Shown here in pieces: positions 1 to 42,499 of a DNA stretch of 42,499 bases. The notes below the pieces were generated by a model. It was not told the origin of the DNA. It searched no databases and worked only from the letters and a program-made list of their open reading frames with translations. The DNA is from a phage. The position numbers were made by a program, and so were the translations under genes. The stretch is taken from the sequence record OZ418230.1. One strand, written 5' to 3'. Numbering within the stretch: the stretch's first letter is position 1; the number at the start of each line of letters is the position of its first letter.

Positions 1-190
1 GGGGCGGCGACCTCGCGGGTTTTCGCTATTTATGAAAATTTTCCGGTTTAAGGTGTTTCCGTTCTTCTTCGTCGTAACTTAATGTATTTATTTAAAATAC
101 CCCCTGAAAAGAAAGGAAACGACAGGTGCTGAAAGCGAGCTTTTTGGCCTCTGTCGTTTCCTTTCTCTGTTTTTGTCCGTGGAATGAGCA
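1..190. other. cos: cos region: left cohesive end (gggcggcgacct at 2..13) and terminase-binding region (cosB) upstream of Nu1
   Basis: First ~190 bp match the remembered lambda left-end sequence almost base for base; Nu1 starts at 191. Confidence 0.85.
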
Positions 191-710
191 ATGGAAGTCA
201 ACAAAAAGCAGCTGGCTGACATTTTCGGTGCGAGTATCCGTACCATTCAGAACTGGCAGGAACAGGGAATGCCCGTTCTGCGAGGCGGTGGCAAGGGTAA
301 TGAGGTGCTTTATGACTCTGCCGCCGTCATAAAATGGTATGCCGAAAGGGATTCTGAAATTGAGAACGAAAAGCTGCGCCGGGAGGTTGAAGAACTGCGG
401 CAGGCCAGCGAGGCAGATCTCCAGCCAGGAACTATTGAGTACGAACGCCATCGACTTACGCGTGCGCAGGCCGACGCACAGGAACTGAAGAATGCCAGAG
501 ACTCCGCTGAAGTGGTGGAAACCGCATTCTGTACTTTCGTGCTGTCGCGGATCGCAGGTGAAATTGCCAGTATTCTCGACGGGATCCCCCTGTCGGTGCA
601 GCGGCGTTTTCCGGAACTGGAAAACCGACATGTTGATTTCCTGAAACGGGATATCATCAAAGCCATGAACAAAGCAGCCGCGCTGGATGAACTGATACCG
701 GGGTTGCTGA

Positions 711-736
<26 letters not shown>
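191..736 (+). CDS. nu1: terminase small subunit
   Basis: 181-aa ORF, translation matches lambda Nu1 (MEVNKKQLADIFGASIRTIQNWQEQGMPV...) from memory; first gene after cos. Confidence 0.95.
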
Positions 737-4417
<3,681 letters not shown>

Positions 4418-4437
<20 letters not shown>

Positions 4438-5749
4438 TCTCCCGCATATTGCCAGCATGGCCTTTAATGAGCCGCTGATGCTTGAACCCGCCTATGCGCG
4501 GGTTTTCTTTTGTGCGCTTGCAGGCCAGCTTGGGATCAGCCGCCTGACGGATGCAGTATCCGGCGACAGCCTGACTGCCGGAGAGGCACCCGCGGCGCTG
4601 GCGTTATCCGGTGATGATGACGGACCACGACAGGCCCGCAGTTATCAGGTCATGAACGGCATCGCCGTGCTGCCGGTGTCCGGTACGCTGGTCAGCCGGA
4701 CGCGGGCGCTGCAGCCGTATTCGGGAATGACCGGTTACAATGGCATTATCGCCCGTCTGCAACAGGCTGCCAGCGATCCGATGGTGGACGGCATTCTGCT
4801 CGATATGGACACACCGGGCGGGATGGTGGCGGGAGCATTTGACTGTGCTGACATCATCGCCCGTGTGCGAGACATAAAACCGGTATGGGCGCTGGCCAAC
4901 GACATGAACTGCAGTGCAGGTCAGCTGCTTGCCAGCGCCGCCTCCCGGCGTCTGGTCACGCAGACTGCCCGGACAGGCTCCATCGGCGTCATGATGGCTC
5001 ACAGTAATTACGGTGCTGCCCTGGAGAAACAGGGCGTGGAAATCACGCTGATTTACAGCGGCAGCCATAAGGTGGATGGCAATCCCTACAGCCATCTTCC
5101 GGATGACGTCCGGGAGACACTGCAGTCCCGGATGGACGCAACCCGCCAGATGTTTGCGCAGAAGGTGTCGGCATATACCGGCCTGTCTGTGCAGGCTGTG
5201 CTGGATACCGAGGCTGCAGTGTACAGCGGTCAGGAGGCCATTGATGCCGGACTGGCTGATGAACTTGTTAACAGCACCGATGCGATCACCGTCATGCGTG
5301 ATGCACTGGATGCACGTAAATCCCGTCTCTCAGGAGGGCGAATGACCAAAGAGACTCAATCAACAACTGTTTCAGCCACTGCTTCGCAGGCTGACATCAC
5401 CACCGTGGAGCCTGCGAAGGAGGGCGAAAACGCCAGCGCGGCGCAGCCGGATGTGAACGCACAGATCACCGCAGCGGTTGCGGCAGAAAACAGCCGCATT
5501 ATGGGGATCCTCAACTGTGAGGAGGCTCACGGACGCGAAGAACAGGCGCGCGTTCTGGCAGAAACCCCCGGAATGACCGTGGAAACGGCCCGCCGCATTC
5601 TGGCCGCAGCACCACAGAGTGCACAGGCGCGCAGTGACACTGCGCTGGATCGTCTGATGCAGGGTGCACCGGCACCGCTGGCTGCAGGTAACCTGGCATC
5701 TGATACCAATAAAGAATTACTTAATACACCTGAAGCTTTACCGGTATAA
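4418..5749 (+). CDS. C: head maturation protease / scaffold fusion (gpC)
   Basis: Lambda C begins VTAELRNLPHIASMAF... with GTG at 4418, in frame with the track ORF 4304..5749; upstream extension not used. Confidence 0.88.
5132..5749 (+). CDS. nu3: scaffolding protein Nu3 (nested in-frame in C)
   Basis: Internal in-frame ATG (MDATRQMF...) at the position corresponding to lambda Nu3 start. Confidence 0.7.
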   Translation: MDATRQMFAQKVSAYTGLSVQAVLDTEAAVYSGQEAIDAGLADELVNSTDAITVMRDALDARKSRLSGGRMTKETQSTTVSATASQADITTVEPAKEGENASAAQPDVNAQITAAVAAENSRIMGILNCEEAHGREEQARVLAETPGMTVETARRILAAAPQSAQARSDTALDRLMQGAPAPLAAGNLASDTNKELLNTPEALPV

Positions 5750-5758
5750 GAGGCAGTT

Positions 5759-6091
5759 ATGGCGACAAAAGAAGAGTTTAACCATTACCAGCCGCTGGGT
5801 AACAGTGATCCGGCTCATACAGCAATTGCGCCTGGCGGATTGAGTGCGAAAACGCCTGCAATGACCCCACTGATGCTGGATGGCACTACCCGTAAGCTGG
5901 TTGTGTGGGATGGCACCACCGACGGTGCAGCCGTTGGCATTCTGGCGGTTGCTGCTGACCAGACCAGCACCACACTGACGTTCTACAAGTCCGGCTCGTT
6001 CCGTTATGAGGATGTGCTCTGGCCGGAGGCTGCCAGCGACGAGACGAAAAAACGGACCGCGTTTGCCGGAACGGCAATCAGCATCGTTTAA
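5759..6091 (+). CDS. D: head decoration protein D
   Basis: 110 aa, matches lambda gpD. Confidence 0.95.
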
Positions 6092-6146
6092 TCTTCCCCT
6101 TCATCAACAAAGGCCGCCTGTGCGGCTTTTTTTATGGAAATAATTT

Positions 6147-7172
6147 ATGTCTGTATATACAACTGCAGAATTACTGGCATCGACCCAGCATCACTTTAAG
6201 TTCGATCCGCTGTTTCTGCGCCTGTTTTTCCGTGAAACCTATCCTTTCACCACGGAGAAAGTCTATCTCTCACAAATTCCGGGACTGGTAAACATGGCGC
6301 TGTACGTTTCGCCGATTGTTTCCGGTGAGGTTATCCGATCCCGTGGCGGCTCCACCTCTGAATTTACGCCGGGTTATGTCAAACCCAAGCATGAGGTGAA
6401 TCCGCAGATGACCCTGCGTCGCCTGCCGGATGAAGAACCGCAGAACCTGGCTGACCCGGCTTACCGTCGTCGCCGTATTATTCGGCAGAATATGCTGGAT
6501 GAAAATCTGGCGATTGCCCAGGTCGAAGAGATGCAGGCAGTTTCTGCCGTGCTTAAGGGCAAATACACCATGACCGGTGAAGCCTTCGATCCGGTTGAGG
6601 TGGATATGGGCCGCAGTGAGGCGAATAACATCACGCAGTCCGGCGGCACGGAGTGGAGCAAGCGTGACAAGTCCACGTATGATCCGACCGACGATATCGA
6701 AGCCTACGCGCTGAACGCCAGCGGAGTGGTGAATATCATCGTGTTTGATCCGAAAGGCTGGGCGCTGTTCCGTTCCTTCAAAGCCGTCAGGGAGAAGCTG
6801 GATACTCGTCGCGGCTCTCATTCCGAGCTGGAGACAGCGGTGAAAGACCTGGGCAAAGCGGTGTCCTACAAGGGGATGTATGGCGATGTGGCCATCGTCG
6901 TGTATTCCGGACAGTACGTGGAAAACGGCGTCAAAAAGAACTTCCTGCCGGACAACACGATGGTGCTGGGGAACACTCAGGCACGCGGTCTGCGCACCTA
7001 TGGCTGCATTCAGGATGCGGACGCACAGCGCGAAGGCATTAACTCCTCTGCCCGTTACCCGAAAAACTGGGTGACCACCGGCGATCCGGCGCGTGAGTTC
7101 ACCATGATTCAGTCAGCACCGCTGATGCTGCTGGCTGACCCTGATGAGTTCGTGTCCGTACAACTGGCGTAA
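6147..7172 (+). CDS. E: major capsid protein E
   Basis: 341 aa, matches lambda gpE. Confidence 0.95.
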   Translation: MSVYTTAELLASTQHHFKFDPLFLRLFFRETYPFTTEKVYLSQIPGLVNMALYVSPIVSGEVIRSRGGSTSEFTPGYVKPKHEVNPQMTLRRLPDEEPQNLADPAYRRRRIIRQNMLDENLAIAQVEEMQAVSAVLKGKYTMTGEAFDPVEVDMGRSEANNITQSGGTEWSKRDKSTYDPTDDIEAYALNASGVVNIIVFDPKGWALFRSFKAVREKLDTRRGSHSELETAVKDLGKAVSYKGMYGDVAIVVYSGQYVENGVKKNFLPDNTMVLGNTQARGLRTYGCIQDADAQREGINSSARYPKNWVTTGDPAREFTMIQSAPLMLLADPDEFVSVQLA

Positions 7173-7213
7173 TCGTGGCCCTTCGGGGCCATTTTCTCTA
7201 TGTGGAGGAGTCC

Positions 7214-7609
7214 ATGACGAAAGGTGAACTGATTGTCCGTCTCCGGTCGCTGGGTGAGCAACTGAACCGTGATGTCAGCCTGACGGGGACGAAAGAAGAA
7301 CTGGCGCTCCGTGTGGCAGAGCTGGAAGAGGAGCTTGATGACACGGATGACGCTGCCGGTCAGGATACCCCTCTCAGACCGGAAAATGCGCTGACCGGAC
7401 ATGAAAATGAGGTGGTATCAGCGCAGCCGGATACCATGATTGATACGGCTGCTCTGGTCACGGTCGTGGCACTGGTGACGCTGCATACTGATGCACTTCA
7501 CGCCACGCGGGATGAACCTGTGGCATTTGTGCTGCCGGGAACGGCGTTTCGTGTCTCTGCCGGTGTGGCAGCCGAAATGACAGAACGTGGCCTGGCCAGA
7601 ATGCAATAA
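7214..7609 (+). CDS. FI: DNA packaging protein FI
   Basis: Starts MTKGELIVRLRSLGEQLNRD... as lambda FI; ATG at 7214 in frame with track ORF 7175..7609. Confidence 0.85.
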   Translation: MTKGELIVRLRSLGEQLNRDVSLTGTKEELALRVAELEEELDDTDDAAGQDTPLRPENALTGHENEVVSAQPDTMIDTAALVTVVALVTLHTDALHATRDEPVAFVLPGTAFRVSAGVAAEMTERGLARMQ

Positions 7610-7620
7610 CGGGAGGCGCT

Positions 7621-7974
7621 GTGGCTGATTTCGATAACCTGTTCGATGCTGCCATTGCCCGCGCCGATGAAACGATACGCGGGTACATGGGAACGTCAGC
7701 CACCATGACATCCGGTGAGCAGTCCGGCGCAGTAATACGTGGTGTTTTTGATGACCCTGAAAATATCAGCTATGCCGGACAGGGCGTACGCGTTGAAGGC
7801 TCCAGCCCGTCCCTGTTTGTCCGGACTGATGATGTGCGGCAGCTGCGGCGCGGCGACACGCTGACCATCGGTGAGGAAAACTTCTGGATAGACCGGATTT
7901 CGCCGGATGATGGTGGAAGCTGTCATCTCTGGCTTGGGCGGGGCGTACCGCCTGCCGTTAACCGTCGCCGCTGA
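7621..7974 (+). CDS. FII: head-tail connector FII
   Basis: 117 aa, GTG start, matches lambda FII. Confidence 0.9.
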   Translation: MADFDNLFDAAIARADETIRGYMGTSATMTSGEQSGAVIRGVFDDPENISYAGQGVRVEGSSPSLFVRTDDVRQLRRGDTLTIGEENFWIDRISPDDGGSCHLWLGRGVPPAVNRRR

Positions 7975-7985
7975 AAGGGGGATGT

Positions 7986-8564
7986 ATGGCCATAAAAGGT
8001 CTTGAGCAGGCCGTTGAAAACCTCAGCCGTATCAGCAGAACGGCGGTGCCTGGTGCCGCCGCAATGGCCATTAACCGCGTTGCTTCATCCGCGATATCGC
8101 AGTCGGCGTCACAGGTTGCCCGTGAGACAAAGGTACGCCGGAAACTGGTAAAGGAAAGGGCCAGGCTGAAAAGGGCCACGGTCAAAAATCCGCAGGCCAG
8201 AATCAGGGTTAACCGGGGGGATTTGCCCGTAATAAAGCTGGGTAACGCGCGGATTGTCCTGTCCCGACGCAGGCGTCGTAAAAAGGGGCAGCGTTCAGCC
8301 CTGAAAGGTGGCGGCAGCGTGCTTGTGGTGGGAAACCGTCGTATTCCCGGCGCGTTTATTCAGCAACTGAAAAATGGCCGCTGGCATGTTATGCAGCGTG
8401 TGGCCGGGAAAAATCGTTACCCCATTGATGTGGTGAAAATTCCGATGGCGGTGCCGCTGACCACGGCGTTTAAACAGAATATTGAGCGGATACGGCGTGA
8501 GCGTCTTCCGAAAGAGCTGGGCTATGCGCTGCAGCATCAACTGAGGATGGTAATAAAGCGATGA
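7986..8564 (+). CDS. Z: tail completion protein Z
   Basis: 192 aa, lambda gpZ-like. Confidence 0.9.
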   Translation: MAIKGLEQAVENLSRISRTAVPGAAAMAINRVASSAISQSASQVARETKVRRKLVKERARLKRATVKNPQARIRVNRGDLPVIKLGNARIVLSRRRRRKKGQRSALKGGGSVLVVGNRRIPGAFIQQLKNGRWHVMQRVAGKNRYPIDVVKIPMAVPLTTAFKQNIERIRRERLPKELGYALQHQLRMVIKR

Positions 8565-8956
8565 AACATACTGAACTCCGTGCAGCCGTACTGGATGCAC
8601 TGGAGAAGCATGACACCGGGGCGACGTTTTTTGATGGTCGCCCCGCTGTTTTTGATGAGGCGGATTTTCCGGCAGTTGCCGTTTATCTCACCGGCGCTGA
8701 ATACACGGGCGAAGAGCTGGACAGCGATACCTGGCAGGCGGAGCTGCATATTGAAGTTTTCCTGCCTGCTCAGGTGCCGGATTCAGAGCTGGATTCGTGG
8801 ATGGAGTCCCGGATTTATCCGGTGATGAGCGATATCCCGGCACTGTCAGATTTGATCACCAGTATGGTGGCCAGTGGCTATGACTACCGGCGCGACGATG
8901 ATGCGGGCCTGTGGAGTTCAGCCGATCTGACTTATGTCATTACCTATGAAATGTGA
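8561..8956 (+). CDS. U: tail terminator protein U
   Basis: 131 aa, ATGA overlap with Z, lambda gpU-like. Confidence 0.9.
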
Positions 8957-8963
8957 GGACGAT

Positions 8964-9704
8964 ATGCCAACACCAAATCCTCTGGCACCGGTGAAAGGGG
9001 CCGGGACCACACTGTGGGTTTATAAGGGGAACGGTGACCCTTATGCGAACCCGCTTTCAGACGTTGACTGGTCGCGTCTGGCTAAAGTTAAAGACCTGAC
9101 GCCCGGCGAACTGACCGCTGAGTCCTATGACGACAGTTATCTCGATGATGAAGATGCGGACTGGACCGCGACCGGACAGGGGCAGAAATCTGCCGGAGAT
9201 ACCAGCTTCACGCTGGCGTGGATGCCCGGAGAGCAGGGGCAGCAGGCGCTGCTGGCGTGGTTTAATGAAGGGGATACCCGAGCCTATAAAATCCGCTTCC
9301 CGAACGGCACGGTCGATGTGTTCCGCGGCTGGGTCAGCAGTATCGGTAAGGCGGTGACGGCGAAGGAAGTGATCACCCGCACGGTGAAGGTCACCAATGT
9401 GGGCCGTCCGTCGATGGCAGAAGATCGCAGCACGGTGACGGCGACAACCGGCATGACGGTGACACCCGCCAGTGCTTCCGTAGTGAAAGGGCAGAGCACC
9501 ACGCTGACCGTGGCATTCCAGCCGGAGGGCGCAACCGACAAGAGCTTCCGTGCGGTGTCTGCGGATAAAACAAAAGCCACCGTGTCGGTCAGTGGTATGA
9601 CCATCACCGTGAAAGGTGTTGCTGCAGGCAAGGTCAACATTCCGGTCGTATCCGGTAATGGTGAGTTTGCTGCGGTTGCAGAAATCAACGTCACCGCCAG
9701 TTAA
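8964..9704 (+). CDS. V: major tail tube protein V
   Basis: 246 aa from [20 protein letters not shown]...; lambda gpV including C-terminal Ig-like domain. Confidence 0.9.
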
Positions 9705-9719
9705 TCCGGAGAGTCAGCG

Positions 9720-10142
9720 ATGTTCCTGAAAACCGAATCATTTGAACATAACGGTGTGACCGTCACGCTTTCTGAACTGTCAGCCCTGCAGCGTATTGAG
9801 CATCTCGCCCTGATGAAACGGCAGGCAGAACAGGCGGAGTCAGACAGCAACCGGAAGTTTACTGTGGAAGACGCCATCAGAACCGGCGCGTTTCTGGTGG
9901 CGATGTCCCTGTGGCATAACCATCCGAAGAAGACAAAGCTGCCTTCCATGAATGAAGCCGTTAAACAGATTGAGCAGGAAGTGCTTACCACCTGGCCCAC
10001 AGAGGCAATTTCTCATGCTGAAAACGTGGTGTACCGGCTGTCCGGTATGTATGAGTTTGTGGTGAATGATGCCCCTGAACAGGCAGAGGACGCCGGGTCT
10101 GCAGAGCCTGTTTCTGCGGGAAAGTGTTCGACGGTGAGCTGA
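9720..10142 (+). CDS. G: tail assembly chaperone G
   Basis: 140 aa, lambda gpG-like; contains slippery site near 3' end. Confidence 0.9.
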   Translation: MFLKTESFEHNGVTVTLSELSALQRIEHLALMKRQAEQAESDSNRKFTVEDAIRTGAFLVAMSLWHNHPKKTKLPSMNEAVKQIEQEVLTTWPTEAISHAENVVYRLSGMYEFVVNDAPEQAEDAGSAEPVSAGKCSTVS

Positions 10143-10558
10143 GTTTTGCCCTGAAACTGGCGCGTGAGATGGGGCGACCTGACTGGCGCGCCATGCTTGC
10201 CGGGATGTCATCCACAGAGTATGCCGACTGGCACCGCTTTTACAGTACCCATTATTTTCATGATGTTCTGCTGGATATGCACTTTTCCGGGCTGACGTAC
10301 ACCGTGCTCAGCCTGTTTTTCAGCGATCCGGATATGCATCCGCTGGATTTCAGTCTGCTGAACCGGCGTGAGGCTGACGAAGAGCCTGAAGATGATGTGC
10401 TGATGCAGAAAGCGGCAGGGCTTGCCGGAGGCGTCCGCTTTGCCCCGGACGGAAATGAAGTTATCCCCGCTTCCCCGGATATGGCGGGCATGACGGAGGA
10501 TGACGTAATGCTGATGACAGTATCAGAAGGGATCGCAGGAGGAGTCCGGTATGGCTGA
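10124..10558 (+). CDS. T: T portion of the G-T tail assembly chaperone (made by -1 frameshift from G)
   Basis: ORF in -1 frame relative to G, beginning at the slippery heptamer G GGA AAG (10118..10124); lambda gpT-like. Confidence 0.85.
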   Translation: MFDGELSFALKLAREMGRPDWRAMLAGMSSTEYADWHRFYSTHYFHDVLLDMHFSGLTYTVLSLFFSDPDMHPLDFSLLNRREADEEPEDDVLMQKAAGLAGGVRFAPDGNEVIPASPDMAGMTEDDVMLMTVSEGIAGGVRYG

Positions 10559-13130
10559 ACCGGTAGGCGATCTGGTCGTTGATTTAAGTCTGGATGCGGC
10601 CAGATTTGACGAGCAGATGGCCAGAGTCAGGCGTCATTTTTCCGGTACGGAAAGTGATGCGAAAAAAACAGCGGCAGTCGTTGAACAGTCGCTGAGCCGA
10701 CAGGCGCTGGCTGCACAGAAAGCGGGGATTTCCGTCGGGCAGTATAAAGCTGCCATGCGTATGCTGCCTGCGCAGTTCACTGACGTGGCCACGCAGCTTG
10801 CAGGCGGGCAAAGTCCGTGGCTGATCCTGCTGCAACAGGGTGGTCAGGTGAAGGACTCCTTCGGCGGGATGATCCCCATGTTCAGGGGGCTTGCCGGTGC
10901 GATCACCCTGCCGATGGTCGGGGCCACCTCGCTGGCGGTGGCGACCGGTGCGCTGGCGTATGCCTGGTATCAGGGCAACTCAACCCTGTCCGATTTCAAT
11001 AAAACGCTGGTCCTTTCCGGTAATCAGGCGGGACTGACGGCAGATCGTATGCTGGCCCTGTCCAGATCCGGGCAGGCGGCAGGGCTGACGTTTAACCAGA
11101 CCAGCGAGTCACTGACGGCGCTGGTGAATGCCGGTGTGCGTGGTGGTGAGCAGTTTGAGGCAATCAGCCAGAGTGTGGCGCGTTTCTCCTCTGCATCCGG
11201 CGTGGAGGTGGACAAGGTCGCTGAAGCCTTCGGGAAGCTGACCACTGACCCGACGTCTGGGTTGACGGCGATGGCGCGCCAGTTCCATAACGTGACGGCG
11301 GAACAGATTGCGTATGTTGCTCAGTTGCAGCGTTCCGGCGATGGGGCCGGGGCATTGCAGGCGGCGAACGAGGCCGCAACGAAAGGGTTTGATGACCAGA
11401 CCCGTAAACTGAAAGATAACATGGGTACGCTGGAGACCTGGGCAGACAAGACTGCACAGGCATTCAAATCCATGTGGGATGCGGTGCTGGATATTGGTCG
11501 CCCGGACTCCTCTGCAGATATGCTCGCCAAAGCTGAAAAGGCTTTTGATGAAGCGGATAAAAAATGGCAGTGGTATCAGAGCCGAAGCCACCGGCGCGGT
11601 AAAACGTCAGCATTTCTTGCCAATCTCCGGGGGGCATGGGAGAAGAGAGAGAATGCGCGACTTGGGCTTTCAGCCGCCACGTTGCAGGCAGATCTTGAAA
11701 AGGCCAGTGAGATGGCAGCAAAAGATCGGGCCGAGTCTGAGGCATCACGGCTGAAATATACCGAAGAGGCGCAGAAGGCTTACGAACGCCTGCAGACACC
11801 GCTGGAGAAATATACCGCCCGCCAGGAGGAACTGAATAAGGCACTGAAAGACGGAAAAATCCTGCAGGCAGATTACAACACGCTGATGGCGGCGGCGAAA
11901 AAGGACTATGAAGCGACGCTGAAAAAGCCGAAGCAGTCCGGCGTGAAAGTGTCTGCGGGCGATCGTCAGGAAGACAGTGCTCATGCTGCCCTGCTGACGC
12001 TTCAGGCAGAACTCCGGACGCTGGAGAAGCATGCCGGAGCGAATGAGAAAATCAGCCAGCAGCGCCGGGATTTGTGGAAGGCAGAAAGTCAGTTCGCGGT
12101 ACTGGAGGAGGCGGCACAACGTCGCCAGCTGTCCGCACAGGAGAAATCCCTGCTGGCGCATAAAGACGAGACGCTGGAGTACAAACGCCAGCTGGCTGTA
12201 CTTGGCGACAAGGTCACCTATCAGGAGCACCTGAACGCGCTGGCGCAGCAGGCGGATAAGTTCGCACAGCAACAACGGGCAAAACGGGCCGCCATTGATG
12301 CAAAAAAACGGGGGCTGACTGACCGGCAGGCAGCGCGGGAAGCCACGGAACAGCGCCTGAAGGAACAGTATGGCGATAATCCGCTGGCGCTGAATAACGT
12401 CATGTCAGAGCAGAAAAAGACCTGGGCGGCTGAAGACCAGCTTCGCGGGAGCTGGATGGCAGGCCTGAAGTCCGGCTGGAGTGAGTGGGAAGAGAGCGCC
12501 ACGGACAGTATGTCGCAGGTTAAAAGTGCTGCCACGCAGACCTTTGATGGTATTGCACAGAATATGGCGGCGATGCTGACCGGCAGTGAGCAGAACTGGC
12601 GCAGCTTCACCCGTTCCGTGCTGTCCATGATGACAGAAATTCTGCTTAAGCAGGCAATGGTGGGGATTGTCGGGAGTATCGGCAGCGCCATTGGCGGGGC
12701 TGTTGGTGGCGGCGCGTCCGCGTCAGGCGGTACAGCCATTCAGGCCGCTGCGGCGAAATTCCATTTTGCAACCGGAGGATTTACGGGAACCGGCGGCAAA
12801 TATGAGCCAGCGGGGATTGTTCACCGCGGTGAATTTGTCTTCACGAAGGAGGCAACCAGCCGGATTGGCGTGGGGAATCTCTACCGGCTGATGCGCGGCT
12901 ATGCCACCGGTGGTTATGTCGGTACACCGGGCAGCATGGCGGACAGCCGGTCGCAGGCGTCCGGGAAGTTTGAGCAGAATAACCATGTGGTGATTAACAA
13001 CGACGGCACGAACGGTCAGATAGGGCCACAGGCGCTGAAGGCGGTTTATGACGTAGCCCGTAAGGCGGCAATGGATGTTGTGACCGGGCAGATGCGTGAT
13101 GGTGGTCTGTTCTCCGGAGGTGGACGATGA
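10551..13130 (+). CDS. H: tail tape measure protein H
   Basis: 859 aa, lambda gpH-like (lambda 853 aa). Confidence 0.95.
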   Translation: MAEPVGDLVVDLSLDAARFDEQMARVRRHFSGTESDAKKTAAVVEQSLSRQALAAQKAGISVGQYKAAMRMLPAQFTDVATQLAGGQSPWLILLQQGGQVKDSFGGMIPMFRGLAGAITLPMVGATSLAVATGALAYAWYQGNSTLSDFNKTLVLSGNQAGLTADRMLALSRSGQAAGLTFNQTSESLTALVNAGVRGGEQFEAISQSVARFSSASGVEVDKVAEAFGKLTTDPTSGLTAMARQFHNVTAEQIAYVAQLQRSGDGAGALQAANEAATKGFDDQTRKLKDNMGTLETWADKTAQAFKSMWDAVLDIGRPDSSADMLAKAEKAFDEADKKWQWYQSRSHRRGKTSAFLANLRGAWEKRENARLGLSAATLQADLEKASEMAAKDRAESEASRLKYTEEAQKAYERLQTPLEKYTARQEELNKALKDGKILQADYNTLMAAAKKDYEATLKKPKQSGVKVSAGDRQEDSAHAALLTLQAELRTLEKHAGANEKISQQRRDLWKAESQFAVLEEAAQRRQLSAQEKSLLAHKDETLEYKRQLAVLGDKVTYQEHLNALAQQADKFAQQQRAKRAAIDAKKRGLTDRQAAREATEQRLKEQYGDNPLALNNVMSEQKKTWAAEDQLRGSWMAGLKSGWSEWEESATDSMSQVKSAATQTFDGIAQNMAAMLTGSEQNWRSFTRSVLSMMTEILLKQAMVGIVGSIGSAIGGAVGGGASASGGTAIQAAAAKFHFATGGFTGTGGKYEPAGIVHRGEFVFTKEATSRIGVGNLYRLMRGYATGGYVGTPGSMADSRSQASGKFEQNNHVVINNDGTNGQIGPQALKAVYDVARKAAMDVVTGQMRDGGLFSGGGR

Positions 13131-13456
13131 AAACCTTCCGCTGGAAAGTGAAACCGGGTATGGATGTGGCTTCGACTCCTTCCGTCAGGGAGGTGCGCTT
13201 TGGTGATGGTTACTCCCAGCGCGCGCCTGCCGGGCTGAATGCCAACCTGAAAACGTACAGCGTGACGCTTTCTGTCCCCCGTTGGGAGGCCACGGCGCTG
13301 GAATCGTTTCTGGCAGAGCACGGAGGCTGGAAAGCCTTTCTGTGGACGCCGCCTTATGACTGGCGGCAGATAAAGGTGATCTGCGCAAAATGGACGTCGC
13401 GGGTCAGTATGCTGCGTGTTGAGTTCAGCGCAGAGTTTAAACAGGTGGTGAACTGA
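13127..13456 (+). CDS. M: tail tip protein M
   Basis: 109 aa, lambda gpM. Confidence 0.9.
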   Translation: MKTFRWKVKPGMDVASTPSVREVRFGDGYSQRAPAGLNANLKTYSVTLSVPRWEATALESFLAEHGGWKAFLWTPPYDWRQIKVICAKWTSRVSMLRVEFSAEFKQVVN

Positions 13457-14154
13457 TGCAGGATATCCGGCAGGAAACACTGAATGAATGCACCCGTGCG
13501 GAGCAGTCGGCCAGCGTGGTGCTCTGGGAAATCGATCTGACAGAGGTCGGTGGTGAACGTTATTTTTTCTGTAATGAGCAGAACGAAAAAGGTGAGCCGG
13601 TTACCTGGCAGGGGCGGCAGTATCTGGCGTATCCCATTCAGGGGAGTGGTTTTGAACTGAATGGCAAAGGCACCAGTACGCGCCCCACGCTGGCAGTCTC
13701 TAACCTGTACGGTATGGTCACCGGGATGGCGGAAGATCTGCAGAGTCTGGTCGGCGGAACGGTGGTCAGGCGTAAGGTTTACGCCCGTTTTCTGGATGCG
13801 GTGAACTTCGTCAACGGAAACAGTGACGCCGATCCGGAGCAGGAGGTGATCAGCCGCTGGCGCATCGAGCAGTGCAGCGAACTGAGCGCGGTCAGTGCCT
13901 CCTTTGTGTTGTCCACACCAACGGAAACGGATGGTGCTGTTTTTCCGGGGCGCATCATGCTGGCCAACACCTGCACCTGGACCTATCGCGGTGATGAGTG
14001 CGGTTATAACGGTCCGGCTGTCGCGGATGAATATGACCAGCCGACGTCCGATATCACGAAGGATAAATGCAGCAAATGCCTGAGCGGCTGTAAGTTTCGC
14101 AATAACGTCGGCAACTTTGGCGGCTTCCTTTCCATTAACAAACTTTCGCAGTAA
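13456..14154 (+). CDS. L: tail tip protein L
   Basis: 232 aa, lambda gpL (MQDIRQETLNECTRAEQSASVV...). Confidence 0.95.
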   Translation: MQDIRQETLNECTRAEQSASVVLWEIDLTEVGGERYFFCNEQNEKGEPVTWQGRQYLAYPIQGSGFELNGKGTSTRPTLAVSNLYGMVTGMAEDLQSLVGGTVVRRKVYARFLDAVNFVNGNSDADPEQEVISRWRIEQCSELSAVSASFVLSTPTETDGAVFPGRIMLANTCTWTYRGDECGYNGPAVADEYDQPTSDITKDKCSKCLSGCKFRNNVGNFGGFLSINKLSQ

Positions 14155-14159
14155 ATCCC

Positions 14160-14903
14160 ATGACACAGACAGAATCAGCGATTCTGGCGCACGCCCGGCG
14201 ATGTGCGCCAGCGGAGTCGTGCGGCTTCGTGGTAAGCACGCCGGAGGGGGAAAGATATTTTCCCTGCGTGAATATCTCCGGTGAGCCGGAGGCGTATTTC
14301 CGTATGTCGCCGGAAGACTGGCTGCAGGCAGAAATGCAGGGTGAGATTGTGGCGCTGGTCCACAGCCACCCCGGTGGTCTGCCCTGGCTGAGTGAGGCCG
14401 ACCGGCGGCTGCAGGTGCAGAGTGATTTGCCGTGGTGGCTGGTCTGCCGGGGGACGATTCATAAGTTCCGCTGTGTGCCGCATCTCACCGGGCGGCGCTT
14501 TGAGCACGGTGTGACGGACTGTTACACACTGTTCCGGGATGCTTATCATCTGGCGGGGATTGAGATGCCGGACTTTTATCGTGAGGATGACTGGTGGCGT
14601 AACGGCCAGAATCTCTATCTGGATAATCTGGAGGCGACGGGGCTGTATCAGGTGCCGTTGTCAGCGGCACAGCCGGGCGATGTGCTGCTGTGCTGTTTTG
14701 GTTCATCAGTGCCGAATCACGCCGCAATTTACTGCGGCGACGGCGAGCTGCTGCACCATATTCCTGAACAACTGAGCAAACGAGAGAGGTACACCGACAA
14801 ATGGCAGCGACGCACACACTCCCTCTGGCGTCACCGGGCATGGCGCGCATCTGCCTTTACGGGGATTTACAACGATTTGGTCGCCGCATCGACCTTCGTG
14901 TGA
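14160..14903 (+). CDS. K: tail tip assembly protein K (JAMM/NlpC-P60-like)
   Basis: Lambda K sequence; HSHPGG motif present. Longest ORF used; the classical lambda annotation starts at the internal Met corresponding to 14304. Confidence 0.85.
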   Translation: MTQTESAILAHARRCAPAESCGFVVSTPEGERYFPCVNISGEPEAYFRMSPEDWLQAEMQGEIVALVHSHPGGLPWLSEADRRLQVQSDLPWWLVCRGTIHKFRCVPHLTGRRFEHGVTDCYTLFRDAYHLAGIEMPDFYREDDWWRNGQNLYLDNLEATGLYQVPLSAAQPGDVLLCCFGSSVPNHAAIYCGDGELLHHIPEQLSKRERYTDKWQRRTHSLWRHRAWRASAFTGIYNDLVAASTFV

Positions 14904-15472
14904 AAACGGGGGCTGAAGCCATCCGGGCACTGGCCACACAGCTCCCGGCGTTTCGTCAGAAACTGAGCGACGGCTGGTATCAGGTACGGATTGCCGGGCG
15001 GGACGTCAGCACGTCCGGGTTAACGGCGCAGTTACATGAGACTCTGCCTGATGGCGCTGTGATTCATATTGTTCCCAGAGTCGCCGGGGCCAAGTCAGGT
15101 GGCGTATTCCAGGTTGTCCTGGGGGCTGCCGCCATTGCCGGATCATTCTTTACCGCCGGAGCCACCCTTGCAGCATGGGGGGCAGCCATTGGGGCCGGTG
15201 GTATGACCGGCATCCTGTTTTCTCTCGGTGCCAGTATGGTGCTCGGTGGTGTGGCGCAGATGCTGGCACCGAAAGCCAGAACTCCCCGTACACAGACAAC
15301 GGATAACGGCAAACAGAACACCTATTTCTCCTCACTGGATAACATGGTTGCCCAGGGCAATGTTCTGCCGGTTCTGTACGGTGAAATGCGCGTGGGGTCA
15401 CGCGTGGTTTCTCAGGAGATCAGCACGGCAGACGAAGGGGATGGTGGTCAGGTTGTGGTGATTGGTCGCTGA
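14801..15472 (+). CDS. I: tail tip assembly protein I
   Basis: 223 aa, overlaps K by 103 bp exactly as in lambda. Confidence 0.9.
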   Translation: MAATHTLPLASPGMARICLYGDLQRFGRRIDLRVKTGAEAIRALATQLPAFRQKLSDGWYQVRIAGRDVSTSGLTAQLHETLPDGAVIHIVPRVAGAKSGGVFQVVLGAAAIAGSFFTAGATLAAWGAAIGAGGMTGILFSLGASMVLGGVAQMLAPKARTPRTQTTDNGKQNTYFSSLDNMVAQGNVLPVLYGEMRVGSRVVSQEISTADEGDGGQVVVIGR

Positions 15473-15532
15473 TGCAAAATGTTTTATGTGAAACCGCCTC
15501 CGGGCGGTTTTGTCGTTTATGGAGCATGACGA

Positions 15533-18500
15533 ATGGGTAAAGGCAGCAGTAAGGGGCATACCCCGCGCGAAGCGAAGGACAACCTGAAGTCCACGCAGCT
15601 GCTGAGTGTGATCGATGCCATCAGCGAAGGGCCGGTTGAAGGTCCGGTGGATGGATTAAAAAGCGTGCTGCTGAACAGTACGCCGGTGCTGGACAGTGAG
15701 GGGAATACCAATATCTCCGGTGTCACGGTGGTGTTCCGGGCAGGTGAGCAGGAGCAGACTCCGCCGGAGGGGTTTGAATCCTCCGGCTCCGAGACGGTGC
15801 TGGGTACGGAAGTGAAATATGACATGCCGATCACCCGCACCATCACGTCGGCAAACATCGACCGTCTGCGCTTTACTTTCGGCGTGCAGGCACTGGTGGA
15901 AACTACCTCAAAGGGGGACAGGAATCCGTCGGAAGTCCGTCTGCTGGTTCAGATACAGCGTAATGGTGGCTGGGTGACGGAAAAAGACATCACCATTAAA
16001 GGCAAAACCACCTCGCAGTATCTGGCCTCGGTGGTGGTGGATAACCTGCCGCCGCGCCCGTTTAATATCCGGATGCGCAGGATGACGCCGGACAGCACCA
16101 CAGACCAGCTGCAGAACAAAACGCTCTGGTCGTCATACACCGAAATCATCGATGTGAAACAGGGCTACCCGAACACGGCACTGGTCGGCGTGCAGGTGGA
16201 CTCGGAACAGTTCGGCAGTCAGCAGGTGAGCCGTAATTATCATCTTCGCGGGCGCATTCTGCAGGTGCCGTCGAACTATAACCCGCAGACGCGGCAATAC
16301 AGCGGTATCTGGGACGGAACGTTAAAACCGGCATACAGCAACAACATGGCCTGGTGTCTGTGGGATATGCTGACCCATCCGCGCTACGGCATGGGAAAAC
16401 GTCTTGGTGCGGCGGATGTGGATAAATGGGCGCTGTATGTCATCGGCCAGTACTGCGACCAGTCGGTGCCGGACGGCTTTGGCGGCACGGAGCCGCGCAT
16501 TACCTGTAATGCGTACCTGACCACACAGCGCAAGGCGTGGGATGTGCTCAGTGATTTCTGCTCGGCGATGCGCTGTATGCCGGTATGGAACGGGCAGACG
16601 CTGACGTTCGTGCAGGACCGACCATCAGATAAGGTGTGGACCTATAACCGCAGTAATGTGGTGATGCCGGATGATGGCGCGCCGTTCCGCTACAGCTTCA
16701 GCGCCCTGAAGGACCGCCATAATGCCGTTGAGGTGAACTGGATTGACCCGGATAACGGCTGGGAGACGGCGACAGAGCTCGTGGAGGATACGCAGGCCAT
16801 TGCCCGTTACGGTCGTAATGTCACGAAGATGGATGCCTTTGGCTGTACCAGTCGGGGGCAGGCACACCGCGCCGGGCTGTGGCTGATTAAAACGGAACTG
16901 CTGGAAACGCAGACCGTGGATTTCAGCGTCGGCGCAGAAGGGCTTCGCCATGTACCGGGCGATGTTATTGAAATCTGTGATGATGACTATGCCGGTATCA
17001 GCACCGGTGGTCGTGTGCTGGCGGTGAACAGCCAGACCCGGACGCTGACGCTCGACCGTGAAATCACGCTGCCATCCTCCGGTACCACGCTGATAAGCCT
17101 GGTTGACGGAAGTGGCAATCCGGTCAGCGTGGAGGTTCAGTCCGTCACCGACGGCGTGAAGGTAAAAGTGAGCCGTGTTCCTGACGGTGTTGCTGAATAC
17201 AGCGTATGGGGGCTGAAGCTGCCGACGCTGCGCCAGCGCCTGTTCCGCTGTGTGAGTATCCGGGAGAACGATGACGGTACGTATGCCATCACCGCCGTGC
17301 AGCATGTACCGGAAAAAGAAGCCATCGTGGATAACGGGGCGCACTTTGACGGCGACCAGAGCGGCACGGTGAATGGTGTCACGCCGCCAGCGGTGCAGCA
17401 CCTGACCGCCGAAGTCACCACAGACAGCGGGGAATATCAGGTGCTGGCGCGATGGGACACGCCGAAGGTGGTGAAGGGCGTGAGCTTCCTGCTTCGCCTT
17501 ACCGTGGCAGCGGACGACGGCAGTGAGCGGCTGGTCAGCATGGCCCGGACGACGGAAACCACATACCGCTTCAGGCAACTGGCGCTGGGGAACTACAGGC
17601 TGACAGTCCGGGCGGTAAATGCGTGGGGGCAGCAGGGCGATCCGGCATCGGTATCGTTCCGGATTGCCGCACCGGCAGCGCCGTCGCAGATTGAGCTGAC
17701 ACCGGGGTATTTTCAGATAACCGCCACGCCCCATCTTGCCGTTTATGATCCGACGGTACAGTTTGAGTTCTGGTTCTCGGAAAAGCGGATTGCGGATATC
17801 AGGCAGGTTGAAACCACAGCCCGCTATCTTGGCACGGCGCTGTACTGGATAGCTGCCAGTATCAATATCAAACCGGGCCATGATTATTATTTTTACATCC
17901 GCAGTGTGAACACCGTTGGCAAATCGGCATTTGTGGAGGCTGTTGGCCAGCCGAGTGATGATGCATCCGGCTATCTGGATTTTTTCAAAGGCGAGATAGG
18001 GAAAAGCCATCTGGCTCAGGAGCTGTGGACGCAGATTGATAACGGTCAGCTTGCGCCTGACCTGGCTGAAATCAGGACGTCCATTACGGATGTCAGCAAT
18101 GAAATCACGCAGACCGTCAATAAGAAACTGGAAGACCAGAGTGCGGCAATTCAGCAGATACAGAAGGTTCAGGTTGATACAAATAATAACCTGAACAGCA
18201 TGTGGGCTGTGAAGCTGCAGCAGATGCAGGACGGACGCCTTTATATCGCGGGTATTGGTGCCGGTATTGAGAACACCCCTGACGGCATGCAGAGTCAGGT
18301 GCTGCTGGCGGCGGACAGGATTGCGATGATTAATCCTGCGAATGGCAATACAAAGCCGATGTTTGTTGGGCAGGGCGATCAGATATTCATGAACGAAGTG
18401 TTCCTGAAATATCTGACGGCTCCCACCATTACCAGCGGTGGCAATCCCCCAACGTTTTCACTGACACCTGATGGTCGACTTTCTGCGAGAAATGCGGATA

Positions 18501-19015
18501 TCAGCGGTAACGTGAATGCGAACTCCGGGACGCTCAATAATGTCACGATTAACCAGAACTGTCGGATTCTGGGAAAACTGTCAGCTAACCAGATTGAAGG
18601 TGATATTGTCAAAACGGTGGGAAAAGCCTTTCCGAGAAATGGCAGTTATGCCAGCGGTACAATAACGGTCACTGTGTACGATGACCAGGCTTTTGACCGT
18701 CAGATAGTCGTCCCCCCCGTTCTGTTTCGCGGTGGTAAGCATGAAAACTTCAACAGCAACAACCAACAGTCATACTGGTATTCAACCTGTAAGCTGCAGG
18801 TGCTGAAGAACGGACAGGAAATCTTTCAGCAACCCGCGACGGATGTCAGCAGGGTATTTTCATCAGTCATTGATATGCCTGCCGGACACGGCCATGTCAC
18901 CCTGACTTTCAATGTTTCTTCATATGGTGCAAATAACTGGACGCCAACGACCAGTATCAGCGACCTTCTTGTTGTCGTGATGAAGAAATCAACAGCCGGC
19001 ATCAGTATCAGTTGA
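15533..19015 (+). CDS. J: central tail fibre / host-specificity protein J
   Basis: 1160 aa; lambda J-like over most of the length, C-terminal ~150 aa divergent (lambda J is 1132 aa). Confidence 0.92.
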
Positions 19016-19034
19016 ATTTTAAAACCCAAATTCG

Positions 19035-19058
19035 GGCACCAGAAATGGTGCCTTTTTT
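19035..19058 (+). terminator. rho-independent terminator after J
   Basis: Hairpin ggcacc-agaaat-ggtgcc followed by TTTTTT. Confidence 0.6.
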
Positions 19059-19073
19059 ATTTGTGGAGTGAAT

Positions 19074-21095
19074 ATGGCAGTACAGATTTCAGGTGTGCTG
19101 AAAGACGGTGCAGGAAAACCGATACAGAACTGCACCATTCAGCTCAAAGCAAAACGTAACAGCACCACAGTTGTGGTGAACACGGTGGCCTCAGAAAATC
19201 CGGATGAAGCCGGACGTTACAGCATGGATGTTGAGTATGGCCAGTACAGCGTCGCCCTGCTGGTTGAAGGTTTTCCGCCTTCACATGCCGGGACCATCAC
19301 CGTGTATGAGGATTCTAAGCCGGGGACATTGAATGATTTTCTGGGCGCTGCAACAGAAGATGATGTTTGTCCGGAGGCACTGTATCGTTTTGAAAAGATG
19401 GTGGAAGAGGCGGCACGCAACGCTGAAGCCGCCTCTCAGAGCGCAGCGGCAGCAAAGAAATCAGAAACAGCAGCGGCATCGTCCAGGAACGCGGCGAAAA
19501 CATCAGAGACGAATGCAGGTAACAGCGCGAAAGCGGCAGCTTCTTCAAAAACAGCCGCACAAAACGCAGCAACAGCGGCAGAACGTTCAGAGACAAATGC
19601 CCGTGCGTCAGAAGAAGCCTCCGCAGACAGTGAAGAGGCTTCCCGCCGTAATGCAGAGTCAGCCGCTGAAAATGCCGGAGTCGCCACCACAAAAGCGCGG
19701 GAGGCCGCAGCAGACGCAACAAAGGCCGGGCAGAAAAAGGATGAGGCTCTGTCGGCAGCGACACGAGCTGAAAAGGCGGCAGACCGCGCAGAAGCCGCAG
19801 CGGAAGTGACTGCAGAGCCCTGTGCGAATATAGTGCCGCCGCTGCCTGATGTGTGGATACCGTTTAACGATTCACTGGATATGATTACGGGTTTTTCGCC
19901 ATCTTATAAAAAGATAGTTATTGGTGACGATGAAATAACAATGCCAGGCGACAAGATTGTTAAGTTTAAACGTGCTTCAACAGCAACGTATATTAATAAG
20001 TCCGGCCAACTCAAGCTTGCTGAAGTTGACGAACCGCGATTTGAGCGCGATGGCTTATTGATTGAAGGACAGAGGACAAATTATCTGAGGAACTCAAATA
20101 AACCAGACTCATGGACTGTTCATTCCGCACTGAATAAAACATTTGGCACTGATAAACAGGGGTTCAATTATGCCACGGTGACACCCACGGAAAGTATAGT
20201 GGGAACAACAGGTGGCTATACTGTGCATGGTGTGGTTGCAGCAGACAGATTCCCGCTGGCAAGTGGTGAATGTTTCACTTTTTCGTGCCGGGTTAAAGGC
20301 GCTAAAGCACGATGCAGGTTAAGAGTTTCAGTTATTATTGGTGGAACAGATACCTTCTCTGCTGACTCTTATCTTGATCTGGATACCCGGATCGCAACAG
20401 TAAGCGGTAATACATCCCTTATAACAGCCAAAGCTGAACAACAGGGCGAGTGGACCTACTATGAGGCCACTTATACAGCTAATACGGACATTGATACCGT
20501 TAACTGTGCTTTTTATATGACAAATAAAATAAGTAATGAGCCATTCTATGATGACTCAACATTAACCATGACGACGCCGCAAATTGAACTGGGCAATACG
20601 GCATCGTCATTTATTGTAACTACAATGCCAACAACACGCGCAAGTGATGTAGTTACTATCCCATCGCAGAATAACCTGTCAACACGGCCTTTTACGGTAT
20701 TGTGCGAAGTAAGCAGGAACTGGAGTACACCGCCCAATGTTGCGCCAAGGATATTTGATGTTGGAGGGCACAGTATTGATGATAATTATTTATCGCTGGG
20801 GTTTGTTGCAACAGGAAAGATAAGCGCCAACGTAGGAATGGTTCAGCCACAAATTGCCTCAGATGGAGAAAGGTTCATTGTGGGTGTGAGAGCTAAATCT
20901 GATTTATCAGTAAATGCAATATGCAATGGTAATTATACAACAAACCTTAATGGTAAAATATTTGGAGTTACAGCAACATCGTACCGGTTTGGTGGGCAGA
21001 CCGCAGCAGGAACGCGTCATTTGTTTGGACACATCAGAAATTTCAGAGTCTGGTTTAAAGAATTAAATGACAGGCAAATCAAGGAGGCAGTATGA
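19074..21095 (+). CDS. stf: side tail fibre protein, mosaic (lambda Stf-like N-terminus, Ala-rich repeat region, divergent distal domain)
   Basis: N-terminal ~110 aa match lambda orf-401/Stf (MAVQISGVLKDGAGKPIQNCTIQLKA...); central A/S/E-rich repeats with recurring SETNA motifs; C-terminal ~420 aa not lambda-like and lower GC. Confidence 0.8.
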   Translation: MAVQISGVLKDGAGKPIQNCTIQLKAKRNSTTVVVNTVASENPDEAGRYSMDVEYGQYSVALLVEGFPPSHAGTITVYEDSKPGTLNDFLGAATEDDVCPEALYRFEKMVEEAARNAEAASQSAAAAKKSETAAASSRNAAKTSETNAGNSAKAAASSKTAAQNAATAAERSETNARASEEASADSEEASRRNAESAAENAGVATTKAREAAADATKAGQKKDEALSAATRAEKAADRAEAAAEVTAEPCANIVPPLPDVWIPFNDSLDMITGFSPSYKKIVIGDDEITMPGDKIVKFKRASTATYINKSGQLKLAEVDEPRFERDGLLIEGQRTNYLRNSNKPDSWTVHSALNKTFGTDKQGFNYATVTPTESIVGTTGGYTVHGVVAADRFPLASGECFTFSCRVKGAKARCRLRVSVIIGGTDTFSADSYLDLDTRIATVSGNTSLITAKAEQQGEWTYYEATYTANTDIDTVNCAFYMTNKISNEPFYDDSTLTMTTPQIELGNTASSFIVTTMPTTRASDVVTIPSQNNLSTRPFTVLCEVSRNWSTPPNVAPRIFDVGGHSIDDNYLSLGFVATGKISANVGMVQPQIASDGERFIVGVRAKSDLSVNAICNGNYTTNLNGKIFGVTATSYRFGGQTAAGTRHLFGHIRNFRVWFKELNDRQIKEAV

Positions 21096-21370
21096 AAGAT
21101 TTAACTTTGAAATTTCCTGGTAACAGAGAGTTTAAATCCTTCCTGTCATCTCTTGACTGGGAGGAGGATGAAGACCTCCAGAATAAACTGTTAGTCGATG
21201 AAATTGGTTTCACCTACACAGAAACAGGGGTAACAGAAGAGGGAGAACCTGTCTGTGTCCGGAATGACGGTTATTTTGTCAACATTCGCATTCTTGATGA
21301 CTTGTTTGATGTTTCTGTATTCTCTGATTATGTCGTGGAGCTGGAAACACCGCTTCGGGAATGGAGCTGA
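21092..21370 (+). CDS. small acidic hypothetical protein (possible tail fibre chaperone)
   Basis: 92-aa ORF with ATGA overlap on stf stop; no family recognised. Confidence 0.45.
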   Translation: MKDLTLKFPGNREFKSFLSSLDWEEDEDLQNKLLVDEIGFTYTETGVTEEGEPVCVRNDGYFVNIRILDDLFDVSVFSDYVVELETPLREWS

Positions 21371-21382
21371 AAGGAGGAAATA

Positions 21383-21610
21383 ATGGATATAAGCCCCTTA
21401 CTTCATGCACTTTGTGCTGTGGCTGCGCAGATACTGGTTGGTCTTTTTACCGGAAACTGGGCTTACGGAGCGATAGCCGGTTGTACGTTCTTCATTGCGC
21501 GTGAACATACCCAGGCAGAATATCGCTGGATTGAAATGTTCGGGCATGGCAAGCGAATGAATATGCCGTGGTGGGGCGGTTTTGATGTTACGCCATATGG
21601 GCTGGACTGA
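21383..21610 (+). CDS. hypothetical small hydrophobic protein
   Basis: 75-aa ORF with hydrophobic N-terminus; its last codons run into the icd-homologous segment in a different frame, so could be fortuitous. Confidence 0.3.
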
Positions 21611-21749
21611 AGCCGCAGACCTGATTGTTAAAGGTATGGAAGGCGCAATCAACGCCAAGACTGTAACCTATGACTTCGAACGTCTGATGGAAGGCGCTAA
21701 ATTGCTGAAATGTAGCGAGTTTGGCGACGCGATCATCAAGAACATGTAA
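21585..21749 (+). other. attP-associated substitute 3' end of host icd (isocitrate dehydrogenase)
   Basis: Open frame translating [54 protein letters not shown], near-identical to the E. coli Icd C-terminus; phages 21 and e14 integrate in icd. Confidence 0.8.
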
Positions 21750-21772
21750 TCACTACATGTGTTAAATATTTA

Positions 21773-21800
21773 AACGGGCGTGTTATACGCCCGTTGTTTT
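21773..21800 (+). terminator. rho-independent terminator following the icd 3' segment
   Basis: Stem aacgggcg/cgcccgtt with 7-nt loop followed by gtttt. Confidence 0.65.
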
Positions 21801-21815
21801 ATGATGATGTAAAAT

Positions 21816-21852
21816 CTTCCCCAAAACTTTCCCCAAAACCCTTCCCCAAAAC
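21816..21852. repeat. three tandem 12-13 bp direct repeats (c/t)ttccccaaaac; candidate integrase arm-type sites
   Basis: cttccccaaaac / tttccccaaaac / ccttccccaaaac in direct succession between the icd segment and the int 3' end. Confidence 0.6.
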
Positions 21853-21862
21853 TGGCTATTTT

Positions 21863-23005
21863 CTATGCTGTTTTGATATCTACGATAACCCAGTCTTTAC
21901 CACGATCATCATTGTATCGGTCGGTCATTTTTCTGGATTTATGGCCTAACAACTTTTGCGTATCCAGACCCTGTTCCCGATATAACCGTTCTGACAGAGA
22001 TCGCTGCTCATGAAATGTGGGCGCAGTTCCTTGCTCCCATTTTATGCCACATTTTTCCCTGGCCTTTTTAAAAGCCGTTGTCAGAGTATTTGCAGAAACC
22101 TGGTCTCCTCTGTTTGCTTGAGAGGTAGTGTGACGGTAATGGACCAGATATTTACTAACAACAGCATCCCTGCACTGAGATATAACTTCACGAAGGGTAA
22201 TATTCAGAGCATCGCATTTCAGGTTAAGCGGAATAGCAAGTTTTGAACCGGTTTTTTCCTGAGTAATGTGCAACATGTCGTCCCAGATATCAGAGAATTT
22301 CAAATTGCAGATATCACCTAAACGTTGTCCAGTAACAAGAGCAAGTAGCATGCCGCATTTTAAATAGGGCTGCCGTCTGCTTACGCTTTCAAATATTGCC
22401 TGCCATTCGGGCAGTGACAATCTTTGGCGGTTTACTCGATTTCGCGGTTGTTTTGTTGCCTGCGCTGGGTTAAATCCTGGCGGAACATGTCCTGCGTGTT
22501 GTGCTTCTTTGAAGACGTCGATCAACACCATTCTCACGACTTGCGCCATCCTGTTATGACCTTCAGCCTTTACAGCATCAATTATTTCGGCAATATCAAG
22601 TGCGGTAATATCCTTGAGGTGTTGCATTCCACAATGCTCACGGAAAAGACGAATGGGTTTGCCTTTTTGCCGATAGGAGTTGGGTCTTAGTTCATTATGT
22701 TGCAGCCTGTCCTCCTGGATAGAAATATATTTATCAAGCCATTCTGTCACCGTAATTTCTGAGCGCCTGCCTTTCATTCTTTCCAGACGCTCATTGACGC
22801 TTAATATTTGTCGGGTACGTTGTTCAGCAATAATGGTATTTGCTTCAGTAGCAACTTGTTTTGCTTCATTCTCATCAGTTCCTAAGCTATGAAAACGACC
22901 GGATAGTGGATGTTTGTATTGCCAATATACCTTTCCGGTTCGCTTATCTAATTTGCAATATAAATTGGGTATAGAGATTTTGTGAGATCGGGGTCTAGCA
23001 GCCAT
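21863..23005 (-). CDS. int: tyrosine integrase, phage 21/e14 (icd-targeting) type
   Basis: 380 aa with tyrosine-recombinase C-terminal region (…HEQRSLSERLYREQGLDTQKLLGHKS…); resembles e14 IntE from memory; adjacent to attP. Confidence 0.9.
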   Translation of the reverse strand: MAARPRSHKISIPNLYCKLDKRTGKVYWQYKHPLSGRFHSLGTDENEAKQVATEANTIIAEQRTRQILSVNERLERMKGRRSEITVTEWLDKYISIQEDRLQHNELRPNSYRQKGKPIRLFREHCGMQHLKDITALDIAEIIDAVKAEGHNRMAQVVRMVLIDVFKEAQHAGHVPPGFNPAQATKQPRNRVNRQRLSLPEWQAIFESVSRRQPYLKCGMLLALVTGQRLGDICNLKFSDIWDDMLHITQEKTGSKLAIPLNLKCDALNITLREVISQCRDAVVSKYLVHYRHTTSQANRGDQVSANTLTTAFKKAREKCGIKWEQGTAPTFHEQRSLSERLYREQGLDTQKLLGHKSRKMTDRYNDDRGKDWVIVDIKTA

Positions 23006-23231
23006 CAGCGATTATCCGTTGGAGTTTTGGGTTTGCGTTTATTGGGAGTTGCGGTTCTGCAAGCGTTCCTACAAAACGGGAATTTCGGTCAATCATCCAG
23101 TAGCGACCAACTTTTATAGCGGGTGGGGCCATCATTTTCCCTTGCGCGTATTTTTTCAGAACTCGCTCACTTGGTGCTAAGTCCCCAAATTCTTCTTTAG
23201 CCCAGTCCTGTAAAGTGATTAGTCGAGACAT
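22995..23231 (-). CDS. xis: excisionase
   Basis: 78-aa ORF overlapping int start by 11 bp, position typical of xis. Confidence 0.75.
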   Translation of the reverse strand: MSRLITLQDWAKEEFGDLAPSERVLKKYAQGKMMAPPAIKVGRYWMIDRNSRFVGTLAEPQLPINANPKLQRIIADGC

Positions 23232-23370
23232 TTGTCCTCCTCTTAGCTGCTGAGGGAGTTTGTGACCGATATATCTGACATGATATTAAGCTCATGGCAG
23301 GTACATCTCTTGACTGGTCATAGAGATAAATTTAATGCTGAGAAATGCAGTATTGAATTTATCAATTTTT

Positions 23371-23610
23371 CTATTTCCTGCGTATGGCACGTAACTTCTT
23401 AATGTGTTCTGCCGTTTCGATCTCTTCTGCTATCCGATCTGCATCAGCTTTATTCACAGGTTCAAAGTCATGATTAAAGCGGAACATGCTGGCGATACAT
23501 GTTCTGCCTTTTCGGATGTAGTGAACTTTGTTGTAGGTAGAACGCAGGATTTTGCAGGGAGTGCCGTGGTGGTCGACGTACCAGGTGTTAGGAAAAATGA
23601 TTCTGAGCAT
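23371..23610 (-). CDS. hypothetical protein
   Basis: 79-aa ORF in the distal pL operon; no family recognised. Confidence 0.4.
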   Translation of the reverse strand: MLRIIFPNTWYVDHHGTPCKILRSTYNKVHYIRKGRTCIASMFRFNHDFEPVNKADADRIAEEIETAEHIKKLRAIRRK

Positions 23611-23657
23611 TTTTACACCTCAGTTGGACGATGTTGAAATTTGCTGCTTTGAGGCCA

Positions 23658-23876
23658 TCACAATCCCCATTGTTTGTTCTTAAGTTCGATCTCCTCCTGG
23701 CAACTTGCACAAGTCCGACAACCCTGAACGACCAGGCGTCTTCGCTCATCTATCGGATCGCCACACTCACAACAATGAGTGGCAGATACAGTCTGGTAGT
23801 TCAGACGACGCATTTTTATTGCTGTATTGCGCTGTAATTCTTCGATTTCTGATGCTGAATCAATGATGTCTGCCAT
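23658..23876 (-). CDS. TraR/DksA-family C4 zinc-finger protein
   Basis: 72 aa with CxxC…CxxC (CCECGDPIDERRRLVVQGCRTCASCQ) typical of the TraR/DksA zinc ribbon. Confidence 0.6.
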   Translation of the reverse strand: MADIIDSASEIEELQRNTAIKMRRLNYQTVSATHCCECGDPIDERRRLVVQGCRTCASCQEEIELKNKQWGL

Positions 23877-23974
23877 CTTCCATTAATCCCTGAATTGTTG
23901 GTTAATACGCTTGAGGGTGAATGCGAATAATAAAAAAGGAGCCTGTAGCTCCCTGATGATTTTGCTTTTCATGT

Positions 23975-24274
23975 TCATCGCTCCTTAAAGACGCCGTTTA
24001 ACATGCCGATCGCCAGGCTTAAATGAGTCGGTGTGAATCCCATCAGCGTTACCGTTTCGCGGTGCTTCTTCAGTACGCTACGGCAAATGTCATCGACGTT
24101 TTTATCCGGAAACTGCTGTCTGGCTTTTTTGATTTCAGAGTTAGCTTGACGGGCAATGCTGCGAAGGGCGTTTTTCTGCTGAGGTGTCACTGAACAAGCC
24201 CCATGCCGGAAAGCATAAGCACACAGAATATGAAGCCCGCCGCCAGAAAAATGCATTCTGTTGTTGTCATGCAA
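23975..24274 (-). CDS. hypothetical protein
   Basis: 99-aa ORF, start uncertain (internal Met possible). Confidence 0.45.
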   Translation of the reverse strand: MHDNNRMHFSGGGLHILCAYAFRHGACSVTPQQKNALRSIARQANSEIKKARQQFPDKNVDDICRSVLKKHRETVTLMGFTPTHLSLAIGMLNGVFKER

Positions 24275-24458
24275 GCTCTCTCTCGTTTGCCTCTGCTTTC
24301 GCCGCCATCATTTCCAGCTTTTGTGAAAGGGATGCGGCTAACGTATGAAATTCTTCGTCTGTTTCTGCTGGTATTGGCACAAACCTGACTCCAATTTGAG
24401 CAAGGCTATGTGCCATCTCAATGCTCGTTCTTAACTCAACAGGAGATGCTTTGTGCAT
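24267..24458 (-). CDS. lambda Orf63-like small protein
   Basis: 63 aa ([23 protein letters not shown]…), matches my recollection of lambda orf63 and its position upstream of orf60a/exo. Confidence 0.6.
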   Translation of the reverse strand: MHKASPVELRTSIEMAHSLAQIGVRFVPIPAETDEEFHTLAASLSQKLEMMAAKAEANERELA

Positions 24459-24619
24459 ACAGCCCCTCGTTTATTATTTATCTCCTCAGCCAGCCGCTGG
24501 GCTTTCAGTGGATTTTGGATAACAGAAAGGCCGGGAAATACCCAGCCTCGCTTTGTAACGGAGTAGACGAAAGTGATCGCGCCTACCCGGATATTATCGT
24601 GAGGATGCGTCATCGCCAT
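24431..24619 (-). CDS. lambda Orf60a-like small protein
   Basis: 62-aa ORF overlapping the 3' end of exo as lambda orf60a does. Confidence 0.55.
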
Positions 24620-25290
24620 TGCTCCCCAAATACAAAACCAATTTCAGCCAGTGCCTCGTCCATTTTTTCGATGAACTCCGGCACCATCTCGTCAAAACTC
24701 GCCATGTACTTTTCATCCCGCTCAACCACGACATAATGCAGTCCTTCACGCTTCATACGCGGGTCATAGTTGGCAAAGTACCAGGCATCTTTTCGTGTCA
24801 CCCACATGCTGTACTGCACCTGGGCCATGTAAGCCGACTTTATGGCCTCGAAACCACCGAGCCGGAACTTCATGAAATCCCGGGAGGTAAACGGGCATTT
24901 CAGCTCAAGGCCATTGCCGTCACTGCATAAACCATCGGGAGAGCAGGCGGTGCGCATACTTTCGTCGCGATAGATGATCGGGGATTCAGTAACATTCACG
25001 CCGGAAGTGAATTCAAACAGAGTTCTGGCGTCGTTCTCGTACTGTTTTCCCCAGGCCAGCGCCTTAGCATTAACTTCCGGAGCCACACCGGTGCAAACCT
25101 CAGCCAGCAGGGTGTGGAAGTAGGACATTTTCATGTCAGGCCACTTCTTTCCTGAGCGGGGCTTTGCTATCACGTTGTGAACTTGTGAAGCGGTGATGAC
25201 GCCGAGCCGTAATTTGTGCCACGCATCATCTCCCTGCTCGATAGCTCTCACGTCGATCCCGGTACGCTGCAGGATAATGTCCGGTGTCAT
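24610..25290 (-). CDS. exo: lambda exonuclease (Red-alpha)
   Basis: 226 aa, near-identical to lambda Exo. Confidence 0.95.
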
Positions 25291-26072
25291 GCTGCCACCT
25301 TCTGTTCAGTGGCTTTTTGTTTCAGGAATCCAAGAGCTTTCACTGCTTCGTCCTGTGTCAGTTCTGACGATGCACGAATGTCGCGGCGAAATATCTGGGA
25401 ACAGAGCGGCAATAAGTCGTCATCCCATGTTTTATCCAGGGCGATCAGCAGAGTGTTAATCTCCTGCATGGTTTCATCGTTAACCGGAGTGATGTCGCGT
25501 TCCGGCTGACGTTCTGCAGTGTATGCGGTATTTTCGACAATGCGCTCGGCTTCATCCTTGTCATAGATACCAGCAAATCCGAAGGCGAGACGGGCACACT
25601 GAATCATGGCTTTATGCCGTAACATCCGTTTGGGATGCGACTGCCACGGCCCCGTGATTTCTCTGCCTTCGCGAGTTTTGAATGGTTCGCGGCGGCATTC
25701 ATCCATCCATTCGGTAACGCAGATCGGATGATTACGGTCCTTGCGGTAAATCCGGCATGTACAGGATTCATTGTCCTGCTCAAAGTCCATGCCATCAAAC
25801 TGCTGGTTTTCATTGATGATGCGGGACCAGCCATCAACGCCCACCACCGGAACGATGCCGTTCTGCTTATCAGGGAAGGCGTAAATTTCTTTCGTCCACG
25901 GATTAAGGCCGTACTGGTTGGCGACGATCAACAATGCGATGAACTGCGCATCGCTGGCATCACCTTTAAATGCCGTCTGGCGAAGAGTGGTGATCAGTTC
26001 CTGTGGGTCGACAGAATCCATGCCGACACGTTCAGCCAGCTTCCCTGCCAGCGTTGCGAGTGCTGTACTCAT
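25287..26072 (-). CDS. bet: Red-beta single-strand annealing protein
   Basis: 261 aa, lambda Bet. Confidence 0.95.
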
Positions 26073-26077
26073 CCGTT

Positions 26078-26494
26078 TTATACCTCTGAATCAATATCAA
26101 CCTGGTGGTGAGCAATGGTTTCAACCATGTACCGGATGTGTTCTGCCATGCGCTCCTGAAACTCAACATCGTCATCAAACGCACGGGTAATGGCTTTTTT
26201 GCTGGCCCCGTGGCGTTGCAAATGATCGATGCATAGCGATTCAAACAGGTGCTGGGGCAGGCCTTTTTCCATGTCGTCTGCCAGTTCTGCCTCTTTCTCT
26301 TCACGGGCGATCTGCTGGTAGTGACGCGCCCAGCTCTGAGCCTCAAGACGATCCTGAATGTAATAAGCGTTCATGGCTGAACTCCTGAAATAGCTGTGAA
26401 AATATCGCCCGCGAAATGCCGGGCTGATTAGGAAAACAGGAAAGGGGGTTAGTGAATGCTTTTGCTTGATCTCAGTTTCAGTATTAATATCCAT
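26078..26494 (-). CDS. gam: Gam, RecBCD inhibitor
   Basis: 138 aa, lambda Gam (long form). Confidence 0.95.
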
Positions 26495-26592
26495 TTTTTA
26501 TAAGCGTCGACGGCCTCACGAAACATCTTTTCATCGCCAATAAAAGTGGCGATAGTGAATTTAGTCTGGATAGCCATAAGTGTTTGATCCAT
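26449..26592 (-). CDS. kil: Kil (host cell-division inhibitor)
   Basis: 47-aa product [47 protein letters not shown] as lambda Kil; the track ORF 26449..26718 is an upstream extension. Confidence 0.8.
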
Positions 26593-26725
26593 TTTTTGGG
26601 ACTCCTGGCTGATTAAGTATGTCGATAAGGCGTTTCCATCCGTCACGTAATTTACGGGTGATTCGTTCAAGTAAAGATTCGGAAGGGCAGCCAGCAACAG
26701 GCCACCCTGCAATGGCATATTGCAT
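26561..26725 (-). CDS. cIII: CIII (FtsH inhibitor stabilising CII)
   Basis: Manual translation gives the 54-aa [54 protein letters not shown], lambda CIII; below the track length cutoff. Confidence 0.8.
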   Translation of the reverse strand: MQYAIAGWPVAGCPSESLLERITRKLRDGWKRLIDILNQPGVPKNGSNTYGYPD

Positions 26726-26797
26726 GGTGTGCTCCTTATTTATACATAACGAAAAACGCCTCGAGTGAAGCGTTATTGGTATGCGGTAACGCCGCGC

Positions 26798-27166
26798 TCA
26801 GGCGGCTTTGATAGTCATATCATCTGAATCAAATATTCCTGATGTATCGATATCGGTAATTCTTATTCCTTCGCTACCATCCATTGGAGGCCATCCTTCC
26901 TGACCATTTCCATCATTCCAGTCGAACTCACACACAACACCATATGCATTTAAGTCGCTTGAAATTGCTATAAGCAGAGCATGTTGCGCCAGCATGATTA
27001 ATACAGCATTTAATACAGAGCCGTGTTTATTGAGTCGGTATTCAGAGTCTGACCAGAAATTATTAATCTGGTGAAGTTTTTCCTCTGTCATTACGTCATG
27101 GTCGATTTCAATTTCTATTGATGCTTTCCAGTCGTAATCAATGATGTATTTTTTGATGTTTGACAT
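26798..27166 (-). CDS. ea10: Ea10 protein
   Basis: 122 aa matching lambda Ea10. Confidence 0.9.
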   Translation of the reverse strand: MSNIKKYIIDYDWKASIEIEIDHDVMTEEKLHQINNFWSDSEYRLNKHGSVLNAVLIMLAQHALLIAISSDLNAYGVVCEFDWNDGNGQEGWPPMDGSEGIRITDIDTSGIFDSDDMTIKAA

Positions 27167-27426
27167 CTATTCATATCCTCACAGATAAAAAATCGCCCTC
27201 ACATTGGAGGGCAAAGAAGATTTCCAATAATCAGAACAAGTCGGCTCCTGTTTAGTTACGAGCGACATTGCTCAGTGTATTCACTCGTTGGAATGAATAC
27301 ACAGTGCAGTGTTTATTAGTATGCCTGTCTTTTAACCACATCAGGCTCGGTGGTTCTCGTGTACCCCTACAGCGAGAAATCGGATAAACTCTATTCACCC
27401 CTACAGAGAGCAAAAGAGAAACGCCG

Positions 27427-28008
27427 ATGAACAACTCATGGTGGCAGGAACTAATGCATTTTTTCCTGCAAGGAATGACACTTAAACAGTTGATTCATAT
27501 GCTAATCATCCTGATCATATTGATTATTGTTATGCCTGTAAGCGTAAAAGAATGGATAAACCTGCATAATCCAGAAATCCTTCCTCATTACTGGATGTAT
27601 TACATCCTGTTGTTTTGCGTTAGCTATGTGCTTAACGGCGTTGTTAATTCCGCTTATCACGCTGTGACTGTAAGAATTGAGATATTCGCTGCTCAGAAGC
27701 GCAAATCTAAAGAAGAGAAATACGTGCAAGATTTGTTTGATTCGTTAACTCTTGGAGAAAGAGCGTATTTGGCATTCGCTGTAGCCGCTAATAACCAGCT
27801 AAAGACAGAAAAGGGAAGCCCTGAAGCAATCTCATTGCTCGAAAAAGGGCTTCTTATTCGGGTACCTTCTGCTACTGGATATCCTGAAATCGACCGTTTT
27901 GTTATCCCGGAACGCTATAGAAATGAGTGCTACATTAGGTTTGCTGGGAAGAAAGACAGTCTTATGGATGAACTTATCGCTCAGGATAAGCATGGCAAAA
28001 ACAAGTAA
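27427..28008 (+). CDS. superinfection exclusion protein B-like membrane protein
   Basis: 193 aa, N-terminal TM helices, rightward within the leftward operon next to N; lambda sieB promoter-like sequence (cccctacagcgagaaatcggataaac) upstream; protein diverges from lambda SieB. Confidence 0.6.
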   Translation: MNNSWWQELMHFFLQGMTLKQLIHMLIILIILIIVMPVSVKEWINLHNPEILPHYWMYYILLFCVSYVLNGVVNSAYHAVTVRIEIFAAQKRKSKEEKYVQDLFDSLTLGERAYLAFAVAANNQLKTEKGSPEAISLLEKGLLIRVPSATGYPEIDRFVIPERYRNECYIRFAGKKDSLMDELIAQDKHGKNK

Positions 28009-28024
28009 TTAGCAAATGAATTTA

Positions 28025-28333
28025 TCATCTCGCCGTCAGTTGTTTTGATTTCCGGTAGCCTGCCGCGTAAATAGCTACGTTTGGCAGGCAAACACTTCCA
28101 CTGCATTCATCTACTTTCTTGCAGCGAAGGCTTCCGAGTGATATTGCTTTTTCAGAAAGGCTTAACCGCTTTCTCGGGTCTTCCTGAACAGGTTCCTCAC
28201 TGTCTGTGCCGAAGATCGAATCGATGATGTTGCAGATGGAATCACGCTCGATGGCCAGCTTTCTGCGCCGCTCATGACGGCGAGTTTTGGCATTTCCTGC
28301 AAATGTTGATTTTCCGTACACGATTACCGTCAT
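28025..28333 (-). CDS. N: N-like transcription antiterminator
   Basis: Arg-rich motif (AKTRRHERRRKLAIER) near the N-terminus if started at MTVIVYG (28333); first gene after nutL; alternative start 28417. Not lambda N. Confidence 0.6.
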   Translation of the reverse strand: MTVIVYGKSTFAGNAKTRRHERRRKLAIERDSICNIIDSIFGTDSEEPVQEDPRKRLSLSEKAISLGSLRCKKVDECSGSVCLPNVAIYAAGYRKSKQLTAR

Positions 28334-28450
28334 GATGTTTTCCTCATGTGAAATGGCTTTGGTGGTGATGCGCCAGATGCTGATCTTCTGGTTGCTGTCG
28401 TTACTGCTGCAATTCACATCACCCCAAACCCATCTCGTTTGGTATCTGTT

Positions 28451-28486
28451 CGCGCTTTGTCAGCGCATCATCGAAGTTAAAGAGCC
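28451..28486 (-). promoter_or_regulatory. nutL candidate (boxA-like ggctctttaa plus boxB hairpin gcgc-tgacaaa-gcgc on the minus strand)
   Basis: Same boxA/boxB arrangement and GACAA loop as the nutR candidate after cro. Confidence 0.5.
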
Positions 28487-28740
28487 TGCCAATCTGTTCC
28501 GTTTGGCTGCCAGCGTCCTGCTGATGGCGATTATAATGAACCAATAGTTCGATATTATCAAGAACTATAAGTACGAATTGTTTGTGGTTCATTAACTTAA
28601 TGAGATATGTTTTTGATATGTAAAGGAATTTATTTTTGTAAAGATTGAAGATTGGTCAGTAGGAGAGAAAGAATTGTTTGCTGGCGTGTTAGTTCGTGGG
28701 TTAGCACATGTGCGGATGTTAAATAAGGTAGACGATCGTG

Positions 28741-28770
28741 AGGAAAAGAAAAACCGGCGCTGAGGCCGGG
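28741..28770 (-). terminator. rho-independent terminator ending the cI-side (immunity) transcript
   Basis: On the minus strand, hairpin cccggc-ctcagc-gccggg followed by tttttcttttcc, 5 nt after the stop of the 28776..29675 gene. Confidence 0.6.
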
Positions 28771-28775
28771 TATAA

Positions 28776-29675
28776 TTATTTGATTATTTCTTTTATAAAG
28801 ACTTCTTTCGGTTGGTATTTTTTATCTGATGATTTGAGCTGGTACGTTATTGTTATATCAGCACGTACAGAAAATTTACCTGCAAAATCTGATGGGTTTA
28901 CGTTGGGGCCAAGAACCATATTTACTCTTCGATCTATTAATCCAGGGATAACAGCAGCCCAACCTTTCTCTGGATTGTCGAGGTCTAATGCACGGATTTC
29001 AACATCAACATCAAAATGATCCTGAGTATATGACTCTGGTGTGAAGACAACTTCAGTTGGGGCTTTTTTAATGGTTTCAGCGGGAATGGTCACTGTACCA
29101 CCCCCTGTACCTATGACCATCGTAGATCCTTCGTCTGCCCTAGCTGGGGCAAGCGTCTTAATGGAACTTTTGGCAAGAGTCTTCTTATTGGTTACCGTGC
29201 TTTCTATGATTGCTTGAAGACGGTCAGGTGAAATATTAGCCTCACCGGCACCAATATTGATGATTGTATTGTTATTTGCTTCAAAGTGGGAGGTGTTGCT
29301 TGGAGCCATAGCCTTAGTTGCTAGAACTAAGCCATATCCAACCAGACCAATAACAACAGCACCAACGAGAGCGTTTCTCATTTTCCCATTTCCGATCTTT
29401 GCATGAGCGCCAGCAAGAAACTTGTCCATTTCTTCTTGGCTACCAAAGAGGAGTTTAATAACAATATCTTCATAAAGGCTTCCTGCTTCTAATCGCGCAA
29501 CATGCACCGATATATCAAGGATATTAGCCCCTGTCAGTTCCTGCAAAACACCTTCTGATTGTTTTGCGATGGCCTCCCACCCTTGAAGGGAGGTAATCAC
29601 ATCTTTGATGCTTACAGGTTCTTTAGTTGAATAATATATGTTTTCGGTAAAGGTTAAAGATAATTCTTGGGACAT
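28776..29675 (-). CDS. uncharacterised membrane-anchored protein in the rexAB position
   Basis: 299-aa ORF downstream of cI on the same strand, gagg SD, one predicted TM helix (MRNALVGAVVIGLVGYGLVLATKA), low GC; no family recognised. Confidence 0.7.
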   Translation of the reverse strand: MSQELSLTFTENIYYSTKEPVSIKDVITSLQGWEAIAKQSEGVLQELTGANILDISVHVARLEAGSLYEDIVIKLLFGSQEEMDKFLAGAHAKIGNGKMRNALVGAVVIGLVGYGLVLATKAMAPSNTSHFEANNNTIINIGAGEANISPDRLQAIIESTVTNKKTLAKSSIKTLAPARADEGSTMVIGTGGGTVTIPAETIKKAPTEVVFTPESYTQDHFDVDVEIRALDLDNPEKGWAAVIPGLIDRRVNMVLGPNVNPSDFAGKFSVRADITITYQLKSSDKKYQPKEVFIKEIIK

Positions 29676-29804
29676 CCGAGCCCTCGCTGTTTCTTTCGAT
29701 TTGCTGTGTTAAGCTAATATTTTAATATCCATGTTTCTGTTTGCTTGCAGTGTGTTTCTCACCACCATCCAAACGTACTGGTTACTAGCTATGTGATGAT
29801 GAAG

Positions 29805-30512
29805 TCATGAACTTTTCAGCCATTCCCTGGCCTCGATGTCATCTAGGTGGCGAGATTGCTTCAGAATACCAGCTACATACTCCACCTTTGCTACTTGATG
29901 ATAAGGCAACGTTATTGGCCTGTGGTCTTGGTTGATGCTTGTAAATTGGTATTCTCCGTCTCTGTCATAGCCAAGAACCTTGATCATGTTGTGCCCTTCA
30001 ATGGTTCTGACAAACACCTCATCACCTGGGAATACTTTGGTGTTAGGCTCAATGAGTACATATTCTCCTGATTTTATTCTGGGCCACATGCTGTCTCCTT
30101 TTACACGAAGACCAAAGGCATCTGGATCATCGCTATAAATCTTGAGCCACCCATCGCGCTCTTCGGTCATCTCGATGGCACCATCAACACCAAGAATTGC
30201 CTCACCAACCACGCGCACTAACCCTTTTTTTAATTTGCCAACAATTGAAAAAGTATCTTCATCATTCGCTCCATTTAACGAAGTGCCGTGCTGAAGCCAA
30301 ACAACATCAACGTTTAGAAATTTCGCAAGCGCATTCATTTTTTCCTGGCGTGGTAAAGACTCAGCATTAAACCATTTGCTAACGCCTTTGGACGAAAGAG
30401 AAAGGGCACGGGCTATGGCCATTCCCCTACCATGTTCATCAAGACCAGCTTCTTTACAGGCTTGCGCTAGCCGCTGGGCGAATTCTTTGCGCACTTTTTC
30501 ATTCTGAACCAT
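29805..30512 (-). CDS. cI: CI-type prophage repressor (HTH + S24 LexA-like peptidase domain), non-lambda immunity
   Basis: 235 aa; N-terminal HTH and C-terminal GDSM serine motif; divergently oriented to cro; not lambda or 434 cI. Confidence 0.85.
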   Translation of the reverse strand: MVQNEKVRKEFAQRLAQACKEAGLDEHGRGMAIARALSLSSKGVSKWFNAESLPRQEKMNALAKFLNVDVVWLQHGTSLNGANDEDTFSIVGKLKKGLVRVVGEAILGVDGAIEMTEERDGWLKIYSDDPDAFGLRVKGDSMWPRIKSGEYVLIEPNTKVFPGDEVFVRTIEGHNMIKVLGYDRDGEYQFTSINQDHRPITLPYHQVAKVEYVAGILKQSRHLDDIEAREWLKSS

Positions 30513-30590
30513 GAGTACGATACTAAAGCACTTGCAAAAACTTTCAGTTCAACCATAATGCGTACTGAAAGTACGAAAAAGGACATTCCT
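30513..30590. promoter_or_regulatory. oR/pRM/pR divergent promoter-operator region
   Basis: 78-bp gap between divergent cI and cro; contains inverted ctttcag/ctgaaag and repeated gtacga elements. Confidence 0.6.
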
Positions 30591-30818
30591 ATGCAAAATC
30601 TTGATGAGCCGATTAAAGGTGTCGGCATCCCTGAAGTTGCGAAGGCTTGTGGAGTTAGCGAAAGGGCTGTCTATAAGTGGCTCAAAAACGGCTTCCTCCC
30701 TAAGACTGAGTTTTTTGGGAAAACGAAATACGCATCAAAAATCGAAGAGATTTCTGGTGGCAAATATCAAGCAAGCGAAATGCTTGAAATAAGCAAAAAG
30801 AACCTTCTGGCAGCATAA
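30591..30818 (+). CDS. cro: Cro-like HTH repressor
   Basis: 75 aa from MQNLDEPIKGVGIPEVAKACGVSERAVYKWL… (HTH), with aagga SD; the track start at 30558 would leave too little room for operators. Confidence 0.75.
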   Translation: MQNLDEPIKGVGIPEVAKACGVSERAVYKWLKNGFLPKTEFFGKTKYASKIEEISGGKYQASEMLEISKKNLLAA

Positions 30819-30825
30819 GTAACAC

Positions 30826-30860
30826 CGCTCTTTATCAATCTGCACCGCCGACAACGCGGT
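30826..30860 (+). promoter_or_regulatory. nutR candidate (boxA cgctcttta; boxB hairpin accgc-cgacaac-gcggt)
   Basis: boxA consensus immediately after cro stop, followed by a 5-bp stem / 7-nt loop hairpin. Confidence 0.55.
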
Positions 30861-30924
30861 AACTAATTAAGAACTCATCGAAAGATGCGTATTAGTGATT
30901 ATTTACCTATGGAAATAGTAAGAA

Positions 30925-31224
30925 ATGGAACAAACAAATTACAGCAAACTATCACAGCGCGACGTTGATCGCGCAGAAACAGATTTACTTATCAACCTGT
31001 CAACGCTTACTCAGCGCGGTCTGGCAAAGATGATTGGCTGTCATGAATCGAAGATAAGCAGAACAGACTGGAGGTTTATAGCTTCGGTCTTGTGTGCTTT
31101 TGGCATGGCATCAGACATCAGTCCGATTAGCAGAGCTTTTAAGTATGCGCTTGATGAAATCACCAATAAAAAACGCCCGGTGTGCAAGACCGAGCGTTCT
31201 GAACAAATCCAGATGGAGTTCTGA
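30925..31224 (+). CDS. cII: CII transcriptional activator
   Basis: 99 aa; C-terminus …TNKKRP…TERSEQIQMEF as lambda CII. Confidence 0.85.
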   Translation: MEQTNYSKLSQRDVDRAETDLLINLSTLTQRGLAKMIGCHESKISRTDWRFIASVLCAFGMASDISPISRAFKYALDEITNKKRPVCKTERSEQIQMEF

Positions 31225-31245
31225 GGTCATTACTGGATCTATCAA
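31167..31245 (-). ncRNA. oop: oop antisense RNA (approximate)
   Basis: cII-O intergenic region and cII 3' end match lambda; minus-strand hairpin + T6 inside cII 3' end corresponds to the oop terminator. Ends placed by analogy. Confidence 0.45.
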
Positions 31246-31256
31246 CAGGAGTCATT

Positions 31257-32156
31257 ATGACAAATACAGCAAAAATACTCAACTTCGGCAGAGGTAACTT
31301 TGCCGGACAGGAGCGTAATGTGGCAGATCTCGATGATGGTTACGCCAGACTATCAAATATGCTGCTTGAGGCTTATTCGGGCGCAGATCTGACCAAGCGA
31401 CAGTTTAAAGTGCTGCTTGCCATTCTGCGTAAAACCTATGGGTGGAATAAACCAATGGACAGAATCACCGATTCTCAACTTAGCGAGATTACAAAGTTAC
31501 CTGTCAAACGGTGCAATGAAGCCAAGTTAGAACTCGTCAGAATGAATATTATCAAGCAGCAAGGCGGCATGTTTGGACCAAACAAAAACATCTCAGAATG
31601 GTGCATCCCTCAAAACGAGGGAAAATCCCCTAAAACGAGGGATAAAACATCCCTCAAATTGGGGGATTGCTATCCCTCAAAACAGGGGGACACAAAAGAC
31701 ACTATTACAAAAGAAAAAAGAAAAGATTATTCGTCCGAGAATTCTGGCGAATCCTCTGACCAGCCAGAAAACGATCTTTCTGTGGTTAAACCGGATGCTG
31801 CAATTCAGAGCGGCAGTAAGTGGGGAACAGCAGAAGACCTGACCGCCGCAGAGTGGATGTTTGACATGGTGAAGACCATCGCGCCATCAGCCAGAAAACC
31901 GAATTTTGCTGGGTGGGCTAACGATATCCGCCTGATGCGTGAACGTGACGGACGTAACCACCGCGATATGTGTGTGCTTTTCCGCTGGGCCTGCCAGGAC
32001 AACTTCTGGTCCGGTAACGTGCTGAGTCCGGCCAAACTCCGCGACAAGTGGACCCAGCTCGAAATCAACCGTAACAAGCAACAGGCTGGCGTGACAGCCG
32101 GAAAACCAAAACTCGACCTGACAAACACTGACTGGATTTACGGGGTGGATCTATGA
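31257..32156 (+). CDS. O: replication initiator O
   Basis: 299 aa, near-identical to lambda O. Confidence 0.95.
   Translation: MTNTAKILNFGRGNFAGQERNVADLDDGYARLSNMLLEAYSGADLTKRQFKVLLAILRKTYGWNKPMDRITDSQLSEITKLPVKRCNEAKLELVRMNIIKQQGGMFGPNKNISEWCIPQNEGKSPKTRDKTSLKLGDCYPSKQGDTKDTITKEKRKDYSSENSGESSDQPENDLSVVKPDAAIQSGSKWGTAEDLTAAEWMFDMVKTIAPSARKPNFAGWANDIRLMRERDGRNHRDMCVLFRWACQDNFWSGNVLSPAKLRDKWTQLEINRNKQQAGVTAGKPKLDLTNTDWIYGVDL
31605..31730. other. origin of replication: four ~18-20 bp iterons plus adjacent AT-rich region inside O
   Basis: Repeats of the form atccctcaaaacgaggga (four copies, 31605..31690) followed by an A/T-rich tract. Confidence 0.85.
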
Positions 32157-32854
32157 AAAACATCGCCGCACAGATGGTTAACTTTGACCGTGAGCAGATG
32201 CGTCGGATCGCCAACAACATGCCGGAACAGTACGACGAAAAGCCACAGGTACAGCAGGTAGCGCAGATCATCAACGGTGTGTTCAGCCAGTTACTGGCAA
32301 CTTTCCCGGCGAGCCTGGCTAACCGTGACCAGAACGAACTGAACGAAATCCGCCGCCAGTGGGTTCTGGCTTTCCGGGAAAACGGGATCACCACAATGGA
32401 ACAGGTTAACGCAGGAATGCGCGTAGCCCGTCGGCAGAATCGACCATTTCTGCCATCACCCGGGCAGTTTGTTGCATGGTGCCGGGAAGAAGCATCCGTT
32501 ATCGCCGGACTGCCAAACGTCAGCGAGCTGGTTGATATGGTTTACGAGTATTGCCGGAAGCGAGGCCTGTATCCGGATGCGGAGTCTTATCCGTGGAAAT
32601 CAAATGCGCACTACTGGCTGGTTACCAACCTGTATCAGAACATGCGGGCCAATGCGCTTACTGATGCGGAATTACGCCGTAAGGCCGCAGATGAGCTTGT
32701 CCATATGACTGCGAGAATTAACCGTGGTGAGGCGATCCCTGAACCAGTAAAACAACTTCCTGTCATGGGCGGTAGACCTCTAAATCGTGCACAGGCTCTG
32801 GCGAAGATCGCAGAAATCAAAGCGAAGTTCGGACTGAAAGGAGCAACTGTATGA
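32153..32854 (+). CDS. P: replication protein P (DnaB helicase loader)
   Basis: 233 aa, lambda P. Confidence 0.95.
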   Translation: MKNIAAQMVNFDREQMRRIANNMPEQYDEKPQVQQVAQIINGVFSQLLATFPASLANRDQNELNEIRRQWVLAFRENGITTMEQVNAGMRVARRQNRPFLPSPGQFVAWCREEASVIAGLPNVSELVDMVYEYCRKRGLYPDAESYPWKSNAHYWLVTNLYQNMRANALTDAELRRKAADELVHMTARINRGEAIPEPVKQLPVMGGRPLNRAQALAKIAEIKAKFGLKGATV

Positions 32855-33141
32855 CGGGCAAAGAGGCAATTATTCATTACCTGGGGACGCATAATAGCTT
32901 CTGTGCGCCGGACGTTGCCGCGCTAACAGGCGCAACAGTAACCAGCATAAATCAGGCCGCGGCTAAAATGGCACGGGCAGGTCTTCTGGTTATCGAAGGT
33001 AAGGTCTGGCGAACGGTGTATTACCGGTTTGCTACCAGGGAAGAACGGGAAGGAAAGATGAGCACGAACCTGATTTTCAAGGAGTGTCGCCAGAGTGCCG
33101 CGATGAAACGGGTATTGGCGGTATATGGAGTTAAAAGATGA
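32851..33141 (+). CDS. ren: Ren
   Basis: 96 aa, matches lambda Ren. Confidence 0.9.
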   Translation: MTGKEAIIHYLGTHNSFCAPDVAALTGATVTSINQAAAKMARAGLLVIEGKVWRTVYYRFATREEREGKMSTNLIFKECRQSAAMKRVLAVYGVKR

Positions 33142-33214
33142 CCATCTACATTACTGAGCTAATAACAGGCCTGCTGGTAATCGCAGGCCTTTTTATTTGG
33201 GGGAGAGGGAAGTC

Positions 33215-33655
33215 ATGAAAAAACTAACCTTTGAAATTCGATCTCCAGCACATCAGCAAAACGCTATTCACGCAGTACAGCAAATCCTTCCAGACCCAAC
33301 CAAACCAATCGTAGTAACCATTCAGGAACGCAACCGCAGCTTAGACCAAAACAGGAAGCTATGGGCCTGCTTAGGTGACGTCTCTCGTCAGGTTGAATGG
33401 CATGGTCGCTGGCTGGATGCAGAAAGCTGGAAGTGTGTGTTTACCGCAGCATTAAAGCAGCAGGATGTTGTTCCTAACCTTGCCGGGAATGGCTTTGTGG
33501 TAATAGGCCAGTCAACCAGCAGGATGCGTGTAGGCGAATTTGCGGAGCTATTAGAGCTTATACAGGCATTCGGTACAGAGCGTGGCGTTAAGTGGTCAGA
33601 CGAAGCGAGACTGGCTCTGGAGTGGAAAGCGAGATGGGGAGATCGGGCTGCATGA
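33215..33655 (+). CDS. ninB: NinB (Orf recombination mediator)
   Basis: 146 aa from MKKLTFEIRSPAHQQNAIHAVQQILPD…, lambda NinB. Confidence 0.9.
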   Translation: MKKLTFEIRSPAHQQNAIHAVQQILPDPTKPIVVTIQERNRSLDQNRKLWACLGDVSRQVEWHGRWLDAESWKCVFTAALKQQDVVPNLAGNGFVVIGQSTSRMRVGEFAELLELIQAFGTERGVKWSDEARLALEWKARWGDRAA

Positions 33656-34179
33656 CTATCAAATCAAATACGCCAGCACACGACAAGGACTGCTGGCAAA
33701 CGCCGCTTTGGCTTTTTGATGCACTGGATATTGAGTTTGGATTCTGGCTGGATTCGGCAGCGAGCGACAAAAATGCTCTGTGTGCTCACTGGCTAACTGA
33801 GGCCGACGACGCGCTCAATTCTGAGTGGGTAAGCCACGGTGCAATCTGGAATAACCCACCGTACAGCAATATCAGGCCGTGGGTGGAAAAAGCCGCTGAG
33901 CAGTGCATACAACAGCGACAGACGGTAGTTATGCTTGTGCCAGAGGATATGTCAGTCGGATGGTTCAGCAAGGCTCTGGAGAGTGTCGACGAAGTTCGCA
34001 TTATCACTGATGGACGGATTAATTTTATCGAACCATCGACAGGGCTGGAGAAGAAGGGAAACAGCAAAGGCTCCATGCTGCTGATTTGGCGACCGTTCAT
34101 CAGTCCTCGACGGATGTTTACTACCGTATCCAAAGCGGCATTGATGGCGATCGGGCAGGGCGTCAGGAGGGCGGCATGA
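33652..34179 (+). CDS. DNA N6-adenine methyltransferase (orphan, phage Dam-like)
   Basis: NPPY catalytic motif (AIWNNPPYS); ATGA overlap with ninB stop; occupies the ninC position. Confidence 0.75.
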
Positions 34180-34352
34180 GGCGACAGCGACGAAGTTTCA
34201 CCGACATCATCTGCGAAAACTGCAAATACCTTCCAACGAAACGCTCCAGAAATAAACGCAAGCCAATCCCAAAAGAATCTGACGTAAAAACCTTCAATTA
34301 CACAGCTCACCTGTGGGATATCCGGTGGCTAAGATATCGTGCGAGGAAATGA
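34176..34352 (+). CDS. ninE: NinE
   Basis: 58 aa [58 protein letters not shown], lambda/DLP12 NinE; ATGA overlap with the methyltransferase. Confidence 0.8.
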
Positions 34353-34696
34353 CAATGGATTATTCACAGTTAAGTGATTTTGAAATTAACAGAATGGTAG
34401 GAGACATAATTTTTAAAGGCCTTTGGGCAAGTAAACCGGAAACATCAGGGAATAACACCAACAAATGGTATTACGGAAATGCTGATACAACTTTTGAGCC
34501 ATTAAATCATTTGCCTGACTACTGCAATGATCCGAGCGCTTCATGGCCGATTATTGAGAAATACAGGATTTCTATCTTAGACCAGTTAACTGAATGGTGT
34601 GTGGATGCAAAAGGCGTAAGCCCAATATTTGATACCAGACCTCTCCGCGCCGCCATTATTGTCTTTCTCCTGATGCAGGAGGCCAATAATGCTTAG
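34349..34696 (+). CDS. hypothetical nin-region protein
   Basis: 115 aa from MTMDYSQ…; ATGA overlap with ninE; no confident family. Confidence 0.5.
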
Positions 34697-34883
34697 CCCA
34701 TCTCAATCCCTTCAATACCTGAAAGGAAGCATAGAGCGGGCTTCAATGTGCACAGAGTGGATTCTATCTAGGTTTAGCGCATACAGAAGATTGCCGGTAA
34801 AGGGCATGCCAAGCAAGTCGATGCTGCATATGCAAAAGAATGCGCGCGGGAAGGTATGGCGAGAACGCAGGTTATCTGGCTGA
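34689..34883 (+). pseudogene. ninF-like 5' fragment fused to unrelated sequence (chimeric ORF)
   Basis: First ~18 codons ([18 protein letters not shown]) match lambda NinF; downstream the product diverges and the NinF CxxC…CxxC cysteines are missing. Confidence 0.5.
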
Positions 34884-34906
34884 AAGAGGGGGTAATTAAG
34901 GCGTGA
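34778..34906 (+). pseudogene. 3' remnant of a ybcO-like (DUF1364) gene, no start codon
   Basis: Alternative frame reads …[31 protein letters not shown], matching the C-terminus of DLP12 YbcO from memory; bounded upstream by TAG stops; its stop overlaps the rusA GTG. Confidence 0.5.
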
Positions 34907-35265
34907 ATACTTACCACATCACACTACCCTGGCCTCCGAGCAATAATCGCTATTATCGCCATAATCGCGGGCGCACGCACGTCAGCGCAGAGGGGCAGGC
35001 ATACCGCGATAACGTCGCCCGAATCATTAAAAACGCAATGCTGGATATCGGCCTGGCGATGCCTGTGAAAATCCGCATTGAGTGCCACATGCCGGATCGC
35101 CGTCGCCGTGACCTGGATAATCTGCAAAAAGCCGCTTTTGACGCACTCACCAAAGCAGGTTTCTGGCTGGATGATGCTCAGGTCGTTGATTACCGCGTTG
35201 TGAAGATGCCTGTTACCAAAGGTGGGAGGCTGGAATTGACCATCACCGAAATGGGGAATGAATGA
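34903..35265 (+). CDS. rusA: RusA Holliday-junction resolvase
   Basis: 120 aa, GTG start, near-identical to DLP12 RusA (…[34 protein letters not shown]…). Confidence 0.9.
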
Positions 35266-35402
35266 TGTTTGAGTTTTATATGGCAGAACGTCTTCGCCAC
35301 CGCTGGGTGCGTCTGCGCTTATATCGTTTCCCCGGTTCTGTTTTGACCGATTACCGAATACTGAAGAATTACGCCAAAACACTGACAGGAGCAGGAGTAT
35401 GA
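35262..35402 (+). CDS. ylcG: YlcG small protein
   Basis: Manual translation gives 46-aa [46 protein letters not shown], as DLP12 YlcG; overlaps rusA stop. Confidence 0.7.
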
Positions 35403-35487
35403 AGTCAGAGATAACAATCAACTAATACTGTTTTGCTGATTTTTGCTTGTAATTGGCGTTCTGGTCTGATTTTTGTGGAGTAAGTTG

Positions 35488-35865
35488 ATGCGTGATATTC
35501 AGATGGTTCTTGAGCGTTGGGGAGCGTGGGCGGCTAATAATCATGAAGATGTGACCTGGTCGTCCATTGCCGCCGGTTTTAAGGGATTAATTCCTTCAAA
35601 AGTAAAATCTCGCCCGCAATGTTGTGACGATGACGCGATGATCATTTGCGGGTGCATGGCCCGTCTGAAAAATAACAACAGCGATTTGCATGATTTGTTA
35701 GTGGACTATTATGTCGGCGGCATGACTTTTATGGCGCTTGCGCGTAAGCATGGTAGATCTGATTGTTGGATTGGCAGGATGCTCCAAAAAGCTGAGGGCG
35801 TAGTGGAGGGCATGCTGATGGTGTTGGATCTCAGATTGGAGATGGATGCTGATTGTTTGAGATAA
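35488..35865 (+). CDS. Q: late-gene antiterminator Q (phage 82 / DLP12 QuuD type)
   Basis: [34 protein letters not shown]… resembles QuuD; start at 35488 preferred over track start 35473. Confidence 0.85.
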
Positions 35866-35894
35866 TTAAAGGAAAAGTTGCTGTCTGGTTATCA

Positions 35895-35921
35895 TTAGAC
35901 TAATGTTTCAAATGTTAGAAT
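35895..35921 (+). promoter_or_regulatory. candidate late promoter pR' (-35 ttagac, -10 tagaat)
   Basis: Sigma70-like hexamers downstream of Q and upstream of a terminator; spacing roughly 15 bp, so tentative. Confidence 0.35.
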
Positions 35922-35963
35922 CGCAACGTAGTTATGATCATATAACAGCTTGTTCCCTGATTT

Positions 35964-35993
35964 AGCCAGCCTCCCCAAAGGCTGGTTTTTTTT
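35964..35993 (+). terminator. tR'-like rho-independent terminator downstream of Q
   Basis: Stem ccagcc/ggctgg with 8-nt loop followed by TTTTTTTT. Confidence 0.7.
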
Positions 35994-36021
35994 CTAATAA
36001 GTATCAATCCGGTTAGGTATT

Positions 36022-36546
36022 TTATTGTTTGACCCATAATAGTTCATTGACATTGAATCCCAATTTTTGAGCAGTACGCACATAGTCTGCTTTTACATTA
36101 TCTGGAATAGTTGGAGTCCGTGCCAGAATCCATAGGTATTCTCTGTTCGGACCACTGACAAGAGCATACTTATACTCATCATCCAGTTTGATTACATTAT
36201 AGCCACCATAGAAGGGGCCAAAAAACGAAACCTTCAACGCTGCAGTTGTATTATCTCCTGTAAAGTATGCTTTACCTTCGCTCTCGCTCCATTTGTTTTT
36301 CGTTGGGTCATATCCACGATTAAGTACACTAATCCCTCCGTCGTTCCGTTTCCCATAAGTGGCGCTGACCTGTTCCAGACCACGTTCAAATCGGTTCTCA
36401 AGCCGAGCTATTTCATACCATTTTCCGAGGTAGCGGTTGGTGTCAAAATTTGTAATCGGCTGCACACCTTTAGGTGGTGTCGGGGCCTTACATGCTATCA
36501 GAGTGAAAGAGAGTGCAATGCCAGTCAACACAGGCCATAACTTCAT
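36022..36546 (-). CDS. Blc-like outer-membrane lipocalin lipoprotein
   Basis: 174 aa with lipobox (LIAC) and strong similarity to E. coli Blc (…YLGKWYEIARLENRFERGLE…KVSFFGPFYGGYNVI…). Confidence 0.8.
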   Translation of the reverse strand: MKLWPVLTGIALSFTLIACKAPTPPKGVQPITNFDTNRYLGKWYEIARLENRFERGLEQVSATYGKRNDGGISVLNRGYDPTKNKWSESEGKAYFTGDNTTAALKVSFFGPFYGGYNVIKLDDEYKYALVSGPNREYLWILARTPTIPDNVKADYVRTAQKLGFNVNELLWVKQ

Positions 36547-36895
36547 AATATATCCTGTACTTTTGATAGTTGAGAGTAAGTATTAAAGATAGATGATTAC
36601 TACCGATCACCTAAAGAACTTTCCTACTATATTAGGAATAGTCCATAACAAAAAAATTGTCAGTGATGACGGCAGAAAGGCAGTTTAGGTCGTGTACTAC
36701 ACTGTTAACCTGTTAATGAATTAGTCAAGGGGTAGGCAATGATAAAAAAACCTGTCGTTGGGATCAGTGGTTGTTTGGCCGGTTCTTCTGTCCGTTTTGA
36801 TGGTGGTCACAAAAGAGCTAGCTTTTTAATGGACAAATTACTGGAATGGGTAACATTCAAACCAGTATGTCCGGAAATGGCTATAGGGCTTCCAG

Positions 36896-36900
36896 TTCCG
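36896..36900. repeat. IS2 target-site duplication, left copy (ttccg)
   Basis: Identical 5-mer directly flanks both IS2 ends. Confidence 0.85.
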
Positions 36901-36911
36901 TGGATTTGCCC

Positions 36912-37817
36912 CTATATTTCCAGACACCTGTTATCACTTAACCCATCACTGGCCCACTGCCGCAGATATTCCCGTGGCGAGCGATAACCCAGCGCACTAT
37001 GCGGATGCCATTCGTTATAATGCTCGAACGCCTCTGCAAGGTTCTTTGCTGCCGTTAACCCGTCTGGTTTGGGCATGATACTGATGTAGTCACGCTTTAT
37101 CGTTTTCACGAAGCTCTCTGCTATTCCGTTACTCTCCGGACTCCGCACTGCCGTGTTCTTCGGTTCAAGTCCCAACATCCTGGCGAACTGACGTGTTTCA
37201 TTCGCCCGGTAGCATGAACCATTATCCGTCAGCCACTCCACTGGAGACGCCGGAAGCTCGCTGCCAAAGCGGCGTTCCACTGCTCCCAGCATGACGTCCT
37301 GTACTGTTTCACTGTCGAAGCCACCCGTTGTGACCGCCCAGTGCAGTGCCTCACGGTCACAGCAGTCCAGCGCGAACGTGACCCGCAGTTTTTCTCCGTT
37401 ATCACAGCGGAACTCAAACCCGTCAGAGCACCATCGCTGATTACTTTCTTTCACAGCCACTCTGCCGGTATGTGCCCGTTTCGATGGCGGTACAGCGGGT
37501 TTTCGCTCAAGCAACAGCGCATTCTGGCGCATGATCCGGTAAACACGTTTGGCATTGATCGCAGGCATACCATCAAGTTCTGTTTGTCTGCGAAGCAGCG
37601 CCCATACCCGACGATAACCATATGTGGGTAGCTCTCCGATAACATGGTGTATACGGCGAAGCACATCCGTATCATCCGTGTGACGGCTGCGGCGGCCGTC
37701 CTTCCAGTCATCGGCTCGTCTGAGAATGACGTGCAACTGCGCACGCGACACCCGGAGACAACGGCTGACGAAGCTTACTCCCCATCCCCGGGCAATAAGG
37801 GCGCGTGCGCTATCCAC
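36912..37817 (-). CDS. insD: IS2 transposase OrfB (InsD)
   Basis: 301 aa, matches IS2 InsD. Confidence 0.9.
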
Positions 37818-38140
37818 TTTTTTGCTCGCCCATATTCAACGGCTTCTTTAAGGAGTTCATTTTCCATCGTTTTTTTGCCGAGCAGACGCTGGAGTTCTTT
37901 AATCTGCTTCATGGCGGCAGCAAGTTCAGAGGCAGGAACGACCTGTTCTCCGGCAGCCACAGCAGTAAGACTTCCCTCCTGGTATTGCTTACGCCAGAGA
38001 AATAGCTGGCTGGCTGCCACACCATGTTGCCGGGCAACAAGGGAGACCGTCATTCCCGGTTCAAAGCTCTGCTGAACGATAGCGATCTTTTCCTGTGTAG
38101 TACGCCGTCTGCGTTTCTCCGGCCCTAAGACATCAATCAT
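37775..38140 (-). CDS. insC: IS2 OrfA (InsC)
   Basis: 121 aa from [40 protein letters not shown]…; overlaps insD (frameshift window). Confidence 0.9.
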
Positions 38141-38231
38141 CTGTTCTCCAATGACTAGTCTAAAAACTAGTATTAAGACTATCACTTAAATAAGTGATAT
38201 TGGTTGTCTGGAGATTCAGGGGGCCAGTCTA

Positions 38232-38236
38232 TTCCG
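38232..38236. repeat. IS2 target-site duplication, right copy (ttccg)
   Basis: Identical to 36896..36900. Confidence 0.85.
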
Positions 38237-39343
38237 CGTCCTGCTCTACGTCTTGTTCGCTCGGCGCAAGGAAATATACGGATGTGTTTCAGCCACGACC
38301 AGAATGAGGATGTTACAGAGAAAATGACAGAGTTTAGTCGTTCTTATCTTGACAAATTAAAGGATGTATCGGGATTTGTGGTTTGTGCAAAATCTCCTAG
38401 CTGTGGTATGGAACGCGTGCGTGTATATGATGAAAATGGTAATCGTGGTCGTAAAGATGGAGTGGGACTATTTACGAGCACGTTGATGGAAAGGTTTTCC
38501 TGGCTACCGGTTGAAGAGGATGGGCGACTACATGATCCAGTGCTTCGTGAAAACTTTGTTGAAAGAGTATTTGCTTTACATGAGCTCAATCATCTTTATA
38601 AAGCGAAATTATCAAGAAGGGAATTATTAGCTTTTCATAGCCGTTATAAGCTTCAGTTGTTGGCGCATAGCCAGGCCGGTTATAAAGAGATGGGGCCATT
38701 TGTGGCTGCAATACATGAGTGGGCAGACCTTGAATCATACTTTGAGGTGTATCGTGAGAAGCTGATGGCGATTCTCAGAAAACCTGCATCACGTAAAAAT
38801 CACACGAATGTGCTGATGCATATACAGGGATATTTTAGTAACTGCTTAAATACACGTCAGCGTAAAGAGTTGAGCGATGTTATACTTAACTATCGAGCTG
38901 GCACGCTACCTCTTCTTGCGCCATTAACTTTGCTGAAGCATTACTTGGCAGAGTATCCTGATGATTATTTGCTTATACAGAATTACTTCCACCCCTATCC
39001 TGATGAACTGGCTCTAAGACTCTTGGTGAACTAGGCGTTTGGAATGCACCAACAAGATGATTTTCTCCTTAGAGAATGTTTACAATCGTAAAAACTTCAC
39101 TATGATATCTATAGTTGTACAGTTTGTAAAAAAATTCGGTTCATGCTTAAGGTAATGTTAATATGTTAATTAATGATTAATAATCAAGCAAGCCAAAAAT
39201 AGTTCTGTTTAATCTAGTATTACATAAATATTTTAAAGAAAATATCAAAGTTCATGATGATATAATGAGATTTTTCTCATTGAAAATATGGCAATTTTAA
39301 TATTTCCACCTATACTTACTTAACTCAAATCTAATTATGTCAG

Positions 39344-40084
39344 GTGGATGGTATGCCATGCATATGTTCTATCATTTTAGTTTTGAACTCGTTTGATATC
39401 CGGCTTGGTAAAGAAAAAATCTCTCTAAAAAAAGGAAGTGTTGTTGCTATAGAATACAATTTAAAAGTTTTCTTTTCTTCAAATAAAGATAATATAATGA
39501 TCGTGGATATTGAAGAGAAAACAGTTAATGACTTCTTTAAAAACAATACACTCTCACCTTTTTCTGTAAGAAGATTTTATTCAGCATACTTGATAGTAAA
39601 CTGTACAGACTATTCATTGTTAAAGAACTTGATAGGTTGCTTGAATTGTGATGGTGAAACTACGGCTGTAGTTAAAAATTCAATATTATTTGCATGTCTT
39701 GCTATTTTATCCTCGGAAAAAATGTTTCAGAGTTTTTTGTTTGGGTGTCTTAATAGTTTAGGAAGCAAAGTTAAGGCTATTATTCACTCGGACATATCTG
39801 CAGCATGGAGACTTTGTGATATTTCTTCAAGACTATGTCTGAGTGAAAGTTTGTTAAAAAGAAAACTAAAACACGAAGGCTTATCATTTAGCAAATTAAT
39901 TCTTGAAGAACGAATGGTGATGGCTGAAAGGTTATTAAGCTACAATTTCTATCCTGTTGGGAAAGTTGCTAAAATATGTGGTTATGAAAGCGCGTCATAT
40001 TTTATAAGTGTTTTCAGAAGATATTTTGGTGTTCCCCCCCATGAATATTCATCAAGATTTTTTTTAGAAAAAGGCAAGATGTAA
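39344..40084 (+). CDS. AraC/XylS-family transcriptional regulator (low GC)
   Basis: C-terminal double-HTH signature (…GYESASYFISVFRRYFGVPPHEYSS…) resembling GadX/Rns-type regulators; gene and upstream region markedly AT-rich. Confidence 0.8.
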   Translation: MDGMPCICSIILVLNSFDIRLGKEKISLKKGSVVAIEYNLKVFFSSNKDNIMIVDIEEKTVNDFFKNNTLSPFSVRRFYSAYLIVNCTDYSLLKNLIGCLNCDGETTAVVKNSILFACLAILSSEKMFQSFLFGCLNSLGSKVKAIIHSDISAAWRLCDISSRLCLSESLLKRKLKHEGLSFSKLILEERMVMAERLLSYNFYPVGKVAKICGYESASYFISVFRRYFGVPPHEYSSRFFLEKGKM

Positions 40085-40251
40085 CGTGATGCGTTTTGAT
40101 GATTTTGTAATTTTCATATTTGATGATTATATGATGCTTTCAGCTACGCCAGAATAATCGCTGGCGTTTTTCTTTTCTAATGTAACTTCTGTATCTTTCC
40201 CTCTTTCATTCCAAACCGTGTACACCATCCGTTATTCGCGGAGGTGAGGCT

Positions 40252-40467
40252 ATGAAATCCATGGACAAGTTAACAACGGGCATTGCCTACGGCACCTCTG
40301 CAGGCAGTGCTGGCTACTGGTTTTTACAGTGGCTTGATCAGGTCAGTCCGTCACAGTGGGCGGCGATTGGAGTGCTTGGAAGCCTTGTGTTGGGTTTTCT
40401 CACTTATCTGACAAACCTTTATTTCAAGATTAAAGAAGATAAGCGTAAGGCTGCGAGAGGTGAATAA
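40252..40467 (+). CDS. S: pinholin (phage 21 S21 type), dual-start motif
   Basis: 71 aa [31 protein letters not shown]… as S21/EssD; Met1 and Met4 give the dual start. Confidence 0.85.
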
Positions 40468-40964
40468 TGTCGCCATCATTACGCAAGGCTGTAGCAGCTG
40501 CTATTGGTGGTGGGGCTGTTGCCATAGCGTCTGTGCTCATCACTGGTCCGAGTGGTGACGATGGTCTGGAAGGTGTCAGCTACATACCATATAAAGATAT
40601 TGTTGGTGTATGGACTGTATGTCACGGGCATACAGGAAAAGACATCATGCTCGGTAAAACGTATACCAAAGCAGAATGCAAAGCACTCTTGAATAAAGAC
40701 CTTGCCACTGTCGCCAGACAAATTAACCCGTACATCAAAGTCGATATACCGGAAACAACGCGCGGCGCTCTTTACTCATTCGTTTACAACGTGGGTGCTG
40801 GCAATTTCAGAACATCGACGCTTCTTCGCAAAATAAACCAGGGCGATATCAAAGGCGCATGTGATCAGTTACGTCGCTGGACATATGCTGGCGGTAAGCA
40901 ATGGAAAGGTCTCATGACTCGTCGTGAGATTGAGCGTGAAATCTGTTTGTGGGGTCAGCAATGA
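40467..40964 (+). CDS. R: SAR endolysin (phage 21 R21 / RrrD type lysozyme)
   Basis: 165 aa with N-terminal signal-anchor-release segment ([20 protein letters not shown]) and lysozyme domain. Confidence 0.9.
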
Positions 40965-41422
40965 ACAGAGTAACCGCGATTATCTCCGCTCTGGTTATCT
41001 GCATCATCGTCTGCCTGTCATGGGCTGTTAATCATTACCGTGATAACGCCATTACCTACAAAGCCCAGCGCGACAAAAATGCCAGAGAACTGAAGCTGGC
41101 GAACGCGGCAATTACTGACATGCAGATGCGTCAGCGTGATGTTGCTGCGCTCGATGCAAAATACACGAAGGAGTTAGCTGATGCGAAAGCTGAAAATGAT
41201 GCTCTGCGTGATGATGTTGCCGCTGGTCGTCGTCGGTTGCACATCAAAGCAGTCTGTCAGTCAGTGCGTGAAGCCACCACCGCCTCCGGCGTGGATAATG
41301 CAGCCTCCCCCCGACTGGCAGACACCGCTGAACGGGATTATTTCACCCTCAGAGAGAGGCTGATCACGATGCAAAAACAACTGGAAGGAACCCAGAAGTA
41401 TATTAATGAGCAGTGCAGATAG
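40961..41422 (+). CDS. Rz: i-spanin Rz
   Basis: Lambda Rz from the Met at 40961 ([30 protein letters not shown]…), ATGA overlap with R. Confidence 0.88.
41181..41363 (+). CDS. Rz1: o-spanin Rz1 (embedded in Rz, +1 frame)
   Basis: 60-aa lipoprotein [59 protein letters not shown], as lambda Rz1. Confidence 0.88.
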
Positions 41423-41453
41423 AGCTGCCCATATCGATGGGCAACTCATGCAA

Positions 41454-41747
41454 TTATTGTGAGCAATAGACACGCGCTTCCAGCGGAGTATAAATGCCTA
41501 AAGTAATAAAACCGAGCAATCCATTTACGAATGTTTGCTGGGTTTCTGTTTTAACAACATTTTCTGCGCCGCCACAAATTTTGGCTGCATCAACAGTTTT
41601 CTCCTGTCCAATTCCCGAAACGAAGAAGTGATGGGTGATGGTTTCCTTTGGTGTTACTGCTGTCGGTTTGTTTCCAACAGTAAACGTCTGTTGAGCACAT
41701 CCTGTAATAAGCATTGCCAGAGCGGCAGAAAACAACATTTTTTTCAT
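41454..41747 (-). CDS. bor: Bor serum-resistance lipoprotein
   Basis: 97 aa from MKKMLFSAALAMLITGCAQQTFTV…, lambda Bor; the track start 41795 is an upstream extension. Confidence 0.88.
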   Translation of the reverse strand: MKKMLFSAALAMLITGCAQQTFTVGNKPTAVTPKETITHHFFVSGIGQEKTVDAAKICGGAENVVKTETQQTFVNGLLGFITLGIYTPLEARVYCSQ

Positions 41748-42106
41748 CTTATTATCCTGCATTGTTAAAAACGGCAGAATCCTATGTGACAACAATTAAA
41801 CGATAGTTAAATGGATTGATGAAAATTAAAACTATATAGGTGGATGCTCAGCCTATTGGAGGAGGGGGGCACTCAGAATCCTGTGGAATGAAATAAACCG
41901 CTCTTTCTGTCCATTACCCTTTTAGCTGCGCTGTATCGTCGCCGTATTCCCGCATTAACCATGACCGTAGCCCGACGGGGAATTCCTTCTGCGTGAGTGT
42001 GCGGGAATAATCAAAAACGATGCACACCGGGTTTTACTGTGCTGACAGACGCAGGGTTACCCTCATAGTCGCTTTTCCGGTGCGATGGTGGAAGAAACCG
42101 GGATGT

Positions 42107-42301
42107 TTATTCATCATCACTTTGGATTGATGTACATGCTCTCTTTTCTGACGTTAGTCTCCGACGGCAGGCTTCAATGACCCAGGCTGAGAAATTCCCA
42201 GACCCTTTTTGCTCAAGAGCGATGTTAATTTGTTCAATCATTTGGTTAGGAAAGCGGATGTTGCGGGTTGTTGTTCTGCGGGTTCTGTTCTTAGTTGACA
42301 T
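42107..42301 (-). CDS. small ribbon-helix-helix (Arc/CopG-like) protein
   Basis: 64 aa; …NIRFPNQMIEQINIALEQKGSGNFSAWVIEACRRRL… resembles an RHH fold; same position as the unnamed lambda right-end ORF. Confidence 0.5.
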   Translation of the reverse strand: MSTKNRTRRTTTRNIRFPNQMIEQINIALEQKGSGNFSAWVIEACRRRLTSEKRACTSIQSDDE

Positions 42302-42399
42302 GAGGTTGCCCCGTATTCAGTGTCGCTGATTTGTATTGTCTGAAGTTGTTTTTACGTTAAGTTGATGCAGATCAATTAATACGATACCTGCGTCATAAT

Positions 42400-42499
42400 T
42401 GATTATTTGACGTGGTTTGATGGCGTAGATGCACGTTGTGACATGTAGATGATAATTATTATCATTTTGTGGGTCCTTTCCGGCGATCCGACAGGTTAC
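42400..42499. other. cos: right genome end leading into cos
   Basis: Terminal …gggtcctttccggcgatccgacaggttac matches the remembered lambda right end that precedes the cohesive terminus. Confidence 0.75.

What the first reader, a model, noticed from the sequence alone, without database searches (positions are those of the whole stretch)
19074..21370. Mosaic side tail fibre: lambda Stf N-terminus, Ala/Ser/Glu-rich repeat shaft and an unrelated low-GC distal domain, with a small acidic ORF downstream
Seen: the first ~110 aa match lambda orf-401/Stf. Residues ~115-250 are a low-complexity repeat region with recurring SETNA motifs. The last ~420 aa are unrelated to lambda Stf and lower in GC. The gene is a single uninterrupted ORF, unlike the frameshifted stf of laboratory lambda. 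A 92-aa acidic ORF overlaps the stop (ATGA). lom, which in lambda sits between J and stf, is absent. Inference: a swapped receptor-binding domain with its cognate chaperone, giving a distinct secondary receptor.
Basis: partly seen in the sequence, partly recalled or inferred. Interest (0 to 1): 0.55.

Follow-up and report, generated by a model that had tools for sequence, protein, structure and literature searches.

The report
Phage-21-type side tail fibre cassette
This is an ordinary, very common lambdoid-phage side tail fibre whose sugar-binding tip has been swapped in as a cassette, and that tip is almost always followed by a small uncharacterised acidic protein that is probably its assembly helper.

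Summary
Window 19074-21095 is one intact 673-aa stf gene. It has a lambda-type collar (aa 1-94, PF08400 over aa 1-131), an Ala-rich heptad shaft (to aa ~250) and a ~420-aa low-GC distal module unrelated to lambda orf-314. A 92-aa acidic ORF (21092-21370, pI 4.05) overlaps its stop codon (ATGA). lom is absent.

None of this is new as sequence. The pair is 100% identical in 11 phage records, the Stf protein occurs on more than 1000 E. coli contigs, and phage 21 has the same layout.

The distal module has a conserved neck, a hypervariable CBM4-like sandwich homologous to the capsule-binding RcGTA head-spike fibre, and a probable LamG-like domain. It occurs on several unrelated N-terminal anchors.

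The small ORF matches no Pfam, NCBIfam or PDB entry and is unrelated to lambda Tfa. It is nevertheless tightly linked to the module: 92 of 93 homologues follow a module-bearing fibre gene, 79 of 80 such fibre genes are followed by it, and start and stop codons overlap in 91 of 93.

It does not co-vary with the specificity domains. It is 93% identical to the phage 21 homologue, while those domains are about 27% identical.

Verdict: a swapped glycan-binding tip with a generic, probably assembly-related partner. Chaperone activity and the receptor are untested.

The parts
19034..19058 (+). Terminator-like hairpin plus T-run in the 58-bp J-stf spacer. No lom gene is present here.
   Evidence: 8-pair stem at 19034-19053, then TTTTTATTTG. 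Phage 21 annotates a terminator at the homologous position.
19074..21095 (+). stf, the side tail fibre gene: 673 aa, intact single ORF
   Evidence: phrog_1419 E 1.5e-294; identical protein P0095 on at least 1000 contigs.
19074..19355 (+). Stf aa 1-94: collar domain that docks the fibre on the tail tip
   Evidence: 9e7m_Ta, E 1.5e-49. PF08400 covers aa 1-131. The collar role comes from the Ur-lambda cryo-EM study (PMC12617516).
19377..19823 (+). Stf aa ~102-250: Ala/Ser/Glu-rich heptad shaft, a probable trimeric coiled coil, GC 0.60
   Evidence: 37% Ala, autocorrelation peaks at 7/14/21, SETNA twice. (similar to the lambda shaft). Lambda Stf aa 102-393 is described as a coiled coil.
19830..20093 (+). 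Stf aa 253-340: conserved neck of the distal module (PLPDVWIPFNDSL ... ATYINKSG ... EPRFERDGLLIEGQRTN). It serves as the left recombination flank.
   Evidence: mean pairwise identity 0.66. (boundary against phage 21 at about 19900-20080). AF2 pLDDT is below 60 as a monomer.
20058..20642 (+). Stf aa 329-523: domain 1, a hypervariable CBM4-like beta-sandwich carrying the 'GTA head spike fiber' domain
   Evidence: NF048003, 66.8 bits against a cut-off of 36. (RcGTA Rcc01080 E 9e-37; gp17 9occ_C E 7e-15). (pLDDT 85-93). (Pa193 and E217 baseplate proteins; CBM4 1gui E 2e-4).
20643..21092 (+). Stf aa 524-673: conserved hinge (SSFIVT...TRASD), then domain 2, a probable LamG-like jelly roll, ending in the conserved tail GHIRNFRVWFKELNDRQIKEAV
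   Evidence: conservation. (BoNT HCN domain, E 0.01). (homologues carry PF13385). (neurexin LNS domain, E 2.5e-4). AF2 confidence is low here.
21092..21370 (+). orf92: a 92-aa acidic partner protein (phrog_1361), translationally coupled to stf
   Evidence: AF2 pLDDT 89.8; 92 of 93 linkage; start/stop overlap in 91 of 93; 79 of 80 in the converse test.

Best explanation
The region encodes a phage-21-type (Jouyvirus) side tail fibre and a small partner protein made by coupled translation.

By homology to Ur-lambda, Stf aa 1-94 form collar domains that dock four fibre trimers on the tail tip. Aa ~102-250 form a short Ala-rich coiled-coil shaft. The distal ~420 aa are a portable receptor-binding module. 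It has a conserved neck, a hypervariable CBM4-like sandwich homologous to the capsule-binding RcGTA head-spike fibre, and a second, probably LamG-like, jelly roll with a conserved C-terminal tail.

Inferred function of the fibre: it gives reversible first contact with a surface polysaccharide (O-antigen, capsule or LPS core) before J engages its porin.

Inferred function of orf92: it acts on the conserved framework of the module (neck and/or C-terminal tail). It is most likely a folding or oligomerisation helper that is generic for all specificity variants, not a specificity determinant.

Shown here: the domain homologies, the mosaic boundaries, the obligate gene linkage, the start/stop overlap and the lack of co-variation with the specificity domains. 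Inferred: glycan binding, trimeric state, chaperone activity and absence of orf92 from virions.
For: Collar and shaft.

Module portability: the same module occurs on a 704-aa fibre of a non-lambdoid prophage (45% identity), on P2 gpH-like and other anchors, and without any anchor.

Glycan-binding homology: NF048003; a profile of the module hits RcGTA Rcc01080 at E 9e-37; Foldseek matches to CBM4, CBM22 and phage baseplate lectin-like proteins; RcGTA fibre binding to cells is increased by capsule (PMC10218006).

Partner linkage: 92 of 93 orf92 homologues lie directly after a module-bearing fibre gene. Conversely, 79 of 80 such fibre genes are followed by orf92, and the remaining locus is cut by the contig end. 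Start and stop codons overlap in 91 of 93. A probable, weaker-scoring example (33.7 bits) of the same pairing occurs in an alphaproteobacterial locus that resembles a GTA head-spike locus.

Real protein: AF2 pLDDT 89.8; dN 0.27-0.38 with dS saturated; strong Shine-Dalgarno sequence.

Generic rather than specificity-matched: orf92 identity tracks the neck (rho 0.76) and the C-terminal tail (0.65), not D1 (0.12) or D2 (0.33). It is 93% identical to the phage 21 homologue although D1 and D2 are 27-28% identical.

The highly conserved neck is predicted with low confidence as a monomer. This would fit a region that needs oligomerisation or a partner.
Against: There is no experimental evidence for chaperone activity, virion composition or receptor.

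The correlation may only reflect shared clade structure, and hypervariable domains are saturated.

The RcGTA head-spike fibre, which has only domain 1, was expressed in E. coli as a fluorescent fusion that bound cells without any such partner, and its downstream genes are CPS genes. Domain 1 alone therefore does not need orf92.

Domain 2 is modelled with low confidence. The window protein itself does not pass the Pfam thresholds for Laminin_G_3 or CBM_4_9.
Confidence: 0.6

Rival explanations
1. orf92 is a structural subunit of the fibre tip that stays on the virion. It could act as a cap or adhesin, like T4-type gp38 or the transient chaperone caps of Alteromonas phage fibres.
For: The obligate linkage and translational coupling fit a stoichiometric partner as well as they fit a chaperone. 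There is precedent for chaperones that remain as caps on shared host-recognition modules (PMC10579305, listed).
Against: If it were the adhesin, it should co-vary with host specificity. Instead it is conserved across very different D1 and D2 domains. It is small and very acidic, and has no lectin-like fold.
Confidence: 0.25
2. orf92 is an unrelated moron (lysogenic conversion, exclusion or anti-defence gene) that merely sits next to stf.
For: It lies at the moron-rich right end of the late operon, next to a small membrane-protein gene and, in relatives, sitABCD. It has no annotated function (phrog_1361).
Against: Its linkage to the module persists across unrelated phage types and positions, including a head-proximal locus and an alphaproteobacterial locus. 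The start codon overlaps the fibre gene's stop in 91 of 93 cases. The neighbouring membrane ORF does not travel with the module.
Confidence: 0.05
3. The distal module is an enzyme (a depolymerase or glycosidase) rather than a lectin-type binder.
For: One homologue is named 'sialidase' by its source (P0318). Foldseek lists sialidase, endo-glycosidase and tailspike entries.
Against: Those structural matches fall on the carbohydrate-binding or lectin domains of those proteins and have low TM-scores. No catalytic-domain family is detected. The closest characterised relative, the RcGTA head-spike fibre, is a binder.
Confidence: 0.07

Closest known systems
Phage 21 side tail fibre CPT_21_22 plus hypothetical protein CPT_21_23 (OL657228; PMC9119081)
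   Same: Same gene order: J, terminator, stf, a 92-aa ORF overlapping the stop codon, then a small membrane protein. Stf aa 1-~275 are at least 97% identical in DNA, and orf92 is 93% identical in protein.
   Different: Domains 1 and 2 are only 27-28% identical, so this is a different specificity allele. Phage 21 keeps the full 97-aa membrane ORF and sitABCD.
Ur-lambda Stf (orf-401 plus orf-314) with Tfa
   Same: Homologous collar domain and an Ala-rich coiled-coil shaft. A downstream small gene follows the fibre gene.
   Different: The distal part is not the gp37-like OmpC-binding domain. The partner is unrelated to Tfa and half its size. The shaft is much shorter, and there is no lom.
RcGTA head spike fibre GhsB/Rcc01080 (PDB sequence 6tb9_F3; NCBIfam NF048003)
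   Same: Domain 1, plus part of the neck, is homologous. The RcGTA protein is a characterised capsule-associated adsorption protein.
   Different: It is mounted on capsid vertices through a 10-residue N-terminus. It lacks domain 2 and the conserved C-terminal tail. No orf92-like gene follows it; rcc01081-86 are CPS genes.
Pseudomonas phage Pa193 gp46 and E217 gp45 baseplate proteins, and tail fibre gp17 of 9occ
   Same: They share the domain 1 sandwich by sequence profile (E 1e-13 to 7e-15) and by fold (Foldseek E 2e-8).
   Different: They sit in different virion locations (myovirus baseplate, another phage's tail fibre) and have different flanking domains. Whether a partner gene follows them was not examined.
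Shared tail-fibre plus chaperone host-recognition modules of Alteromonas phages (PMC10579305)
   Same: The same concept: a fibre tip and its small downstream partner move together between unrelated phage families.
   Different: No homology was tested or expected. The resemblance is by analogy only, taken from the abstract listed.

Membership tests
Lambdoid side tail fibre (Stf), N-terminal anchor | PF08400 'Prophage tail fibre N-terminal' / collar domain that docks on the tail tip | tested here: met
   225.3 bits against a cut-off of 26.6, aa 1-131; the 9e7m collar matches aa 1-94 with E 1.5e-49.
Lambdoid side tail fibre (Stf), N-terminal anchor | Gene located directly downstream of J in the late operon | tested here: met
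   J (1160 aa, with the J domains) ends at 19015 and stf starts at 19074.
Lambda Stf / T4 gp37-type distal receptor-binding region | Sequence similarity to lambda orf-314 | tested here: not met
   best BLASTP E-value 0.24.
Tfa / Caudo_TAP tail fibre assembly chaperones (for orf92) | Sequence or profile similarity to lambda Tfa or to Pfam tail-fibre-assembly families | tested here: not met
   (no alignment). (hhalign probability 0.05). (no Pfam family for any of 27 family members).
Tail fibre chaperone, functional class (for orf92) | Small gene immediately downstream of, and co-inherited with, the fibre's distal domain | tested here: met
   92 of 93; 79 of 80; start/stop overlap in 91 of 93.
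Tail fibre chaperone, functional class (for orf92) | Required for folding or trimerisation of the fibre, and absent or substoichiometric in virions | not testable with these tools
   This needs co-expression, deletion genetics and virion proteomics.
Intramolecular chaperone fibres (Peptidase_S74) | C-terminal PF13884 domain | tested here: not met
   no hit in Stf. An S74 fibre is a separate neighbouring gene in the non-lambdoid prophage.
GTA head spike fibre domain (NCBIfam NF048003) | Score above the curated cut-off | tested here: met
   66.8 bits against 36, aa 329-523; the module profile matches Rcc01080 with E 9.2e-37.
CBM4/9 carbohydrate-binding modules | Pfam PF02018 above the gathering score; CBM4-like fold | tested here: inconclusive
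   22.2 bits, below the 25.9 cut-off. Foldseek matches CBM4 1gui (E 2e-4, TMt 0.52) and CBM22 4xuo. This is a fold resemblance without family membership.
LamG-like / Laminin_G_3 (PF13385) jelly roll (domain 2) | Pfam match, or a confident LamG fold | tested here: inconclusive
   The window protein gives no PF13385 hit. Many homologues carry it. The profile matches the BoNT HCN domain at E 0.01. The AF2 pLDDT of this domain is only about 45-75.

The most novel reading that the evidence does not exclude
orf92 (phrog_1361) founds an unrecognised family of fibre-partner proteins dedicated to the 'head-spike-fibre plus LamG' receptor-binding module. The family would be conserved from alphaproteobacterial loci that look like GTA head-spike loci to enterobacterial phage tail fibres. 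It would be required for assembly of that module whatever its sugar specificity and wherever it is mounted, on head or tail. If so, any engineered lambda Stf chimera that carries this module would need orf92 co-expressed.
Probability: 0.45. Interest if true: 0.5.

Novelty: new member of a known kind. Interest (0 to 1): 0.33.

Why it matters
The fibre itself is routine. It is one of the commonest Stf alleles in E. coli prophages and is the phage 21 type.

What may be useful is the rule that emerges from the comparisons. A portable, hypervariable glycan-binding tip travels with a strictly linked, specificity-independent 92-aa protein that no database names. If that protein is an assembly factor, it would add a new chaperone family to the few already known: Tfa/gp38, gp57A and the S74 intramolecular chaperone.

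It would also bear on host-range prediction from prophage sequences. And it would give practical guidance for lambda-based delivery particles with swapped STF tips: carry orf92 along with the tip.

A smaller point concerns annotation. RefSeq currently splits this intact gene into two 'pseudogene' fragments.

Tried and rejected
1. Tandem Repeats Finder on the shaft DNA found nothing. The repetition is a degenerate heptad pattern at protein level only.

2. The first homologue search with the Stf distal part was saturated by more than 120 identical E. coli entries and was useless for an alignment. This was solved by searching with a profile of diverse modules.

4. Large proteins hit by the orf92 profile (P0188, P0193, P0210, P0214) are TPR or PKD repeat proteins, so these hits are spurious.

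5. The search for related loci with the full diverse orf92 alignment failed because it had no conserved stretch. A sub-alignment worked.

6. I checked whether the IS4 copy in the viable phage Lambda_4B5 disrupts stf, which would have shown that stf is dispensable. It lies in the J-stf spacer, so it is uninformative.

7. The papers on engineered lambda STF chimeras, Gifsy-1 Stf and phage 21 coevolution say nothing about this module or about orf92.

8. I considered and rejected two ideas: that orf92 is a Tfa-like chaperone, and that it is specificity-cognate.
Full report
**What is in the window**

The window is a complete lambdoid phage genome: terminase genes at the left end, J at 15533-19015, and an icd-type integration module after the fibre genes.

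The finding's coordinates are exact.
- stf is a single 673-aa ORF at 19074-21095.
- A 92-aa ORF at 21092-21370 starts with an ATG that overlaps the stf TGA (ATGA). AGGAGG lies 4 nt upstream of that ATG.
- J and stf are separated by only 58 bp, which hold a terminator-like hairpin at 19034-19053 and no lom gene. Lambda has lom there.

**How common it is**

- The stf-orf92 stretch (window 19000-21586) is 100% identical in 11 phage records, including Lambda_2E9 and 1H12 (genus Jouyvirus), and 99.7% identical in PhiR47_2.
- It is 100% identical in many complete E. coli chromosomes.
- The exact Stf protein is recorded on at least 1000 contigs (P0095).
- Phage 21 has the same layout, annotated 'side tail fiber' followed by 'hypothetical protein' (PMC9119081).

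As sequence, therefore, nothing here is new.

**Anatomy of Stf**

- Aa 1-131 match PF08400 (E 2.8e-67). Aa 1-94 match the solved Ur-lambda Stf collar domain (9e7m, E 1.5e-49). Identity to lambda orf-401 is 73% over aa 1-158.
- In Ur-lambda, twelve collar domains dock four Stf trimers on the tail tip, and aa 102-393 form a coiled coil (PMC12617516).
- Here the shaft is shorter, aa ~102-250. It is 37% Ala with clear 7/14/21 periodicity. 'SETNA' occurs exactly twice, plus one SETAA, and there is no DNA tandem repeat.
- The remaining ~420 aa have no similarity to lambda orf-314. They are low in GC: 0.43, against 0.60 in the shaft and 0.56 in J.

**The distal module**

An alignment of 28 diverse copies (A4) shows four parts:
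- a strongly conserved neck, aa 253-340 (PLPDVWIPFNDSL ... ATYINKSG ... EPRFERDGLLIEGQRTN);
- a hypervariable domain 1;
- a conserved hinge (Q.E ... SS(F/Y)I.T ... TRA.D);
- a variable domain 2 ending in a conserved tail (GHIRNFRVW ... L.D.QIKE).

Domain 1:
- It passes the NCBIfam 'GTA head spike fiber' model (66.8 bits against a cut-off of 36).
- The module profile hits the RcGTA head-spike fibre Rcc01080 at E 9e-37, a tail fibre gp17 (9occ) at 7e-15, and the Pseudomonas phage Pa193 and E217 baseplate proteins at about 2e-13.
- AlphaFold2 with a 71-sequence alignment models it at pLDDT 85-93.
- Foldseek finds those baseplate proteins and CBM4/CBM22 modules.

Domain 2:
- It is modelled poorly (pLDDT about 45-75).
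- Homologues carry Laminin_G_3.
- The profile weakly matches the LamG-like HCN domain of botulinum toxins (E 0.01).
- Foldseek lists neurexin LNS domains.

The RcGTA fibre mediates adsorption, and its binding to cells is increased by capsule (PMC10218006, PMC5026251). A polysaccharide receptor is therefore the best inference for this Stf. It is still an inference.

**The module is portable**

The same module sits on several kinds of protein (sequences, module matches):
- lambda-type anchors (window, phage 21, L009-L012);
- a 671-704-aa fibre of a non-lambdoid E. coli prophage, encoded between the head and tail-tube genes (45% identity);
- P2 gpH-like N-termini (L015, L016);
- other anchors with KTSETNA shafts (L036, L059);
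- a 444-aa anchorless protein in a tandem second cassette (L026).

Against phage 21 the DNA identity profile runs as follows:

| Window coordinates | Identity to phage 21 |
|---|---|
| up to ~19900 | at least 97% |
| ~19900-20080 | 60-75% |
| ~20080-20980 | about 40% |
| ~20980-21160 | 65-82% |
| 21160-21586 | about 100% |

The exchanged unit is therefore Stf aa ~275-673 plus the first ~23 codons of orf92.

**The 92-aa ORF**

Evidence that it is a real protein:
- 45 clusters at 90% identity in Escherichia and Shigella;
- 78 representatives with E at most 0.001 in 1.84 billion proteins, a few of them spurious repeat proteins;
- a confident AF2 model, pLDDT 89.8: a strand, two helices and a long beta-hairpin;
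- dN of 0.27-0.38 with dS saturated;
- pI 4.05.

No known relatives:
- no Pfam hit for any of 27 family members;
- no NCBIfam hit;
- no PDB sequence hit below E = 1;
- only uncharacterised phage proteins in BFVD;
- no relation to lambda Tfa.

**Linkage between orf92 and the module**

- In 92 of 93 instances of an orf92 homologue, the ORF directly upstream ends with the module. The exception is cut by a contig end.
- The start codon overlaps the fibre gene's stop by 4 nt (16 cases) or 1 nt (75 cases).
- Conversely, of 80 module-bearing fibre genes collected through the module alone, 79 are followed by orf92 and one is cut off.
- A probable further example occurs in the alphaproteobacterium Martelella lutilitoris. 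Its layout resembles a GTA head-spike locus: an 87-aa ORF, a 430-aa module protein and a 117-aa orf92-like ORF, which scores only 33.7 bits.
- RcGTA's own fibre has domain 1 only and is followed by CPS genes, not by an orf92-like gene. It was also expressed in E. coli as a fluorescent fusion that bound cells, without a partner. The partner therefore seems tied to the longer module (neck, domain 2 and tail) rather than to domain 1.

**Is it 'cognate'?**

Not in the sense of matching specificity.
- Against phage 21, D1 and D2 are 27-28% identical, while orf92 is 93% identical. All its differences lie in the first 16 residues, which are inside the swapped DNA.
- Across 69 distinct pairs of module and partner, orf92 identity correlates with the neck (Spearman 0.76) and the C-terminal tail (0.65). 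It barely correlates with D1 (0.12) or D2 (0.33).
- This fits a generic factor acting on the conserved framework. Shared ancestry and saturation of the variable domains could produce the same pattern.
- The neck is the most conserved segment yet is predicted at low confidence as a monomer. That is what one expects of a segment that folds only as an oligomer or with a partner.

**Conclusion**

'Cognate chaperone' should be rephrased: orf92 is an obligately linked, specificity-independent partner of unknown biochemistry, and an assembly helper is the leading hypothesis (about 0.6).

The main rivals are a virion-retained cap or adhesin (0.25), an unrelated moron (0.05) and an enzymatic tip (0.07).

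The finding is an ordinary member of a known kind. Its one mildly interesting product is the unnamed partner family and its strict pairing rule.

Noticed in passing
window 21383-21610 and 21582-21749: The ORF after orf92 is a truncated copy (75 aa; the first 68 aa are identical) of the 97-aa two-TM membrane protein of phage 21. At about 21586 it runs straight into the phage-borne icd 3' fragment. Compared with the otherwise identical phages 2E9 and 1H12, about 5.5 kb carrying the sitABCD moron is missing, and the deletion ends exactly where icd homology begins.
   Followed up: partly
window 21582-23005: This is a phage 21/e14-type integration module. It comprises an icd C-terminal fragment ([21 protein letters not shown]...), a strong terminator-like hairpin at 21773-21795, and a 380-aa ORF on the minus strand at 21863-23005 whose homologous region in relatives is annotated as integrase.
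   Followed up: no
L004 (E. coli 118UI, NZ_CP032515.1) 6075-8096: RefSeq/PGAP annotates the 100%-identical, intact stf as two 'incomplete' pseudogene fragments, one named for the tail fibre N-terminal domain and one for the head spike fibre domain. The Ala-rich shaft between them is left unannotated. This looks like an annotation artefact rather than gene decay.
   Followed up: partly
L005-L008 (E. coli prophages) about 3887-7369: In a non-lambdoid prophage the module-bearing fibre (671-704 aa) and its orf92 homologue lie between the head-completion genes and the tail-tube gene. A separate Peptidase_S74 fibre gene follows them. This raises the question of whether that fibre is mounted on the head or neck rather than the tail tip.
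   Followed up: no
L026 4709-7903: Two tandem cassettes: a 730-aa fibre plus an orf92 homologue, then a 444-aa module protein with no N-terminal anchor plus a second orf92 homologue.
   Followed up: no
L099 (Martelella lutilitoris) 2456-4351: An alphaproteobacterial chromosomal locus whose layout resembles a GTA head-spike locus. It has an 87-aa ORF, a 430-aa head-spike-fibre/LamG-like protein and an overlapping 117-aa orf92-like ORF, which scores only 33.7 bits against the orf92 family HMM. This suggests the pairing is old and not specific to tails.
   Followed up: partly
L101 (Lambda_4B5) 365-1711, and E. coli hits H26-H36: IS elements sit in or next to this fibre region in a viable phage and in many E. 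coli prophages. In Lambda_4B5 the IS4 copy lies in the J-stf spacer. Other genomes carry IS3 or IS5. Polar effects on stf expression were not assessed.
   Followed up: partly
window about 17750-19015: GC content drops from about 0.63 to about 0.48-0.51 in the last ~1.2 kb of J, the receptor-binding end. The central fibre tip may therefore be mosaic as well.
   Followed up: no
L037 5979-7377: Here the orf92 homologue lies at the start of a stop-to-stop open frame of about 1.4 kb. This could be a fusion or a missing stop codon, and was not examined.
   Followed up: no

Follow-up and report, generated by a model that had tools for sequence, protein, structure and literature searches.

Two small genes between the side tail fibre gene and attP of a phage-21-like coliphage: an intact fibre-linked gene and a membrane-protein gene truncated by a deletion

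The two small ORFs that lie between the side tail fibre gene and attP in sequence record OZ418230.1 (the window, that is, the whole stretch of 42,499 nucleotides that was analysed) are, to judge from profile matches, ordinary genes of conserved but uncharacterised phage protein families. ORF1 is intact, while ORF2 comprises the first 68 codons of a gene for a 97-aa three-helix inner-membrane protein, which has been cut by a 5,550-bp deletion and fused to the icd fragment of the attachment site. An explanation that combines a fibre-linked ORF1, an ORF2 stump and a deletion resembling b2 of phage lambda is probably correct, and current understanding is not overturned by these two ORFs.

Genome setting and conservation of the two ORFs

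The genome in the window, given in virion order, is that of a lambdoid phage of the phage 21 type (Jouyvirus). With the exception of two rearrangements, its last 27 kb are nearly identical in sequence to the Lambda_2E9/1H12 group, and its length can be derived from that of Lambda_2E9: 46,702 bp, less the 5,550 bp deleted, plus a 1,336-bp IS2 insertion (with target duplication) and small indels, gives a complete genome of 42.5 kb. The side tail fibre gene (675 aa; 19068–21095, plus strand) is followed on the same strand by ORF1 (92 aa; 21092–21370) and ORF2 (75 aa; 21383–21610). The start codon of ORF1 overlaps the fibre stop codon as ATGA (21092–21095), 12 nt separate ORF1 from ORF2, and an AAGGAGG or AGGAGG ribosome-binding site lies 5–6 nt 5' of each. 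Next come a 164-bp 3' fragment of icd (21586–21749, plus strand; the last 54 icd codons), the intrinsic terminator of this fragment (21773–21795, plus strand; annotated as such in phage 21) and three tandem arm-type integrase sites, YYTTCCCCAAAA (21815–21851, plus strand), which constitute the retained P' arm. Beyond these, on the minus strand, are genes for a tyrosine integrase (380 aa; 21863–23005; Pfam Arm-DNA-bind_1, E=1.7e-28; Phage_integrase, E=1.1e-23) and for an excisionase (78 aa; 22995–23231) matching in position and length the annotated excisionase of phage 21 and Lambda_2E9. This arrangement bears out the assignment of attP in an earlier note on this DNA, from which the coordinates and sizes of the two ORFs, the acidity of ORF1, the hydrophobic N-terminus of ORF2 and their tight packing were likewise confirmed. 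Between 21583 and 21740, where the query ended, the window matches the icd gene of lysogens at 100 % identity, and the fragment, annotated in phage 21 as an ICDH-like pseudogene, restores icd after integration. The terminator would also end the fibre–ORF1–ORF2 transcript.

Both ORFs match PHROG families to which PHROG assigns no function. ORF1 is a full-length member of PHROG 1361 (E=1.6e-39, residues 1–91 on positions 1–91 of the 92-position profile), and ORF2 matches PHROG 1443 (E=1.9e-41) over positions 1–69 of 97 only; with such matches the two are more than chance ORFs. Conservation, together with synonymous versus non-synonymous variation, had been suggested as a check on the reading frames, and it speaks for both: among distant homologues of either gene, with synonymous sites at saturation, dN reaches only 0.30–0.38, a pattern that indicates purifying selection.

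ORF2 is a truncated gene

In the window, ORF2 consists of codons 1–68 of a conserved 97-aa gene and seven out-of-frame codons from the icd fragment. The annotations of phage 21, Lambda_2E9 and PhiR57_1 include full-length copies, and residues 1–68 of ORF2 are identical to those of CPT_21_24 (a putative membrane protein of phage 21) and VUD36489 (Lambda_2E9). In both relatives the reading frame runs to 97 aa, and sitDCBA, small ORFs and an entire attP come after it, whereas in the window it breaks off after codon 68 and continues directly into the icd fragment. The last base of codon 68 (GAT) is 21586, where the icd-homologous block begins; codons 69–75 (VTPYGLD) and the stop codon belong to the icd fragment, in a frame one base off that of icd. 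As a result ORF2 fails to match PHROG 1443 at full length, its C-terminal 28 residues being replaced by seven unrelated ones, and it is a truncated member of that family. The earlier note had doubted that ORF2 is real, placing its last eight or so codons inside the icd segment in another frame. The doubt was justified, because the deletion created a 3'-truncated remnant; the codons are indeed out of frame, and they number seven plus the stop.

The first 38 or so residues of ORF2 are hydrophobic, and a model of the full-length protein (pLDDT 93.8) has helices at residues 4–23, 26–53 and 74–96. Because the window copy is without the third helix and six near-invariant residues (W72, S76, D79, P83 and C87 among them), the stump is probably non-functional. 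A small membrane protein, as had been proposed for ORF2, is thus an apt description of the family and not of the truncated copy in the window. It is unlikely that the 75-aa product functions as a shortened variant, namely as a membrane protein with two helices and the conserved loop ending in MPWWGGFD. Residues 1–68, which include most of the invariant positions, are intact and a strong ribosome-binding site precedes the gene, but the helix and residues just named are gone. The more than 30 full-length relatives in the alignment all have at least 93 aa, and database entries below this length are frameshifts or contig-end artefacts. In an annotation of the genome, ORF2 is best labelled as truncated or as a pseudogene.

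The exact 75-aa product was not found among about 15 billion proteins. We also considered codon 68 as a recombination hotspot and rejected the idea: in the databases, variants with unusual C-termini diverge at many different positions and resemble frameshifts. One such variant ends in what appears to be Nextera sequencing-adapter sequence.

The deletion and attP

Identity to Lambda_2E9 is 100 % on each side of 21586, on the left as far as position 21574 of the Lambda_2E9 record and on the right from position 27124, so that 5,550 bp are missing; the two ends have a single T in common at the junction (21586). Between the corresponding points, the genomes of Lambda_2E9, phage 21 and PhiR57_1 and the prophage of strain 118UI carry the 3' part of the 97-aa ORF, sitDCBA, small ORFs and the P arm. 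The deletion accordingly cost the phage sitABCD, three small ORFs and the left arm (P) of attP. The SitABCD iron/manganese transporter is carried by about 70 % of related gut lambda phages (PMC6969025). An arm-type site, CTTTCCCCAAAA, which in Lambda_2E9 lies 120 bp to the left of the attP/attB identity block (record positions 26993–27004), is absent from the window, where only the three P' copies of consensus YYTTCCCCAAAA remain.

Alignment of attP, attL, attR and attB places the start of the identity block at 21586. When the attL and attR of e14 are compared with the attB of MC4100, the crossover is confined to the first 10 bp of this block, TGTTACGCCA (21586–21595, plus strand; the attP core). 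This position derives from e14, another element than the window phage, and by analogy the 10-bp segment would be the crossover region for the integrase of the window phage as well; phage 21 and e14 reportedly use the same attB, to go by the title of a paper on the two. The right end of the deletion is the first base of the segment thus bounded by e14, and only the right-hand context of TGTTACGCCA is retained in the window.

In the att-defective b2 deletion of lambda, non-essential DNA of the b region is lost along with the P arm of attP; on the right the deletion ends in the att core, and the right half of the core, the P' arm, int and xis remain. The window phage likewise is without b-region DNA contiguous with attP, the P-arm site included, its deletion has one endpoint in the core/crossover region as mapped with e14, and it keeps the right half of the core, the P' arm, int and xis. 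The two differ in integrase and core, that of the window phage being the icd site, and in the left breakpoint, which here has no core-like secondary site. The likening of this region to the b region of lambda in the earlier note was apt, but nearly the whole of it is deleted in the window phage. By analogy with lambda b2, the phage should grow lytically and not integrate by itself, and attP should be annotated as being without a P arm and the phage as probably integration-defective.

Origin of the deletion

We hypothesize that the deletion most likely arose by integrase-promoted recombination, in which the core of attP (or of attL) would have been joined to an unrelated site within ORF2. An integrase-recognised secondary site is not evident at the left breakpoint, because its sequence is unlike the att core: compared by eye, the two agree at 6 of 19 bases on the right side of the junction and at 2 of 7 on the left side. 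The lack of core-like sequence at the ORF2 breakpoint would sit well with a less likely, though still tenable, origin in a random illegitimate (microhomology) event or in aberrant excision from a lysogen, either of them without integrase cleavage at the core. The junction fits microhomology with attL equally well: the breakpoint in ORF2 shares 4 bp, TGAT, with the bacterial side of attL, as if ...TTTTGAT in ORF2 had been joined to ...GATGAT|GTTACG in attL, and only 1 bp (T) with attP. Such an origin has to contend with the position of the right end: out of some 5.8 kb of dispensable DNA, it falls on the base with which the 10-bp crossover segment starts, for which we estimate a chance of about 0.2 % if endpoints were random; and aberrant excision leftward into host DNA normally brings in host-specific bases, none of which is present.

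The junction itself was not found in phage records, in 5,426 E. coli genomes, in IMG/VR or in JGI metagenomes. This uniqueness across all the collections searched is what an assembly or sequencing artefact, such as the chimeric joining of two parts of an ordinary 2E9-like genome, would also give. We consider an artefact highly improbable: the join is clean, in the same orientation and with 1 bp in common, there is no repeat to mislead an assembler, and the 42.5-kb genome is complete in virion order with its length fully accounted for.

ORF1 and the tail fibre

The fibre begins with the 'Prophage tail fibre N-terminal' domain (Pfam PF08400, E=2.8e-67), and the gene product matches PHROG 1419 'tail protein'. 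Its C-terminal 425 or so residues form a GTA-spike-fibre/LamG-type domain (NCBIfam NF048003 GTA_spike_fiber, E=3.5e-18), by which it is distinguished from Stf of lambda, and residues 253–675 are 44–45 % identical to fibres of an unrelated phage type. We examined 91 fibre loci on viral contigs, 80 with an ORF1 detectable by BLAST and 11 without. This C-terminal domain is directly upstream of ORF1 at every one of the 80, and it is kept at all 11 of the remainder, of which four were inspected; each of the four has a divergent 89-aa ORF1 homologue at the fibre stop codon. In four more places, in other phage backgrounds, an ORF1 homologue follows a fibre with the same type of C-terminal domain; in such backgrounds, homologues with 34–55 % identity overlap the LamG-type fibre gene at its stop codon. 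The nearest relatives have the same arrangement: CPT_21_23 of phage 21 (a hypothetical protein, also of 92 aa, that differs from ORF1 at seven residues, the DNA being about 94 % identical) and VUD36488 of Lambda_2E9 are both encoded directly 3' of the side tail fibre gene. The identical ORF1 sequence is present in at least 1000 public contigs.

ORF1 is an intact gene that shares its transcription and translation with the side tail fibre gene. On the strength of this linkage we think it likely that ORF1 acts on the conserved C-terminal domain of the fibre, as an assembly chaperone or an accessory subunit. Fibre assembly chaperones such as Tfa of lambda, the Tfa-type proteins of Mu and P2 and gp38 and gp57A of T4 are similarly encoded just 3' of a fibre gene, and ORF1 resembles them in this position, in its translational coupling to the fibre gene and in its inheritance with the C-terminal fibre module across mosaic phages. 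ORF1 thus has the genetic hallmark of the chaperone class, being directly 3' of the fibre gene and co-inherited with the fibre C-terminal domain, yet with 92 aa it is far smaller than Tfa (about 190 aa) and has no sequence or fold similarity to the known chaperone families (Tfa/Caudo_TAP-like). Of the 'possible chaperone' that had been proposed, the genetic linkage and translational coupling to the fibre therefore stand, and resemblance to known chaperones does not. The identity of ORF1 across loci follows that of the last 40 fibre residues alone (rho 0.86), not that of the hypervariable part of the fibre (rho 0.49), but in this mirror-tree style of test the pattern is inseparable from plain physical linkage, because simple linkage predicts the same. 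Since ORF1-type proteins are strictly coupled to one fibre domain, the small downstream gene probably must accompany the fibre when fibres are swapped between phages.

No Pfam, NCBIfam or PADLOC match above threshold was obtained for ORF1, divergent homologues included; for ORF1, ORF2 and their divergent homologues together, these scans gave only sub-threshold matches, to the PhoR N-terminus (E=0.03) and a LUD domain (E=0.01). An AlphaFold2 model of ORF1 has a mean pLDDT of 90.3. A Foldseek comparison with BFVD gave only uncharacterised phage proteins, and profile searches of PDB sequences gave no match. Large proteins matched in an HMM search with ORF1 were TPR-repeat proteins and were dismissed as compositional false positives. 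A literature search on the protein accessions and on lambdoid fibre chaperones at this position found nothing useful.

The ORF1 protein is strongly acidic (computed pI 4.05 and net charge -14.5, with 22 D+E and 8 K+R residues). This charge, the small size and the lack of similarity to known chaperones would be in keeping with an acidic DNA mimic, an anti-restriction protein or another host-takeover protein, unrelated to the fibre. We regard such a role as improbable, since the strict coupling of ORF1 to the stop codon of a single fibre domain type holds across unrelated backbones and its position is that of a late-operon gene. A promoter-like site was not found in the 900 or so nt upstream of ORF1, the nearest being at 20143–20171, inside the fibre gene, and anti-restriction genes are normally expressed early.

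ORF1 and ORF2 as a pair

The same distance to the nearest promoter-like site counts against the suggestion, made in the earlier note, of an accessory or defence pair. It is true that ORF1 and ORF2 are adjacent at 77 of the 80 ORF1 loci, all of them in Escherichia, that they lie in a b-region/moron neighbourhood and that one product is acidic and soluble and the other a membrane protein, as might be expected of an accessory, defence or toxin–antitoxin-like pair. We nevertheless consider such a pair very unlikely. Pfam and NCBIfam, as described above, offer nothing in its favour, and searches of PADLOC with ORF1 and a divergent homologue of it, with full-length ORF2 and with an Aeromonas homologue of ORF2 gave no match at E<=1. 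The two families are, moreover, independent outside Escherichia: ORF1 is found without ORF2 in other phages, and ORF2 without ORF1 in Aeromonas, Leclercia and Salmonella, and a search outside Escherichia for ORF1 homologues between a fibre gene and ORF2 gave two marginal matches only (E about 3e-4). In some prophages a 227-aa ORF is inserted between the two genes, and in the window ORF2 is truncated and ORF1 intact.

The full-length ORF2 family

Full-length ORF2 belongs to a widespread, highly conserved and wholly uncharacterised family of membrane proteins. Searches recovered 442 and then at least 1,921 relatives of 95–100 aa from Alpha-, Beta- and Gammaproteobacteria and Desulfovibrio, with the loop ending in MPWWGGFD near-invariant, and homology searches gave no function for them. 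In phages the gene is the last of receptor-binding-protein clusters with several types of fibre or tailspike, and homologues directly follow tail fibre or tailspike genes in Aeromonas, Leclercia, Salmonella, Chelativorans and Desulfovibrio. Because so many unrelated fibres and spikes are accompanied by it, the family is not receptor-specific.

Exclusion genes are known beside receptor-binding genes, among them llp of T5, cor of phi80 and N15, and gp15 of HK97, and the ORF2 family likewise encodes a small envelope protein at the end of a receptor-binding cluster. Our best guess, a tentative one, is that it may act at the level of the envelope, for example in superinfection exclusion or in blocking DNA entry. 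It differs from the Cor/Llp-type lipoproteins in having no conserved lipobox: there is no [LVI][ASTVI][GAS]C motif, and C11 is not conserved, being A, S, V or M in many members of our alignment (A2).

It is interesting to speculate, although we think all the parts together rather unlikely to hold, that the ORF1 family is a dedicated chaperone or cap for LamG/GTA-spike-type fibres, with a novel alpha/beta fold predicted for its acidic proteins of about 90 aa, that the ORF2 family is an unrecognised envelope effector, and that the deletion is a natural, b2-like one made by integrase. Positioned by phages at the ends of fibre operons, the effector might then block superinfection or DNA entry in a generic way, or it might be a small membrane enzyme. 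If so, both families would be new functional classes tied to phage receptor-binding proteins, and the phage 21 integrase would attack non-homologous secondary sites. Some members of the ORF2 family are chromosomal and adjoin ligA in sphingomonads, a location that fits poorly with a purely phage-specific role in exclusion.

ORF1 and its coupling to the fibre gene

The two small ORFs that the earlier note had described before attP, the phage integration site, are both present in the ORF list and the sequence: a 92-aa ORF (ORF1; 21092–21370, + strand), whose product is strongly acidic (pI 4.05, net charge −14.5), and a 75-aa ORF (ORF2; 21383–21610, + strand), the first ~38 residues of which are hydrophobic. 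The ATG of ORF1 and the stop codon that ends the 675-aa side tail fibre gene overlap (ATGA, 21092–21095), and each ORF has a ribosome-binding site (AAGGAGG or AGGAGG) 5–6 nt before its start. Downstream of ORF2 lie a 3′ fragment of icd (the host gene used as attB), a terminator (21773–21795), three arm-type repeats in tandem (21815–21851) and then, on the − strand, int and xis. ORF1 matches phrog_1361 (E=1.6e-39) and ORF2 matches phrog_1443 (E=1.9e-41), both of unknown function. ORF1 has 45 relatives in the databases; every one comes from Escherichia or Shigella and almost all have 92 aa, and the exact ORF1 sequence is present in at least 1000 contigs. For ORF2, a single-sequence search gave 442 relatives and a profile search 1,921. 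Frame conservation and synonymous versus non-synonymous variation, proposed earlier as a check on the reality of these genes, speak for both families: among distant homologues dN is 0.30–0.38 against saturated synonymous sites, and close ORF2 alleles show synonymous differences only. Both families are thus under purifying selection at the protein level.

ORF1 itself is intact and belongs to a conserved family coupled to the fibre gene. At its N-terminus the fibre has a lambdoid domain (PF08400); its C-terminal domain, ~425 aa long, carries an NCBIfam GTA_spike_fiber domain and finishes in a LamG-like part. The ORF1 profile found 80 IMG/VR loci, and in every one the ORF1 start coincides with the end of a fibre that has such a C-terminal domain; 11 further loci have such a fibre without a BLAST-detectable ORF1, and in all four of these that were read a divergent 89-aa ORF1 homologue overlaps the fibre stop. 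In another phage type, with a different head and tail gene set from that of the window, an ORF1 homologue (55% identity) has a 1-nt overlap with a preceding fibre of 671–704 aa, whose C-terminal domain is 44–45% identical to that of the window fibre and whose N-terminus is unrelated. Two relatives detected only by HMM (~34% identity) overlap the stop codons of upstream genes, one encoding a 622-aa fibre (weak Laminin_G_3 match) and the other a 734-aa protein without annotation. In the prophage of the E. coli lysogen 118UI (locus L014, 408–2429), RefSeq gives the fibre homologue as two pseudogene pieces, yet intact ORF1 and ORF2 follow them.

The suggestion that ORF1 and ORF2 form an accessory or defence pair is not supported. 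No defence models match, and the two families are distributed independently, the ORF2 family being present without ORF1 outside Escherichia. The nearest promoter-like site upstream of ORF1 is ~900 nt away, within the fibre gene (20143–20171), and none was seen closer. Moreover, in some E. coli prophages (L102 3307–3990; also L110 and L117) a 227-aa ORF intervenes between the ORF1-like gene and ORF2; this ORF looks coiled-coil from its sequence and has no NCBIfam match.

ORF2 as a truncated remnant

The phrog_1443 match of ORF2 spans only profile positions 1–69 of 97, and a 97-aa ORF is annotated at its place in phage 21, Lambda_2E9 (the phage used for comparison), PhiR57_1 and the 118UI prophage, followed in all four by sitDCBA on the opposite strand, small ORFs and then attP. 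Window and Lambda_2E9 are 100% identical as far as 21586 (21574 of the Lambda_2E9 record) and again from 21586 (27124 of that record), with one T shared at the junction and 5,550 bp missing. The junction base is the last of ORF2 codon 68, and codons 69–75 (VTPYGLD) and the stop are read from the icd fragment in a frame shifted by one base, so that the doubt expressed earlier over the end of ORF2 was well placed. Conservation does not extend to this 75-aa form: the exact protein was not found among ~15 billion public proteins, the junction is spanned by none of 50,697 phage records and by none of 5,426 complete E. coli genomes, and the 30-nt junction string was not found in IMG/VR or JGI metagenomes. 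In the family alignment, the near-invariant W72, S76, D79, P83 and C87 are missing from the window ORF2, and a full-length member modelled with AlphaFold2 (pLDDT 93.8) has helices at 4–23, 26–53 and 74–96, so the third has been lost. ORF2 is therefore a copy cut short by the deletion, from a membrane-protein family that is widespread and uncharacterised, and any function of that family, superinfection-exclusion-like or other, has probably been lost from the window copy. The proposal of a chaperone plus a small membrane protein, or an accessory or defence pair, is therefore supported in part, as regards the coupling of ORF1 to the fibre and the membrane nature of the ORF2 family, but not as regards the window ORF2 itself or the pairing.

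The deletion and attP

In Lambda_2E9 the icd-homologous block has a perfect arm-type site, CTTTCCCCAAAA, 120 bp to its left and three more to its right; their outer span of 397 bp agrees with the minimal attP of phage 21, which is reportedly roughly 370–420 bp. The window keeps only the three right-hand sites, and the P (left) arm is therefore gone. When attP is aligned with attL and attR of 118UI, phage/bacterial identity begins at window 21586, the orphan icd end of this strain being too like the phage copy to narrow the crossover beyond the identity block. In K-12, CAC in attL of e14 versus CAT in e14 attR and MC4100 attB confines the exchange to 10 bp, TGCTGCGCCA, the left edge of the block and the equivalent of window 21586–21595. 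The deletion thus has its endpoint at the first of these 10 bp. The lambda b2 deletion removes b-region DNA and the P arm with an endpoint in the core, and leaves the P′ arm, int and xis. The window deletion is of the b2 kind: b region and P arm are lost, the endpoint is likewise in the core and the same elements are retained. On the lambda b2 precedent, the phage would be expected to be defective in integration.

Given ~5.8 kb of dispensable DNA, a random endpoint would be expected within those 10 bp ~0.2% of the time, which favours an integrase-promoted event. Against this, the left breakpoint has no core-like sequence, the crossover position comes from e14 and not from the window phage, and the ORF2 breakpoint shares 4 bp (TGAT) with the bacterial side of attL, a microhomology through which the junction could equally have formed. 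Our current leaning, held with some reserve, is towards integrase promotion.

The deletion also removed sitABCD, carried by ~70% of related gut lambda phages (PMC6969025). Between the sit operon and attP, Lambda_2E9 and phage 21 have three small or hypothetical ORFs (41, 256 and 51 aa; L005 4645–5942, Lambda_2E9 record 25644–26941), likewise deleted in the window, and the phage 21 annotation places CII-binding motifs in this region. Comparison of icd ends (attR of 118UI, L014 ~8400–8640, versus attB of MC4100, L176) showed a phage-type icd 3′ end in many E. coli strains, even at an orphan attR or empty attB (e.g. strain 2014C-3057), as would be expected if earlier cycles of integration and excision had rewritten the end of icd.

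Overall, the window is a mosaic relative of Lambda_2E9. The 356 differences in 1–15500 are concentrated in the head genes (1–8 kb) and tail-tip genes (12–15 kb), and the remaining ~27 kb (15500–42499) differs by only three substitutions, the deletion and a 1,331-bp insertion absent from Lambda_2E9 (36901–38231, − strand); so few substitutions imply that both rearrangements are recent. The insertion, which we take to be IS2 from its recognizable InsC and InsD sequences (InsC-like ORF, 37775–38185; InsD-like ORF, 36912–37817), its length and its flanking 5-bp target duplication (TTCCG), breaks a ybgA-like (COG1683) accessory gene between Q and the lysis genes.

The full-length ORF2 family

Events like this deletion are ordinary, and the phage is of a known kind; the modest interest that remains lies in the two uncharacterised families. 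Full-length ORF2-family members are of 95–100 aa with a near-invariant stretch of 28 residues, and have no Pfam, NCBIfam, PADLOC, PDB-sequence or specific fold match. In phages the gene comes last in receptor-binding clusters of various types: after P2/HP1-type fibres in Aeromonas and Leclercia, between two tailspike genes in Salmonella, and after fibre or spike genes in Chelativorans and Desulfovibrio. In Comamonas, Pantoea and Acidovorax it is preceded, a few kb upstream, by J-like tail-tip genes. In sphingomonads it is chromosomal, and in Sphingomonas (L244 4978–5282) and a Pseudomonadota MAG (L246 4878–5225) it directly follows the NAD-dependent DNA ligase gene ligA, outside any prophage, so the family has cellular members too. 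It is thus neither bound to one receptor nor purely phage-borne. The gene's position suggests an envelope-level role, and we offer superinfection exclusion as an example only tentatively, considering such a role rather unlikely on present evidence. In Chelativorans (L206 3523–5282) the ORF2 homologue overlaps by 4 nt, in an ATGA-type arrangement, the stop codon of a fibre (PHROG 5939/1419) whose C-terminal type matches that of the window fibre, taking the place held by ORF1 in Escherichia.

Follow-up and report, generated by a model that had tools for sequence, protein, structure and literature searches.

The attachment site in icd that phage 21 and e14 share is a textbook example of a phage mending the gene that it interrupts. 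Phage 21 was isolated in the 1950s, and its int-xis-icd′ region is known from the work of the Campbell laboratory. Wang et al. 1997 are said to have delimited the minimal attP of phage 21 to 366–418 bp, with the outermost dodecamers included, and to have found that the specificity of the e14 integrase differs from that of the phage 21 type. The title of GenBank record M61865 (1991) names the icd pseudogene, xis and int, and record OL657228 annotates, in this order, an icd pseudogene, a terminator, an attP with three subsites (P1P2P3, consensus YYTTCCCCAAAA), a tyrosine integrase, and an excisionase. The identity block of the icd site is long because attP brings in replacement sequence, and the target gene thereby stays functional (PMC10111431). 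Integrases of the lambda type are heterobivalent, and their intasome needs arm sites to the left and to the right of the core (PMC9791396).

The window, by which we mean the whole stretch of DNA analysed (42,499 nucleotides), is a complete cos-to-cos phage genome of 42.5 kb with a lambda-type cos sequence at its left end. Positions 21591–23300 are 98.7% identical to both phage 21 records (M61865 and OL657228) and 100% identical to eleven records of the 1H12/Lambda_2E9 family, and the gene order is that annotated in OL657228. The window shares with phage 21 the terminator, the three P′ dodecamers and the position of the core, and the icd′ segment of phage 21 encodes the same 53 residues as that of the window, with 8 nt differing. 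The two sites differ in the predicted overlap, TGCTGCG in phage 21 and TGTTACG in the window, and the window has lost the P arm together with the C half-site and the 5.5-kb b region. Judged by sequence identity and gene order, what the window carries is the P′ half, proximal to int, of a phage 21-type attP (Table 1). This type of site is already known and annotated in GenBank, and recognizing it here adds no new knowledge; the truncated copy was previously unrecorded. We assign a probability of roughly 0.62 to the combined reading that the window carries a truncated phage 21-type attP, that the truncation arose by an Int-promoted deletion, and that the phage is defective in integration, as predicted from the structure of the site.

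Table 1. Features of the truncated attachment region, in coordinates of the window
Feature	Position	Strand	Remarks
Truncated homologue of 1H12 gp25 / phage 21 CPT_21_24	21383–21610	+	Left breakpoint inside gene
Deletion junction	21586–21587		GGTTTTGAT/GTTACGCC; 1H12 21575 joined to 27125; 5,549 bp lost; 1 bp (T) shared
Predicted 7-bp overlap (strand exchange), TGTTACG	21586–21592	+	Left edge of attP/attB/attL/attR identity
Predicted right core-type Int site C′, CCATATG	21593–21599	+	Dyad symmetry with TATATAC of intact relatives
Phage-borne replacement icd 3′ end	21588–21749	+	53 codons and stop; Pfam match; annotated icd pseudogene in phage 21
icd-type intrinsic terminator	21773–21802	+	Hairpin 21773–21795, then GTTTTAT; right end of host-homologous block
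Three tandem P′ arm-type repeats, (C/T)TTCCCCAAAAC	21816–21852	+	Starts at 21816, 21828 and 21841; P1P2P3 in phage 21
int	21863–23005	−	Heterobivalent tyrosine integrase, 380 aa; Arm-DNA-bind_1 1.7e-28, Phage_integrase 1.1e-23 (Pfam)
xis	22995–23231	−	Excisionase, 78 aa; Pfam Exc 6.7e-6; annotated excisionase in relatives

The integrase and its putative arm sites agree with an earlier note made from the sequence alone, which had described a phage 21/e14-type integrase with three tandem repeats abutting the 3′ end of its gene. The int region has 98.7% DNA identity with phage 21, and the protein contains a lambda-type arm-binding domain. The dodecamer YTTCCCCAAAAC occurs in three exact copies, the last of which lies 10 bp from the int stop codon, and has no further exact copy in the 42.5-kb window; looser matches with two mismatches occur elsewhere in the window at chance level (9 found, 7.6 expected). 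The three copies are kept in all relatives compared. They are predicted to bind Int, as the note had proposed, a prediction consistent with the P1P2P3 annotation of phage 21 and the arm-binding domain.

The icd fragment translates as LRHMGW...AIIKNM-stop and matches the C-terminus of Pfam Iso_dh, the isocitrate/isopropylmalate dehydrogenase family (E = 1.5e-6). Compared with K-12 icd, 21 of 162 nt and 2 amino acids are changed, and the fragment is identical to the int-adjacent icd 3′ end of the lysogen 118UI. The fragment had been read as 165 bp encoding the last 54 residues of isocitrate dehydrogenase, which holds for 53 codons and the stop but not for the 54th. Specifically, the ATG at 21585–21587 is a product of the deletion junction, with AT from gp25 and G from attP, and is CTG in the intact relatives. 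Together with the bases before it, this ATG reproduces the host sequence TGATG by chance, and the megablast match to attL begins at 21583 because the junction bases mimic that sequence; the phage-derived icd segment proper begins at 21586.

The hairpin terminator reported after the fragment is present and is a homologue of a host terminator. Of its 10 pairs, 6 are G-C. It has a fold energy of −17.7 kcal/mol (z = −2.8), scores as an intrinsic terminator and is homologous to the K-12 terminator downstream of icdC. The block of host homology ends with it and spans about 217 bp (21586–21802). An Rfam scan of 21200–22100 gave no match above threshold. A prophage sRNA at the locus, svsR or a C0293-like RNA, was considered and set aside as irrelevant, since svsR maps to cI.

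To place the core, we aligned seven sequences: the window, the attP sites of 1H12 and phage 21, and the attL and attR junctions of both 118UI and the K-12 prophage e14. All seven agree from TG(C/T)T(G/A)CGCCA onward, and to the left of this block they are unrelated, reading TATATAC in the phages, GAGATGA in the host and TAACTAA next to e14. The identity of the window with both attL and attR of 118UI begins at T21586. In the intact attP, TATATAC and CCATATG are ATAT-containing inverted half-sites placed symmetrically about the seven bases between them. By analogy with lambda, we infer a site composed of TATATAC (C), TGTTACG (overlap) and CCATATG (C′), in which the 7-bp length and the cleavage positions follow the lambda model. 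The predicted core thus falls within the interval 21585–21749 where it had been sought, at the extreme left end (21586–21599). TGTTACG is found in the window and the 1H12 family and TGCTGCG in phage 21, e14 and K-12; both encode Leu-Arg, and the differences are synonymous in icd.

The cryptic prophage e14, which separates icd and icdC in K-12, has its attB at the same place in icd and likewise brings a replacement 3′ end, whereas its arm and icd′ sequences differ from those of the window. The e14-adjacent icd and the displaced icdC first differ at a C/T position 11 bp into the block, and because attL and attR first differ only this far to the right of the left identity edge, the e14 crossover is confined to (A)TGCTGCGCCA. 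The earlier note had expected an alignment with icd to mark the core by a block of identity. Such an alignment gives a 10-bp block with two mismatches (TGTTACGCCA in the window versus TGCTGCGCCA), but no long identity block with K-12-type icd. The lysogen 118UI carries TGTTACG at both junctions and gives no crossover mapping for the TTA-type overlap.

The nearest relative of the window is phage 1H12 (NC_049947; 1H12/Lambda_2E9 family, genus Jouyvirus), with which it is collinear end to end except for the loss of 5,549 bp and an insertion of 1,331 bp at 36901–38231. The left (structural) arm, positions 1–21586, is 98.35% identical to 1H12 with 337 mismatches, whereas the segment from attP to the right end, 21586–42499, is 99.97% identical. 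This difference between the arms identifies the window as a mosaic relative of 1H12 and not a direct laboratory derivative. Identity with the 1H12/Lambda_2E9 family is 100% over 21586–23300 and over 20500–21586, whereas 1H12 positions 21576–27124 are gone from the window and the inserted element is extra in it. This element is an IS2 (1,331 bp) flanked by a 5-bp target duplication, located in a YbgA-like gene (1H12 gp66), and is identified by the terminal inverted repeat TAGACTGGCCCCCTGAATCTCC and by matches to the NCBIfam models 'IS2 transposase TnpB' (6e-210) and 'IS2 repressor TnpA' (4e-83). An IS4 is present in the sister phage Lambda_4B5.

The deletion is delimited to the base. Window positions 1–21586 align to 1H12 1–21575, and the window from 21586 onward aligns to 1H12 from 27125; phage 21 and over 20 further phages give the same two-segment pattern. 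Across the junction the window reads GGTTTTGAT/GTTACGCCATATGG, and in 1H12 the left breakpoint reads GGTTTTGAT/CCGCGAG and the right breakpoint TATATACT/GTTACGCC. The truncated gp25 keeps 68 of 97 codons, followed by 7 out-of-frame codons that run into the icd fragment; the intact gene encodes a 97-aa putative membrane protein, and its last 29 codons lie in the deleted DNA. Besides this end of gp25, the missing 5,549 bp contain sitDCBA, three small ORFs and the entire left (P) arm of attP.

Two further features of this part of the genomes may be recorded. A complete sitABCD operon, encoding an iron/manganese transporter, lies in the b region at 21757–25206 of 1H12 and at 968–4417 of the stretch of phage 21 examined. 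In the window, a weak terminator-like hairpin (GCCGTGGTGGGGCGGT, then TTTGATG) is located at 21565–21580, inside gp25 just left of the junction, and may be irrelevant.

Phage 21 has the same gene order as 1H12 across the region missing from the window. In addition, the P arm runs directly into the core in phage 21 and in 25 of 25 phage records whose coverage of a 1H12 probe (P arm, core and icd′ fragment) reaches at least 80%. We therefore regard the window, on these comparisons, as the derived, deleted form.

What has been lost amounts to the left half of the site. In 1H12, phage 21, 4A7 and ev207, a fourth dodecamer, CTTTCCCCAAAAT, lies 130–140 bp left of the core in the same orientation as the three int-side dodecamers, and in the intact relatives a perfect IHF consensus, AATCAAACGGTTG, lies between it and the core. 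From one outer dodecamer to the other, the site of phage 21 measures 398 bp, which fits the minimal attP of 366–418 bp that has reportedly been defined; 267 bp (21586–21852) are left in the window. The sequence left of 21586 is the truncated phage gene, unrelated to the P arm, and the 400 bp left of the junction contain no dodecamer with two or fewer mismatches. The earlier note had tacitly taken attP to be complete and working, which does not hold, as the P arm, the IHF-consensus site and the TATATAC half-site are all deleted. The position of the deleted C half-site is now occupied by GTTTTGA, which shares the overlap-proximal TGA with the host B half-site GAGATGA, and residual core binding at this sequence is possible.

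In the intact relatives, the site runs from the P arm through TATATAC/TG(C/T)T(G/A)CG/CCATATG, 160 bp of icd 3′ coding sequence, the terminator and the three P′ dodecamers to int. Strand exchange by Int would take place where the icd homology begins on the left. The lysogen of such a phage keeps a complete icd, with the last 53 codons and the terminator supplied by the phage, and the displaced host icd 3′ end becomes a pseudogene at the far junction. The site of the window, left with the overlap, C′ and P′ only, is the counterpart of the delta-P′ att of lambda b2. By analogy with lambda, and with the limits that Wang et al. 1997 reportedly set for phage 21, we predict that the window attP is unable to form an integrative intasome and that integration by the Int route is defective. 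The phage would grow lytically with int and xis intact and would form stable lysogens only rarely, for example by RecA recombination over the ~217-bp icd homology. In the window this stretch of host homology lies between the core and the P′ arm and would offer a RecA route of integration, a route that lambda b2 does not have. The presence of int, xis, an icd fragment and arm repeats would ordinarily prompt the call 'temperate, integrates at icd'; half of attP is gone, and the phage probably does not integrate.

Prophages related to the window do use icd. Among the best 30 complete E. coli genome matches, icd adjoins this int in all 30, and a synthetic attR probe detects the attR-type junction (P-arm/icd′) in 1,464 of 5,426 complete E. 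coli genomes, about a quarter. In 118UI, a full-length icd ends in exactly the sequence of the window and is followed by int and xis; about 50 kb from this int-side junction, the other phage arm abuts an icd fragment annotated as incomplete. The proposal that integration leaves an icd pseudo-3′ end at the far junction is thus borne out for the relatives, by 118UI and the attR-type junctions, and is doubtful for the phage in the window. Similarly, a search of host genomes for this prophage at icd finds the relatives there, but the window junction itself is found in 0 of the 5,426 complete E. coli genomes, nor does it occur in the viral, genome or metagenome contig collections searched. The absence of the junction from all of these collections is consistent with an integration defect, weakly so.

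The displaced host icd 3′ ends at attR, in 118UI and as icdC in K-12, are themselves phage-21-like: the 118UI copy differs from the fragment of the window by 3 nt and the icdC copy by 17 nt, compared with 21 nt for the e14-borne copy. Because attR of 118UI carries TGTTACG together with a phage-21-like icd′, the attB of this strain had evidently been converted earlier. These sequences suggest that phages of the phage 21/1H12 group have repeatedly converted host icd 3′ ends in the past.

Three explanations would make the truncation either harmless or unreal, and we consider each improbable. The site might be a complete, functional attP of the phage 21/e14 type, for which three repeats and an icd fragment suffice; the overlap, C′, icd end, terminator, P′ repeats, int and xis are indeed intact and identical to those of prophages residing in icd. 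This is quite unlikely, as the P arm missing here is kept in phage 21, 1H12, 4A7, ev207 and the 1,464 attR-type junctions of E. coli, no E. coli genome searched contains the window junction, and lambda-type integrases require arm sites to either side of their core (PMC9791396). Less likely still, by a little, is that the junction is an assembly or chimera artefact and that the real phage has a full b region and an intact attP. The junction is in no other record searched, and the window is an assembled sequence; however, the breakpoints share no repeat able to mislead an assembler, the cos-to-cos length of 42.5 kb is packageable (phage 21 has 42.9 kb), and the clean IS2 insertion with its 5-bp target duplication suggests a real, propagated clone. 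The least credible of the three makes the short arrangement ancestral and the 5.5 kb an insertion gained by the other phages, a view to which the cargo-like nature of sitABCD lends something. It is hard to reconcile with a left breakpoint that cuts a conserved 97-aa ORF at codon 68, or with the conserved P arm in the missing DNA, which is found in phage 21 and every related phage record examined.

How the deletion arose is a separate matter, and the structural conclusion that attP is truncated is independent of the mechanism. Deletions of the b region, which is dispensable DNA, are readily selected in lambdoid phages, and ordinary illegitimate recombination without Int, with the right endpoint at the core edge by chance, is the strongest competitor of an Int-promoted event, though clearly the less probable of the two. 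The shared sequence at the junction, T (1 bp) if the partner of gp25 was attP or TGAT (4 bp) if it was attL, is typical of illegitimate joins, and the left breakpoint has no significant core-like sequence. Against such an origin stands the right endpoint: the att identity block opens with T21586, which coincides with the predicted boundary between C and the overlap. For a random endpoint in 6–10 kb of dispensable DNA, the chance of falling within 2–4 bp of this boundary is ~3e-4 to 7e-4 (about 1 in 3,500 to 1 in 1,500), a coincidence noticed post hoc. Int-promoted deletions of lambda that end at att were reportedly described by Parkinson and Huskey and by Davis and Parkinson in 1971. The position of the right endpoint at the att edge, together with this lambda precedent, leads us to favour an Int-promoted origin.

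In an Int-promoted event, gp25 would contain a secondary site without homology to the core, and strand exchange by Int between this site and the core would have given the 5,549-bp b-region deletion. The core would have been that of attP in a phage genome existing freely, or that of attL in a lysogen undergoing excision. The gp25 breakpoint, aligned in register with the core, matches at 8 of 21 positions (attB) or 6 of 21 (attP), and 13–14% of phage positions match attB as well as this. Because the match of the gp25 site is at chance level, the sequence gives no independent support for the involvement of Int. A gapped resemblance of gp25 to att (TGAT..CNGCG..TGGGATG) was discarded as out of register by 2 bp, and an IS2-mediated deletion was discarded as well, the IS2 being 15 kb away. 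Lambda b2 and the lambda att deletions resemble the window in that dispensable b-region DNA is lost up to the att crossover, and the P arm with it, while P′, int and xis are kept; the integrase and the core differ.

Taken further, an Int-promoted origin would make T21586 a frozen footprint of strand exchange, with top-strand exchange at TATATAC/TG, and would mean that icd-integrating phages shed sitABCD and the ability to lysogenise in one Int step and so give rise to obligately lytic or abortively lysogenic variants among natural or laboratory virions. We hold this extended proposal to be evenly balanced between right and wrong. If the deletion was Int-promoted, the junction would provide a marker, at base resolution, for the exchange point of a phage 21-type integrase, and would document a natural event of the lambda b2 type in another lambdoid lineage, in which the host-benefit cargo sitABCD was lost in the same step.

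A core-like sequence occurs elsewhere in the relative. The sequence AAGAGGATGCTGCGCTATATG at 26072–26092 of 1H12, inside the hypothetical gene gp31, agrees in direct orientation with the host attB core GAGATGATGCTGCGCCACATG at 17 of 21 positions. Apart from attP itself, nothing in the genome matches better (~0.01 such matches expected by chance). The sequence lies roughly 1 kb to the left of attP and is deleted in the window.

Variant arrangements at icd were also seen in other genomes. In phage D2 (OM475427, about 1250–1375), the P-arm dodecamer (CTTTCCCCA) is followed by ~125 bp of host icd coding sequence in place of phage sequence. This stretch leads into GAGATGA/TGCTGCG, so that the icd homology extends leftwards and the C half-site is of the host type. 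The D2 attP variant may be chimeric, since its record covers only part of a genome, was taken from lysogens and includes Ns. The lysogen Rb-23 contains a composite icd prophage of more than 50 kb with an embedded satellite, and its attL lies beyond the 50-kb stretch examined. At 17588–29339 of that stretch, an island of ~11 kb splits the major capsid gene of the icd prophage and carries an integrase, a primase, capsid genes of its own and a TIR-domain protein. The island looks like the helper-embedded PICI arrangement described in PMC10111431.

Follow-up and report, generated by a model that had tools for sequence, protein, structure and literature searches.

The int-proximal exo-xis segment of a phage-21-like coliphage carries an Orf73/TraR-type zinc-finger gene and a DUF4222 gene

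Introduction

The accessory genes that lambdoid phages carry between exo and xis have been studied at length, among others by the Wegrzyn and Donaldson laboratories, and a mechanism has been described for one of their products. Lambda Orf73 binds RNA polymerase (RNAP) and inhibits rrnB P1 and ribosomal-protein promoters independently of ppGpp, and its function depends on residues D3 and D6, as seen with D3A/D6A mutants (Gopalkrishnan et al. 2022, mBio, PMC9239242). It slows host growth and increases phage yield 3–4-fold, and it activated none of the promoters tested (PMC9239242). According to the same paper, the report of a second laboratory has yield changing in the other direction (PMC9239242). 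For Orf61, encoded nearby, pro-lytic deletion phenotypes are on record (PMC8614690; PMC6213356). Residues 24–93 of its 93-aa form have been modelled as homeodomain-like; the AlphaFold and RoseTTAFold models placed the N-terminal helix differently, and the three-helix fold on which they agreed was analysed from residue 24 (PMC8614690).

A further small-protein family of integrated mobile elements, DUF4222, has a single studied member, RgdR (ECs1581) of EHEC (Flockhart et al. 2012, PMC3378721). It is an activator of LEE1 and a repressor of motility whose DNA binding is weak and non-specific, and an RGD tripeptide is reported to be important for its activity (PMC3378721). Here we analyse a segment of three small ORFs and its surroundings in a phage genome (sequence record OZ418230.1), of which the window, that is, the whole stretch of DNA analysed, comprises 42,499 nucleotides. 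The segment brings together relatives of Orf61, Orf73 and RgdR.

Results

A segment of the lambdoid exo-xis region

Judged by its sequence, the segment comes from a temperate coliphage of the phage 21 kind and makes up the half of the lambdoid exo-xis accessory region that lies nearest int. Nucleotides 23200–24650 are 100% identical to coliphage 1H12 (a Jouyvirus and relative of phage 21) and to ten sibling records, and matches to this stretch occur in 185 phage records. The exact proteins of the block are found on at least 1,000 public contigs; the novelty implied by a first-pass annotation of this DNA is therefore not borne out, and the block is an ordinary example of a known and much-studied region. 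All three ORFs which that annotation had proposed were recovered in place on the minus strand, and sequence criteria mark them as genuine genes, not fortuitous reading frames (Table 1). They have Pfam or PHROG matches (PHROG families 285, 54 and 303, E 1e-25 to 1e-41), and their variable sites are biased towards codon position 3, at 11/20 for the DUF4222 gene (p 0.04), 25/42 for orf73 (p 4e-4) and 17/24 for the orf61 core (p 2e-4).

Table 1. Features of the segment and its surroundings, with positions in the window
Feature	Position	Strand	Evidence and remarks
Integrase, next after the excisionase	21863-23005		
Excisionase, phage 21 type, directly downstream of the block	22995..23231	-	Pfam Exc and phrog_629; annotation of 1H12 and phage 21
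DUF4222-xis spacer, 139 nt, two hairpins	23232..23370	-	Nearly invariant in six phages
DUF4222 protein, 79 aa, basic (pI 9.9), last gene before xis	23371..23610	-	Pfam PF13973
Orf73 orthologue, 72 aa, TraR-family C4 zinc-finger factor, predicted to act in the RNAP secondary channel	23658..23876	-	89% identity to lambda Orf73; PF01258
31-aa ORF, MNMKSKIIRELQAPFLLFAFTLKRINQQFRD	23883..23978	-	Identical in lambda; AAGGAG Shine-Dalgarno sequence 8 nt upstream
Intrinsic-terminator-like hairpin, GGGAGC-loop-GCUCC, then UUUUUUAUUAUU	23936..23954	-	Inside the 31-aa ORF, between orf61 and orf73
99-aa ORF, TTG start	23975-24274	-	Longest-ORF call
Orf61 core, 71 aa, GTG start at 24190, basic (pI 10.4)	23975..24190	-	phrog_303, E 8e-36
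27-aa hydrophobic ORF, MTTTECIFLAAGFIFCVLMLSGMGLVQ, GRAVY 1.64	24187..24270	-	
orf63 homologue (DUF1382), context gene	24267..24458	-	Pfam PF07131, E 8.6e-31
orf60a homologue (DUF1317), context gene	24431..24619	-	Pfam PF07026, E 6.6e-40
Terminator-like hairpin in the orf60a homologue	24549-24527	-	

Read along the minus strand, the genes follow one another as exo, orf60a, orf63, the 27-aa ORF, orf61 (71 aa), the 31-aa ORF with a hairpin inside it, orf73 (72 aa), the DUF4222 gene (79 aa), xis and int. An N-like antiterminator gene, cIII/kil, gam, bet and exo precede the block in the same orientation, and in phage 1H12 an N-like gene, cI, cro and cII likewise lie upstream of it. This synteny agrees with the early expression proposed in the first pass, and by analogy with lambda, leftward transcription of the block would start at pL. 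Terminator-like hairpins precede it, and its expression would therefore probably require N-mediated antitermination. A search for a promoter of the block's own found sigma-70 sites to be no commoner than in shuffled sequence, with none suitably placed on the minus strand. An Rfam E-value scan of positions 21000–27000 located the cIII thermoregulator RNA at 26680–26738, outside the three-ORF segment, and no other structured RNA.

Orf60a, orf63, orf61, the 31-aa ORF and orf73 occur in the same order, at 91% nucleotide identity or more, in the exo-xis regions of lambda, phage 21 and Stx phages. The gene order here is that of phage 21, except that phage 21 has an ASCH-domain gene between orf73 and the DUF4222 gene, and it is that of lambda up to orf73. 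The five-gene exo-xis set (orf60a, orf63, orf61, orf73 and ea22) is thus incomplete: its first four members are present in order and ea22 is absent, a tblastn search of an identical locus returning no ea22 match. Ea8.5 and orf55 of lambda are absent as well, and the slot that these three genes occupy in lambda is filled by the DUF4222 gene alone. All three small ORFs had been read as replacements for ea8.5 and ea22; this description fits the 79-aa ORF, whereas the 72-aa and 99-aa ORFs are the counterparts of orf73 and orf61, both of which are found upstream of ea22 in the lambda genome as well. What comes after orf73 differs by phage, being DUF4222, ea22, ASCH or other genes. The shortened arrangement, in which orf73 is followed directly by DUF4222, is common to 1H12, 3W and Perceval and was found at 36 of the 94 orf61-carrying loci surveyed.

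An orthologue of lambda Orf73

The 72-aa protein is 89% identical to lambda Orf73 over 71 residues. It passes the Pfam domain zf-dskA_traR (PF01258; 36.2 bits against a cutoff of 24.9, E 5.9e-9), which upholds its earlier assignment to the TraR/DksA type, and its best PDB sequence matches are the TraR entries 5w1s (E 2e-5) and 6n57. The C4 zinc ribbon recognized in the first pass is formed by C35-x2-C38-x17-C56-x2-C59, which align with the cysteines of TraR and are invariant or near-invariant among 34 homologues. The DxxDxA motif is also present (M-A-D3-I-I-D6-S-A8); in the same 34 homologues D6 and A8 never vary, D3 is kept in at least 90%, and R46/R47, which align with TraR R48/R49, show conservation of at least 90%. 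Scores against the NCBIfam TraR models fell below their curated cutoffs (TIGR02419, 52.9 against 59.7; PRK13715 for conjugal TraR, 27.8 against 108), indicating a phage Orf73-type homologue rather than an equivalog of plasmid TraR. An AF2 model of moderate quality (pLDDT 68, pTM 0.38) comprises a helix at residues 8–27, the zinc region and a second helix at 57–69. Foldseek ranked YbiI first for this model, followed by TraR (5w1s and 6n57, second and third) and DksA, at a probability of 0.93–0.98; the TM score to TraR was only 0.43.

Similarity to lambda Orf73 extends to gene position (after orf61 and the 31-aa ORF), length, the DxxDxA motif, the four zinc cysteines, the RR pair and two additional cysteines, C36 and C53. 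The two proteins differ in the C-terminal tail, which is EEIELKNKQWGL here and EDLELISKQRGSK in lambda; W70 is shared with the closest relatives of the 72-aa protein, where most homologues have arginine. The genes differ in their downstream neighbour, ea22 in lambda and DUF4222 here. With F-plasmid TraR (5W1S and 6N57) and with YbiI/DksA the protein shares the Pfam domain, at an identity of about 30%, and as modelled it would also share the succession of N-terminal helix, zinc ribbon and C-terminal helix. It is, however, phage-encoded and has no counterpart of the long coiled coil found in DksA. TraR also activates transcription, whereas lambda Orf73 inhibited promoters and did not activate those tested (PMC9239242).

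The identity to lambda Orf73 and the conserved functional residues suggest that the 72-aa protein acts in the manner of lambda Orf73 and F-plasmid TraR. The binding to the RNAP secondary channel suggested in the first pass is experimentally established for lambda Orf73 (PMC9239242). By analogy, the N-terminal helix with its DxxDxA motif would enter the channel, the globular zinc-ribbon domain with R46/R47 would contact the beta' rim helices and Si3, and the C-terminal helix would contact Si1 of the beta lobe. The protein would then inhibit rRNA and ribosomal-protein promoters without ppGpp, slowing host growth and diverting resources so that more phage is made. Of the two functions put forward in the first pass, host takeover fits these properties of Orf73, which in lambda go along with a slower host and a burst 3–4-fold higher.

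The orf61 gene and the ORFs that flank it

The 99-aa ORF is the orthologue of lambda orf61, which is frameshifted in lambda and intact here. Both this ORF (to 24274) and the 93-aa RefSeq call (to 24256) are N-terminally extended forms of the 71-aa Orf61 core. The TTG start is used in none of the database annotations fetched, which give either 93 aa from ATG 24256 (1H12, YYZ-2008, phage 86 and Perceval) or 71 aa from GTG 24190 (phage 21, 3W, ev243, mEp332 and F723). The lengths first proposed stand for the 79-aa and 72-aa ORFs and need revision for the third, where the substitution pattern favours 71 plus 27 aa. The 27-aa frame, which is kept in lambda, begins with an ATG overlapping the orf63 stop (ATGA) and ends with a stop overlapping the GTG of the 71-aa gene (GTGA). 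Across 46 haplotypes it has 7 synonymous-only and 6 amino-acid-changing variable codons, compared with 1 and 9 in the N-extension frame (Fisher p 0.07), and the common polymorphisms are all synonymous in the 27-aa frame and amino-acid-changing in the extension frame. This pattern suggests that the 99-aa ORF consists of two coupled genes, and the 27-aa frame is probably the true coding frame of what is usually taken as the N terminus of Orf61.

The competing reading, a single protein of 93–99 aa as in RefSeq with the 27-aa ORF as a chance overlapping frame, is in our view doubtful, though it deserves weight. A length of 93 aa is annotated by RefSeq and by several submitters, the PHROG 303 profile covers the extension, and statistical support for the 27-aa frame reaches only p ~0.07. 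The opposite distribution of synonymous changes in the two frames speaks against a single protein, as does the want of a Shine-Dalgarno sequence at ATG 24256; the overlaps at ATGA and GTGA, in contrast, are in keeping with translational coupling. In addition, other annotators give 71 aa, and the published models of the 93-aa form disagree on the N-terminal helix and agree on a fold analysed from residue 24, the residue next to that of the GTG codon (23). The search for divergent relatives yielded only loci with 99–100% protein identity in viral contigs and nothing more divergent in genome contigs, where most matches were lambda-type; three flanks checked at 100% identity, from Shewanella, Pseudomonas and Oceanobacillus assemblies, were lambda DNA itself. 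The frame test consequently stays at p ~0.07.

On the coupled-gene reading, the 71-aa Orf61 is a small basic protein that is predicted, from the published models, to be homeodomain-like (PMC8614690). Its 71-aa form bears the PGAP name "cell division protein ZapA" in many E. coli records, an identity that we rejected on its Pfam PF05164 score of 13.6 bits (cutoff 23.8, E 0.088). NCBIfam gave no match to Orf61 at E <=0.01.

By position and length, the 31-aa ORF between orf61 and orf73 appears to correspond to lambda orf2313, which a passage of a review describes as detected by ribosome profiling (PMC8614690). Its substitutions among the 46 haplotypes carry no clear coding signal, falling at position 3 in 6 of 16 cases, and its start codon is ATG in 25 haplotypes, GTG in 19 and GTT in 2. 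The first-pass annotation overlooked this ORF. A literature search for tL3 returned no relevant match.

A DUF4222 protein in the family of RgdR

The 79-aa protein passes Pfam PF13973 (DUF4222) with 66.5 bits against a cutoff of 27 (E 1.5e-18), covering profile positions 1–53 of 53. Its AF2 model (pLDDT 90.9) shows a five-strand SH3/Tudor-like barrel and a C-terminal helix at residues 54–78. RgdR belongs to the same Pfam family (82 bits, E 2e-23) and is 22% identical to the protein in the window. Both are small, basic products of early-region genes of integrated mobile elements; in the case of RgdR the element is O-island 51, a PICI, of EHEC O157:H7. They differ in length, 99 aa for RgdR against 79 aa; the protein in the window lacks the N-terminal extension and also the RGD tripeptide, with N8-T9-W10 at the aligned position. 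The gene settings differ too, since rgdR adjoins a primase gene and the DUF4222 gene here adjoins xis and int.

A DUF4222 profile search of 1.84 billion representatives found only 46 clusters, with no distant annotated relatives beyond the Pfam family. The family has a narrow distribution, in prophages of Enterobacterales, and its gene is often directly coupled to a TraR-like one. Such a pair, with the TraR-like gene as the immediate upstream neighbour, occurs in the Klebsiella phage ST101-KPC2phi6.1 (DUF4222 ~45% identical) and also in the loci of two divergent family representatives. DUF4222 without an adjoining TraR gene occurs in P27-like phages and at 4 of the 7 loci examined for divergent representatives, so that the orf73-DUF4222 pairing may reflect only a shared int-proximal position.

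The DUF4222 protein thus stands in the family of a pleiotropic transcription modulator encoded by prophages and PICIs, and it would most likely modulate host or phage transcription by binding nucleic acid or a partner protein. RNA polymerase is a docking site for the Tudor domains of UvrD, PcrA, CarD and Mfd. A more specific proposal, that DUF4222 is a new kind of SH3/Tudor-like modulator of host transcription that acts on RNAP or a nucleoid protein and forms a two-protein takeover module with Orf73, is speculative, and we hold it to be quite improbable.

Discussion

Collectively, these results lead us to read the segment as part of an exo-xis region that encodes an RNAP factor of the Orf73/TraR type, an Orf61 predicted to be homeodomain-like and a DUF4222 protein that is a likely transcription modulator, with a probability of roughly 0.78. 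The readings weighed against it assign other functions to the small proteins. It is unlikely that the host cell cycle is the block's main target (the "bin" effect of the lambda orf73-ea22-ea8.5-orf55 segment, blocked host replication initiation) with DUF4222 substituting for ea22, ea8.5 and orf55. Earlier work, as mentioned in a passage of PMC9239242, ties orf73 and three adjoining lambda genes to inhibited initiation of host replication, and the DUF4222 gene sits at the exact lambda position of the three genes that it would replace. However, a tblastn survey gave no cross-hits between DUF4222 and Ea22, Ea8.5 or Orf55, and the ZapA label on Orf61, at 13.6 bits, lends this reading no support.

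Slightly less probable still is anti-defence, the other function proposed in the first pass, in which at least one of the small proteins, with DUF4222 and Orf61 as the foremost candidates, would inhibit host restriction, abortive infection or another immune system instead of modulating transcription. The block consists of small, early accessory genes at a mosaic, often-swapped position, as is typical of counter-defence loci, and DNA methyltransferases occupy the corresponding stretch in Klebsiella and Salmonella relatives. Yet we found nothing that points to such a role. PADLOC returned no match for any of seven ORFs, which is weak negative evidence because its library holds defence rather than anti-defence proteins; structural comparison matched no known anti-defence protein above noise; RgdR, the studied member of DUF4222, regulates gene expression (PMC3378721); and Orf73 has a demonstrated RNAP mechanism (PMC9239242). 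The least probable reading gives DUF4222 an accessory part in site-specific recombination, where it would partner Xis and Int as a directionality or architectural factor; this would account for its constant position beside their genes. The DUF4222 gene lies within ~0.2–1 kb of xis or int in 119 phage records, its spacer to xis is almost unchanged across phages, and the protein is basic, with RgdR binding DNA weakly (PMC3378721). Against this, rgdR in the EHEC island is several genes from int, this DUF4222 subfamily is found together with integrases of at least three types (those of phage 21, of SfI/ev243 and of Stx phage), and lambda and many other phages excise without DUF4222.

For the exo-xis region as such, our reading as an Orf73-type RNAP factor, Orf61 and a likely transcription modulator adds little: the region is known, and the zinc-finger gene is orthologous to one whose protein had its mechanism published in 2022 (PMC9239242). 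What may change is the picture of orf61. The gene usually annotated as 93 aa and named "ZapA" by PGAP probably consists of two genes with coupled translation, one for a hydrophobic peptide of 27 aa and one for a protein of 71 aa, which matters wherever "Orf61" of lambda or Stx phages is deleted or modelled. The DUF4222 protein, as a relative of the EHEC virulence regulator RgdR, is a cheap and well-defined experimental target, and a modulator role for it, if true, would also account for the pleiotropic effects of RgdR on EHEC virulence genes.

The exo-xis block and its setting

The three small ORFs lie between exo and the xis and int genes, oriented like bet, gam and kil, in a block known in the literature as the exo-xis region (PMC8614690). 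Over window positions 23200-24650, coliphage 1H12 (Jouyvirus) and ten siblings match at 100% identity, and 185 phage records at 90% or more; phage 21 has the same layout plus one extra gene. Because the upstream genes in 1H12 include an N-like antiterminator, cI, cro and cII, and because the window carries a Lambda_thermo (cIII thermoregulator) element (Rfam; 88.5 bits, E = 3e-21), the block lies, by synteny, distally in the leftward early (pL) operon.

All three ORFs are real genes, as indicated by strong family matches (DUF4222, E = 1.5e-18; zf-dskA_traR, E = 5.9e-9; PHROGs 285, 54 and 303) and by variable sites among homologous copies that cluster at the third codon position in the proposed frames. 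The first-pass annotation had placed them where lambda carries ea8.5 and ea22, which holds for the 79-aa gene only: it alone takes the slot of lambda ea22, ea8.5 and orf55, and the 72-aa and 99-aa ORFs are orf73 and orf61. The observation was confirmed in part, and its functional interpretation is likewise partly supported.

[quoted passage not shown]
Feature	Position	Strand	Remark
55-aa ORF	21582-21749	plus	next to int
int	21863-23005	minus	
xis	22995-23231	minus	
Spacer, 139 nt	23232-23370		DUF4222 stop to xis start
DUF4222 protein, 79 aa	23371-23610	minus	ORF call
Orf73-type protein, 72 aa	23658-23876	minus	ORF call
31-aa ORF	23883-23978	minus	between orf61 and orf73
Terminator-like hairpin	23954-23936		inside 31-aa ORF
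"99-aa" ORF	23975-24274	minus	ORF call, TTG start
71-aa Orf61	23975-24190	minus	GTG start
27-aa hydrophobic ORF	24270-24187	minus	upstream of GTG, overlapping
Terminator-like hairpin	24549-24527	minus	inside orf60a
exo	24610-25290	minus	
Lambda_thermo element	26680-26738	minus	

The 72-aa protein is of the Orf73 type

The 72-aa protein has all the sequence features by which TraR homologues are recognised, bearing out the proposed TraR/DksA-type C4 zinc ribbon: an N-terminal D3-x-x-D6-x-A8 motif, zinc cysteines spaced C35-x2-C38-x17-C56-x2-C59, R46/R47 aligned with TraR R48/R49, and the C-terminal helix. Its best PDB sequence matches are TraR-RNA polymerase complexes (5w1s, 6n57) and YbiI. Lack of the fold had been named as grounds for rejecting the assignment; the AlphaFold model, although moderate (pLDDT 68), shows the expected order of helix, zinc region and helix, and Foldseek ranks YbiI, TraR and DksA first with it, so this ground for rejection does not arise. 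Since scores fall below the curated cutoffs of the NCBIfam TraR models, the protein is, as judged from its sequence, an Orf73-type homologue and not an equivalog of plasmid TraR. It shares 89% identity, including two extra cysteines, with lambda Orf73, a 73-aa product whose gene lacks annotation in the reference lambda record NC_001416.

Purified lambda Orf73 binds RNA polymerase, inhibits rRNA and ribosomal-protein promoters as efficiently as TraR, complements a dksA-null strain, slows host growth and raises phage yield 3-4-fold in a manner that needs D3 and D6 (Gopalkrishnan et al., PMC9239242). The 72-aa protein would work by the same mechanism.

orf61 as a probable pair of coupled genes

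The 99-aa ORF corresponds on sequence to lambda orf61. The lambda copy (L002, the NC_001416 locus, 3013-3325) has one extra base after the equivalent of window position 24131 and is split into two frames, and ev207 (L006) has a 4-nt deletion at the equivalent of 24104-24107. Public annotations divide between a 93-aa protein from ATG 24256 and a 71-aa protein from GTG 24190. Upstream of the GTG lies a 27-aa hydrophobic ORF (MTTTECIFLAAGFIFCVLMLSGMGLVQ) whose ATG overlaps the orf63 stop (ATGA) and whose stop overlaps the GTG (GTGA).

We compared the two frames across 46 distinct haplotypes of the region from 77 loci. Variable codons in the 27-aa frame comprised 7 with synonymous changes only and 6 with amino-acid changes, against 1 and 9 in the N-terminal extension of the 93-aa call, a contrast that is suggestive only (p about 0.07); all common polymorphisms were silent in the 27-aa frame. 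A search upstream of ATG 24256 found no Shine-Dalgarno sequence. Published AlphaFold and RoseTTAFold models of Orf61 agree on a three-helix core but not on the placement of the N-terminal helix, and analysis of the core began at residue 24 in 93-aa numbering (PMC8614690); in the same numbering the GTG 24190 codon is residue 23. The 27-aa ORF is also conserved in lambda. On the basis of the haplotype pattern, the missing Shine-Dalgarno sequence, the start of the modelled core and this conservation, we favour reading orf61 as two coupled genes encoding 27 aa and 71 aa (probability roughly 0.6).

The 71-aa product is basic (pI 10.4) and has been modelled as homeodomain-like (PMC8614690). Deletion phenotypes of orf61 are reported (PMC6213356), and Donaldson's review groups it with the pro-lytic exo-xis genes (PMC8614690). 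In many E. coli genomes, and in RefSeq phages, the NCBI pipeline (PGAP) labels it "cell division protein ZapA"; with a Pfam score of 13.6 bits (cutoff 23.8) and no NCBIfam match, that name looks like over-annotation.

The 31-aa ORF is identical in lambda, and from its position and length we take it to be orf2313, a 31-aa peptide which, according to a review, was detected by ribosome profiling of lambda (PMC8614690). It has a strong Shine-Dalgarno sequence, contains an intrinsic-terminator-like hairpin with a U-run, and shows a substitution pattern with no clear coding signature. A second, GC-rich hairpin within orf60a (lambda equivalent about 31265-31287) is probably, we assume, the lambda tL3 terminator, which is kept after exo in pKD46-type Red plasmids.

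The DUF4222 protein and alternative functions

DUF4222 is a narrow family (46 clusters when 1.84 billion representative proteins were searched with a profile), its named sources in a protein search being Escherichia, Citrobacter, Enterobacter and Salmonella. The 79-aa protein is basic (pI 9.9), with a confident AlphaFold model (pLDDT 90.9) of a five-strand small β-barrel followed by a 25-residue C-terminal helix. The one studied member, RgdR (ECs1581) of the EHEC O-island 51 PICI, acts positively on LEE1 and type III secretion and negatively on motility; its binding to DNA is weak and non-specific (PMC3378721, PMC10877973, PMC6092414). The two share a Pfam family but only 22% identity, and the window protein lacks the RGD motif.

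Three loci have a TraR-like gene directly upstream of DUF4222, with a 0-4-nt gap: one in Klebsiella phage ST101-KPC2phi6.1, whose DUF4222 protein is about 45% identical, and those of P0118 and P0120, which are divergent representatives of the family. The distance is one gene in a Salmonella P22-like phage; DUF4222 directly follows orf73 in 36 of 94 orf61-carrying loci, and also occurs without TraR nearby. Our best guess is that the DUF4222 protein may be a small transcription modulator acting through a protein or nucleic-acid partner.

An accessory role for Xis and Int would suit the position of the gene: it adjoins xis or int in the phage records whose annotation was compared, and among the int-first prophage records listed, most have their match at about 1.4-2.5 kb, in keeping with the same position. 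This role is nevertheless very improbable, being at odds with RgdR and with the range of integrases found alongside the gene. For the small proteins generally, a block to host replication or the cell cycle, as in the lambda "bin" phenotype, is improbable given that Orf73 barely affects dnaA (PMC9239242). The anti-defence role suggested by the first-pass annotation drew no positive evidence from a search against PADLOC, a library of defence proteins, and is improbable.

Annotation and flanking sequence

Annotation of the exo-xis block is inconsistent across databases. The 1H12 RefSeq record cuts DUF4222 to 38 aa, and phage PhiR47_2 (PV340567, locus L015, 363-738) has two plus-strand ORFs annotated over minus-strand DUF4222 and TraR-like genes. 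A Logan contig (SRR32407042_102909, locus L130, 1113-1817) carries tandem DUF4222 paralogues of 80 and 84 aa with a 75-aa ORF between them. The 72-aa metagenome protein P0104 joins a TraR/Orf73 N-terminal helix (first ~25 residues, MDIIDTAAEIEELQRNAALSAHRI) to the C-terminal half of DUF4222, presumably through a deletion fusing two adjacent genes. The DUF4222-xis spacer has 3 variable columns in a 161-column alignment of six phages; nucleotide identity in the adjoining DUF4222 gene falls to 93% among full-length copies compared. Two hairpins are predicted in this nearly invariant spacer: an AT-rich 16-pair stem directly after the DUF4222 stop, and a second stem-loop with a z-score of -2.3.

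The 55-aa ORF encodes the C-terminal end of isocitrate dehydrogenase (Icd), a hallmark of phage 21/e14-type attP sites, where integration into icd restores its 3' end; the phage 21 annotation has the same fragment and marks attP. Around window positions of about 20000-21586, window and 1H12 (NC_049947) are 100% identical on both sides, with int-proximal homology beginning only at 21586. The coordinate offset is -12 at 20000 and +5538 at 23200, so the stretch from the tail-fibre region to attP is about 5.5 kb longer in 1H12. Matches to lambda-type orf61 (the 211-nt frameshifted form) at loci L101-L114, in assemblies labelled Shewanella, Bradyrhizobium, Pseudomonas, Paenibacillus, Oceanobacillus, Kitasatospora and others, are almost certainly lambda control-DNA contamination; three compared 5.2-kb flanks are 100% identical to lambda and a fourth 99.4%, and several matches lie on contigs of ~48.4-48.5 kb.

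The region has been described before: identical copies are available, annotated, in public databases, and the orthologue of its zinc-finger protein has been characterised. The two small residual points are the DUF4222 subfamily and orf61 as a probable 27 + 71 pair of genes.

Follow-up and report, generated by a model that had tools for sequence, protein, structure and literature searches.

The interval between the early-left gene ea10 and the N-type antiterminator gene of the phage sequence OZ418230.1 raises the question of whether an uncommon event has taken place there. The initial annotation of this stretch (42,499 nt, termed the window hereafter, which covers essentially the whole phage genome) proposed that the anti-restriction gene ral had been lost and that the exclusion specificity had been replaced by that of a divergent SieB-like membrane protein. 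The analysis leads to a plainer answer: the ea10-to-N interval is an ordinary lambdoid segment in a common and already known mosaic configuration, since the same arrangement is present in many sequenced phages and in hundreds of Escherichia coli genomes. The reading preferred here, to which a probability of roughly 0.85 is assigned from sequence comparison and from analogy with phage P22, is that the locus lacks the ral/orf28 module, carries the P22 allele of sieB, and would act in a P22-like manner.

Around the locus, the leftward genes bet, gam, kil, cIII, and ea10 are followed by a gap of 260 bp, a rightward ORF of 193 aa, and a leftward N-type gene, which is convergent with the ORF and separated from it by 16 bp between the stop codons (Table 1). 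An alignment of positions 27100-27500 to phage ev207 and to lambda from ea10 to sieB revealed that window 27101-27317 corresponds to lambda 33839-34055, from which it differs by just three substitutions, and that the alignment picks up again at window 27318, equal to lambda 34392. The 336 bp of lambda 34056-34391, comprising ral (34087-34287) and orf28 (34271-34357), have no counterpart in the window. Past this junction, the similarity to lambda continues until about 27388, inside the sieB promoter, and the sequences diverge beyond that point. The match to lambda up to the place where ral would begin, followed directly by the promoter block, had been described correctly, and the promoter-like string quoted in that description, cccctacagcgagaaatcggataaac, was located at 27364-27389.

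The absence of ral was corroborated by homology searches. Lambda Ral, P22 Ral, and orf28 were used as tblastn and phmmer queries against the whole 42.5-kb window and the six frames of 27100-27500, and for Ral and orf28 homologues only chance-level matches were returned; the best of them (E 0.23) lay outside the gap, where phmmer scores were approximately zero or negative. The 336-bp lambda segment likewise gave no blastn match to the window. The window and the complete genome of phage 1H12 (46.7 kb) are collinear except for one deletion and one insertion sequence, so ral is missing from the entire phage.

Table 1. Features of the ea10-to-N interval and its borders, in window coordinates.
Feature	Position	Strand	Basis or remark
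ea10 (DUF2528), final early-left gene ahead of the gap	26798..27166	-	PF10800, E 1.8e-47; aligns to lambda ea10
Left intergenic block	27167..27317		Equals lambda 33905-34055; stops 31 bp before the 3' end of lambda ral; alignment with lambda and ev207
Terminator-like hairpin and T run, leftward-upstream of ea10	27193..27214	-	Consensus scan; putative
ral-less junction	27317..27318		Lambda 34056-34391 missing here; alignment and 48-mer recurrence
Putative sas equivalent, complementary to the start codon, leader, and promoter of sieB	27322..27431	-	Assigned from sequence only
PsieB promoter, RNA start 27397	27360..27390	+	P22 29690-29720 and RNA start 29727, all columns identical; putative here
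ACCCCTACAG direct repeat, two copies	27363-27372 and 27397-27406	+	Spaced 34 bp apart, on either side of the -10 region
sieB, P22 type, 193 aa	27427..28008	+	PF14163; orthology to P22 SieB
esc, in-frame internal product, 169 aa (SieB minus its first 24 residues)	27499..28008	+	Start at Met25; predicted
N-type antiterminator gene	28025..28333	-	PF25694, E 1e-40; 1H12 annotates a 309-nt CDS

Within the left intergenic block, the putative hairpin is kept in lambda, ev207, HK446, 720R6, ev099, and VT1-Sakai, one loop base being different in lambda, ev207, and ev099. Its stem is identical in all lambdoid phages compared, also where other genes replace ea10, and the structure is probably the equivalent of one of the tL terminators known from lambda. 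Farther to the left, the Rfam family Lambda_thermo, the cIII thermoregulator, matched 26680-26738 on the minus strand with 88.5 bits, which was the sole match in the window above the gathering score.

The two departures from 1H12 lie elsewhere in the genome. At window junction 21586, between the tail-fibre region and int, 5.5 kb of 1H12 (21576-27124) is missing, a segment that contains the sitABCD manganese/iron transporter genes and four hypothetical genes. At 36901-38231, a 1,331-bp insertion is flanked by a 5-bp duplicated target and bears imperfect terminal inverted repeats (36909-36940 and 38191-38222) together with two leftward ORFs harboring HTH_Tnp_1 and rve domains; it is an IS3-family element of IS2 size, and it interrupts a ybgA-like (COG1683) cargo gene of 1H12.

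To the right of the interval, the N gene itself is mosaic, as the similarity to VT1-Sakai ends at about 28153 and that to ev207 at about 28091, both inside the gene, and the N-terminal part is unlike either of them. Its ORF reaches a GTG at 28417, while the start annotated in 1H12 is the ATG at 28333. Between the N/pL region and a cI-like repressor gene (29805-30512), in the position of lambda rexA/rexB, a 299-aa ORF (28776-29675, minus strand) was found, which is followed on the same strand by a hairpin and T run at about 28745-28775. This ORF matched phrog_4506, a family of unknown function, gave no PADLOC, NCBIfam, or significant Pfam match, and is a candidate for a prophage-expressed cargo or defence gene.

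The 193-aa ORF was suspected to be a low-GC, SieB-family membrane protein unlike lambda SieB, and each of these points was borne out. Pfam SieB (PF14163) matched residues 24-164 with 88.9 bits (E 3.2e-25), a score above the cut-off of 26 that places the ORF in this family and not in another one. The GC content of the ORF is 40.0%, compared with 50.6% for the window, and residues at about 19-38 are strongly hydrophobic, with a second, weaker hydrophobic helix at about 55-76. The identity to lambda SieB (lambdap48) is 24% over 128 residues (34 bits), short of a close full-length similarity, and phrog_6399, the lambda SieB family, matched the ORF at E 1.6e-5 only.

The description of the protein as divergent, however, did not survive comparison with P22 SieB, the prototype of the family. 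The two proteins share 84% identity and 92% positives in a gapless alignment of 191 aa, in which 30 of the 191 residues differ, mainly at 77-100 and 141-191. Moreover, phrog_1301 matched the whole protein (residues 1-193, E 2e-123), and the best structural match of the predicted model among the viral models of BFVD was P22 Q38660; PADLOC and NCBIfam contained no model matching SieB or its neighbours. In the Stx1 phage VT1-Sakai, whose locus is 99% identical, the gene is annotated as sieB and 'similar to bacteriophage P22 SieB'. By these alignments, the ORF is an orthologue of P22 SieB rather than a new divergent exclusion protein.

Whether ral was lost from this lineage or never gained by it was addressed at the junction, which reads TTTATT|AGTATGCC. 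The corresponding lambda segment has ATTGTGCC at its right end and TTATTTATGCC near its left end, and the short similar words TATGCC and TGTGCC flank its two ends. The window has AGTATGCC where lambda has ATTGTGCC, so that simply cutting the segment out of lambda would not give this junction. When 2.9 million viral contigs were scanned for exact copies of possible intermediate junctions, only unrelated chance matches came up: the pattern TTATTAGTATGCCAAAAA occurred in seven viral contigs, all of them unrelated and without the intergenic block or Ral, and the pattern GTAGTAAAGAGTATGCCTGTC gave zero matches. The absence of ral is accordingly retained from the earlier claim of its loss, and loss is one of two possible directions of change, the other being that ral was never gained.

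The recurrence of the junction was evaluated with a 48-mer spanning 27295-27342, of which exact matches were counted. Eighteen phage records contained it, as did 338 of the 5,426 complete E. coli genomes, and the junction is therefore not a chance feature; its carriers differ in the genes on both sides. These counts also bear on the idea that the junction is peculiar to this sequence, having arisen by a recent deletion or through an error of assembly or cloning. The words TATGCC and TGTGCC at the segment ends could support a microhomology deletion, but the junction sequence differs from the expected product of a lambda deletion, and the exact 48-mer is shared by 18 independent phage records, VT1-Sakai, HK446, and phiSTEC801-Stx1a included, as well as by the 338 complete genomes, which renders this explanation scarcely credible.

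The distribution of the two features was then considered separately. Over approximately 1.8 kb around the locus, 11 phage records of the 1H12/Lambda_2E9 group match the window with 100% identity. The P22-type sieB, named super-infection exclusion protein B by PGAP, occurs in 587 of the 5,426 E. coli genomes (577 with at least 80% coverage), and lambda-type ral in 875 of them. Phage ev207 possesses the same sieB allele with ral present. HK446, 720R6, and ev099 possess the same ral-less junction block, behind which an unrelated ORF begins where sieB would be expected; HK446 (L006 1629-2123) and 720R6 (L008 1629-2123) annotate this ORF as a 164-aa CDS, described as HK620p16-like, and the record of ev099 (L007) annotates no gene at that place. 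The 164-aa protein of HK446 and 720R6 showed no Pfam match and no similarity to SieB. In addition, phage L has been reported with ral present and sieB absent (PMC8022706). Since ev207, the HK446, 720R6, and ev099 trio, and phage L combine the features differently, the absence of ral and the sieB allele assort independently, and they are two separate pieces of normal lambdoid mosaicism and not one event.

A divergent SieB-like protein with a new exclusion specificity, arisen in this phage together with a ral deletion, would agree with the identity of only 24% to lambda SieB and with the lack of ral and orf28 relative to lambda. Such an origin is nevertheless very improbable in the face of the 84% identity to P22 SieB, the 100% identical copies in other phages and E. 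coli genomes, the co-occurrence of the same allele with ral in ev207, and a junction common to phages with other neighbours. The absence of ral and the presence of a distinct allele thus stand, and their linkage as a single event of loss and replacement falls.

The control elements of the P22 locus were traced next to the orthologous gene. The P22 record places esc at 29830-30336, which corresponds to codon 25 of sieB, and the window has a methionine at this position too, as do at least 90% of 20 homologues drawn from several genera of enterobacteria; a Shine-Dalgarno sequence ahead of Met25 is absent. A leftward P22 RNA of 127 nt, P22A-sas, has been equated with sas (PMC13397905). Its coordinates in P22 are 29762-29636, and its counterpart in the window, 27431-27322, is 96.4% identical over 111 nt; the final 16 nt of the P22 sequence fall in the segment that is missing from the window.

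Directly ahead of the 5' end of the sas equivalent, the sequence shows no promoter of the sigma-70 consensus type. A promoter scan of 27100-28500 detected two promoter-like sites against 2.6 expected by chance and was for this reason not counted as evidence; the sole antisense promoter-like site within the sieB ORF (27542-27514) is no more than shuffled sequence yields. No promoter was assigned to the antisense RNA, and the sas-equivalent RNA may be processed from the pL transcript. No Rfam family covers the sieB region, and the fold of the antisense strand at 27380-27510 is unremarkable (z-score -1.18).

The second copy of the ACCCCTACAG repeat begins at the RNA start (27397), which was mapped in P22, and both copies are retained in the lambda-type, P22-type, and HK446-type alleles despite the differing sequence between and after them. 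This pair around the RNA start is worth carrying forward for the SieB family in general.

Another account of the gap is that it encodes a small leftward protein in place of ral, namely a 60-aa ORF (27252-27434) with a TTG start, residues 24-60 of which match phrog_31828, a family of unknown function, at E 4e-12. The ORF has no Pfam or NCBIfam match and does not resemble Ral; its frame crosses the sieB start codon, the PsieB promoter, and the junction, and its right half is non-coding promoter and antisense-RNA sequence that is also present in ral-carrying phages. Because the DNA of the gap is nearly invariant, repeated automatic ORF calls would yield a phrog-type family without a real gene, and no gene is annotated there in the phage records compared, among them 1H12, VT1-Sakai, HK446, ev099, and 720R6. 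A protein-coding role of the gap in place of ral is consequently held to be most unlikely.

The primary P22 work on SieB, Esc, and sas is that of Ranade and Poteete (1993), and the background on Esc and sas used here derives from the P22 GenBank annotation and from later papers citing that work. SieB halts macromolecular synthesis midway in the lytic cycle of superinfecting P22-like phages, whereas P22 itself is spared (PMC10461980). Two peptides are made from sieB, the antisense RNA sas switches translation from one to the other, and Esc enables the phage to bypass exclusion (PMC12197685, PMC7067206).

By analogy, the locus would operate in the following way. In the lysogen, sieB would be transcribed rightward from PsieB, opposite to the repressed pL operon, and the full-length SieB of 193 aa would serve as a membrane-anchored abortive-infection factor that halts synthesis midway in the lytic cycle of a sensitive superinfecting phage. 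Esc, which starts at Met25 and is devoid of the first 24 residues, would inhibit SieB. During lytic growth, the leftward antisense RNA (27431-27322) is expected to block the translation of SieB and not that of Esc; with SieB blocked and Esc made, the phage would be spared the effect of its own system. All sequence elements of the P22 SieB/Esc/sas system that could be located are present in the window, which argues for a prophage-expressed abortive-infection cassette with built-in self-protection. That the cassette is expressed and that its SieB/Esc/antisense switch operates in E. coli is inferred, as are the range of phages excluded and the behavior under restriction.

The cassette could also be an inert passenger that is intact, but unexpressed or inactive in E. 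coli, a view with which the weak -35 region and the weak ribosome-binding sites would be in keeping. It is regarded as unlikely, because the reading frame is uninterrupted and strongly conserved in Escherichia, Salmonella, Citrobacter, and further genera, its promoter has the same sequence as the one mapped in P22, and the P22-type gene is carried by the E. coli genomes counted above, nearly all at the coverage given there. A functional cassette of the P22 kind is hence favored. From the old literature on P22 and lambda, it is plausible that P22-type and lambda-type SieB exclude different phages, and the protection that a prophage of this type gives its host should come from SieB of the P22 kind and not of the lambda kind.

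To our knowledge, the mechanism of SieB has not been established since the 1970s. An AlphaFold2 model, constructed on 20 homologues, predicted a poorly defined N-terminal helix, a hydrophobic helix at residues 19-35, a short helix at 38-47, a very long helix at 54-105, and a confident, winged-helix-like C-terminal domain at residues about 105-175. Compared with solved winged-helix proteins, the predicted C-terminal domain displayed the winged-helix (MarR-like) fold, which is a very common fold. With the full-length model, Foldseek found only weak matches in the PDB, none at E <=0.001, and the SieB profile gave only chance-level matches to PDB sequences. According to the model, Esc would retain the winged-helix-like domain and most of the first hydrophobic helix, and would lack residues 1-24.

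A further mechanistic step is tentatively added on the basis of this model. The cytoplasmic winged-helix-like domain (about 105-175) might detect the superinfecting phage through one of its products or its nucleic acid, while the N-terminal 24 residues that are missing in Esc, together with the membrane helices, might perform the shut-down, possibly through the membrane. Esc would then compete with SieB as an inactive partner, the N-terminal part being needed for the lethal output. This division into a winged-helix sensor and an effector composed of the N-terminal segment and the membrane helices is possible rather than probable.

The slot behind the conserved promoter block has at least three occupants, namely lambda-type SieB, P22-type SieB, and the unrelated 164-aa protein of HK446 type, and it appears to be a small exchange hotspot for prophage defence cargo. 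Taken one step further, SieB could be a membrane-tethered sensor-effector, and the block of about 110 bp at 27318-27431, containing PsieB and the antisense RNA, could be a portable two-way control cassette placed before a variable defence-cargo slot, a generalization that is put forward as a speculation with less than even prospects. The predicted winged-helix domain offers a concrete handle on how SieB senses infection, and this prediction and the invariant promoter/antisense block before a variable cargo slot are the points to carry forward for the SieB family.

With regard to ral, the lambda Ral protein speeds up first-strand methylation by type IA enzymes, which results in higher phage survival (PMC12707154), and the gene gains importance only where the type I system of the host is active (PMC10695390). 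Having no ral anywhere in its genome, the phage should miss the Ral-mediated acceleration of methylation by type IA (EcoKI-family) enzymes, and its unmodified particles should be restricted more strongly than those of lambda on hosts with such enzymes. For this phage, the significance is small, as both features are common variants.

Lambda (NC_001416 33536-35438) has the same gene order and orientations, and its ea10, hairpin block, and promoter block up to GGATAAACT are nearly identical to those of the window; it differs in carrying the 336-bp ral/orf28 segment, in a SieB that is only 24% identical, and in the end of similarity at about 27388 in the promoter. HK446, vB_EcoP-720R6, and ev099 share an identical ral-less intergenic block, including the junction, but they have a different ORF in the slot after the promoter block, and HK446 and 720R6 have different genes to the left of the block in place of ea10. 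VT1-Sakai (AP000400 47017-48516) contains the same ssb(ea10)-sieB-N segment with the 260-bp ral-less gap and the identical junction, at 99% DNA identity over 1,454 bp, whereas the similarity stops inside the N gene at about window 28153 and the immunity region is another one. Finally, the sieB/esc/sas region of P22 (NC_002371 29690-30336) resembles the window in the 84% protein identity, the same promoter and RNA start, the Esc start at Met25, and an antisense region that is 96% identical, and its sieB is likewise located next to an N-type gene (gene 24) in the same orientation. P22 differs in that ral (29349-29543) is situated directly to the left of the promoter block, where the window is without ral, and in its host, which is Salmonella for P22 and E. 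coli for the present phage.

Follow-up and report, generated by a model that had tools for sequence, protein, structure and literature searches.

An apparent 933W-type immunity switch joined to P22-type nut sites in a lambdoid coliphage

Which repressor governs lysogeny in this phage, and are the short repeats around its cI and cro genes the operators of that repressor? An earlier note on this DNA had called the cI/cro module heteroimmune to lambda and had listed a 9-mer shared by both operator regions, inverted repeats within oR, and two nut sites with a common GACAA loop, all of which are present where it had placed them. In the window, that is, the whole stretch of 42,499 nucleotides that was analyzed, sequence comparison indicates that the module is almost certainly a 933W-type immunity region (imm933W) flanked by P22-type N and nut sites, carried by a non-Stx lambdoid coliphage. 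The switch and its nut sites are an already known, experimentally dissected system, and there is nothing new in the operators or the nut sites. The gene order is that of lambda: N, nutL, pL/oL, accessory genes, cI, oR, cro, nutR and cII. The downstream replication genes look lambda-like by eye.

The repressor gene, on the minus strand at 29805–30512, encodes a 235-residue protein with Pfam HTH_3 and Peptidase_S24 domains (the latter PF00717, E=3.5e-16). This HTH plus S24 architecture is shared with lambda cI, to which the protein is ~24% identical. By comparison, it matches the cI of 933W (NC_000924) at 232 of 235 residues (99%). Residues 1–87 are identical, and the three differences, all conservative, fall outside the N-terminal DNA-binding domain: F88 (L) and I90 (F) in the linker, and I171 (V) in the C-terminal domain. 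S41 and K46 of the recognition helix, which are modeled DNA contacts of the 933W repressor (PMC3317979), are present, as are S141 of the GDSM motif and K178, which form a catalytic dyad as in 933W. The 75-residue Cro (30591–30818, plus strand) is 100% identical to 933W Cro. Together with the operators, these matches show that the heteroimmune call was correct and that the specificity is that of imm933W. Neither the repressor nor its operators are related to P22 C2 and the 18-bp operators that it uses, and no PDB chain matched cI at E<=1e-3 in a sequence search.

The linker raises the question of where this repressor would be cleaved. The absence of a canonical Ala-Gly upstream of the GDSM serine, which had been remarked on before, is borne out: Ala-Gly occurs only at residues 22–23, in the DNA-binding domain, and 214–215, in the C-terminal domain. 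Between residue 23 and S141 there is neither Ala-Gly nor Cys-Gly, and Cys-Gly is absent from the whole protein. The 933W linker likewise has no Ala-Gly. The earlier note had left the cleavage site, if any, as unclear, but a candidate can be named. Because the linker lacks Ala-Gly, we place the scissile bond most probably at L107–G108, the only Leu-Gly before S141, which would distinguish this repressor from lambda cI. The missing Ala-Gly is a known peculiarity of 933W, whose repressor was reportedly found by Koudelka et al. in 2004 to be cleaved at Leu-Gly; a literature search returned no usable statement on this cleavage.

Alignments to other repressors are ambiguous in this region. Local BLOSUM62 alignments of cI to lambda cI, P22 C2 and LexA do not extend into the linker, and MAFFT sets K96–G97 opposite the Ala-Gly of these three proteins with a 10-residue gap. 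The distance to the catalytic serine was therefore used to choose the site. From G108 to S141 the distance is 33 residues; the corresponding value is 34 for LexA and 37 for both lambda cI and P22 C2. Self-cleavage at K96–G97, or induction without cI cleavage, for example through an antirepressor, is unlikely. The global alignment does pair IVGKLKKG with LexA LVGRVAAG, bringing G97 under the Gly of Ala-Gly, but this needs the 10-residue insertion and leaves G97 44 residues from S141, compared with 33 for G108 and 34–37 in known repressors. VVGEAILG also matches the LexA motif, and the cleavage reported for 933W is explicitly at Leu-Gly. Induction without cleavage conflicts with the phenotype of K178N, an ind mutation that makes 933W uninducible and shows that its induction depends on the autoprotease (PMC3610611). 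L107–G108 is thus the preferred site.

Five 15-bp dyad operators, none assigned to a strand, are found in the immunity region, three at oR and two at oL, the same as published for 933W. The oR3 site (TGAACCATGAGTACG, 30505–30519) matches the dyad pattern and has the sequence and offset of the oR3 annotated in NC_000924 (12775–12789), and oR2 (AAAACTTTCAGTTCA, 30537–30551) and oR1 (CGTACTGAAAGTACG, 30561–30575) lie at the offsets of their counterparts in that record. The three are identical to 933W at 45/45 operator positions, their centers are 24 and 32 bp apart as in 933W, and the oR DNA of the two phages differs only in flank bases. oR1 is a perfect 6-3-6 palindrome. oR2 has A for G at position 2 of one half-site and is the only one-mismatch dyad match within the immunity region. 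At oL, both oL1 (TGAACCAATAGTTCG, 28537–28551) and oL2 (AGAACTATAAGTACG, 28561–28575) match the dyad pattern exactly. oL1 is identical in 933W, whereas the 933W oL2, AGAACTATTGGTACG, differs at positions 7′ and 6′ only (ATTGG in 933W, ATAAG here), and because of these differences the affinity of oL2 may be unlike that of its 933W counterpart. A scan with the exact and the one-mismatch pattern found only these two sites at oL, and no oL3. The earlier note had missed oL1 and had left oR2 and oR3 undelimited.

The dyad core GWACYNNNRGTWC has four exact matches in the 42.5 kb, all of them in oL or oR, where 0.29 are expected (~14-fold enrichment); none of 100 shuffles reached four. The half-site CGTACT at 29774–29779 was considered as an extra operator and rejected, having no partner half-site. 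The operator sequences fit the published account of the 933W repressor (PMC3317979), since the 15-bp size, the number of sites and the deviations of OR1 and OR2 all match. That account describes five natural sites, all with OR or OL names and with OL3 absent, in which positions 2–5 are conserved and position 6 can be either T or C; OR2 is without the G-C at position 2 in one of its half-sites, and OR1 is off consensus at positions 3, 7′ and 3′.

Promoter scans place pL (TTGATA, 17-bp spacer, CATTAT) at 28533–28561 on the minus strand. oL1 is positioned inside the pL spacer and overlaps the −10, and oL2 adjoins the −35. By analogy with pL of lambda and P22, transcription would start near 28525, at the conserved ATCAGCAGGACGC; the block GCGTCCTGCTGA at pL is common to the window, P22 and 933W. 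On the plus strand, pR (TTGCAA, 16-bp spacer, CATAAT; 30532–30559) occupies the position of the pR annotated in NC_000924. A putative PRM (30520–30547, minus strand, with the −10 TAGTAT at 30525–30520) was transferred from the "pM putative" of NC_000924 and would leave the cI mRNA with no leader or almost none, a probable likeness to the leaderless message of lambda. oR3 is centered on the cI start codon. A lambda-like PRM with TTGCAA as its −35 was rejected, as its start would fall 10 nt inside cI, exposing an out-of-frame AUG. The cI (PRM) operon ends at tM, an intrinsic terminator at 28754–28769 on the minus strand, which the terminator scan detected as CCGGCCTCAGCGCCGG followed by a T-run and which has a conserved counterpart in the annotated tM of NC_000924.

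Does this switch operate as that of lambda does, with three operators per side, pairwise cooperativity, and octamer looping between oL and oR that controls PRM? Besides the overall gene order, the 2.0 kb between oL and oR and the 24-bp spacing of the paired sites on both sides are compatible with such a design, which is nevertheless very unlikely. Only two sites exist at oL even with one mismatch allowed, compared with three in lambda, and each operator spans 15 bp, not the 17 bp of lambda, with a different sequence. Published work on the near-identical 933W repressor reports that there is no OL3 and that this repressor, unlike that of lambda, binds without cooperativity, working through intrinsic affinities (PMC3317979, PMC5977221). 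The oR2–oR3 spacing is also unlike that of lambda, as is the distance from the center of oR2 to the cI ATG, which is 32 bp here and 42 bp in lambda. Because of this difference, activation of PRM by repressor bound at oR2 is not explained by lambda geometry. A switch of the 933W type, with two oL sites, is the preferred reading.

The 9-mer, AAGTACGAA, has two exact copies in the window, at 28569–28577 in oL2 and at 30569–30577 in oR1; 0.17 are expected from shuffles, of which 3 in 100 reach two copies. It is not a unit, being composed of the right half-site AGTACG, one central base and two flank bases. AGTACG forms the right half (positions 6′–1′) of oL2, oR1 and oR3, and AGTACGA is found at 30514–30520. 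The proposal that these motifs are operator half-sites for this immunity specificity was therefore right. As a shared oL/oR element the 9-mer survives in part: both copies are real, but the functional unit is the 15-bp dyad, and the 9-mer is not conserved in imm933W, the alignment showing TGGTACGAA in its place in 933W oL2. The inverted repeats CTTTCAG (30541–30547) and its complement CTGAAAG (30565–30571) are present in oR, but they are no separate element, as they make up exactly the central 7 bp, positions 5 to 5′, of oR2 and oR1.

For conservation, 80 loci from IMG/VR whose cI shows at least 98% identity were aligned by BLAST plus MAFFT, a test of limited depth because the loci are near-identical in cI. 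Among them, the published contact positions, 2–5, vary at none of 20 positions at oR and at one of 16 at oL, operator centers (positions 6–8) at nine of 10, and operator flanks at 32 of 51. oL1 is conserved in 73 related loci and the oL1–oL2 spacing is constantly 24 bp, in a tabulation of oL pairs that, unlike the positional variability counts, partly used the dyad pattern itself; the separation of cI and oL varies between 872 and 2358 bp.

Less likely still than a lambda-like design is that the 9-mer, or the CTTTCAG/CTGAAAG pair, serves as a recognition element for another protein, such as Cro or a host factor, and not as repressor operators. Cro of lambdoid phages uses the same operators as the repressor, which counts against a separate element. 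All haplotypes retain GTACGAA at oL2 and oR1, and the A flank may fall in the roughly 18-bp footprint of PMC3317979, but the 9-mer is absent from 933W oL2, within the same immunity type, and the 7-mers coincide with the centers of operators. The idea that the 9-mer is a functionless chance repeat is effectively refuted: its one-mismatch matches are not enriched in the window (4 found, 6.4 expected) and AGTACG alone occurs there 16 times, but both exact copies sit inside dyads that match experimentally defined 933W operators, and the dyad is enriched in and confined to oL/oR, with a half-site core conserved across the 80 loci.

The antitermination elements do not follow 933W. In 933W, N, nutL and nutR are of the 933W/H-19B type, whereas here they are P22-type. 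N (102 aa; 28025–28333, minus strand; Pfam N_peptide, E=5e-41) is 71% identical overall to P22 gp24 and identical to it in the arginine-rich segment GNAKTRRHERRRKLAIERD, residues 13–31, which in P22 gp24 is the boxB RNA-binding motif. It shares with 933W N only the C-terminal 22 residues, which are identical and set the protein apart from that of P22. On the plus strand, 30826–30860 reads CGCTCTTTA-TCAATCTGC-ACCGCCGACAACGCGGT, with nutR boxA at 30826–30834 and boxB at 30844–30860. On the minus strand, 28451–28486 reads GGCTCTTTA-ACTTCGATGAT-GCGCTGACAAAGCGC-G, with nutL boxA at 28478–28486 and boxB, GCGCUGACAAAGCGC, at 28452–28466. The left and right boxB sequences are identical to those of the annotated P22 nutL and nutR, and the boxA and spacer sequences are nearly identical; nutL boxA has one difference from the P22 nutL boxA CGCTCTTTA, starting with G here and with C in P22.

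Both nut sites consist of boxA, a spacer and a predicted boxB hairpin of five pairs, with a GACAA pentaloop in nutL and a 7-nt loop containing GACAA in nutR. The boxB hairpin energies and nut-region folding z-scores were indistinguishable from shuffles, the hairpins being short. Because folding scores are uninformative for hairpins of this length, the P22-type call relied on identity with P22. The pair of nut sites with a GACAA loop that had been proposed is confirmed: the sites are of the P22 type, as is the N that goes with them, and the boxB sequences and the arginine-rich segment are both identical to those of P22. Alignments place a switch from 933W-like to P22-like sequence at nutR boxA. 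The two exchange points each coincide with a short conserved sequence, one being the start of the pL transcript and the other this boxA.

From the identity with 933W in both the DNA-binding domain and the operators, a cI dimer is expected to bind the five dyads, with the consensus half-site nG(A/T)AC(T/C) and a variable central 3 bp. oR1 would cover the pR start and oR2 would lie inside the pR spacer, with oR3 on the cI start codon. Occupancy of oR1, oR2, oL1 and oL2 would repress pR and pL, while PRM would be activated from oR2 and shut off by occupancy of oR3. The lysogenic transcript would carry cI and a 299-residue accessory gene and end at tM. During the SOS response, RecA-stimulated self-cleavage of cI by the S141/K178 dyad, most probably at L107–G108, would release pL and pR, whose transcripts would contain boxA together with boxB RNAs that carry the GACAA loop and do not differ from their P22 counterparts. 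N-dependent antitermination would be expected to proceed as in P22, because these boxB RNAs and the arginine-rich segment of N are identical to those of P22.

The accessory gene lies outside the switch proper. It is an orphan ORF of 299 aa (28776–29675, minus strand) for a predicted membrane protein with a central hydrophobic stretch, predicted to be helical. It occupies the slot between cI and tM that holds rexAB in lambda and stk, an abortive-infection kinase, with its neighbors in 933W. Since no terminator-like site separates them, cI and this ORF probably form one transcript ending at tM. The ORF had no PADLOC match (2023 models), no significant Pfam match and no convincing solved-fold match. 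We tentatively suggest that it could act in superinfection exclusion or abortive infection as a new factor expressed in lysogens, although we do not favor this. A lesser possibility is a change in the "hair-trigger" induction threshold, compared with 933W, brought about by the oL2 variant together with the linker substitutions.

In this region the phage is identical to Escherichia phage 1H12 and the Lambda_ev isolates. The deposited records of 1H12 and Lambda_ev carry no operator, promoter, nut or terminator features here, and a literature search for a description of the 1H12 and Lambda_ev phages returned nothing relevant. The value of the analysis is mainly one of annotation, in that positions exact to the base can be given for the operators, promoters, nut sites and terminator of a widespread module. 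No stx gene was found within the examined part of the window; the 933W switch, which has been studied for its control of Shiga-toxin release, also circulates in phages without stx in the examined region, and here it is joined to a different antitermination module. Among 5426 complete E. coli genomes, the module is present in 615, and the cargo variant with the 299-residue ORF in 150.

The region is the known immunity switch of the Shiga-toxin phage 933W joined to known P22-type nut and N elements. From 28400 to 30900 the DNA matches eleven deposited coliphage records, including Escherichia phage 1H12, Lambda_2E9 and Lambda_ev087, at 100% identity; many Stx2a-converting phages match it in two pieces at ~96%. 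Several such records, LR595860 for example, name the cro product 'Regulatory protein Cro of bacteriophage BP-933W'. Compared with the 933W reference (NC_000924), cI is identical at 232 of 235 residues, with residues 1-87 unchanged, Cro is identical, and the oR DNA differs only at one base immediately flanking oR1 and at another within the cro leader. Among 5426 complete E. coli genomes, 615 contain the module and 150 contain the variant with a 299-aa ORF as cargo.

The minus strand encodes N (28025-28333; Pfam N_peptide), the 299-aa ORF (28776-29675; ORF listing) and cI (29805-30512; Pfam HTH_3 and Peptidase_S24), and the plus strand encodes cro (30591-30818; Pfam HTH) and cII (30925-31224; Pfam Phage_CII), with sieB (27427-28008, plus; Pfam SieB) to the left of N. 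The positions of three 15-bp operators were transferred by offset from the features annotated in NC_000924: oR3 (30505-30519, TGAACCATGAGTACG), oR2 (30537-30551, AAAACTTTCAGTTCA) and oR1 (30561-30575, CGTACTGAAAGTACG). Alignment with 933W placed oL1 at 28537-28551 (TGAACCAATAGTTCG, identical there) and oL2 at 28561-28575 (AGAACTATAAGTACG, which reads AGAACTATTGGTACG in 933W). The 933W repressor site is described as 15 bp long and rotationally symmetric about its central pair; the centre is variable, positions 2-5 are strongly conserved, and at position 6 seven half-sites carry T and three carry C (PMC3317979, Bullwinkle et al. 2012). All five natural sites are named as OR or OL sites, with no OL3; OR2 lacks the G-C at position 2 in one half-site, while OR1 departs from consensus at positions 3, 7' and 3', primes marking the right half-site (PMC3317979). 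The five operators found here agree with each of these statements, and S41 and K46, modelled in the 933W repressor as contacting positions 2 and 5 (PMC3317979), are both present in cI. The earlier note, which had read its motifs as operator half-sites for this immunity specificity, is confirmed in every detail that it observed, and its interpretation is essentially correct.

The operators also explain the individual motifs. The 9-mer AAGTACGAA occurs exactly twice (28569-28577 and 30569-30577; 0.17 expected), with no enrichment when one mismatch is allowed. At both oL2 and oR1 it begins at position 7', takes in the half-site AGTACG (6'-1') and extends into two flanking A's. AGTACGA at 30514-30520 is the right half-site of oR3. 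The inverted repeats CTTTCAG (30541-30547) and CTGAAAG (30565-30571) are exactly the segments from position 5 to 5' in oR2 and oR1, respectively, and are complementary only because each operator is a C-T-nnn-A-G dyad and the asymmetric centres of the two have opposite orientations. The dyad core GWACYNNNRGTWC has four exact matches on the two strands of the 42.5 kb, against 0.29 expected, all within oL or oR, and no shuffled sequence attains four. With one mismatch, oR2 is the sole extra match in the immunity region, and five further matches elsewhere are in line with chance expectation; neither core scan, exact or one-mismatch, found a third oL site.

Conservation within the immunity type, on which the earlier note had made its reading depend, was assessed in 80 IMG/VR loci whose encoded cI is at least 98% identical. 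The half-sites are conserved in these loci; the 9-mer itself is not conserved within the type, as 933W oL2 reads TGGTACGAA. Positions 2-6 of the oR operators show zero variation across the set, and variability at oR falls on the inter-operator base 30552, the base preceding oR1 and the cro leader. oL is more diverse (39 haplotypes among 73 loci), with variation at 1 of 16 positions in 2-5, 9 of 10 in 6-8 and 32 of 51 in the flanks, and the oL1-oL2 spacing is constant at 24 bp in related loci. In these relatives, whose cI is nearly identical, oL2 lies between 872 and 2358 bp from the cI stop codon; the cargo in this slot is therefore exchangeable and comprises many different genes. In the window, the oL1/oL2 centres (28544/28568) lie exactly 2000 bp from the oR2/oR1 centres (30544/30568), with a pair spacing of 24 bp in both. 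This offset is probably coincidental and peculiar to this cargo variant, because the oL-oR distance differs in other loci.

The 299-aa ORF sits between cI and tM (28769-28754, minus), a GC-rich hairpin and T-run found by scanning that aligns with the annotated 933W tM. Given this position, with no terminator-like site ahead of the ORF, lysogens probably express it, as they do rexAB of lambda or stk of 933W. It is matched over its full length by PHROG 4506 (unknown function), returned no significant Pfam matches and no PADLOC matches, and falls in a family whose 56 clusters are all labelled 'hypothetical'. Distant relatives occur in a Serratia element with a primase/DUF927 gene, which we read as P4-like, and in an Accumulibacter Mu-like prophage.

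Scanning located pR at 30532-30559 on the plus strand (TTGCAA, 16 bp, CATAAT) and pL at 28561-28533 on the minus strand (TTGATA, 17 bp, CATTAT). These positions set oR1 over the predicted pR start and oR2 within the pR spacer; at pL, oL1 occupies the spacer and part of the -10, and oL2 adjoins the -35. The putative pM (PRM; 30520-30547, minus), mapped from the 933W record, has its -10 TAGTAT in the oR2-oR3 gap, implying that the cI mRNA has no leader, or almost none, and that oR3 is centred on its start. The cI ATG lies 32 bp from the oR2 centre, compared with 42 bp in lambda, and is thus one helical turn closer. For 933W, repressor binding to adjacent sites is reported to be non-cooperative, and PRM to be activated by oR2 occupancy and repressed by oR3 occupancy (PMC3317979, PMC5977221). 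The PRM -35 annotated in 933W lies inside oR2, yet the oR2-bound repressor is the reported activator; lambda-style activation does not readily account for the 32-bp geometry (30505-30551 compared with lambda).

The Ser-Lys dyad of cI is S141 (GDSM) and K178, and 933W with K178N is uninducible (PMC3610611). The earlier note found no canonical Ala-Gly site ahead of the serine, and the dipeptide is indeed restricted to residues 22-23 and 214-215; the linker contains neither Ala-Gly nor Cys-Gly. MAFFT puts K96-G97 (IVGKLKKG) opposite Ala-Gly but has to open a 10-residue gap to do so, and alignment alone is therefore ambiguous on the cleavage site. L107-G108 (between VVGEAILG and VDG) is the only Leu-Gly ahead of S141, and the distance from G108 to S141 is 33 residues, against 34 for the scissile Gly of LexA and 37 for those of lambda cI and P22 C2. 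RecA-stimulated cleavage of the 933W repressor reportedly occurs at a Leu-Gly, in the 2004 work of Koudelka, Hufnagel and Koudelka (J Bacteriol 186:7659), whose title includes the word 'autocleavage'. L107-G108 is very probably the cleavage site of cI.

Both nut candidates contain boxA, a spacer and a hairpin with GACAA in its loop. Aligned to annotated P22 nutL and nutR, their boxB sequences are identical (GCGCTGACAAAGCGC and ACCGCCGACAACGCGGT), as is boxA of nutR, while boxA of nutL differs by one base. N is 71% identical to P22 gp24, including an identical arginine-rich segment, GNAKTRRHERRRKLAIERD, which binds boxB RNA according to the P22 literature; N matches 933W N over its last 22 residues only. 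N and the nut sites therefore belong together, and the sites, which the earlier note had proposed as a matched pair, are of P22 type. The nutL of 933W itself (2115-2181 in locus L003) has the same boxB, GCGCTGACAAAGCGC, as P22 and the window (28452-28466), although the arginine-rich motif that the 933W N protein carries, RSRRRERLKAKALANG, differs from that of gp24. Homology to 933W ends on the right inside nutR boxA (30826-30834) and on the left at the probable pL transcript start GCGTCCTGCTGA (28513-28527), common to 933W, P22 and the window. The immunity cassette was thus exchanged at two short conserved sequences that lambdoid phages have in common, and GCGTCCTGCTGA and nutR boxA are the likely recombination joints, because homology turns from P22-like to 933W-like and back there.

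To the right of nutR, the module appears to form one more part of the mosaic, as cII lacks detectable similarity to P22 C1 and its C-terminal end (KKRP..TERSEQIQMEF) resembles that of lambda cII. By eye, the ORFs after cII resemble lambda O and P. On the far left, a match to the Rfam cIII thermoregulator Lambda_thermo (26680-26738, minus; 88.5 bits) lies upstream of a lambda-like cIII/kil region. The 1H12 record (NC_049947, gp49) calls a 70-aa 'FIG00644188 hypothetical protein' at 28335-28547 (plus), a stretch that takes in the N leader as well as nutL, pL and oL1. This is probably a spurious gene call, and a 57-aa minus-strand ORF listed at 28419-28592 is likewise implausible as a gene.

Follow-up and report, generated by a model that had tools for sequence, protein, structure and literature searches.

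Directly behind the cI repressor of a lambdoid phage lies a single open reading frame for a protein of 299 amino acids, which is certainly a real gene under strong purifying selection. Its product belongs to PHROG 4506, a large catalogued family that is functionally unannotated and, by sequence as well as by structure, lacks relatives of known function. It is well supported that the gene is dispensable cargo encoding a bitopic inner-membrane protein, and, judged from the gene arrangements, its expression in the lysogen and its nature as a single-gene module are well supported, too. An anti-phage function appears plausible, and the protein is a good candidate for it. Tentatively, and with a probability of roughly 0.4, we favor protection of the lysogen by superinfection exclusion at the stage of genome entry. 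The term “window” is used below for the whole stretch of phage DNA analyzed, 42,499 nucleotides in length.

The Gene and Its Place in the Immunity Region

The window represents a lambdoid phage, and the region of interest is identical to that of Escherichia phage 1H12 and the Lambda_ev phages (Jouyvirus), where the gene is called gp50, “hypothetical protein.” The features of the gene and of the surrounding immunity region are the following (window coordinates, strand in brackets where assigned):

28538..28573: oL with a pair of operator sites, GAACCAATAGTTC and GAACTATAAGTAC, which match the oR sites; left end of the immunity region
28561..28533 (-): pL-like promoter beside oL
28742..29737 (-): mobile cassette, defined by DNA homology with copies behind unrelated repressors
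28744..28769 (-): intrinsic terminator with 5-bp GC stem, 6-nt loop and T-run, homologous to 933W tM
28776..29675 (-): CDS of the 299-aa protein, stop codon counted in, PHROG 4506 member
29681..29685 (-): ribosome-binding site GAGGG, seen in the sequence
29676..29804 (-): spacer of 129 nt between cI and the ORF, with a 22-nt direct repeat in two imperfect copies (29688-29709 and 29732-29753)
29805..30512 (-): cI of the 933W type, HTH_3 plus Peptidase_S24, first gene of the presumed pM transcript
30505..30575: oR3, oR2, oR1 and pM/pR, curated 933W annotation mapped onto the window
30532-30559: pR-like site, a promoter-like match inside the oR region

The initial annotation had described the ORF at 28776..29675 on the minus strand, and it was recovered with an ATG start, 299 amino acids and the stop codon inside these coordinates. 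The gap of 129 nt to the same-strand cI gene upstream proved to be exact, and the gagg ribosome-binding site corresponds to GAGGG located 5-6 nt ahead of the ATG. A hairpin with a T-run is indeed present 3' of the gene, at a distance of 6 nt from the stop codon instead of the 5 nt given before. It runs from 28769 to 28754 with the stem CCGGC, the loop CTCAGC and the returning stem GCCGG, followed by TTTTTCTTTT. This terminator is not exclusive to the 299-aa gene, as its homologue is the annotated tM of 933W, described there as “putative terminator for pM transcript.” The GC content had been called clearly lower than that of the flanking genes. It is lower, but the difference is modest (ORF 41.2%, cI 45.3%, N 48.9%, window 50.6%), and levels near that of the ORF were found for the nearby sieB (40.0%) and cro (42.5%). 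Comparing the gene with diverged copies of 81-96% DNA identity and 94-97% protein identity, dN/dS values of 0.02-0.10 were obtained at dS values of up to 1.85. We regard the ORF as a real gene because of these values and because of the 662 clusters of its family described below.

The upstream neighbor at 29805..30512 on the minus strand encodes a repressor of 235 amino acids with HTH_3 and Peptidase_S24 domains, and cI, oR and cro share 97% DNA identity with 933W and Stx phages. The mapped operators are oR3 (30505-30519), oR2 (30537-30551) and oR1 (30561-30575). A second exact copy of the oR1 operator palindrome was not present in the window; oL was located via half-site repeats, since the half-sites GAAC/GTAC N5 GTTC/GTAC were found again at 28538-28550 and 28561-28573. 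Aligning the interval between N and the ORF with 933W, the oL/pL region and the hairpin at the end of the ORF were found to be homologous. The oL-type half-sites at 28538-28573 therefore place the ORF inside the immunity region, like rexAB in lambda. The previously proposed rexAB-equivalent slot was thus borne out, with the gene positioned between oL and cI, downstream of cI, and ending at the tM homologue. Within the 129-nt spacer neither a terminator nor a promoter-like site was detected, RNA structure was not significant (z -0.43), and an Rfam search gave no match. An RNA element or terminator in the spacer was dropped on the basis of the Rfam search and the structure test. The simplest reading of the layout would be a transcript from pM through cI and the 299-aa ORF to tM.

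Cargo Genes Behind Related and Unrelated Repressors

The homology to Stx phages breaks at position 29777, 28 bp past the cI stop codon, and returns at the terminator. At least four different cargoes were found behind the same cI in E. coli prophages, the 299-aa gene being one of them. The others are:

933W annotation: four genes, for a DUF3024 protein, a RuvC-like protein, the stk kinase and a 54-aa ORF
E. coli prophages with the same cI: a 180-aa protein and a DUF1828 protein
E. coli prophages with the same cI: a 106-aa protein and a 227-aa protein

Stk of 933W was reported to block phage HK97 (PMC6356687). Among 5426 complete E. coli genomes, 427 contain the 933W-type cI at a coverage of at least 80%, and 150 (about 3%), from varied sources, contain the 299-aa gene. 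The E. coli copies are all at least 99% identical and all annotated as “hypothetical” (WP_000076840.1); one of them is split by an IS1 element. With respect to the properties of a moron, presence is patchy, as Stx phages and E. coli prophages with the same cI hold other cargo, and a terminator follows directly 3' of the gene (hairpin and T-run at 28754-28769). In base composition the gene deviates modestly from cI, N and the window, but not from sieB and cro. A promoter of its own was not found, with no promoter-like site in the 129-nt spacer, and only 36-62 bp of upstream sequence travel with the gene.

Copies with 94-97% protein identity follow repressors which are only 19-31% identical to the cI of the window (loci L028-L031). 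Their DNA homology extends from 36-62 bp upstream of the ATG to the terminator, approximately from 29737 to 28742. As homology is limited to this stretch, the mobile unit consists of a promoterless gene plus terminator. The same terminator sequence was found 3' of homologues of 52-59% identity in Citrobacter and Serratia, and the majority of enterobacterial and Pseudomonas copies are followed by a terminator.

For an overview of genomic contexts we examined 59 loci, drawn from IMG/VR (49 of 50 loci) and from records of genomes and phages, which fall into about 47 distinct contexts. On the same strand and within 700 bp upstream, 28 of the 47 have a repressor-like ORF, with an S24 domain in 22 of these 28. 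Analyzing the immediate neighbors with Pfam (n = 29), 15 contained S24 and 16 contained HTH_3. The repressors upstream of family genes share a mean identity of about 14%, and copies behind repressors also occur in Pectobacterium, Citrobacter and the Pseudomonas phages D14C, U7 and U9. Of the roughly 40-60 genes of a temperate phage, one encodes the lysogeny repressor, and the rate of 60% behind a repressor is therefore far above chance. This recurrent position behind unrelated repressors points to lysogen expression as the selected property, and such expression, as proposed in the initial annotation, is strongly suggested by it.

Other locations were also observed. Five copies lie on the opposite strand between the antiterminator gene Q and the holin gene, and their upstream region must be a different one. 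The interval between Q and holin is a classic moron slot. Further copies follow a P4-like primase or an Rz-like gene, or belong to Mu-like phages of Accumulibacter and Leptolyngbya. In two loci the order is a gene for an HSDR_N protein, then one for a PD-Lambda-3_B-like/HEPN protein, then the family gene. Apart from repressors, no family of neighbors, upstream or downstream, is shared across the approximately 47 contexts. A conserved partner gene was consequently dropped, in agreement with the earlier assumption of a single component.

Protein Architecture and Homology Searches

An AF2 model was calculated from an alignment of 35 sequences (pLDDT 82.8, pTM 0.68). The parts of the protein map to the window as follows:

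29391..29675 (-): N-terminal alpha/beta domain, residues 1-95, predicted cytoplasmic
29307..29375 (-): single TM helix, residues 101-123, from AF2 and hydropathy
29238..29279 (-): juxtamembrane motif ANNNTIINIGAGE, residues 133-146, from family conservation
28779..29033 (-): C-terminal OB-like five-stranded beta-barrel, residues 215-299, with IRAxDLD...GW motif, predicted periplasmic

In the model a beta-alpha-beta-beta-alpha domain (1-95), carrying an invariant GSL motif, is followed by the TM helix (101-123), a small stretch of conserved residues, four short helices (150-204) and the five-stranded barrel (215-297). The single hydrophobic segment proposed before was confirmed, as Kyte-Doolittle windows above 1.6 begin only at residues 99-107. 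Across the 35 homologues the mean number of K/R residues is 3.6 in the 15 residues before the TM helix and 0.94 in the 15 residues after it. From the positive-inside rule alone, an N-in/C-out topology is predicted. The protein is accordingly modeled as a predicted bitopic inner-membrane protein with 95 amino acids in the cytoplasm and about 175 in the periplasm. The most conserved element of the family is the near-invariant ANNNTIINIGAGE (133-146; 90% identity, entropy of 0.35 bits), located just past the TM helix on the predicted periplasmic side. The most variable stretches of the 299-aa protein are residues 120-132, 183-214 and 281-290.

The initial annotation had recognized no family. This held for Pfam, NCBIfam and PADLOC, but not in general, since PHROG 4506 matches the protein end to end (residues 1-299 to profile positions 1-300 of 300, E 1e-170). 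Full-length relatives in Pseudomonas and Leptolyngbya phages were confirmed with hhalign, and an exhaustive profile search yielded 662 cluster representatives at 50% identity. Among the best 150 of these 662 matches most are near 300 amino acids in length, and a minority is shorter. The hosts of the family range from those of enterobacterial to those of cyanobacterial phages and include plant pathogens, environmental Betaproteobacteria and Pseudomonas.

Scanning the 299-aa protein with Pfam and NCBIfam gave nothing above threshold, and a weak DUF1206 match spans only the TM segment. With PADLOC-DB 2.0.0 (2023) no defense family was matched at E values of up to 1. The profile search against PDB sequences gave no match below E 0.28, and Foldseek against the PDB none at E <=0.001, while Foldseek against BFVD retrieved uncharacterized proteins only. 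A profile search with the N-domain alone returned only fragments from this family, with no additional architecture, and tblastn against 50,697 phage records (E 1e-5) found the own family only. In the literature searched, neither the accessions nor the PHROG id nor the motif is mentioned. The DefensePredictor supplements contain neither accession nor sequence, and the strain set of that large E. coli study may not carry the gene.

Possible Functions in the Lysogen

The favored explanation is a block of phage entry in the lysogen. The cassette would consist of a promoterless gene plus terminator residing in the pM/pRM operon of a lambdoid phage with 933W immunity. In the lysogen, the CI transcript would read across the 129-nt spacer, the 299-aa protein would be translated and transcription would terminate at tM, so that every lysogen would contain the protein and induction would shut off its synthesis. 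It would insert into the inner membrane through its one signal-anchor helix and carry on the periplasmic side the near-invariant motif next to the membrane, a small region of helices and the OB-like barrel. Entry of the genome of a superinfecting phage would then be hindered at the inner membrane, which corresponds to superinfection exclusion. Phage parts in the periplasm are mainly those of entry, i.e., tail tip, tape measure or ejection proteins and DNA in transit, with lysis proteins appearing late. A block of entry is favored because the bulk of the protein and the conserved motif are predicted to face the periplasm, where such parts mainly appear. The co-transcription with cI, the anti-phage function and the action at the entry stage are what we infer.

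Several properties of the family count against a block of entry. Purifying selection as strong as observed would be unusual for a sensor of fast-evolving phage parts, and conservation from enterobacterial to cyanobacterial phages would be unusual for a protein recognizing them. A conserved cytoplasmic domain of 95 amino acids would be superfluous for a purely periplasmic block.

Unlikely, but a serious competitor, is abortive infection, with the protein as a dormant membrane effector that would oligomerize on infection and depolarize the cell or lyse it prematurely. The glycine-rich TM helix and the juxtamembrane motif would oligomerize and the N-domain or the periplasmic barrel would sense the trigger, in the manner of RexB or of a holin that has a single TM helix and an extensive periplasmic domain. 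Conserved folded domains on both membrane faces fit signaling across the membrane, small residues are conserved in the TM helix (VGYG; G115 in at least 90%), and the pLDDT of ANNNTIINIGAGE in the monomer is lower (67-68), as expected of an oligomer interface. The cytoplasmic domain, the glycine-rich helix and the possible oligomer interface are in fact fitted somewhat better by abortive infection than by a block of entry. The wide taxonomic conservation would suit a generic effector acting at the membrane level, and certain copies adjoin lysis genes or HEPN-type defense genes. The slot is moreover common to rexAB and the stk cassette of 933W, both reported to be of the abortive type (PMC6356687). 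However, only a single TM helix is present, and no known pore-former, holin or Abi family was matched. A constitutively made pore-former would also have to be kept tightly auto-inhibited, and conservation of a partner or antitoxin gene was not observed.

Likewise unlikely is an envelope factor for lysogenic conversion, which would serve host fitness (stress tolerance, envelope signaling, interbacterial competition or colonization) unrelated to phages and would use the repressor operon merely as a constitutive prophage transcript. The position of the gene speaks to lysogen expression alone, not to the target of the protein, and the purifying selection and motif invariance over distant hosts suggest that the partner is a conserved one of host or self and not one of phage origin. 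That 150 of 5426 complete E. coli genomes of diverse origin carry the gene is compatible with such a role as well. On the other side, the alternative cargo stk of the same slot was tied to phage exclusion (PMC6356687). The distribution of the family over phages of plant pathogens, Betaproteobacteria, Pseudomonas and cyanobacteria does not indicate a single niche or virulence setting, and defense-like genes lie alongside in two loci.

A role in the life cycle of the phage itself, as a membrane sensor tuning repressor stability and induction or as a regulator of lysis timing, would agree with the tight and repeated linkage to many types of CI-like repressors, with the lysis cassettes adjoining certain copies and with a predicted bitopic N-in/C-out layout recalling anti-sigma-type signal transducers, but is improbable because phages can do without the gene (those with the same cI hold unrelated cargo, and one E. 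coli copy is broken by IS1) and because sites free of repressors exist (P4-like primase, Mu-like phages, the Q-holin slot on the opposite strand), again with no partner gene conserved.

The repressor operon is the classic home of exclusion systems (rexAB, stk), and most cargo found there is unannotated. PHROG 4506 deserves attention for its 662 clusters at 50% identity, its uniform architecture, its strong constraint and its many unrelated repressors. If protective, the protein would provide a new single-gene mechanism at the envelope level, and promoterless gene plus terminator cassettes behind CI-like repressors would become a search rule for more of them. As about 3% of the complete E. coli genomes carry the gene, phage susceptibility could be affected in practice. 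If not protective, it would still be a conserved envelope protein probably expressed in lysogens. A more far-reaching proposal appears rather doubtful to us: PHROG 4506 could represent a new and widespread single-protein prophage immunity, in which entry is sensed or obstructed in the periplasm via the barrel and ANNNTIINIGAGE, coupled to the cytoplasmic domain. If true, a single protein would sense infection across the membrane with a combination of folds absent from solved structures, and its promoterless cassette would parasitize repressor operons in unrelated temperate phages, with hosts ranging from Enterobacteria to cyanobacteria.

Comparison With Known Systems

On sequence comparison, the 299-aa protein fails all homology-based tests for known systems. 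The prophage protein BstA (Salmonella BTP1 and other prophages) is likewise encoded by a single gene of about 300 codons downstream of a repressor, was reported to mediate abortive infection, and localizes to sites of phage DNA replication (PMC8585504). BstA acts in the cytoplasm, whereas the 299-aa protein, with zero PADLOC matches, is predicted to contain a TM helix; identity with BstA, an abortive-infection protein at phage DNA replication sites according to that report, was rejected. SNIPE/PD-lambda-1 is a single-gene, single-pass inner-membrane protein which acts on DNA during injection, and is oriented N-out with its bulk, including a DUF4041 domain and a nuclease domain (GIY-YIG), in the cytoplasm (PMC13190303). 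Since this is the reverse of the predicted topology, and neither DUF4041 nor GIY-YIG was matched with Pfam or PADLOC, identity with SNIPE was rejected, too. Tab of JBD26 (83 amino acids, blocking tail assembly) and GiPD474 (an ATPase) were also discarded. For a T-type holin of T4, neither a homology or fold match nor the placement in a lysis cassette was found.

SieA (P22), Imm (T4), gp15 (HK97) and Sie2009 (lactococcal) are small inner-membrane proteins of phages and prophages acting on genome entry, and genes of the Sie2009 type adjoin the repressor in the lysogeny module. The likeness of the 299-aa protein to the inner-membrane Sie proteins and to SNIPE is that of a single gene with a membrane-anchored product. 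Its own inner-membrane location, with 175 amino acids on the periplasmic side, is a prediction from the one TM helix and the K/R counts (3.6 versus 0.94 in 35 homologues). It is larger than the Sie proteins and has a predicted folded cytoplasmic domain in addition to the 175-aa periplasmic region, and no sequence relation to SieA, Imm, gp15 or Sie2009 was obtained by tblastn among 50,697 phage records (E 1e-5). SieA of P22 has been described (PMC10883804).

The stk cassette of 933W occupies exactly this slot behind a 97%-identical cI and ends at the same tM hairpin. It differs by its four genes and a cytoplasmic kinase, whereas the 299-aa protein contains neither a kinase nor any other Pfam domain. 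Rex of lambda consists of two proteins, RexB being polytopic. As with RexA/RexB, cargo is located between cI and oL/pL on the repressor transcript, closed by a terminator and containing a membrane component, and the slot is bordered by oL (28538-28573), the tM homologue (28744-28769) and cI (29805-30512). In contrast to the pair of a cytoplasmic sensor and a polytopic membrane protein, there is one ORF with one hydrophobic segment, and a sequence relation to Rex was not found, tblastn against the 50,697 phage records matching the own family only. The likeness of rexAB and stk to the 299-aa gene is one of placement and operon logic only. In this respect the gene is of an already known kind, cargo of a prophage in its repressor operon, and represents a variant there.

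Homologues and dispensability of the 299-aa gene

The 299-aa gene is dispensable for both prophage and host, because one of its E. coli copies (strain EECO1006, NZ_CP090319.1, H46) is split by an IS1B element. Homologues with the full architecture were found in the Pseudomonas phages D14C and U9 (loci L002/L003, 5001-5915), where the conserved juxtamembrane motif ANNNTIINIGAGE is degenerate (SASNSVVMVAGQN) and a 157-aa ORF without assigned function separates cI from the family gene. On two IMG/VR contigs (L061, 2917-5903; L067, 4121-5903) three genes on one strand form a trio that ends with the PHROG 4506 family member; the first encodes an HSDR_N nuclease-like protein (385 aa) and the second a Hypoth_Ymh/HEPN protein, the latter matching PD-Lambda-3_B. 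This trio could constitute a small defence cluster.

Further features on the left side of the gene

Three other features were found to the left of the 299-aa gene:
26680-26738, minus strand, lambda cIII thermoregulator element (Rfam, 88.5 bits)
27427-28008, plus strand, SieB-like superinfection-exclusion gene (193 aa), just left of N
28287-28547, plus strand, 86-aa ORF, lying antisense across the N leader/nutL region

The SieB-like gene lies just left of N and is therefore a second candidate exclusion gene in the same phage, located across pL from the 299-aa gene. The 86-aa ORF, possibly a spurious one, overlaps oL/pL; its RefSeq entry is a 71-aa hypothetical protein (WP_000971595.1). Apart from the thermoregulator, no Rfam family scored above threshold in the entire window.

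Alternative cargoes and a possible boundary of the slot

Two different gene pairs were observed behind 933W-type cI genes:
L069, 2123-3429, a 180-aa protein and a DUF1828 protein
L070, 2379-3382, a 106-aa and a 227-aa protein

Both are uncharacterised, occupy the same slot as the 299-aa gene and are likewise candidate lysogen-expressed modules. A further cargo insertion is the inverse-autotransporter gene of the E. coli A1_136 prophage (L006, 8354-9064), which is found after P in place of ren and the nin region of this otherwise collinear prophage.

The two sides of the 299-aa gene carry the following elements:
29688-29709 and 29732-29753, two imperfect direct repeats of 22 nt each, in the spacer between cI and the ORF
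28744-28769, minus strand, terminator hairpin CCGGCCTCAGCGCCGG with T-run

The repeats (73% identity, 44 bp apart) have no evident function, and the structure of the spacer RNA was not unusual. Where the 299-aa gene occurs in unrelated immunity regions, the hairpin has moved there with it, and near-identical hairpins were found downstream of the 52-59% identical homologues in Citrobacter and Serratia; at loci L011 and L015 the hairpin likewise lies downstream of the gene. The hairpin may serve as a recombination boundary for the exchange of cargo; in phage 933W the stk cassette ends at this same hairpin and T-run (L012, 1916-1937).

Follow-up and report, generated by a model that had tools for sequence, protein, structure and literature searches.

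The Dam methyltransferase of the Stx2 phage VT2-Sakai, named M.EcoVT2Dam in REBASE, was reportedly cloned and characterised by Radlinska and Bujnicki in 2001. The gene is already known; its annotation goes back to the VT2-Sakai genome record, where the product (BAA94133.1) is described as 'DNA N-6-adenine-methyltransferase; similar to 933W L0094, HP1 Orf13 and T1 M.T1'. The specificity of VT-2 Dam has been listed as GATC (PMC6602927, Table 3), and, according to PMC7139368, a dam-like GATC activity 'has been shown' for VT-2, with Radlinska & Bujnicki 2001 as the source. Of the phage Dam enzymes, only those of T2 and T4 are described as homologous to the cellular enzyme (PMC7139368), and the role of the phage enzymes is 'still not well understood' (PMC7556043).

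We have analyzed a stretch of 42,499 nucleotides (record OZ418230.1, the window in what follows) that represents a phage of the lambda type, almost identical to Escherichia phage Lambda_2E9 and to its relatives, and that carries such a gene between ninB and ninE (Table 1). The product is identical to M.EcoVT2Dam at 175 of 175 amino acids. The VT2-Sakai gene is found in the same ninB/ninE slot and with the same overlaps, and the difference lies only in the phage around the gene, a lambda-like Jouyvirus in one case and an Stx phage in the other. Identical or near-identical Dam proteins are found in Phi24B, HK97, 933W-type and Sf101 phages. A previous reading made from the letters of the DNA (the sequence-only reading) had proposed an orphan DNA N6-adenine methyltransferase at this place. 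As to the molecular identity it was right, but it had missed the 100% identity to the characterised VT2-Sakai/HK97-type Dam.

Table 1. Features of the dam locus, with positions in the window
Feature	Positions	Strand	Evidence
dam-like orphan DNA N6-adenine methyltransferase CDS	33652..34179	+	PF05869, TIGR01712, PHROG 111, identity to VT2-Sakai Dam
NPPY catalytic motif IV codons, residues 68-71	33853..33864	+	sequence read; invariant in alignments
LDSAAS codons, residues 33-38, motif-I-like putative SAM-binding loop after predicted strand beta1	33748..33765	+	alignments and model
ninB (orf) recombination mediator, upstream gene	33215..33655	+	PF05772, E=2e-54
ninE, downstream gene	34176..34352	+	PF05322, E=3e-42
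ninE Shine-Dalgarno AGGAGG, within dam 3' end	34166..34171	+	sequence read
GGGGAG, possible dam Shine-Dalgarno, 10 nt before ATG, within ninB 3' end	33636..33641	+	sequence read, function inferred
tR2-like intrinsic terminator between ren and ninB	33167..33200 (33167-33190 plus T-run)	+	terminator scan: 8-bp stem, 6 GC pairs, T-run
Mosaic cassette in place of lambda ninC and ninD	33656..34182	+	pairwise alignment with lambda NC_001416 and lambda annotation

The family assignment is clear. The product matched the Pfam family PF05869 (Dam, DNA N-6-adenine-methyltransferase) with 218.4 bits against a cut-off of 28.1 (E=6e-65, profile positions 1-167 of 169) and the NCBIfam equivalog TIGR01712 (phage N-6-adenine-methyltransferase) with 265.9 bits against a cut-off of 97.05 (positions 1-165 of 165), besides PHROG 111 and the 'orphan methyltransferase' models of PADLOC. 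Domain analysis, which the sequence-only reading had left open to point to a family of non-DNA methyltransferases, assigned it instead to a DNA methyltransferase family. The reading frame is intact from the ATG at 33652 to the TGA at 34177-34179, with 175 codons plus the stop. The NPPY motif, on which the sequence-only reading had relied, is unchanged in 42 family members and in the Dam proteins of HP1 and T1, which rules out a chance match of four residues. The LDSAAS block would be involved in binding SAM, to judge from its conservation and its predicted position; residues L33, D34 and A36 are invariant in the 42 homologues, and L33, D34 and A37 are kept in HP1 and T1 Dam.

We compared the protein with other methyltransferases described in phages and their hosts. 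HP1 Dam (Orf13) and T1 Dam (M.EcoT1Dam) are 35% and 32% identical to it, respectively, and are equally small, orphan phage enzymes, known for longer as members of PF05869/TIGR01712. The blocks in common are DxWxTP, LDxxA, NPPYS, ML..D.S.WF and R..FI, but T1 Dam is longer by 36 aa at the N terminus and contains an internal insertion, and the genes of both phages are found in genomic contexts unlike the present one. The situation is different for the alpha-class enzymes E. coli Dam, T4 Dam and DpnM (MethyltransfD12), with which there is no family match, since our protein hits PF05869 only. It is about 100 aa shorter than these enzymes and does not have their separate target-recognition domain. 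Neither does it follow the alpha-class order of motif I, target-recognition domain and motif IV, with LDSAAS and NPPY only 30 residues apart. The present Dam is a functional analogue of the host Dam, not an orthologue.

The MT-A70-type prophage methyltransferases (M.EcoGV; M.EcoPA8orf6770P) are also prophage-borne and annotated as GATC adenine methyltransferases in lambdoid/Stx phages. However, they have a DPPW motif, belong to another Pfam family, adjoin int, need the partner PNB-2 and prefer 16S rRNA, whereas the present protein has NPPY and gave no MT-A70 hit in Pfam, and its gene is preceded by ninB and not by the winged-helix PNB-2. Three further candidates were discarded: M.EcoGIX is a plasmid-borne, single-strand-specific methyltransferase unrelated to the present dam, the non-specific Hia5/Hin1523 are related to alpha-class Dam/DpnM and not to the PF05869 family, and the rRNA methyltransferase of the phiPA8 prophage is an MT-A70 enzyme with DPPW at another locus. 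A sequence search of the PDB gave no significant hit, the best one (SdiA, E = 0.24) being attributable to chance.

There is no solved structure for any member of the PF05869/TIGR01712 family. The AlphaFold2 model built with the 42 homologues had a mean pLDDT of 76 and a pTM of 0.80, with residues 37-52, between motif I and NPPY, falling below a pLDDT of 50. The predicted fold is that of a class I Rossmann-type methyltransferase in a single domain of ~170 aa, in which a strand at 31-34 leads to the LDSAAS loop and another at 64-67 leads to NPPY, after which helices and strands alternate. The model shows no separate target-recognition domain, and the protein would essentially be a bare catalytic domain. 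Foldseek found no match to the model below E = 3e-3, the top structural neighbour being PCIF1, the mRNA cap m6Am methyltransferase. How GATC is read by such a protein is a question of the entire family and not of the present locus; perhaps it is done by a dimer or by the disordered loop at 37-62.

The gene is tightly packed between its neighbours. The stop of ninB (TGA, 33653-33655) overlaps the start of dam (ATG, 33652-33654) in an ATGA at 33652-33655, and in the same way the stop of dam (34177-34179) overlaps the ATG of ninE (34176-34178) in an ATGA at 34176-34179. Both overlaps claimed in the sequence-only reading are thus real, and Pfam confirmed its naming of ninB and ninE. Junctions of this kind are generic to lambdoid nin regions (PMC8022706) and so mark dam only as a normal member of the nin operon. 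The GGGGAG upstream of dam is weaker than the AGGAGG of ninE. Farther out, a Ren-like gene is found upstream of ninB, and NinX, RusA and Q downstream of ninE (Pfam/PHROG). An antisense ORF at 33786-34310 (- strand) had no family match and was treated as a shadow ORF, and an Rfam scan of positions 32500-36500 found nothing in or adjoining the dam gene.

Comparison with lambda delimits the exchanged segment. Homology is exact up to 33642 and, after two mismatches at 33643-33644, continues through the ATGA at 33655, to be resumed at ~34183, the third codon of ninE. Both joints are located at the start/stop overlaps, and the lambda DNA that has been replaced measures ~1 kb and includes ninC and ninD. 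The proposal that dam stands in place of ninC was therefore correct about ninC but incomplete, because ninD is gone too. Lambda NinC (PAPS-reductase-like) and NinD occupy the same ninB-ninE slot with the same ATGA junction to ninB, but they are unrelated in sequence and in predicted function, with no alignable similarity between the joints, and the present Dam and NinC belong to different Pfam families.

This arrangement is widespread. The 1.2-kb ninB-dam-ninE stretch matched 427 phage records, all but two with at least 90% nucleotide identity, and in 61 of the 427 at least 80% of the stretch was covered. Of 5426 complete E. coli genomes, 1566 (~29%) have the dam gene itself with at least 95% nucleotide identity, in up to five copies per genome, and it is present also in phage-plasmids. 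The protein database holds thousands of sequences named 'phage N-6-adenine-methyltransferase' across Enterobacterales. The present dam is therefore among the commonest genes of E. coli prophages, real but ordinary, and carries little weight as a discovery. In some database entries the methyltransferase is joined to a NinE or NinB domain (P0002, P0013, P0117, P0022), one example being a protein of 233 aa with PF05869 and PF05322 and 41 members. Rather than real fusions, these may result from frameshifts or from gene calling across the ATGA overlaps.

As to the expression of the gene, our scan found no promoter-like site between the tR2-like terminator and dam, and, by analogy with lambda, dam would probably depend on N antitermination. 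In Phi24B, whose Dam is 100% identical to that of VT2-Sakai, dam showed a significant expression change on prophage induction, with a pattern 'linked to the lytic cycle' (PMC3342100). This pattern, together with the location in the pR delayed-early operon, fits with a modification carried out during replication. Besides, the virion DNA of lambda and P22 is known to be under-methylated by the host Dam (PMC8022706).

In our opinion the gene is very probably a Dam of the VT2-Sakai/HK97 type, made as a delayed-early protein, that methylates GATC at N6 and would top up the methylation when host Dam is outpaced. Transcription would start at pR and reach dam after N-dependent readthrough of the tR2-like terminator, and translation would begin at the overlapped start behind ninB. 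During lytic growth the enzyme would then use SAM to methylate the GATC adenine at N6 on replicating phage DNA and, incidentally, on host DNA, presumably by flipping the base into the NPPY pocket, as its structural class suggests. The GATC specificity is the one reported, in secondary citations, for the identical VT-2 protein, and with it the phage Dam would duplicate the mark of the host Dam. The most likely benefit would be that rapidly replicating phage DNA is kept fully GATC-methylated when the host Dam does not keep pace. Any physiological benefit, be it methylation top-up, mismatch-repair avoidance or restriction evasion, is putative.

The GATC sites of the window are under-represented, with 115 observed against 196 expected (ratio 0.59), and CTAG and GGCC are likewise depleted; the depletion gives no sign of an advantage of GATC methylation and is uninformative either way on the specificity. 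The methylome sequencing suggested in the sequence-only reading, whether on phage DNA or on a lysogen, would be uninformative in a dam+ host because the host Dam leaves an identical mark, and because dam is probably not expressed from the prophage.

The sequence-only reading had inferred an anti-restriction or epigenetic function, and anti-restriction is the alternative that survives best, although we consider it unlikely as the main role. Pre-methylation of GATC would shield the progeny in the next host from MboI/DpnII-type enzymes or others whose sites overlap GATC. The absence of a restriction partner is consistent with it, and here the sequence-only reading held up well. The best PADLOC hit of the product was 'oMTase' (orphan methyltransferase), and the nuclease and defence models gave no hit among the genes on either side of dam or among the window's accessory ORFs (SieB, N, a 298-aa ORF, DUF2528, the Blc lipocalin, a YbgA-like protein, an AraC-type regulator, Bor and an IS transposase), nor does the full annotation of the near-identical Lambda_2E9 include a restriction enzyme or a second methyltransferase. 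The incomplete methylation of phage DNA under host Dam alone also speaks for shielding, as does the wide distribution of the family among phages with many different hosts (a tblastn search with the Dam protein gave 1908 phage records). However, the reported target is also the site of the host Dam, which makes a simple anti-restriction role in E. coli less convincing: the phages usually grow in dam+ enterobacteria, whose own DNA is methylated at GATC and in which enzymes that cut GATC only when unmethylated are not to be expected. Moreover, GATC methylation would make the DNA sensitive to methyl-directed enzymes of the DpnI type.

A more adventurous idea, which we regard as improbable, comes from the neighbours of dam, the recombination genes ninB/orf immediately upstream and rusA ~700 bp downstream. 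By methylating the GATC sites of nascent and recombinant phage DNA fast enough, the enzyme might blind MutH-directed mismatch repair and SeqA and so license homeologous recombination. If true, the homeologous recombination behind the mosaics of lambdoid phages would be licensed by dam. The literature on Orf/NinB and on RAGNYA reports no functional link between NinB and Dam.

It is quite improbable that the protein is a relaxed or non-specific adenine methyltransferase, similar to Hia5 or M.EcoGII, that would protect the DNA broadly and for which GATC is one of many targets. Such phage enzymes do exist (PMC3299994; PMC7556043), PhiOS31_p25 and ARM81ld_p56 being relaxed examples (PMC7556043), and the very small size of the present protein, with no recognisable target-recognition domain, would be compatible with this behavior. 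Yet Hia5 and M.EcoGII belong to other families, Hia5 being related to alpha-class Dam/DpnM (PMC3299994), and VT-2 Dam has been reported as a GATC enzyme. The methylomes of a strain with two copies of the gene revealed no extra motif, though the gene is probably silent in lysogens.

Even less probable is an RNA (e.g. rRNA) methyltransferase requiring a partner subunit. The precedent is M.EcoPA8orf6770P of an Stx phage (PMC10810198), and the place of PCIF1 at the top of the structural neighbours goes in the same direction. But the precedent is an MT-A70 protein with DPPW that adjoins int and is co-transcribed with its winged-helix partner, whereas ours has NPPY, belongs to PF05869 and lies between ninB and ninE; besides, GATC activity on DNA is reported for the identical protein. 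Finally, we give almost no credit to the idea of an inactive relic that travels with the nin mosaic, in spite of the non-essential nature of nin-region genes (PMC8022706) and of the truncated or fused versions found in databases, given an intact ORF with all the invariant family positions, a sequence identical to that of an enzyme reported active and at least 95% nucleotide identity across the 1566 genomes.

The surrounding phage showed some other features. A 64-aa ORF at 34689-34883 (+ strand), in the position of ninF, matched nothing in Pfam or PHROG, resembled lambda ninF little at the DNA level, and is annotated as hypothetical in related phages. Its first 10 residues resemble those of P22 NinF, and the ORF may be a ninF that has diverged or suffered a frameshift. 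A 298-aa ORF (28776-29675, - strand), with N on one side and the repressor gene on the other, gave no significant Pfam/PADLOC hit and a sub-threshold match to DUF1206. It lies at approximately the place of rexAB in lambda, and may encode an as yet uncharacterised function in exclusion or defence.

Compared to Lambda_2E9, the window has a 1.3-kb insertion at 36901-38231 with the orfA (37775-38185, - strand) and orfB (36912-37817, - strand) of an IS3-family element, the size of which suggests that it is IS2-like. It truncates the 5' end of a YbgA-like gene downstream of Q (2-thiouracil desulfurase plus DUF1722, 38204-39034). In the b region, Lambda_2E9 has a manganese/iron transporter operon, sitABCD; this block of 5.5 kb is missing from the window, where position ~21586 is joined directly to position 27124 of Lambda_2E9 (L003, of which 21575-27123 are missing). 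Just after Q and on the opposite strand is a Blc lipocalin gene (36022-36546, - strand), and an AraC-family regulator (39344-40084, + strand) is found between Q and the lysis genes. Stx phages carry stx after Q, where the Blc and AraC-type genes sit here, and these two genes look like moron-type cargo.
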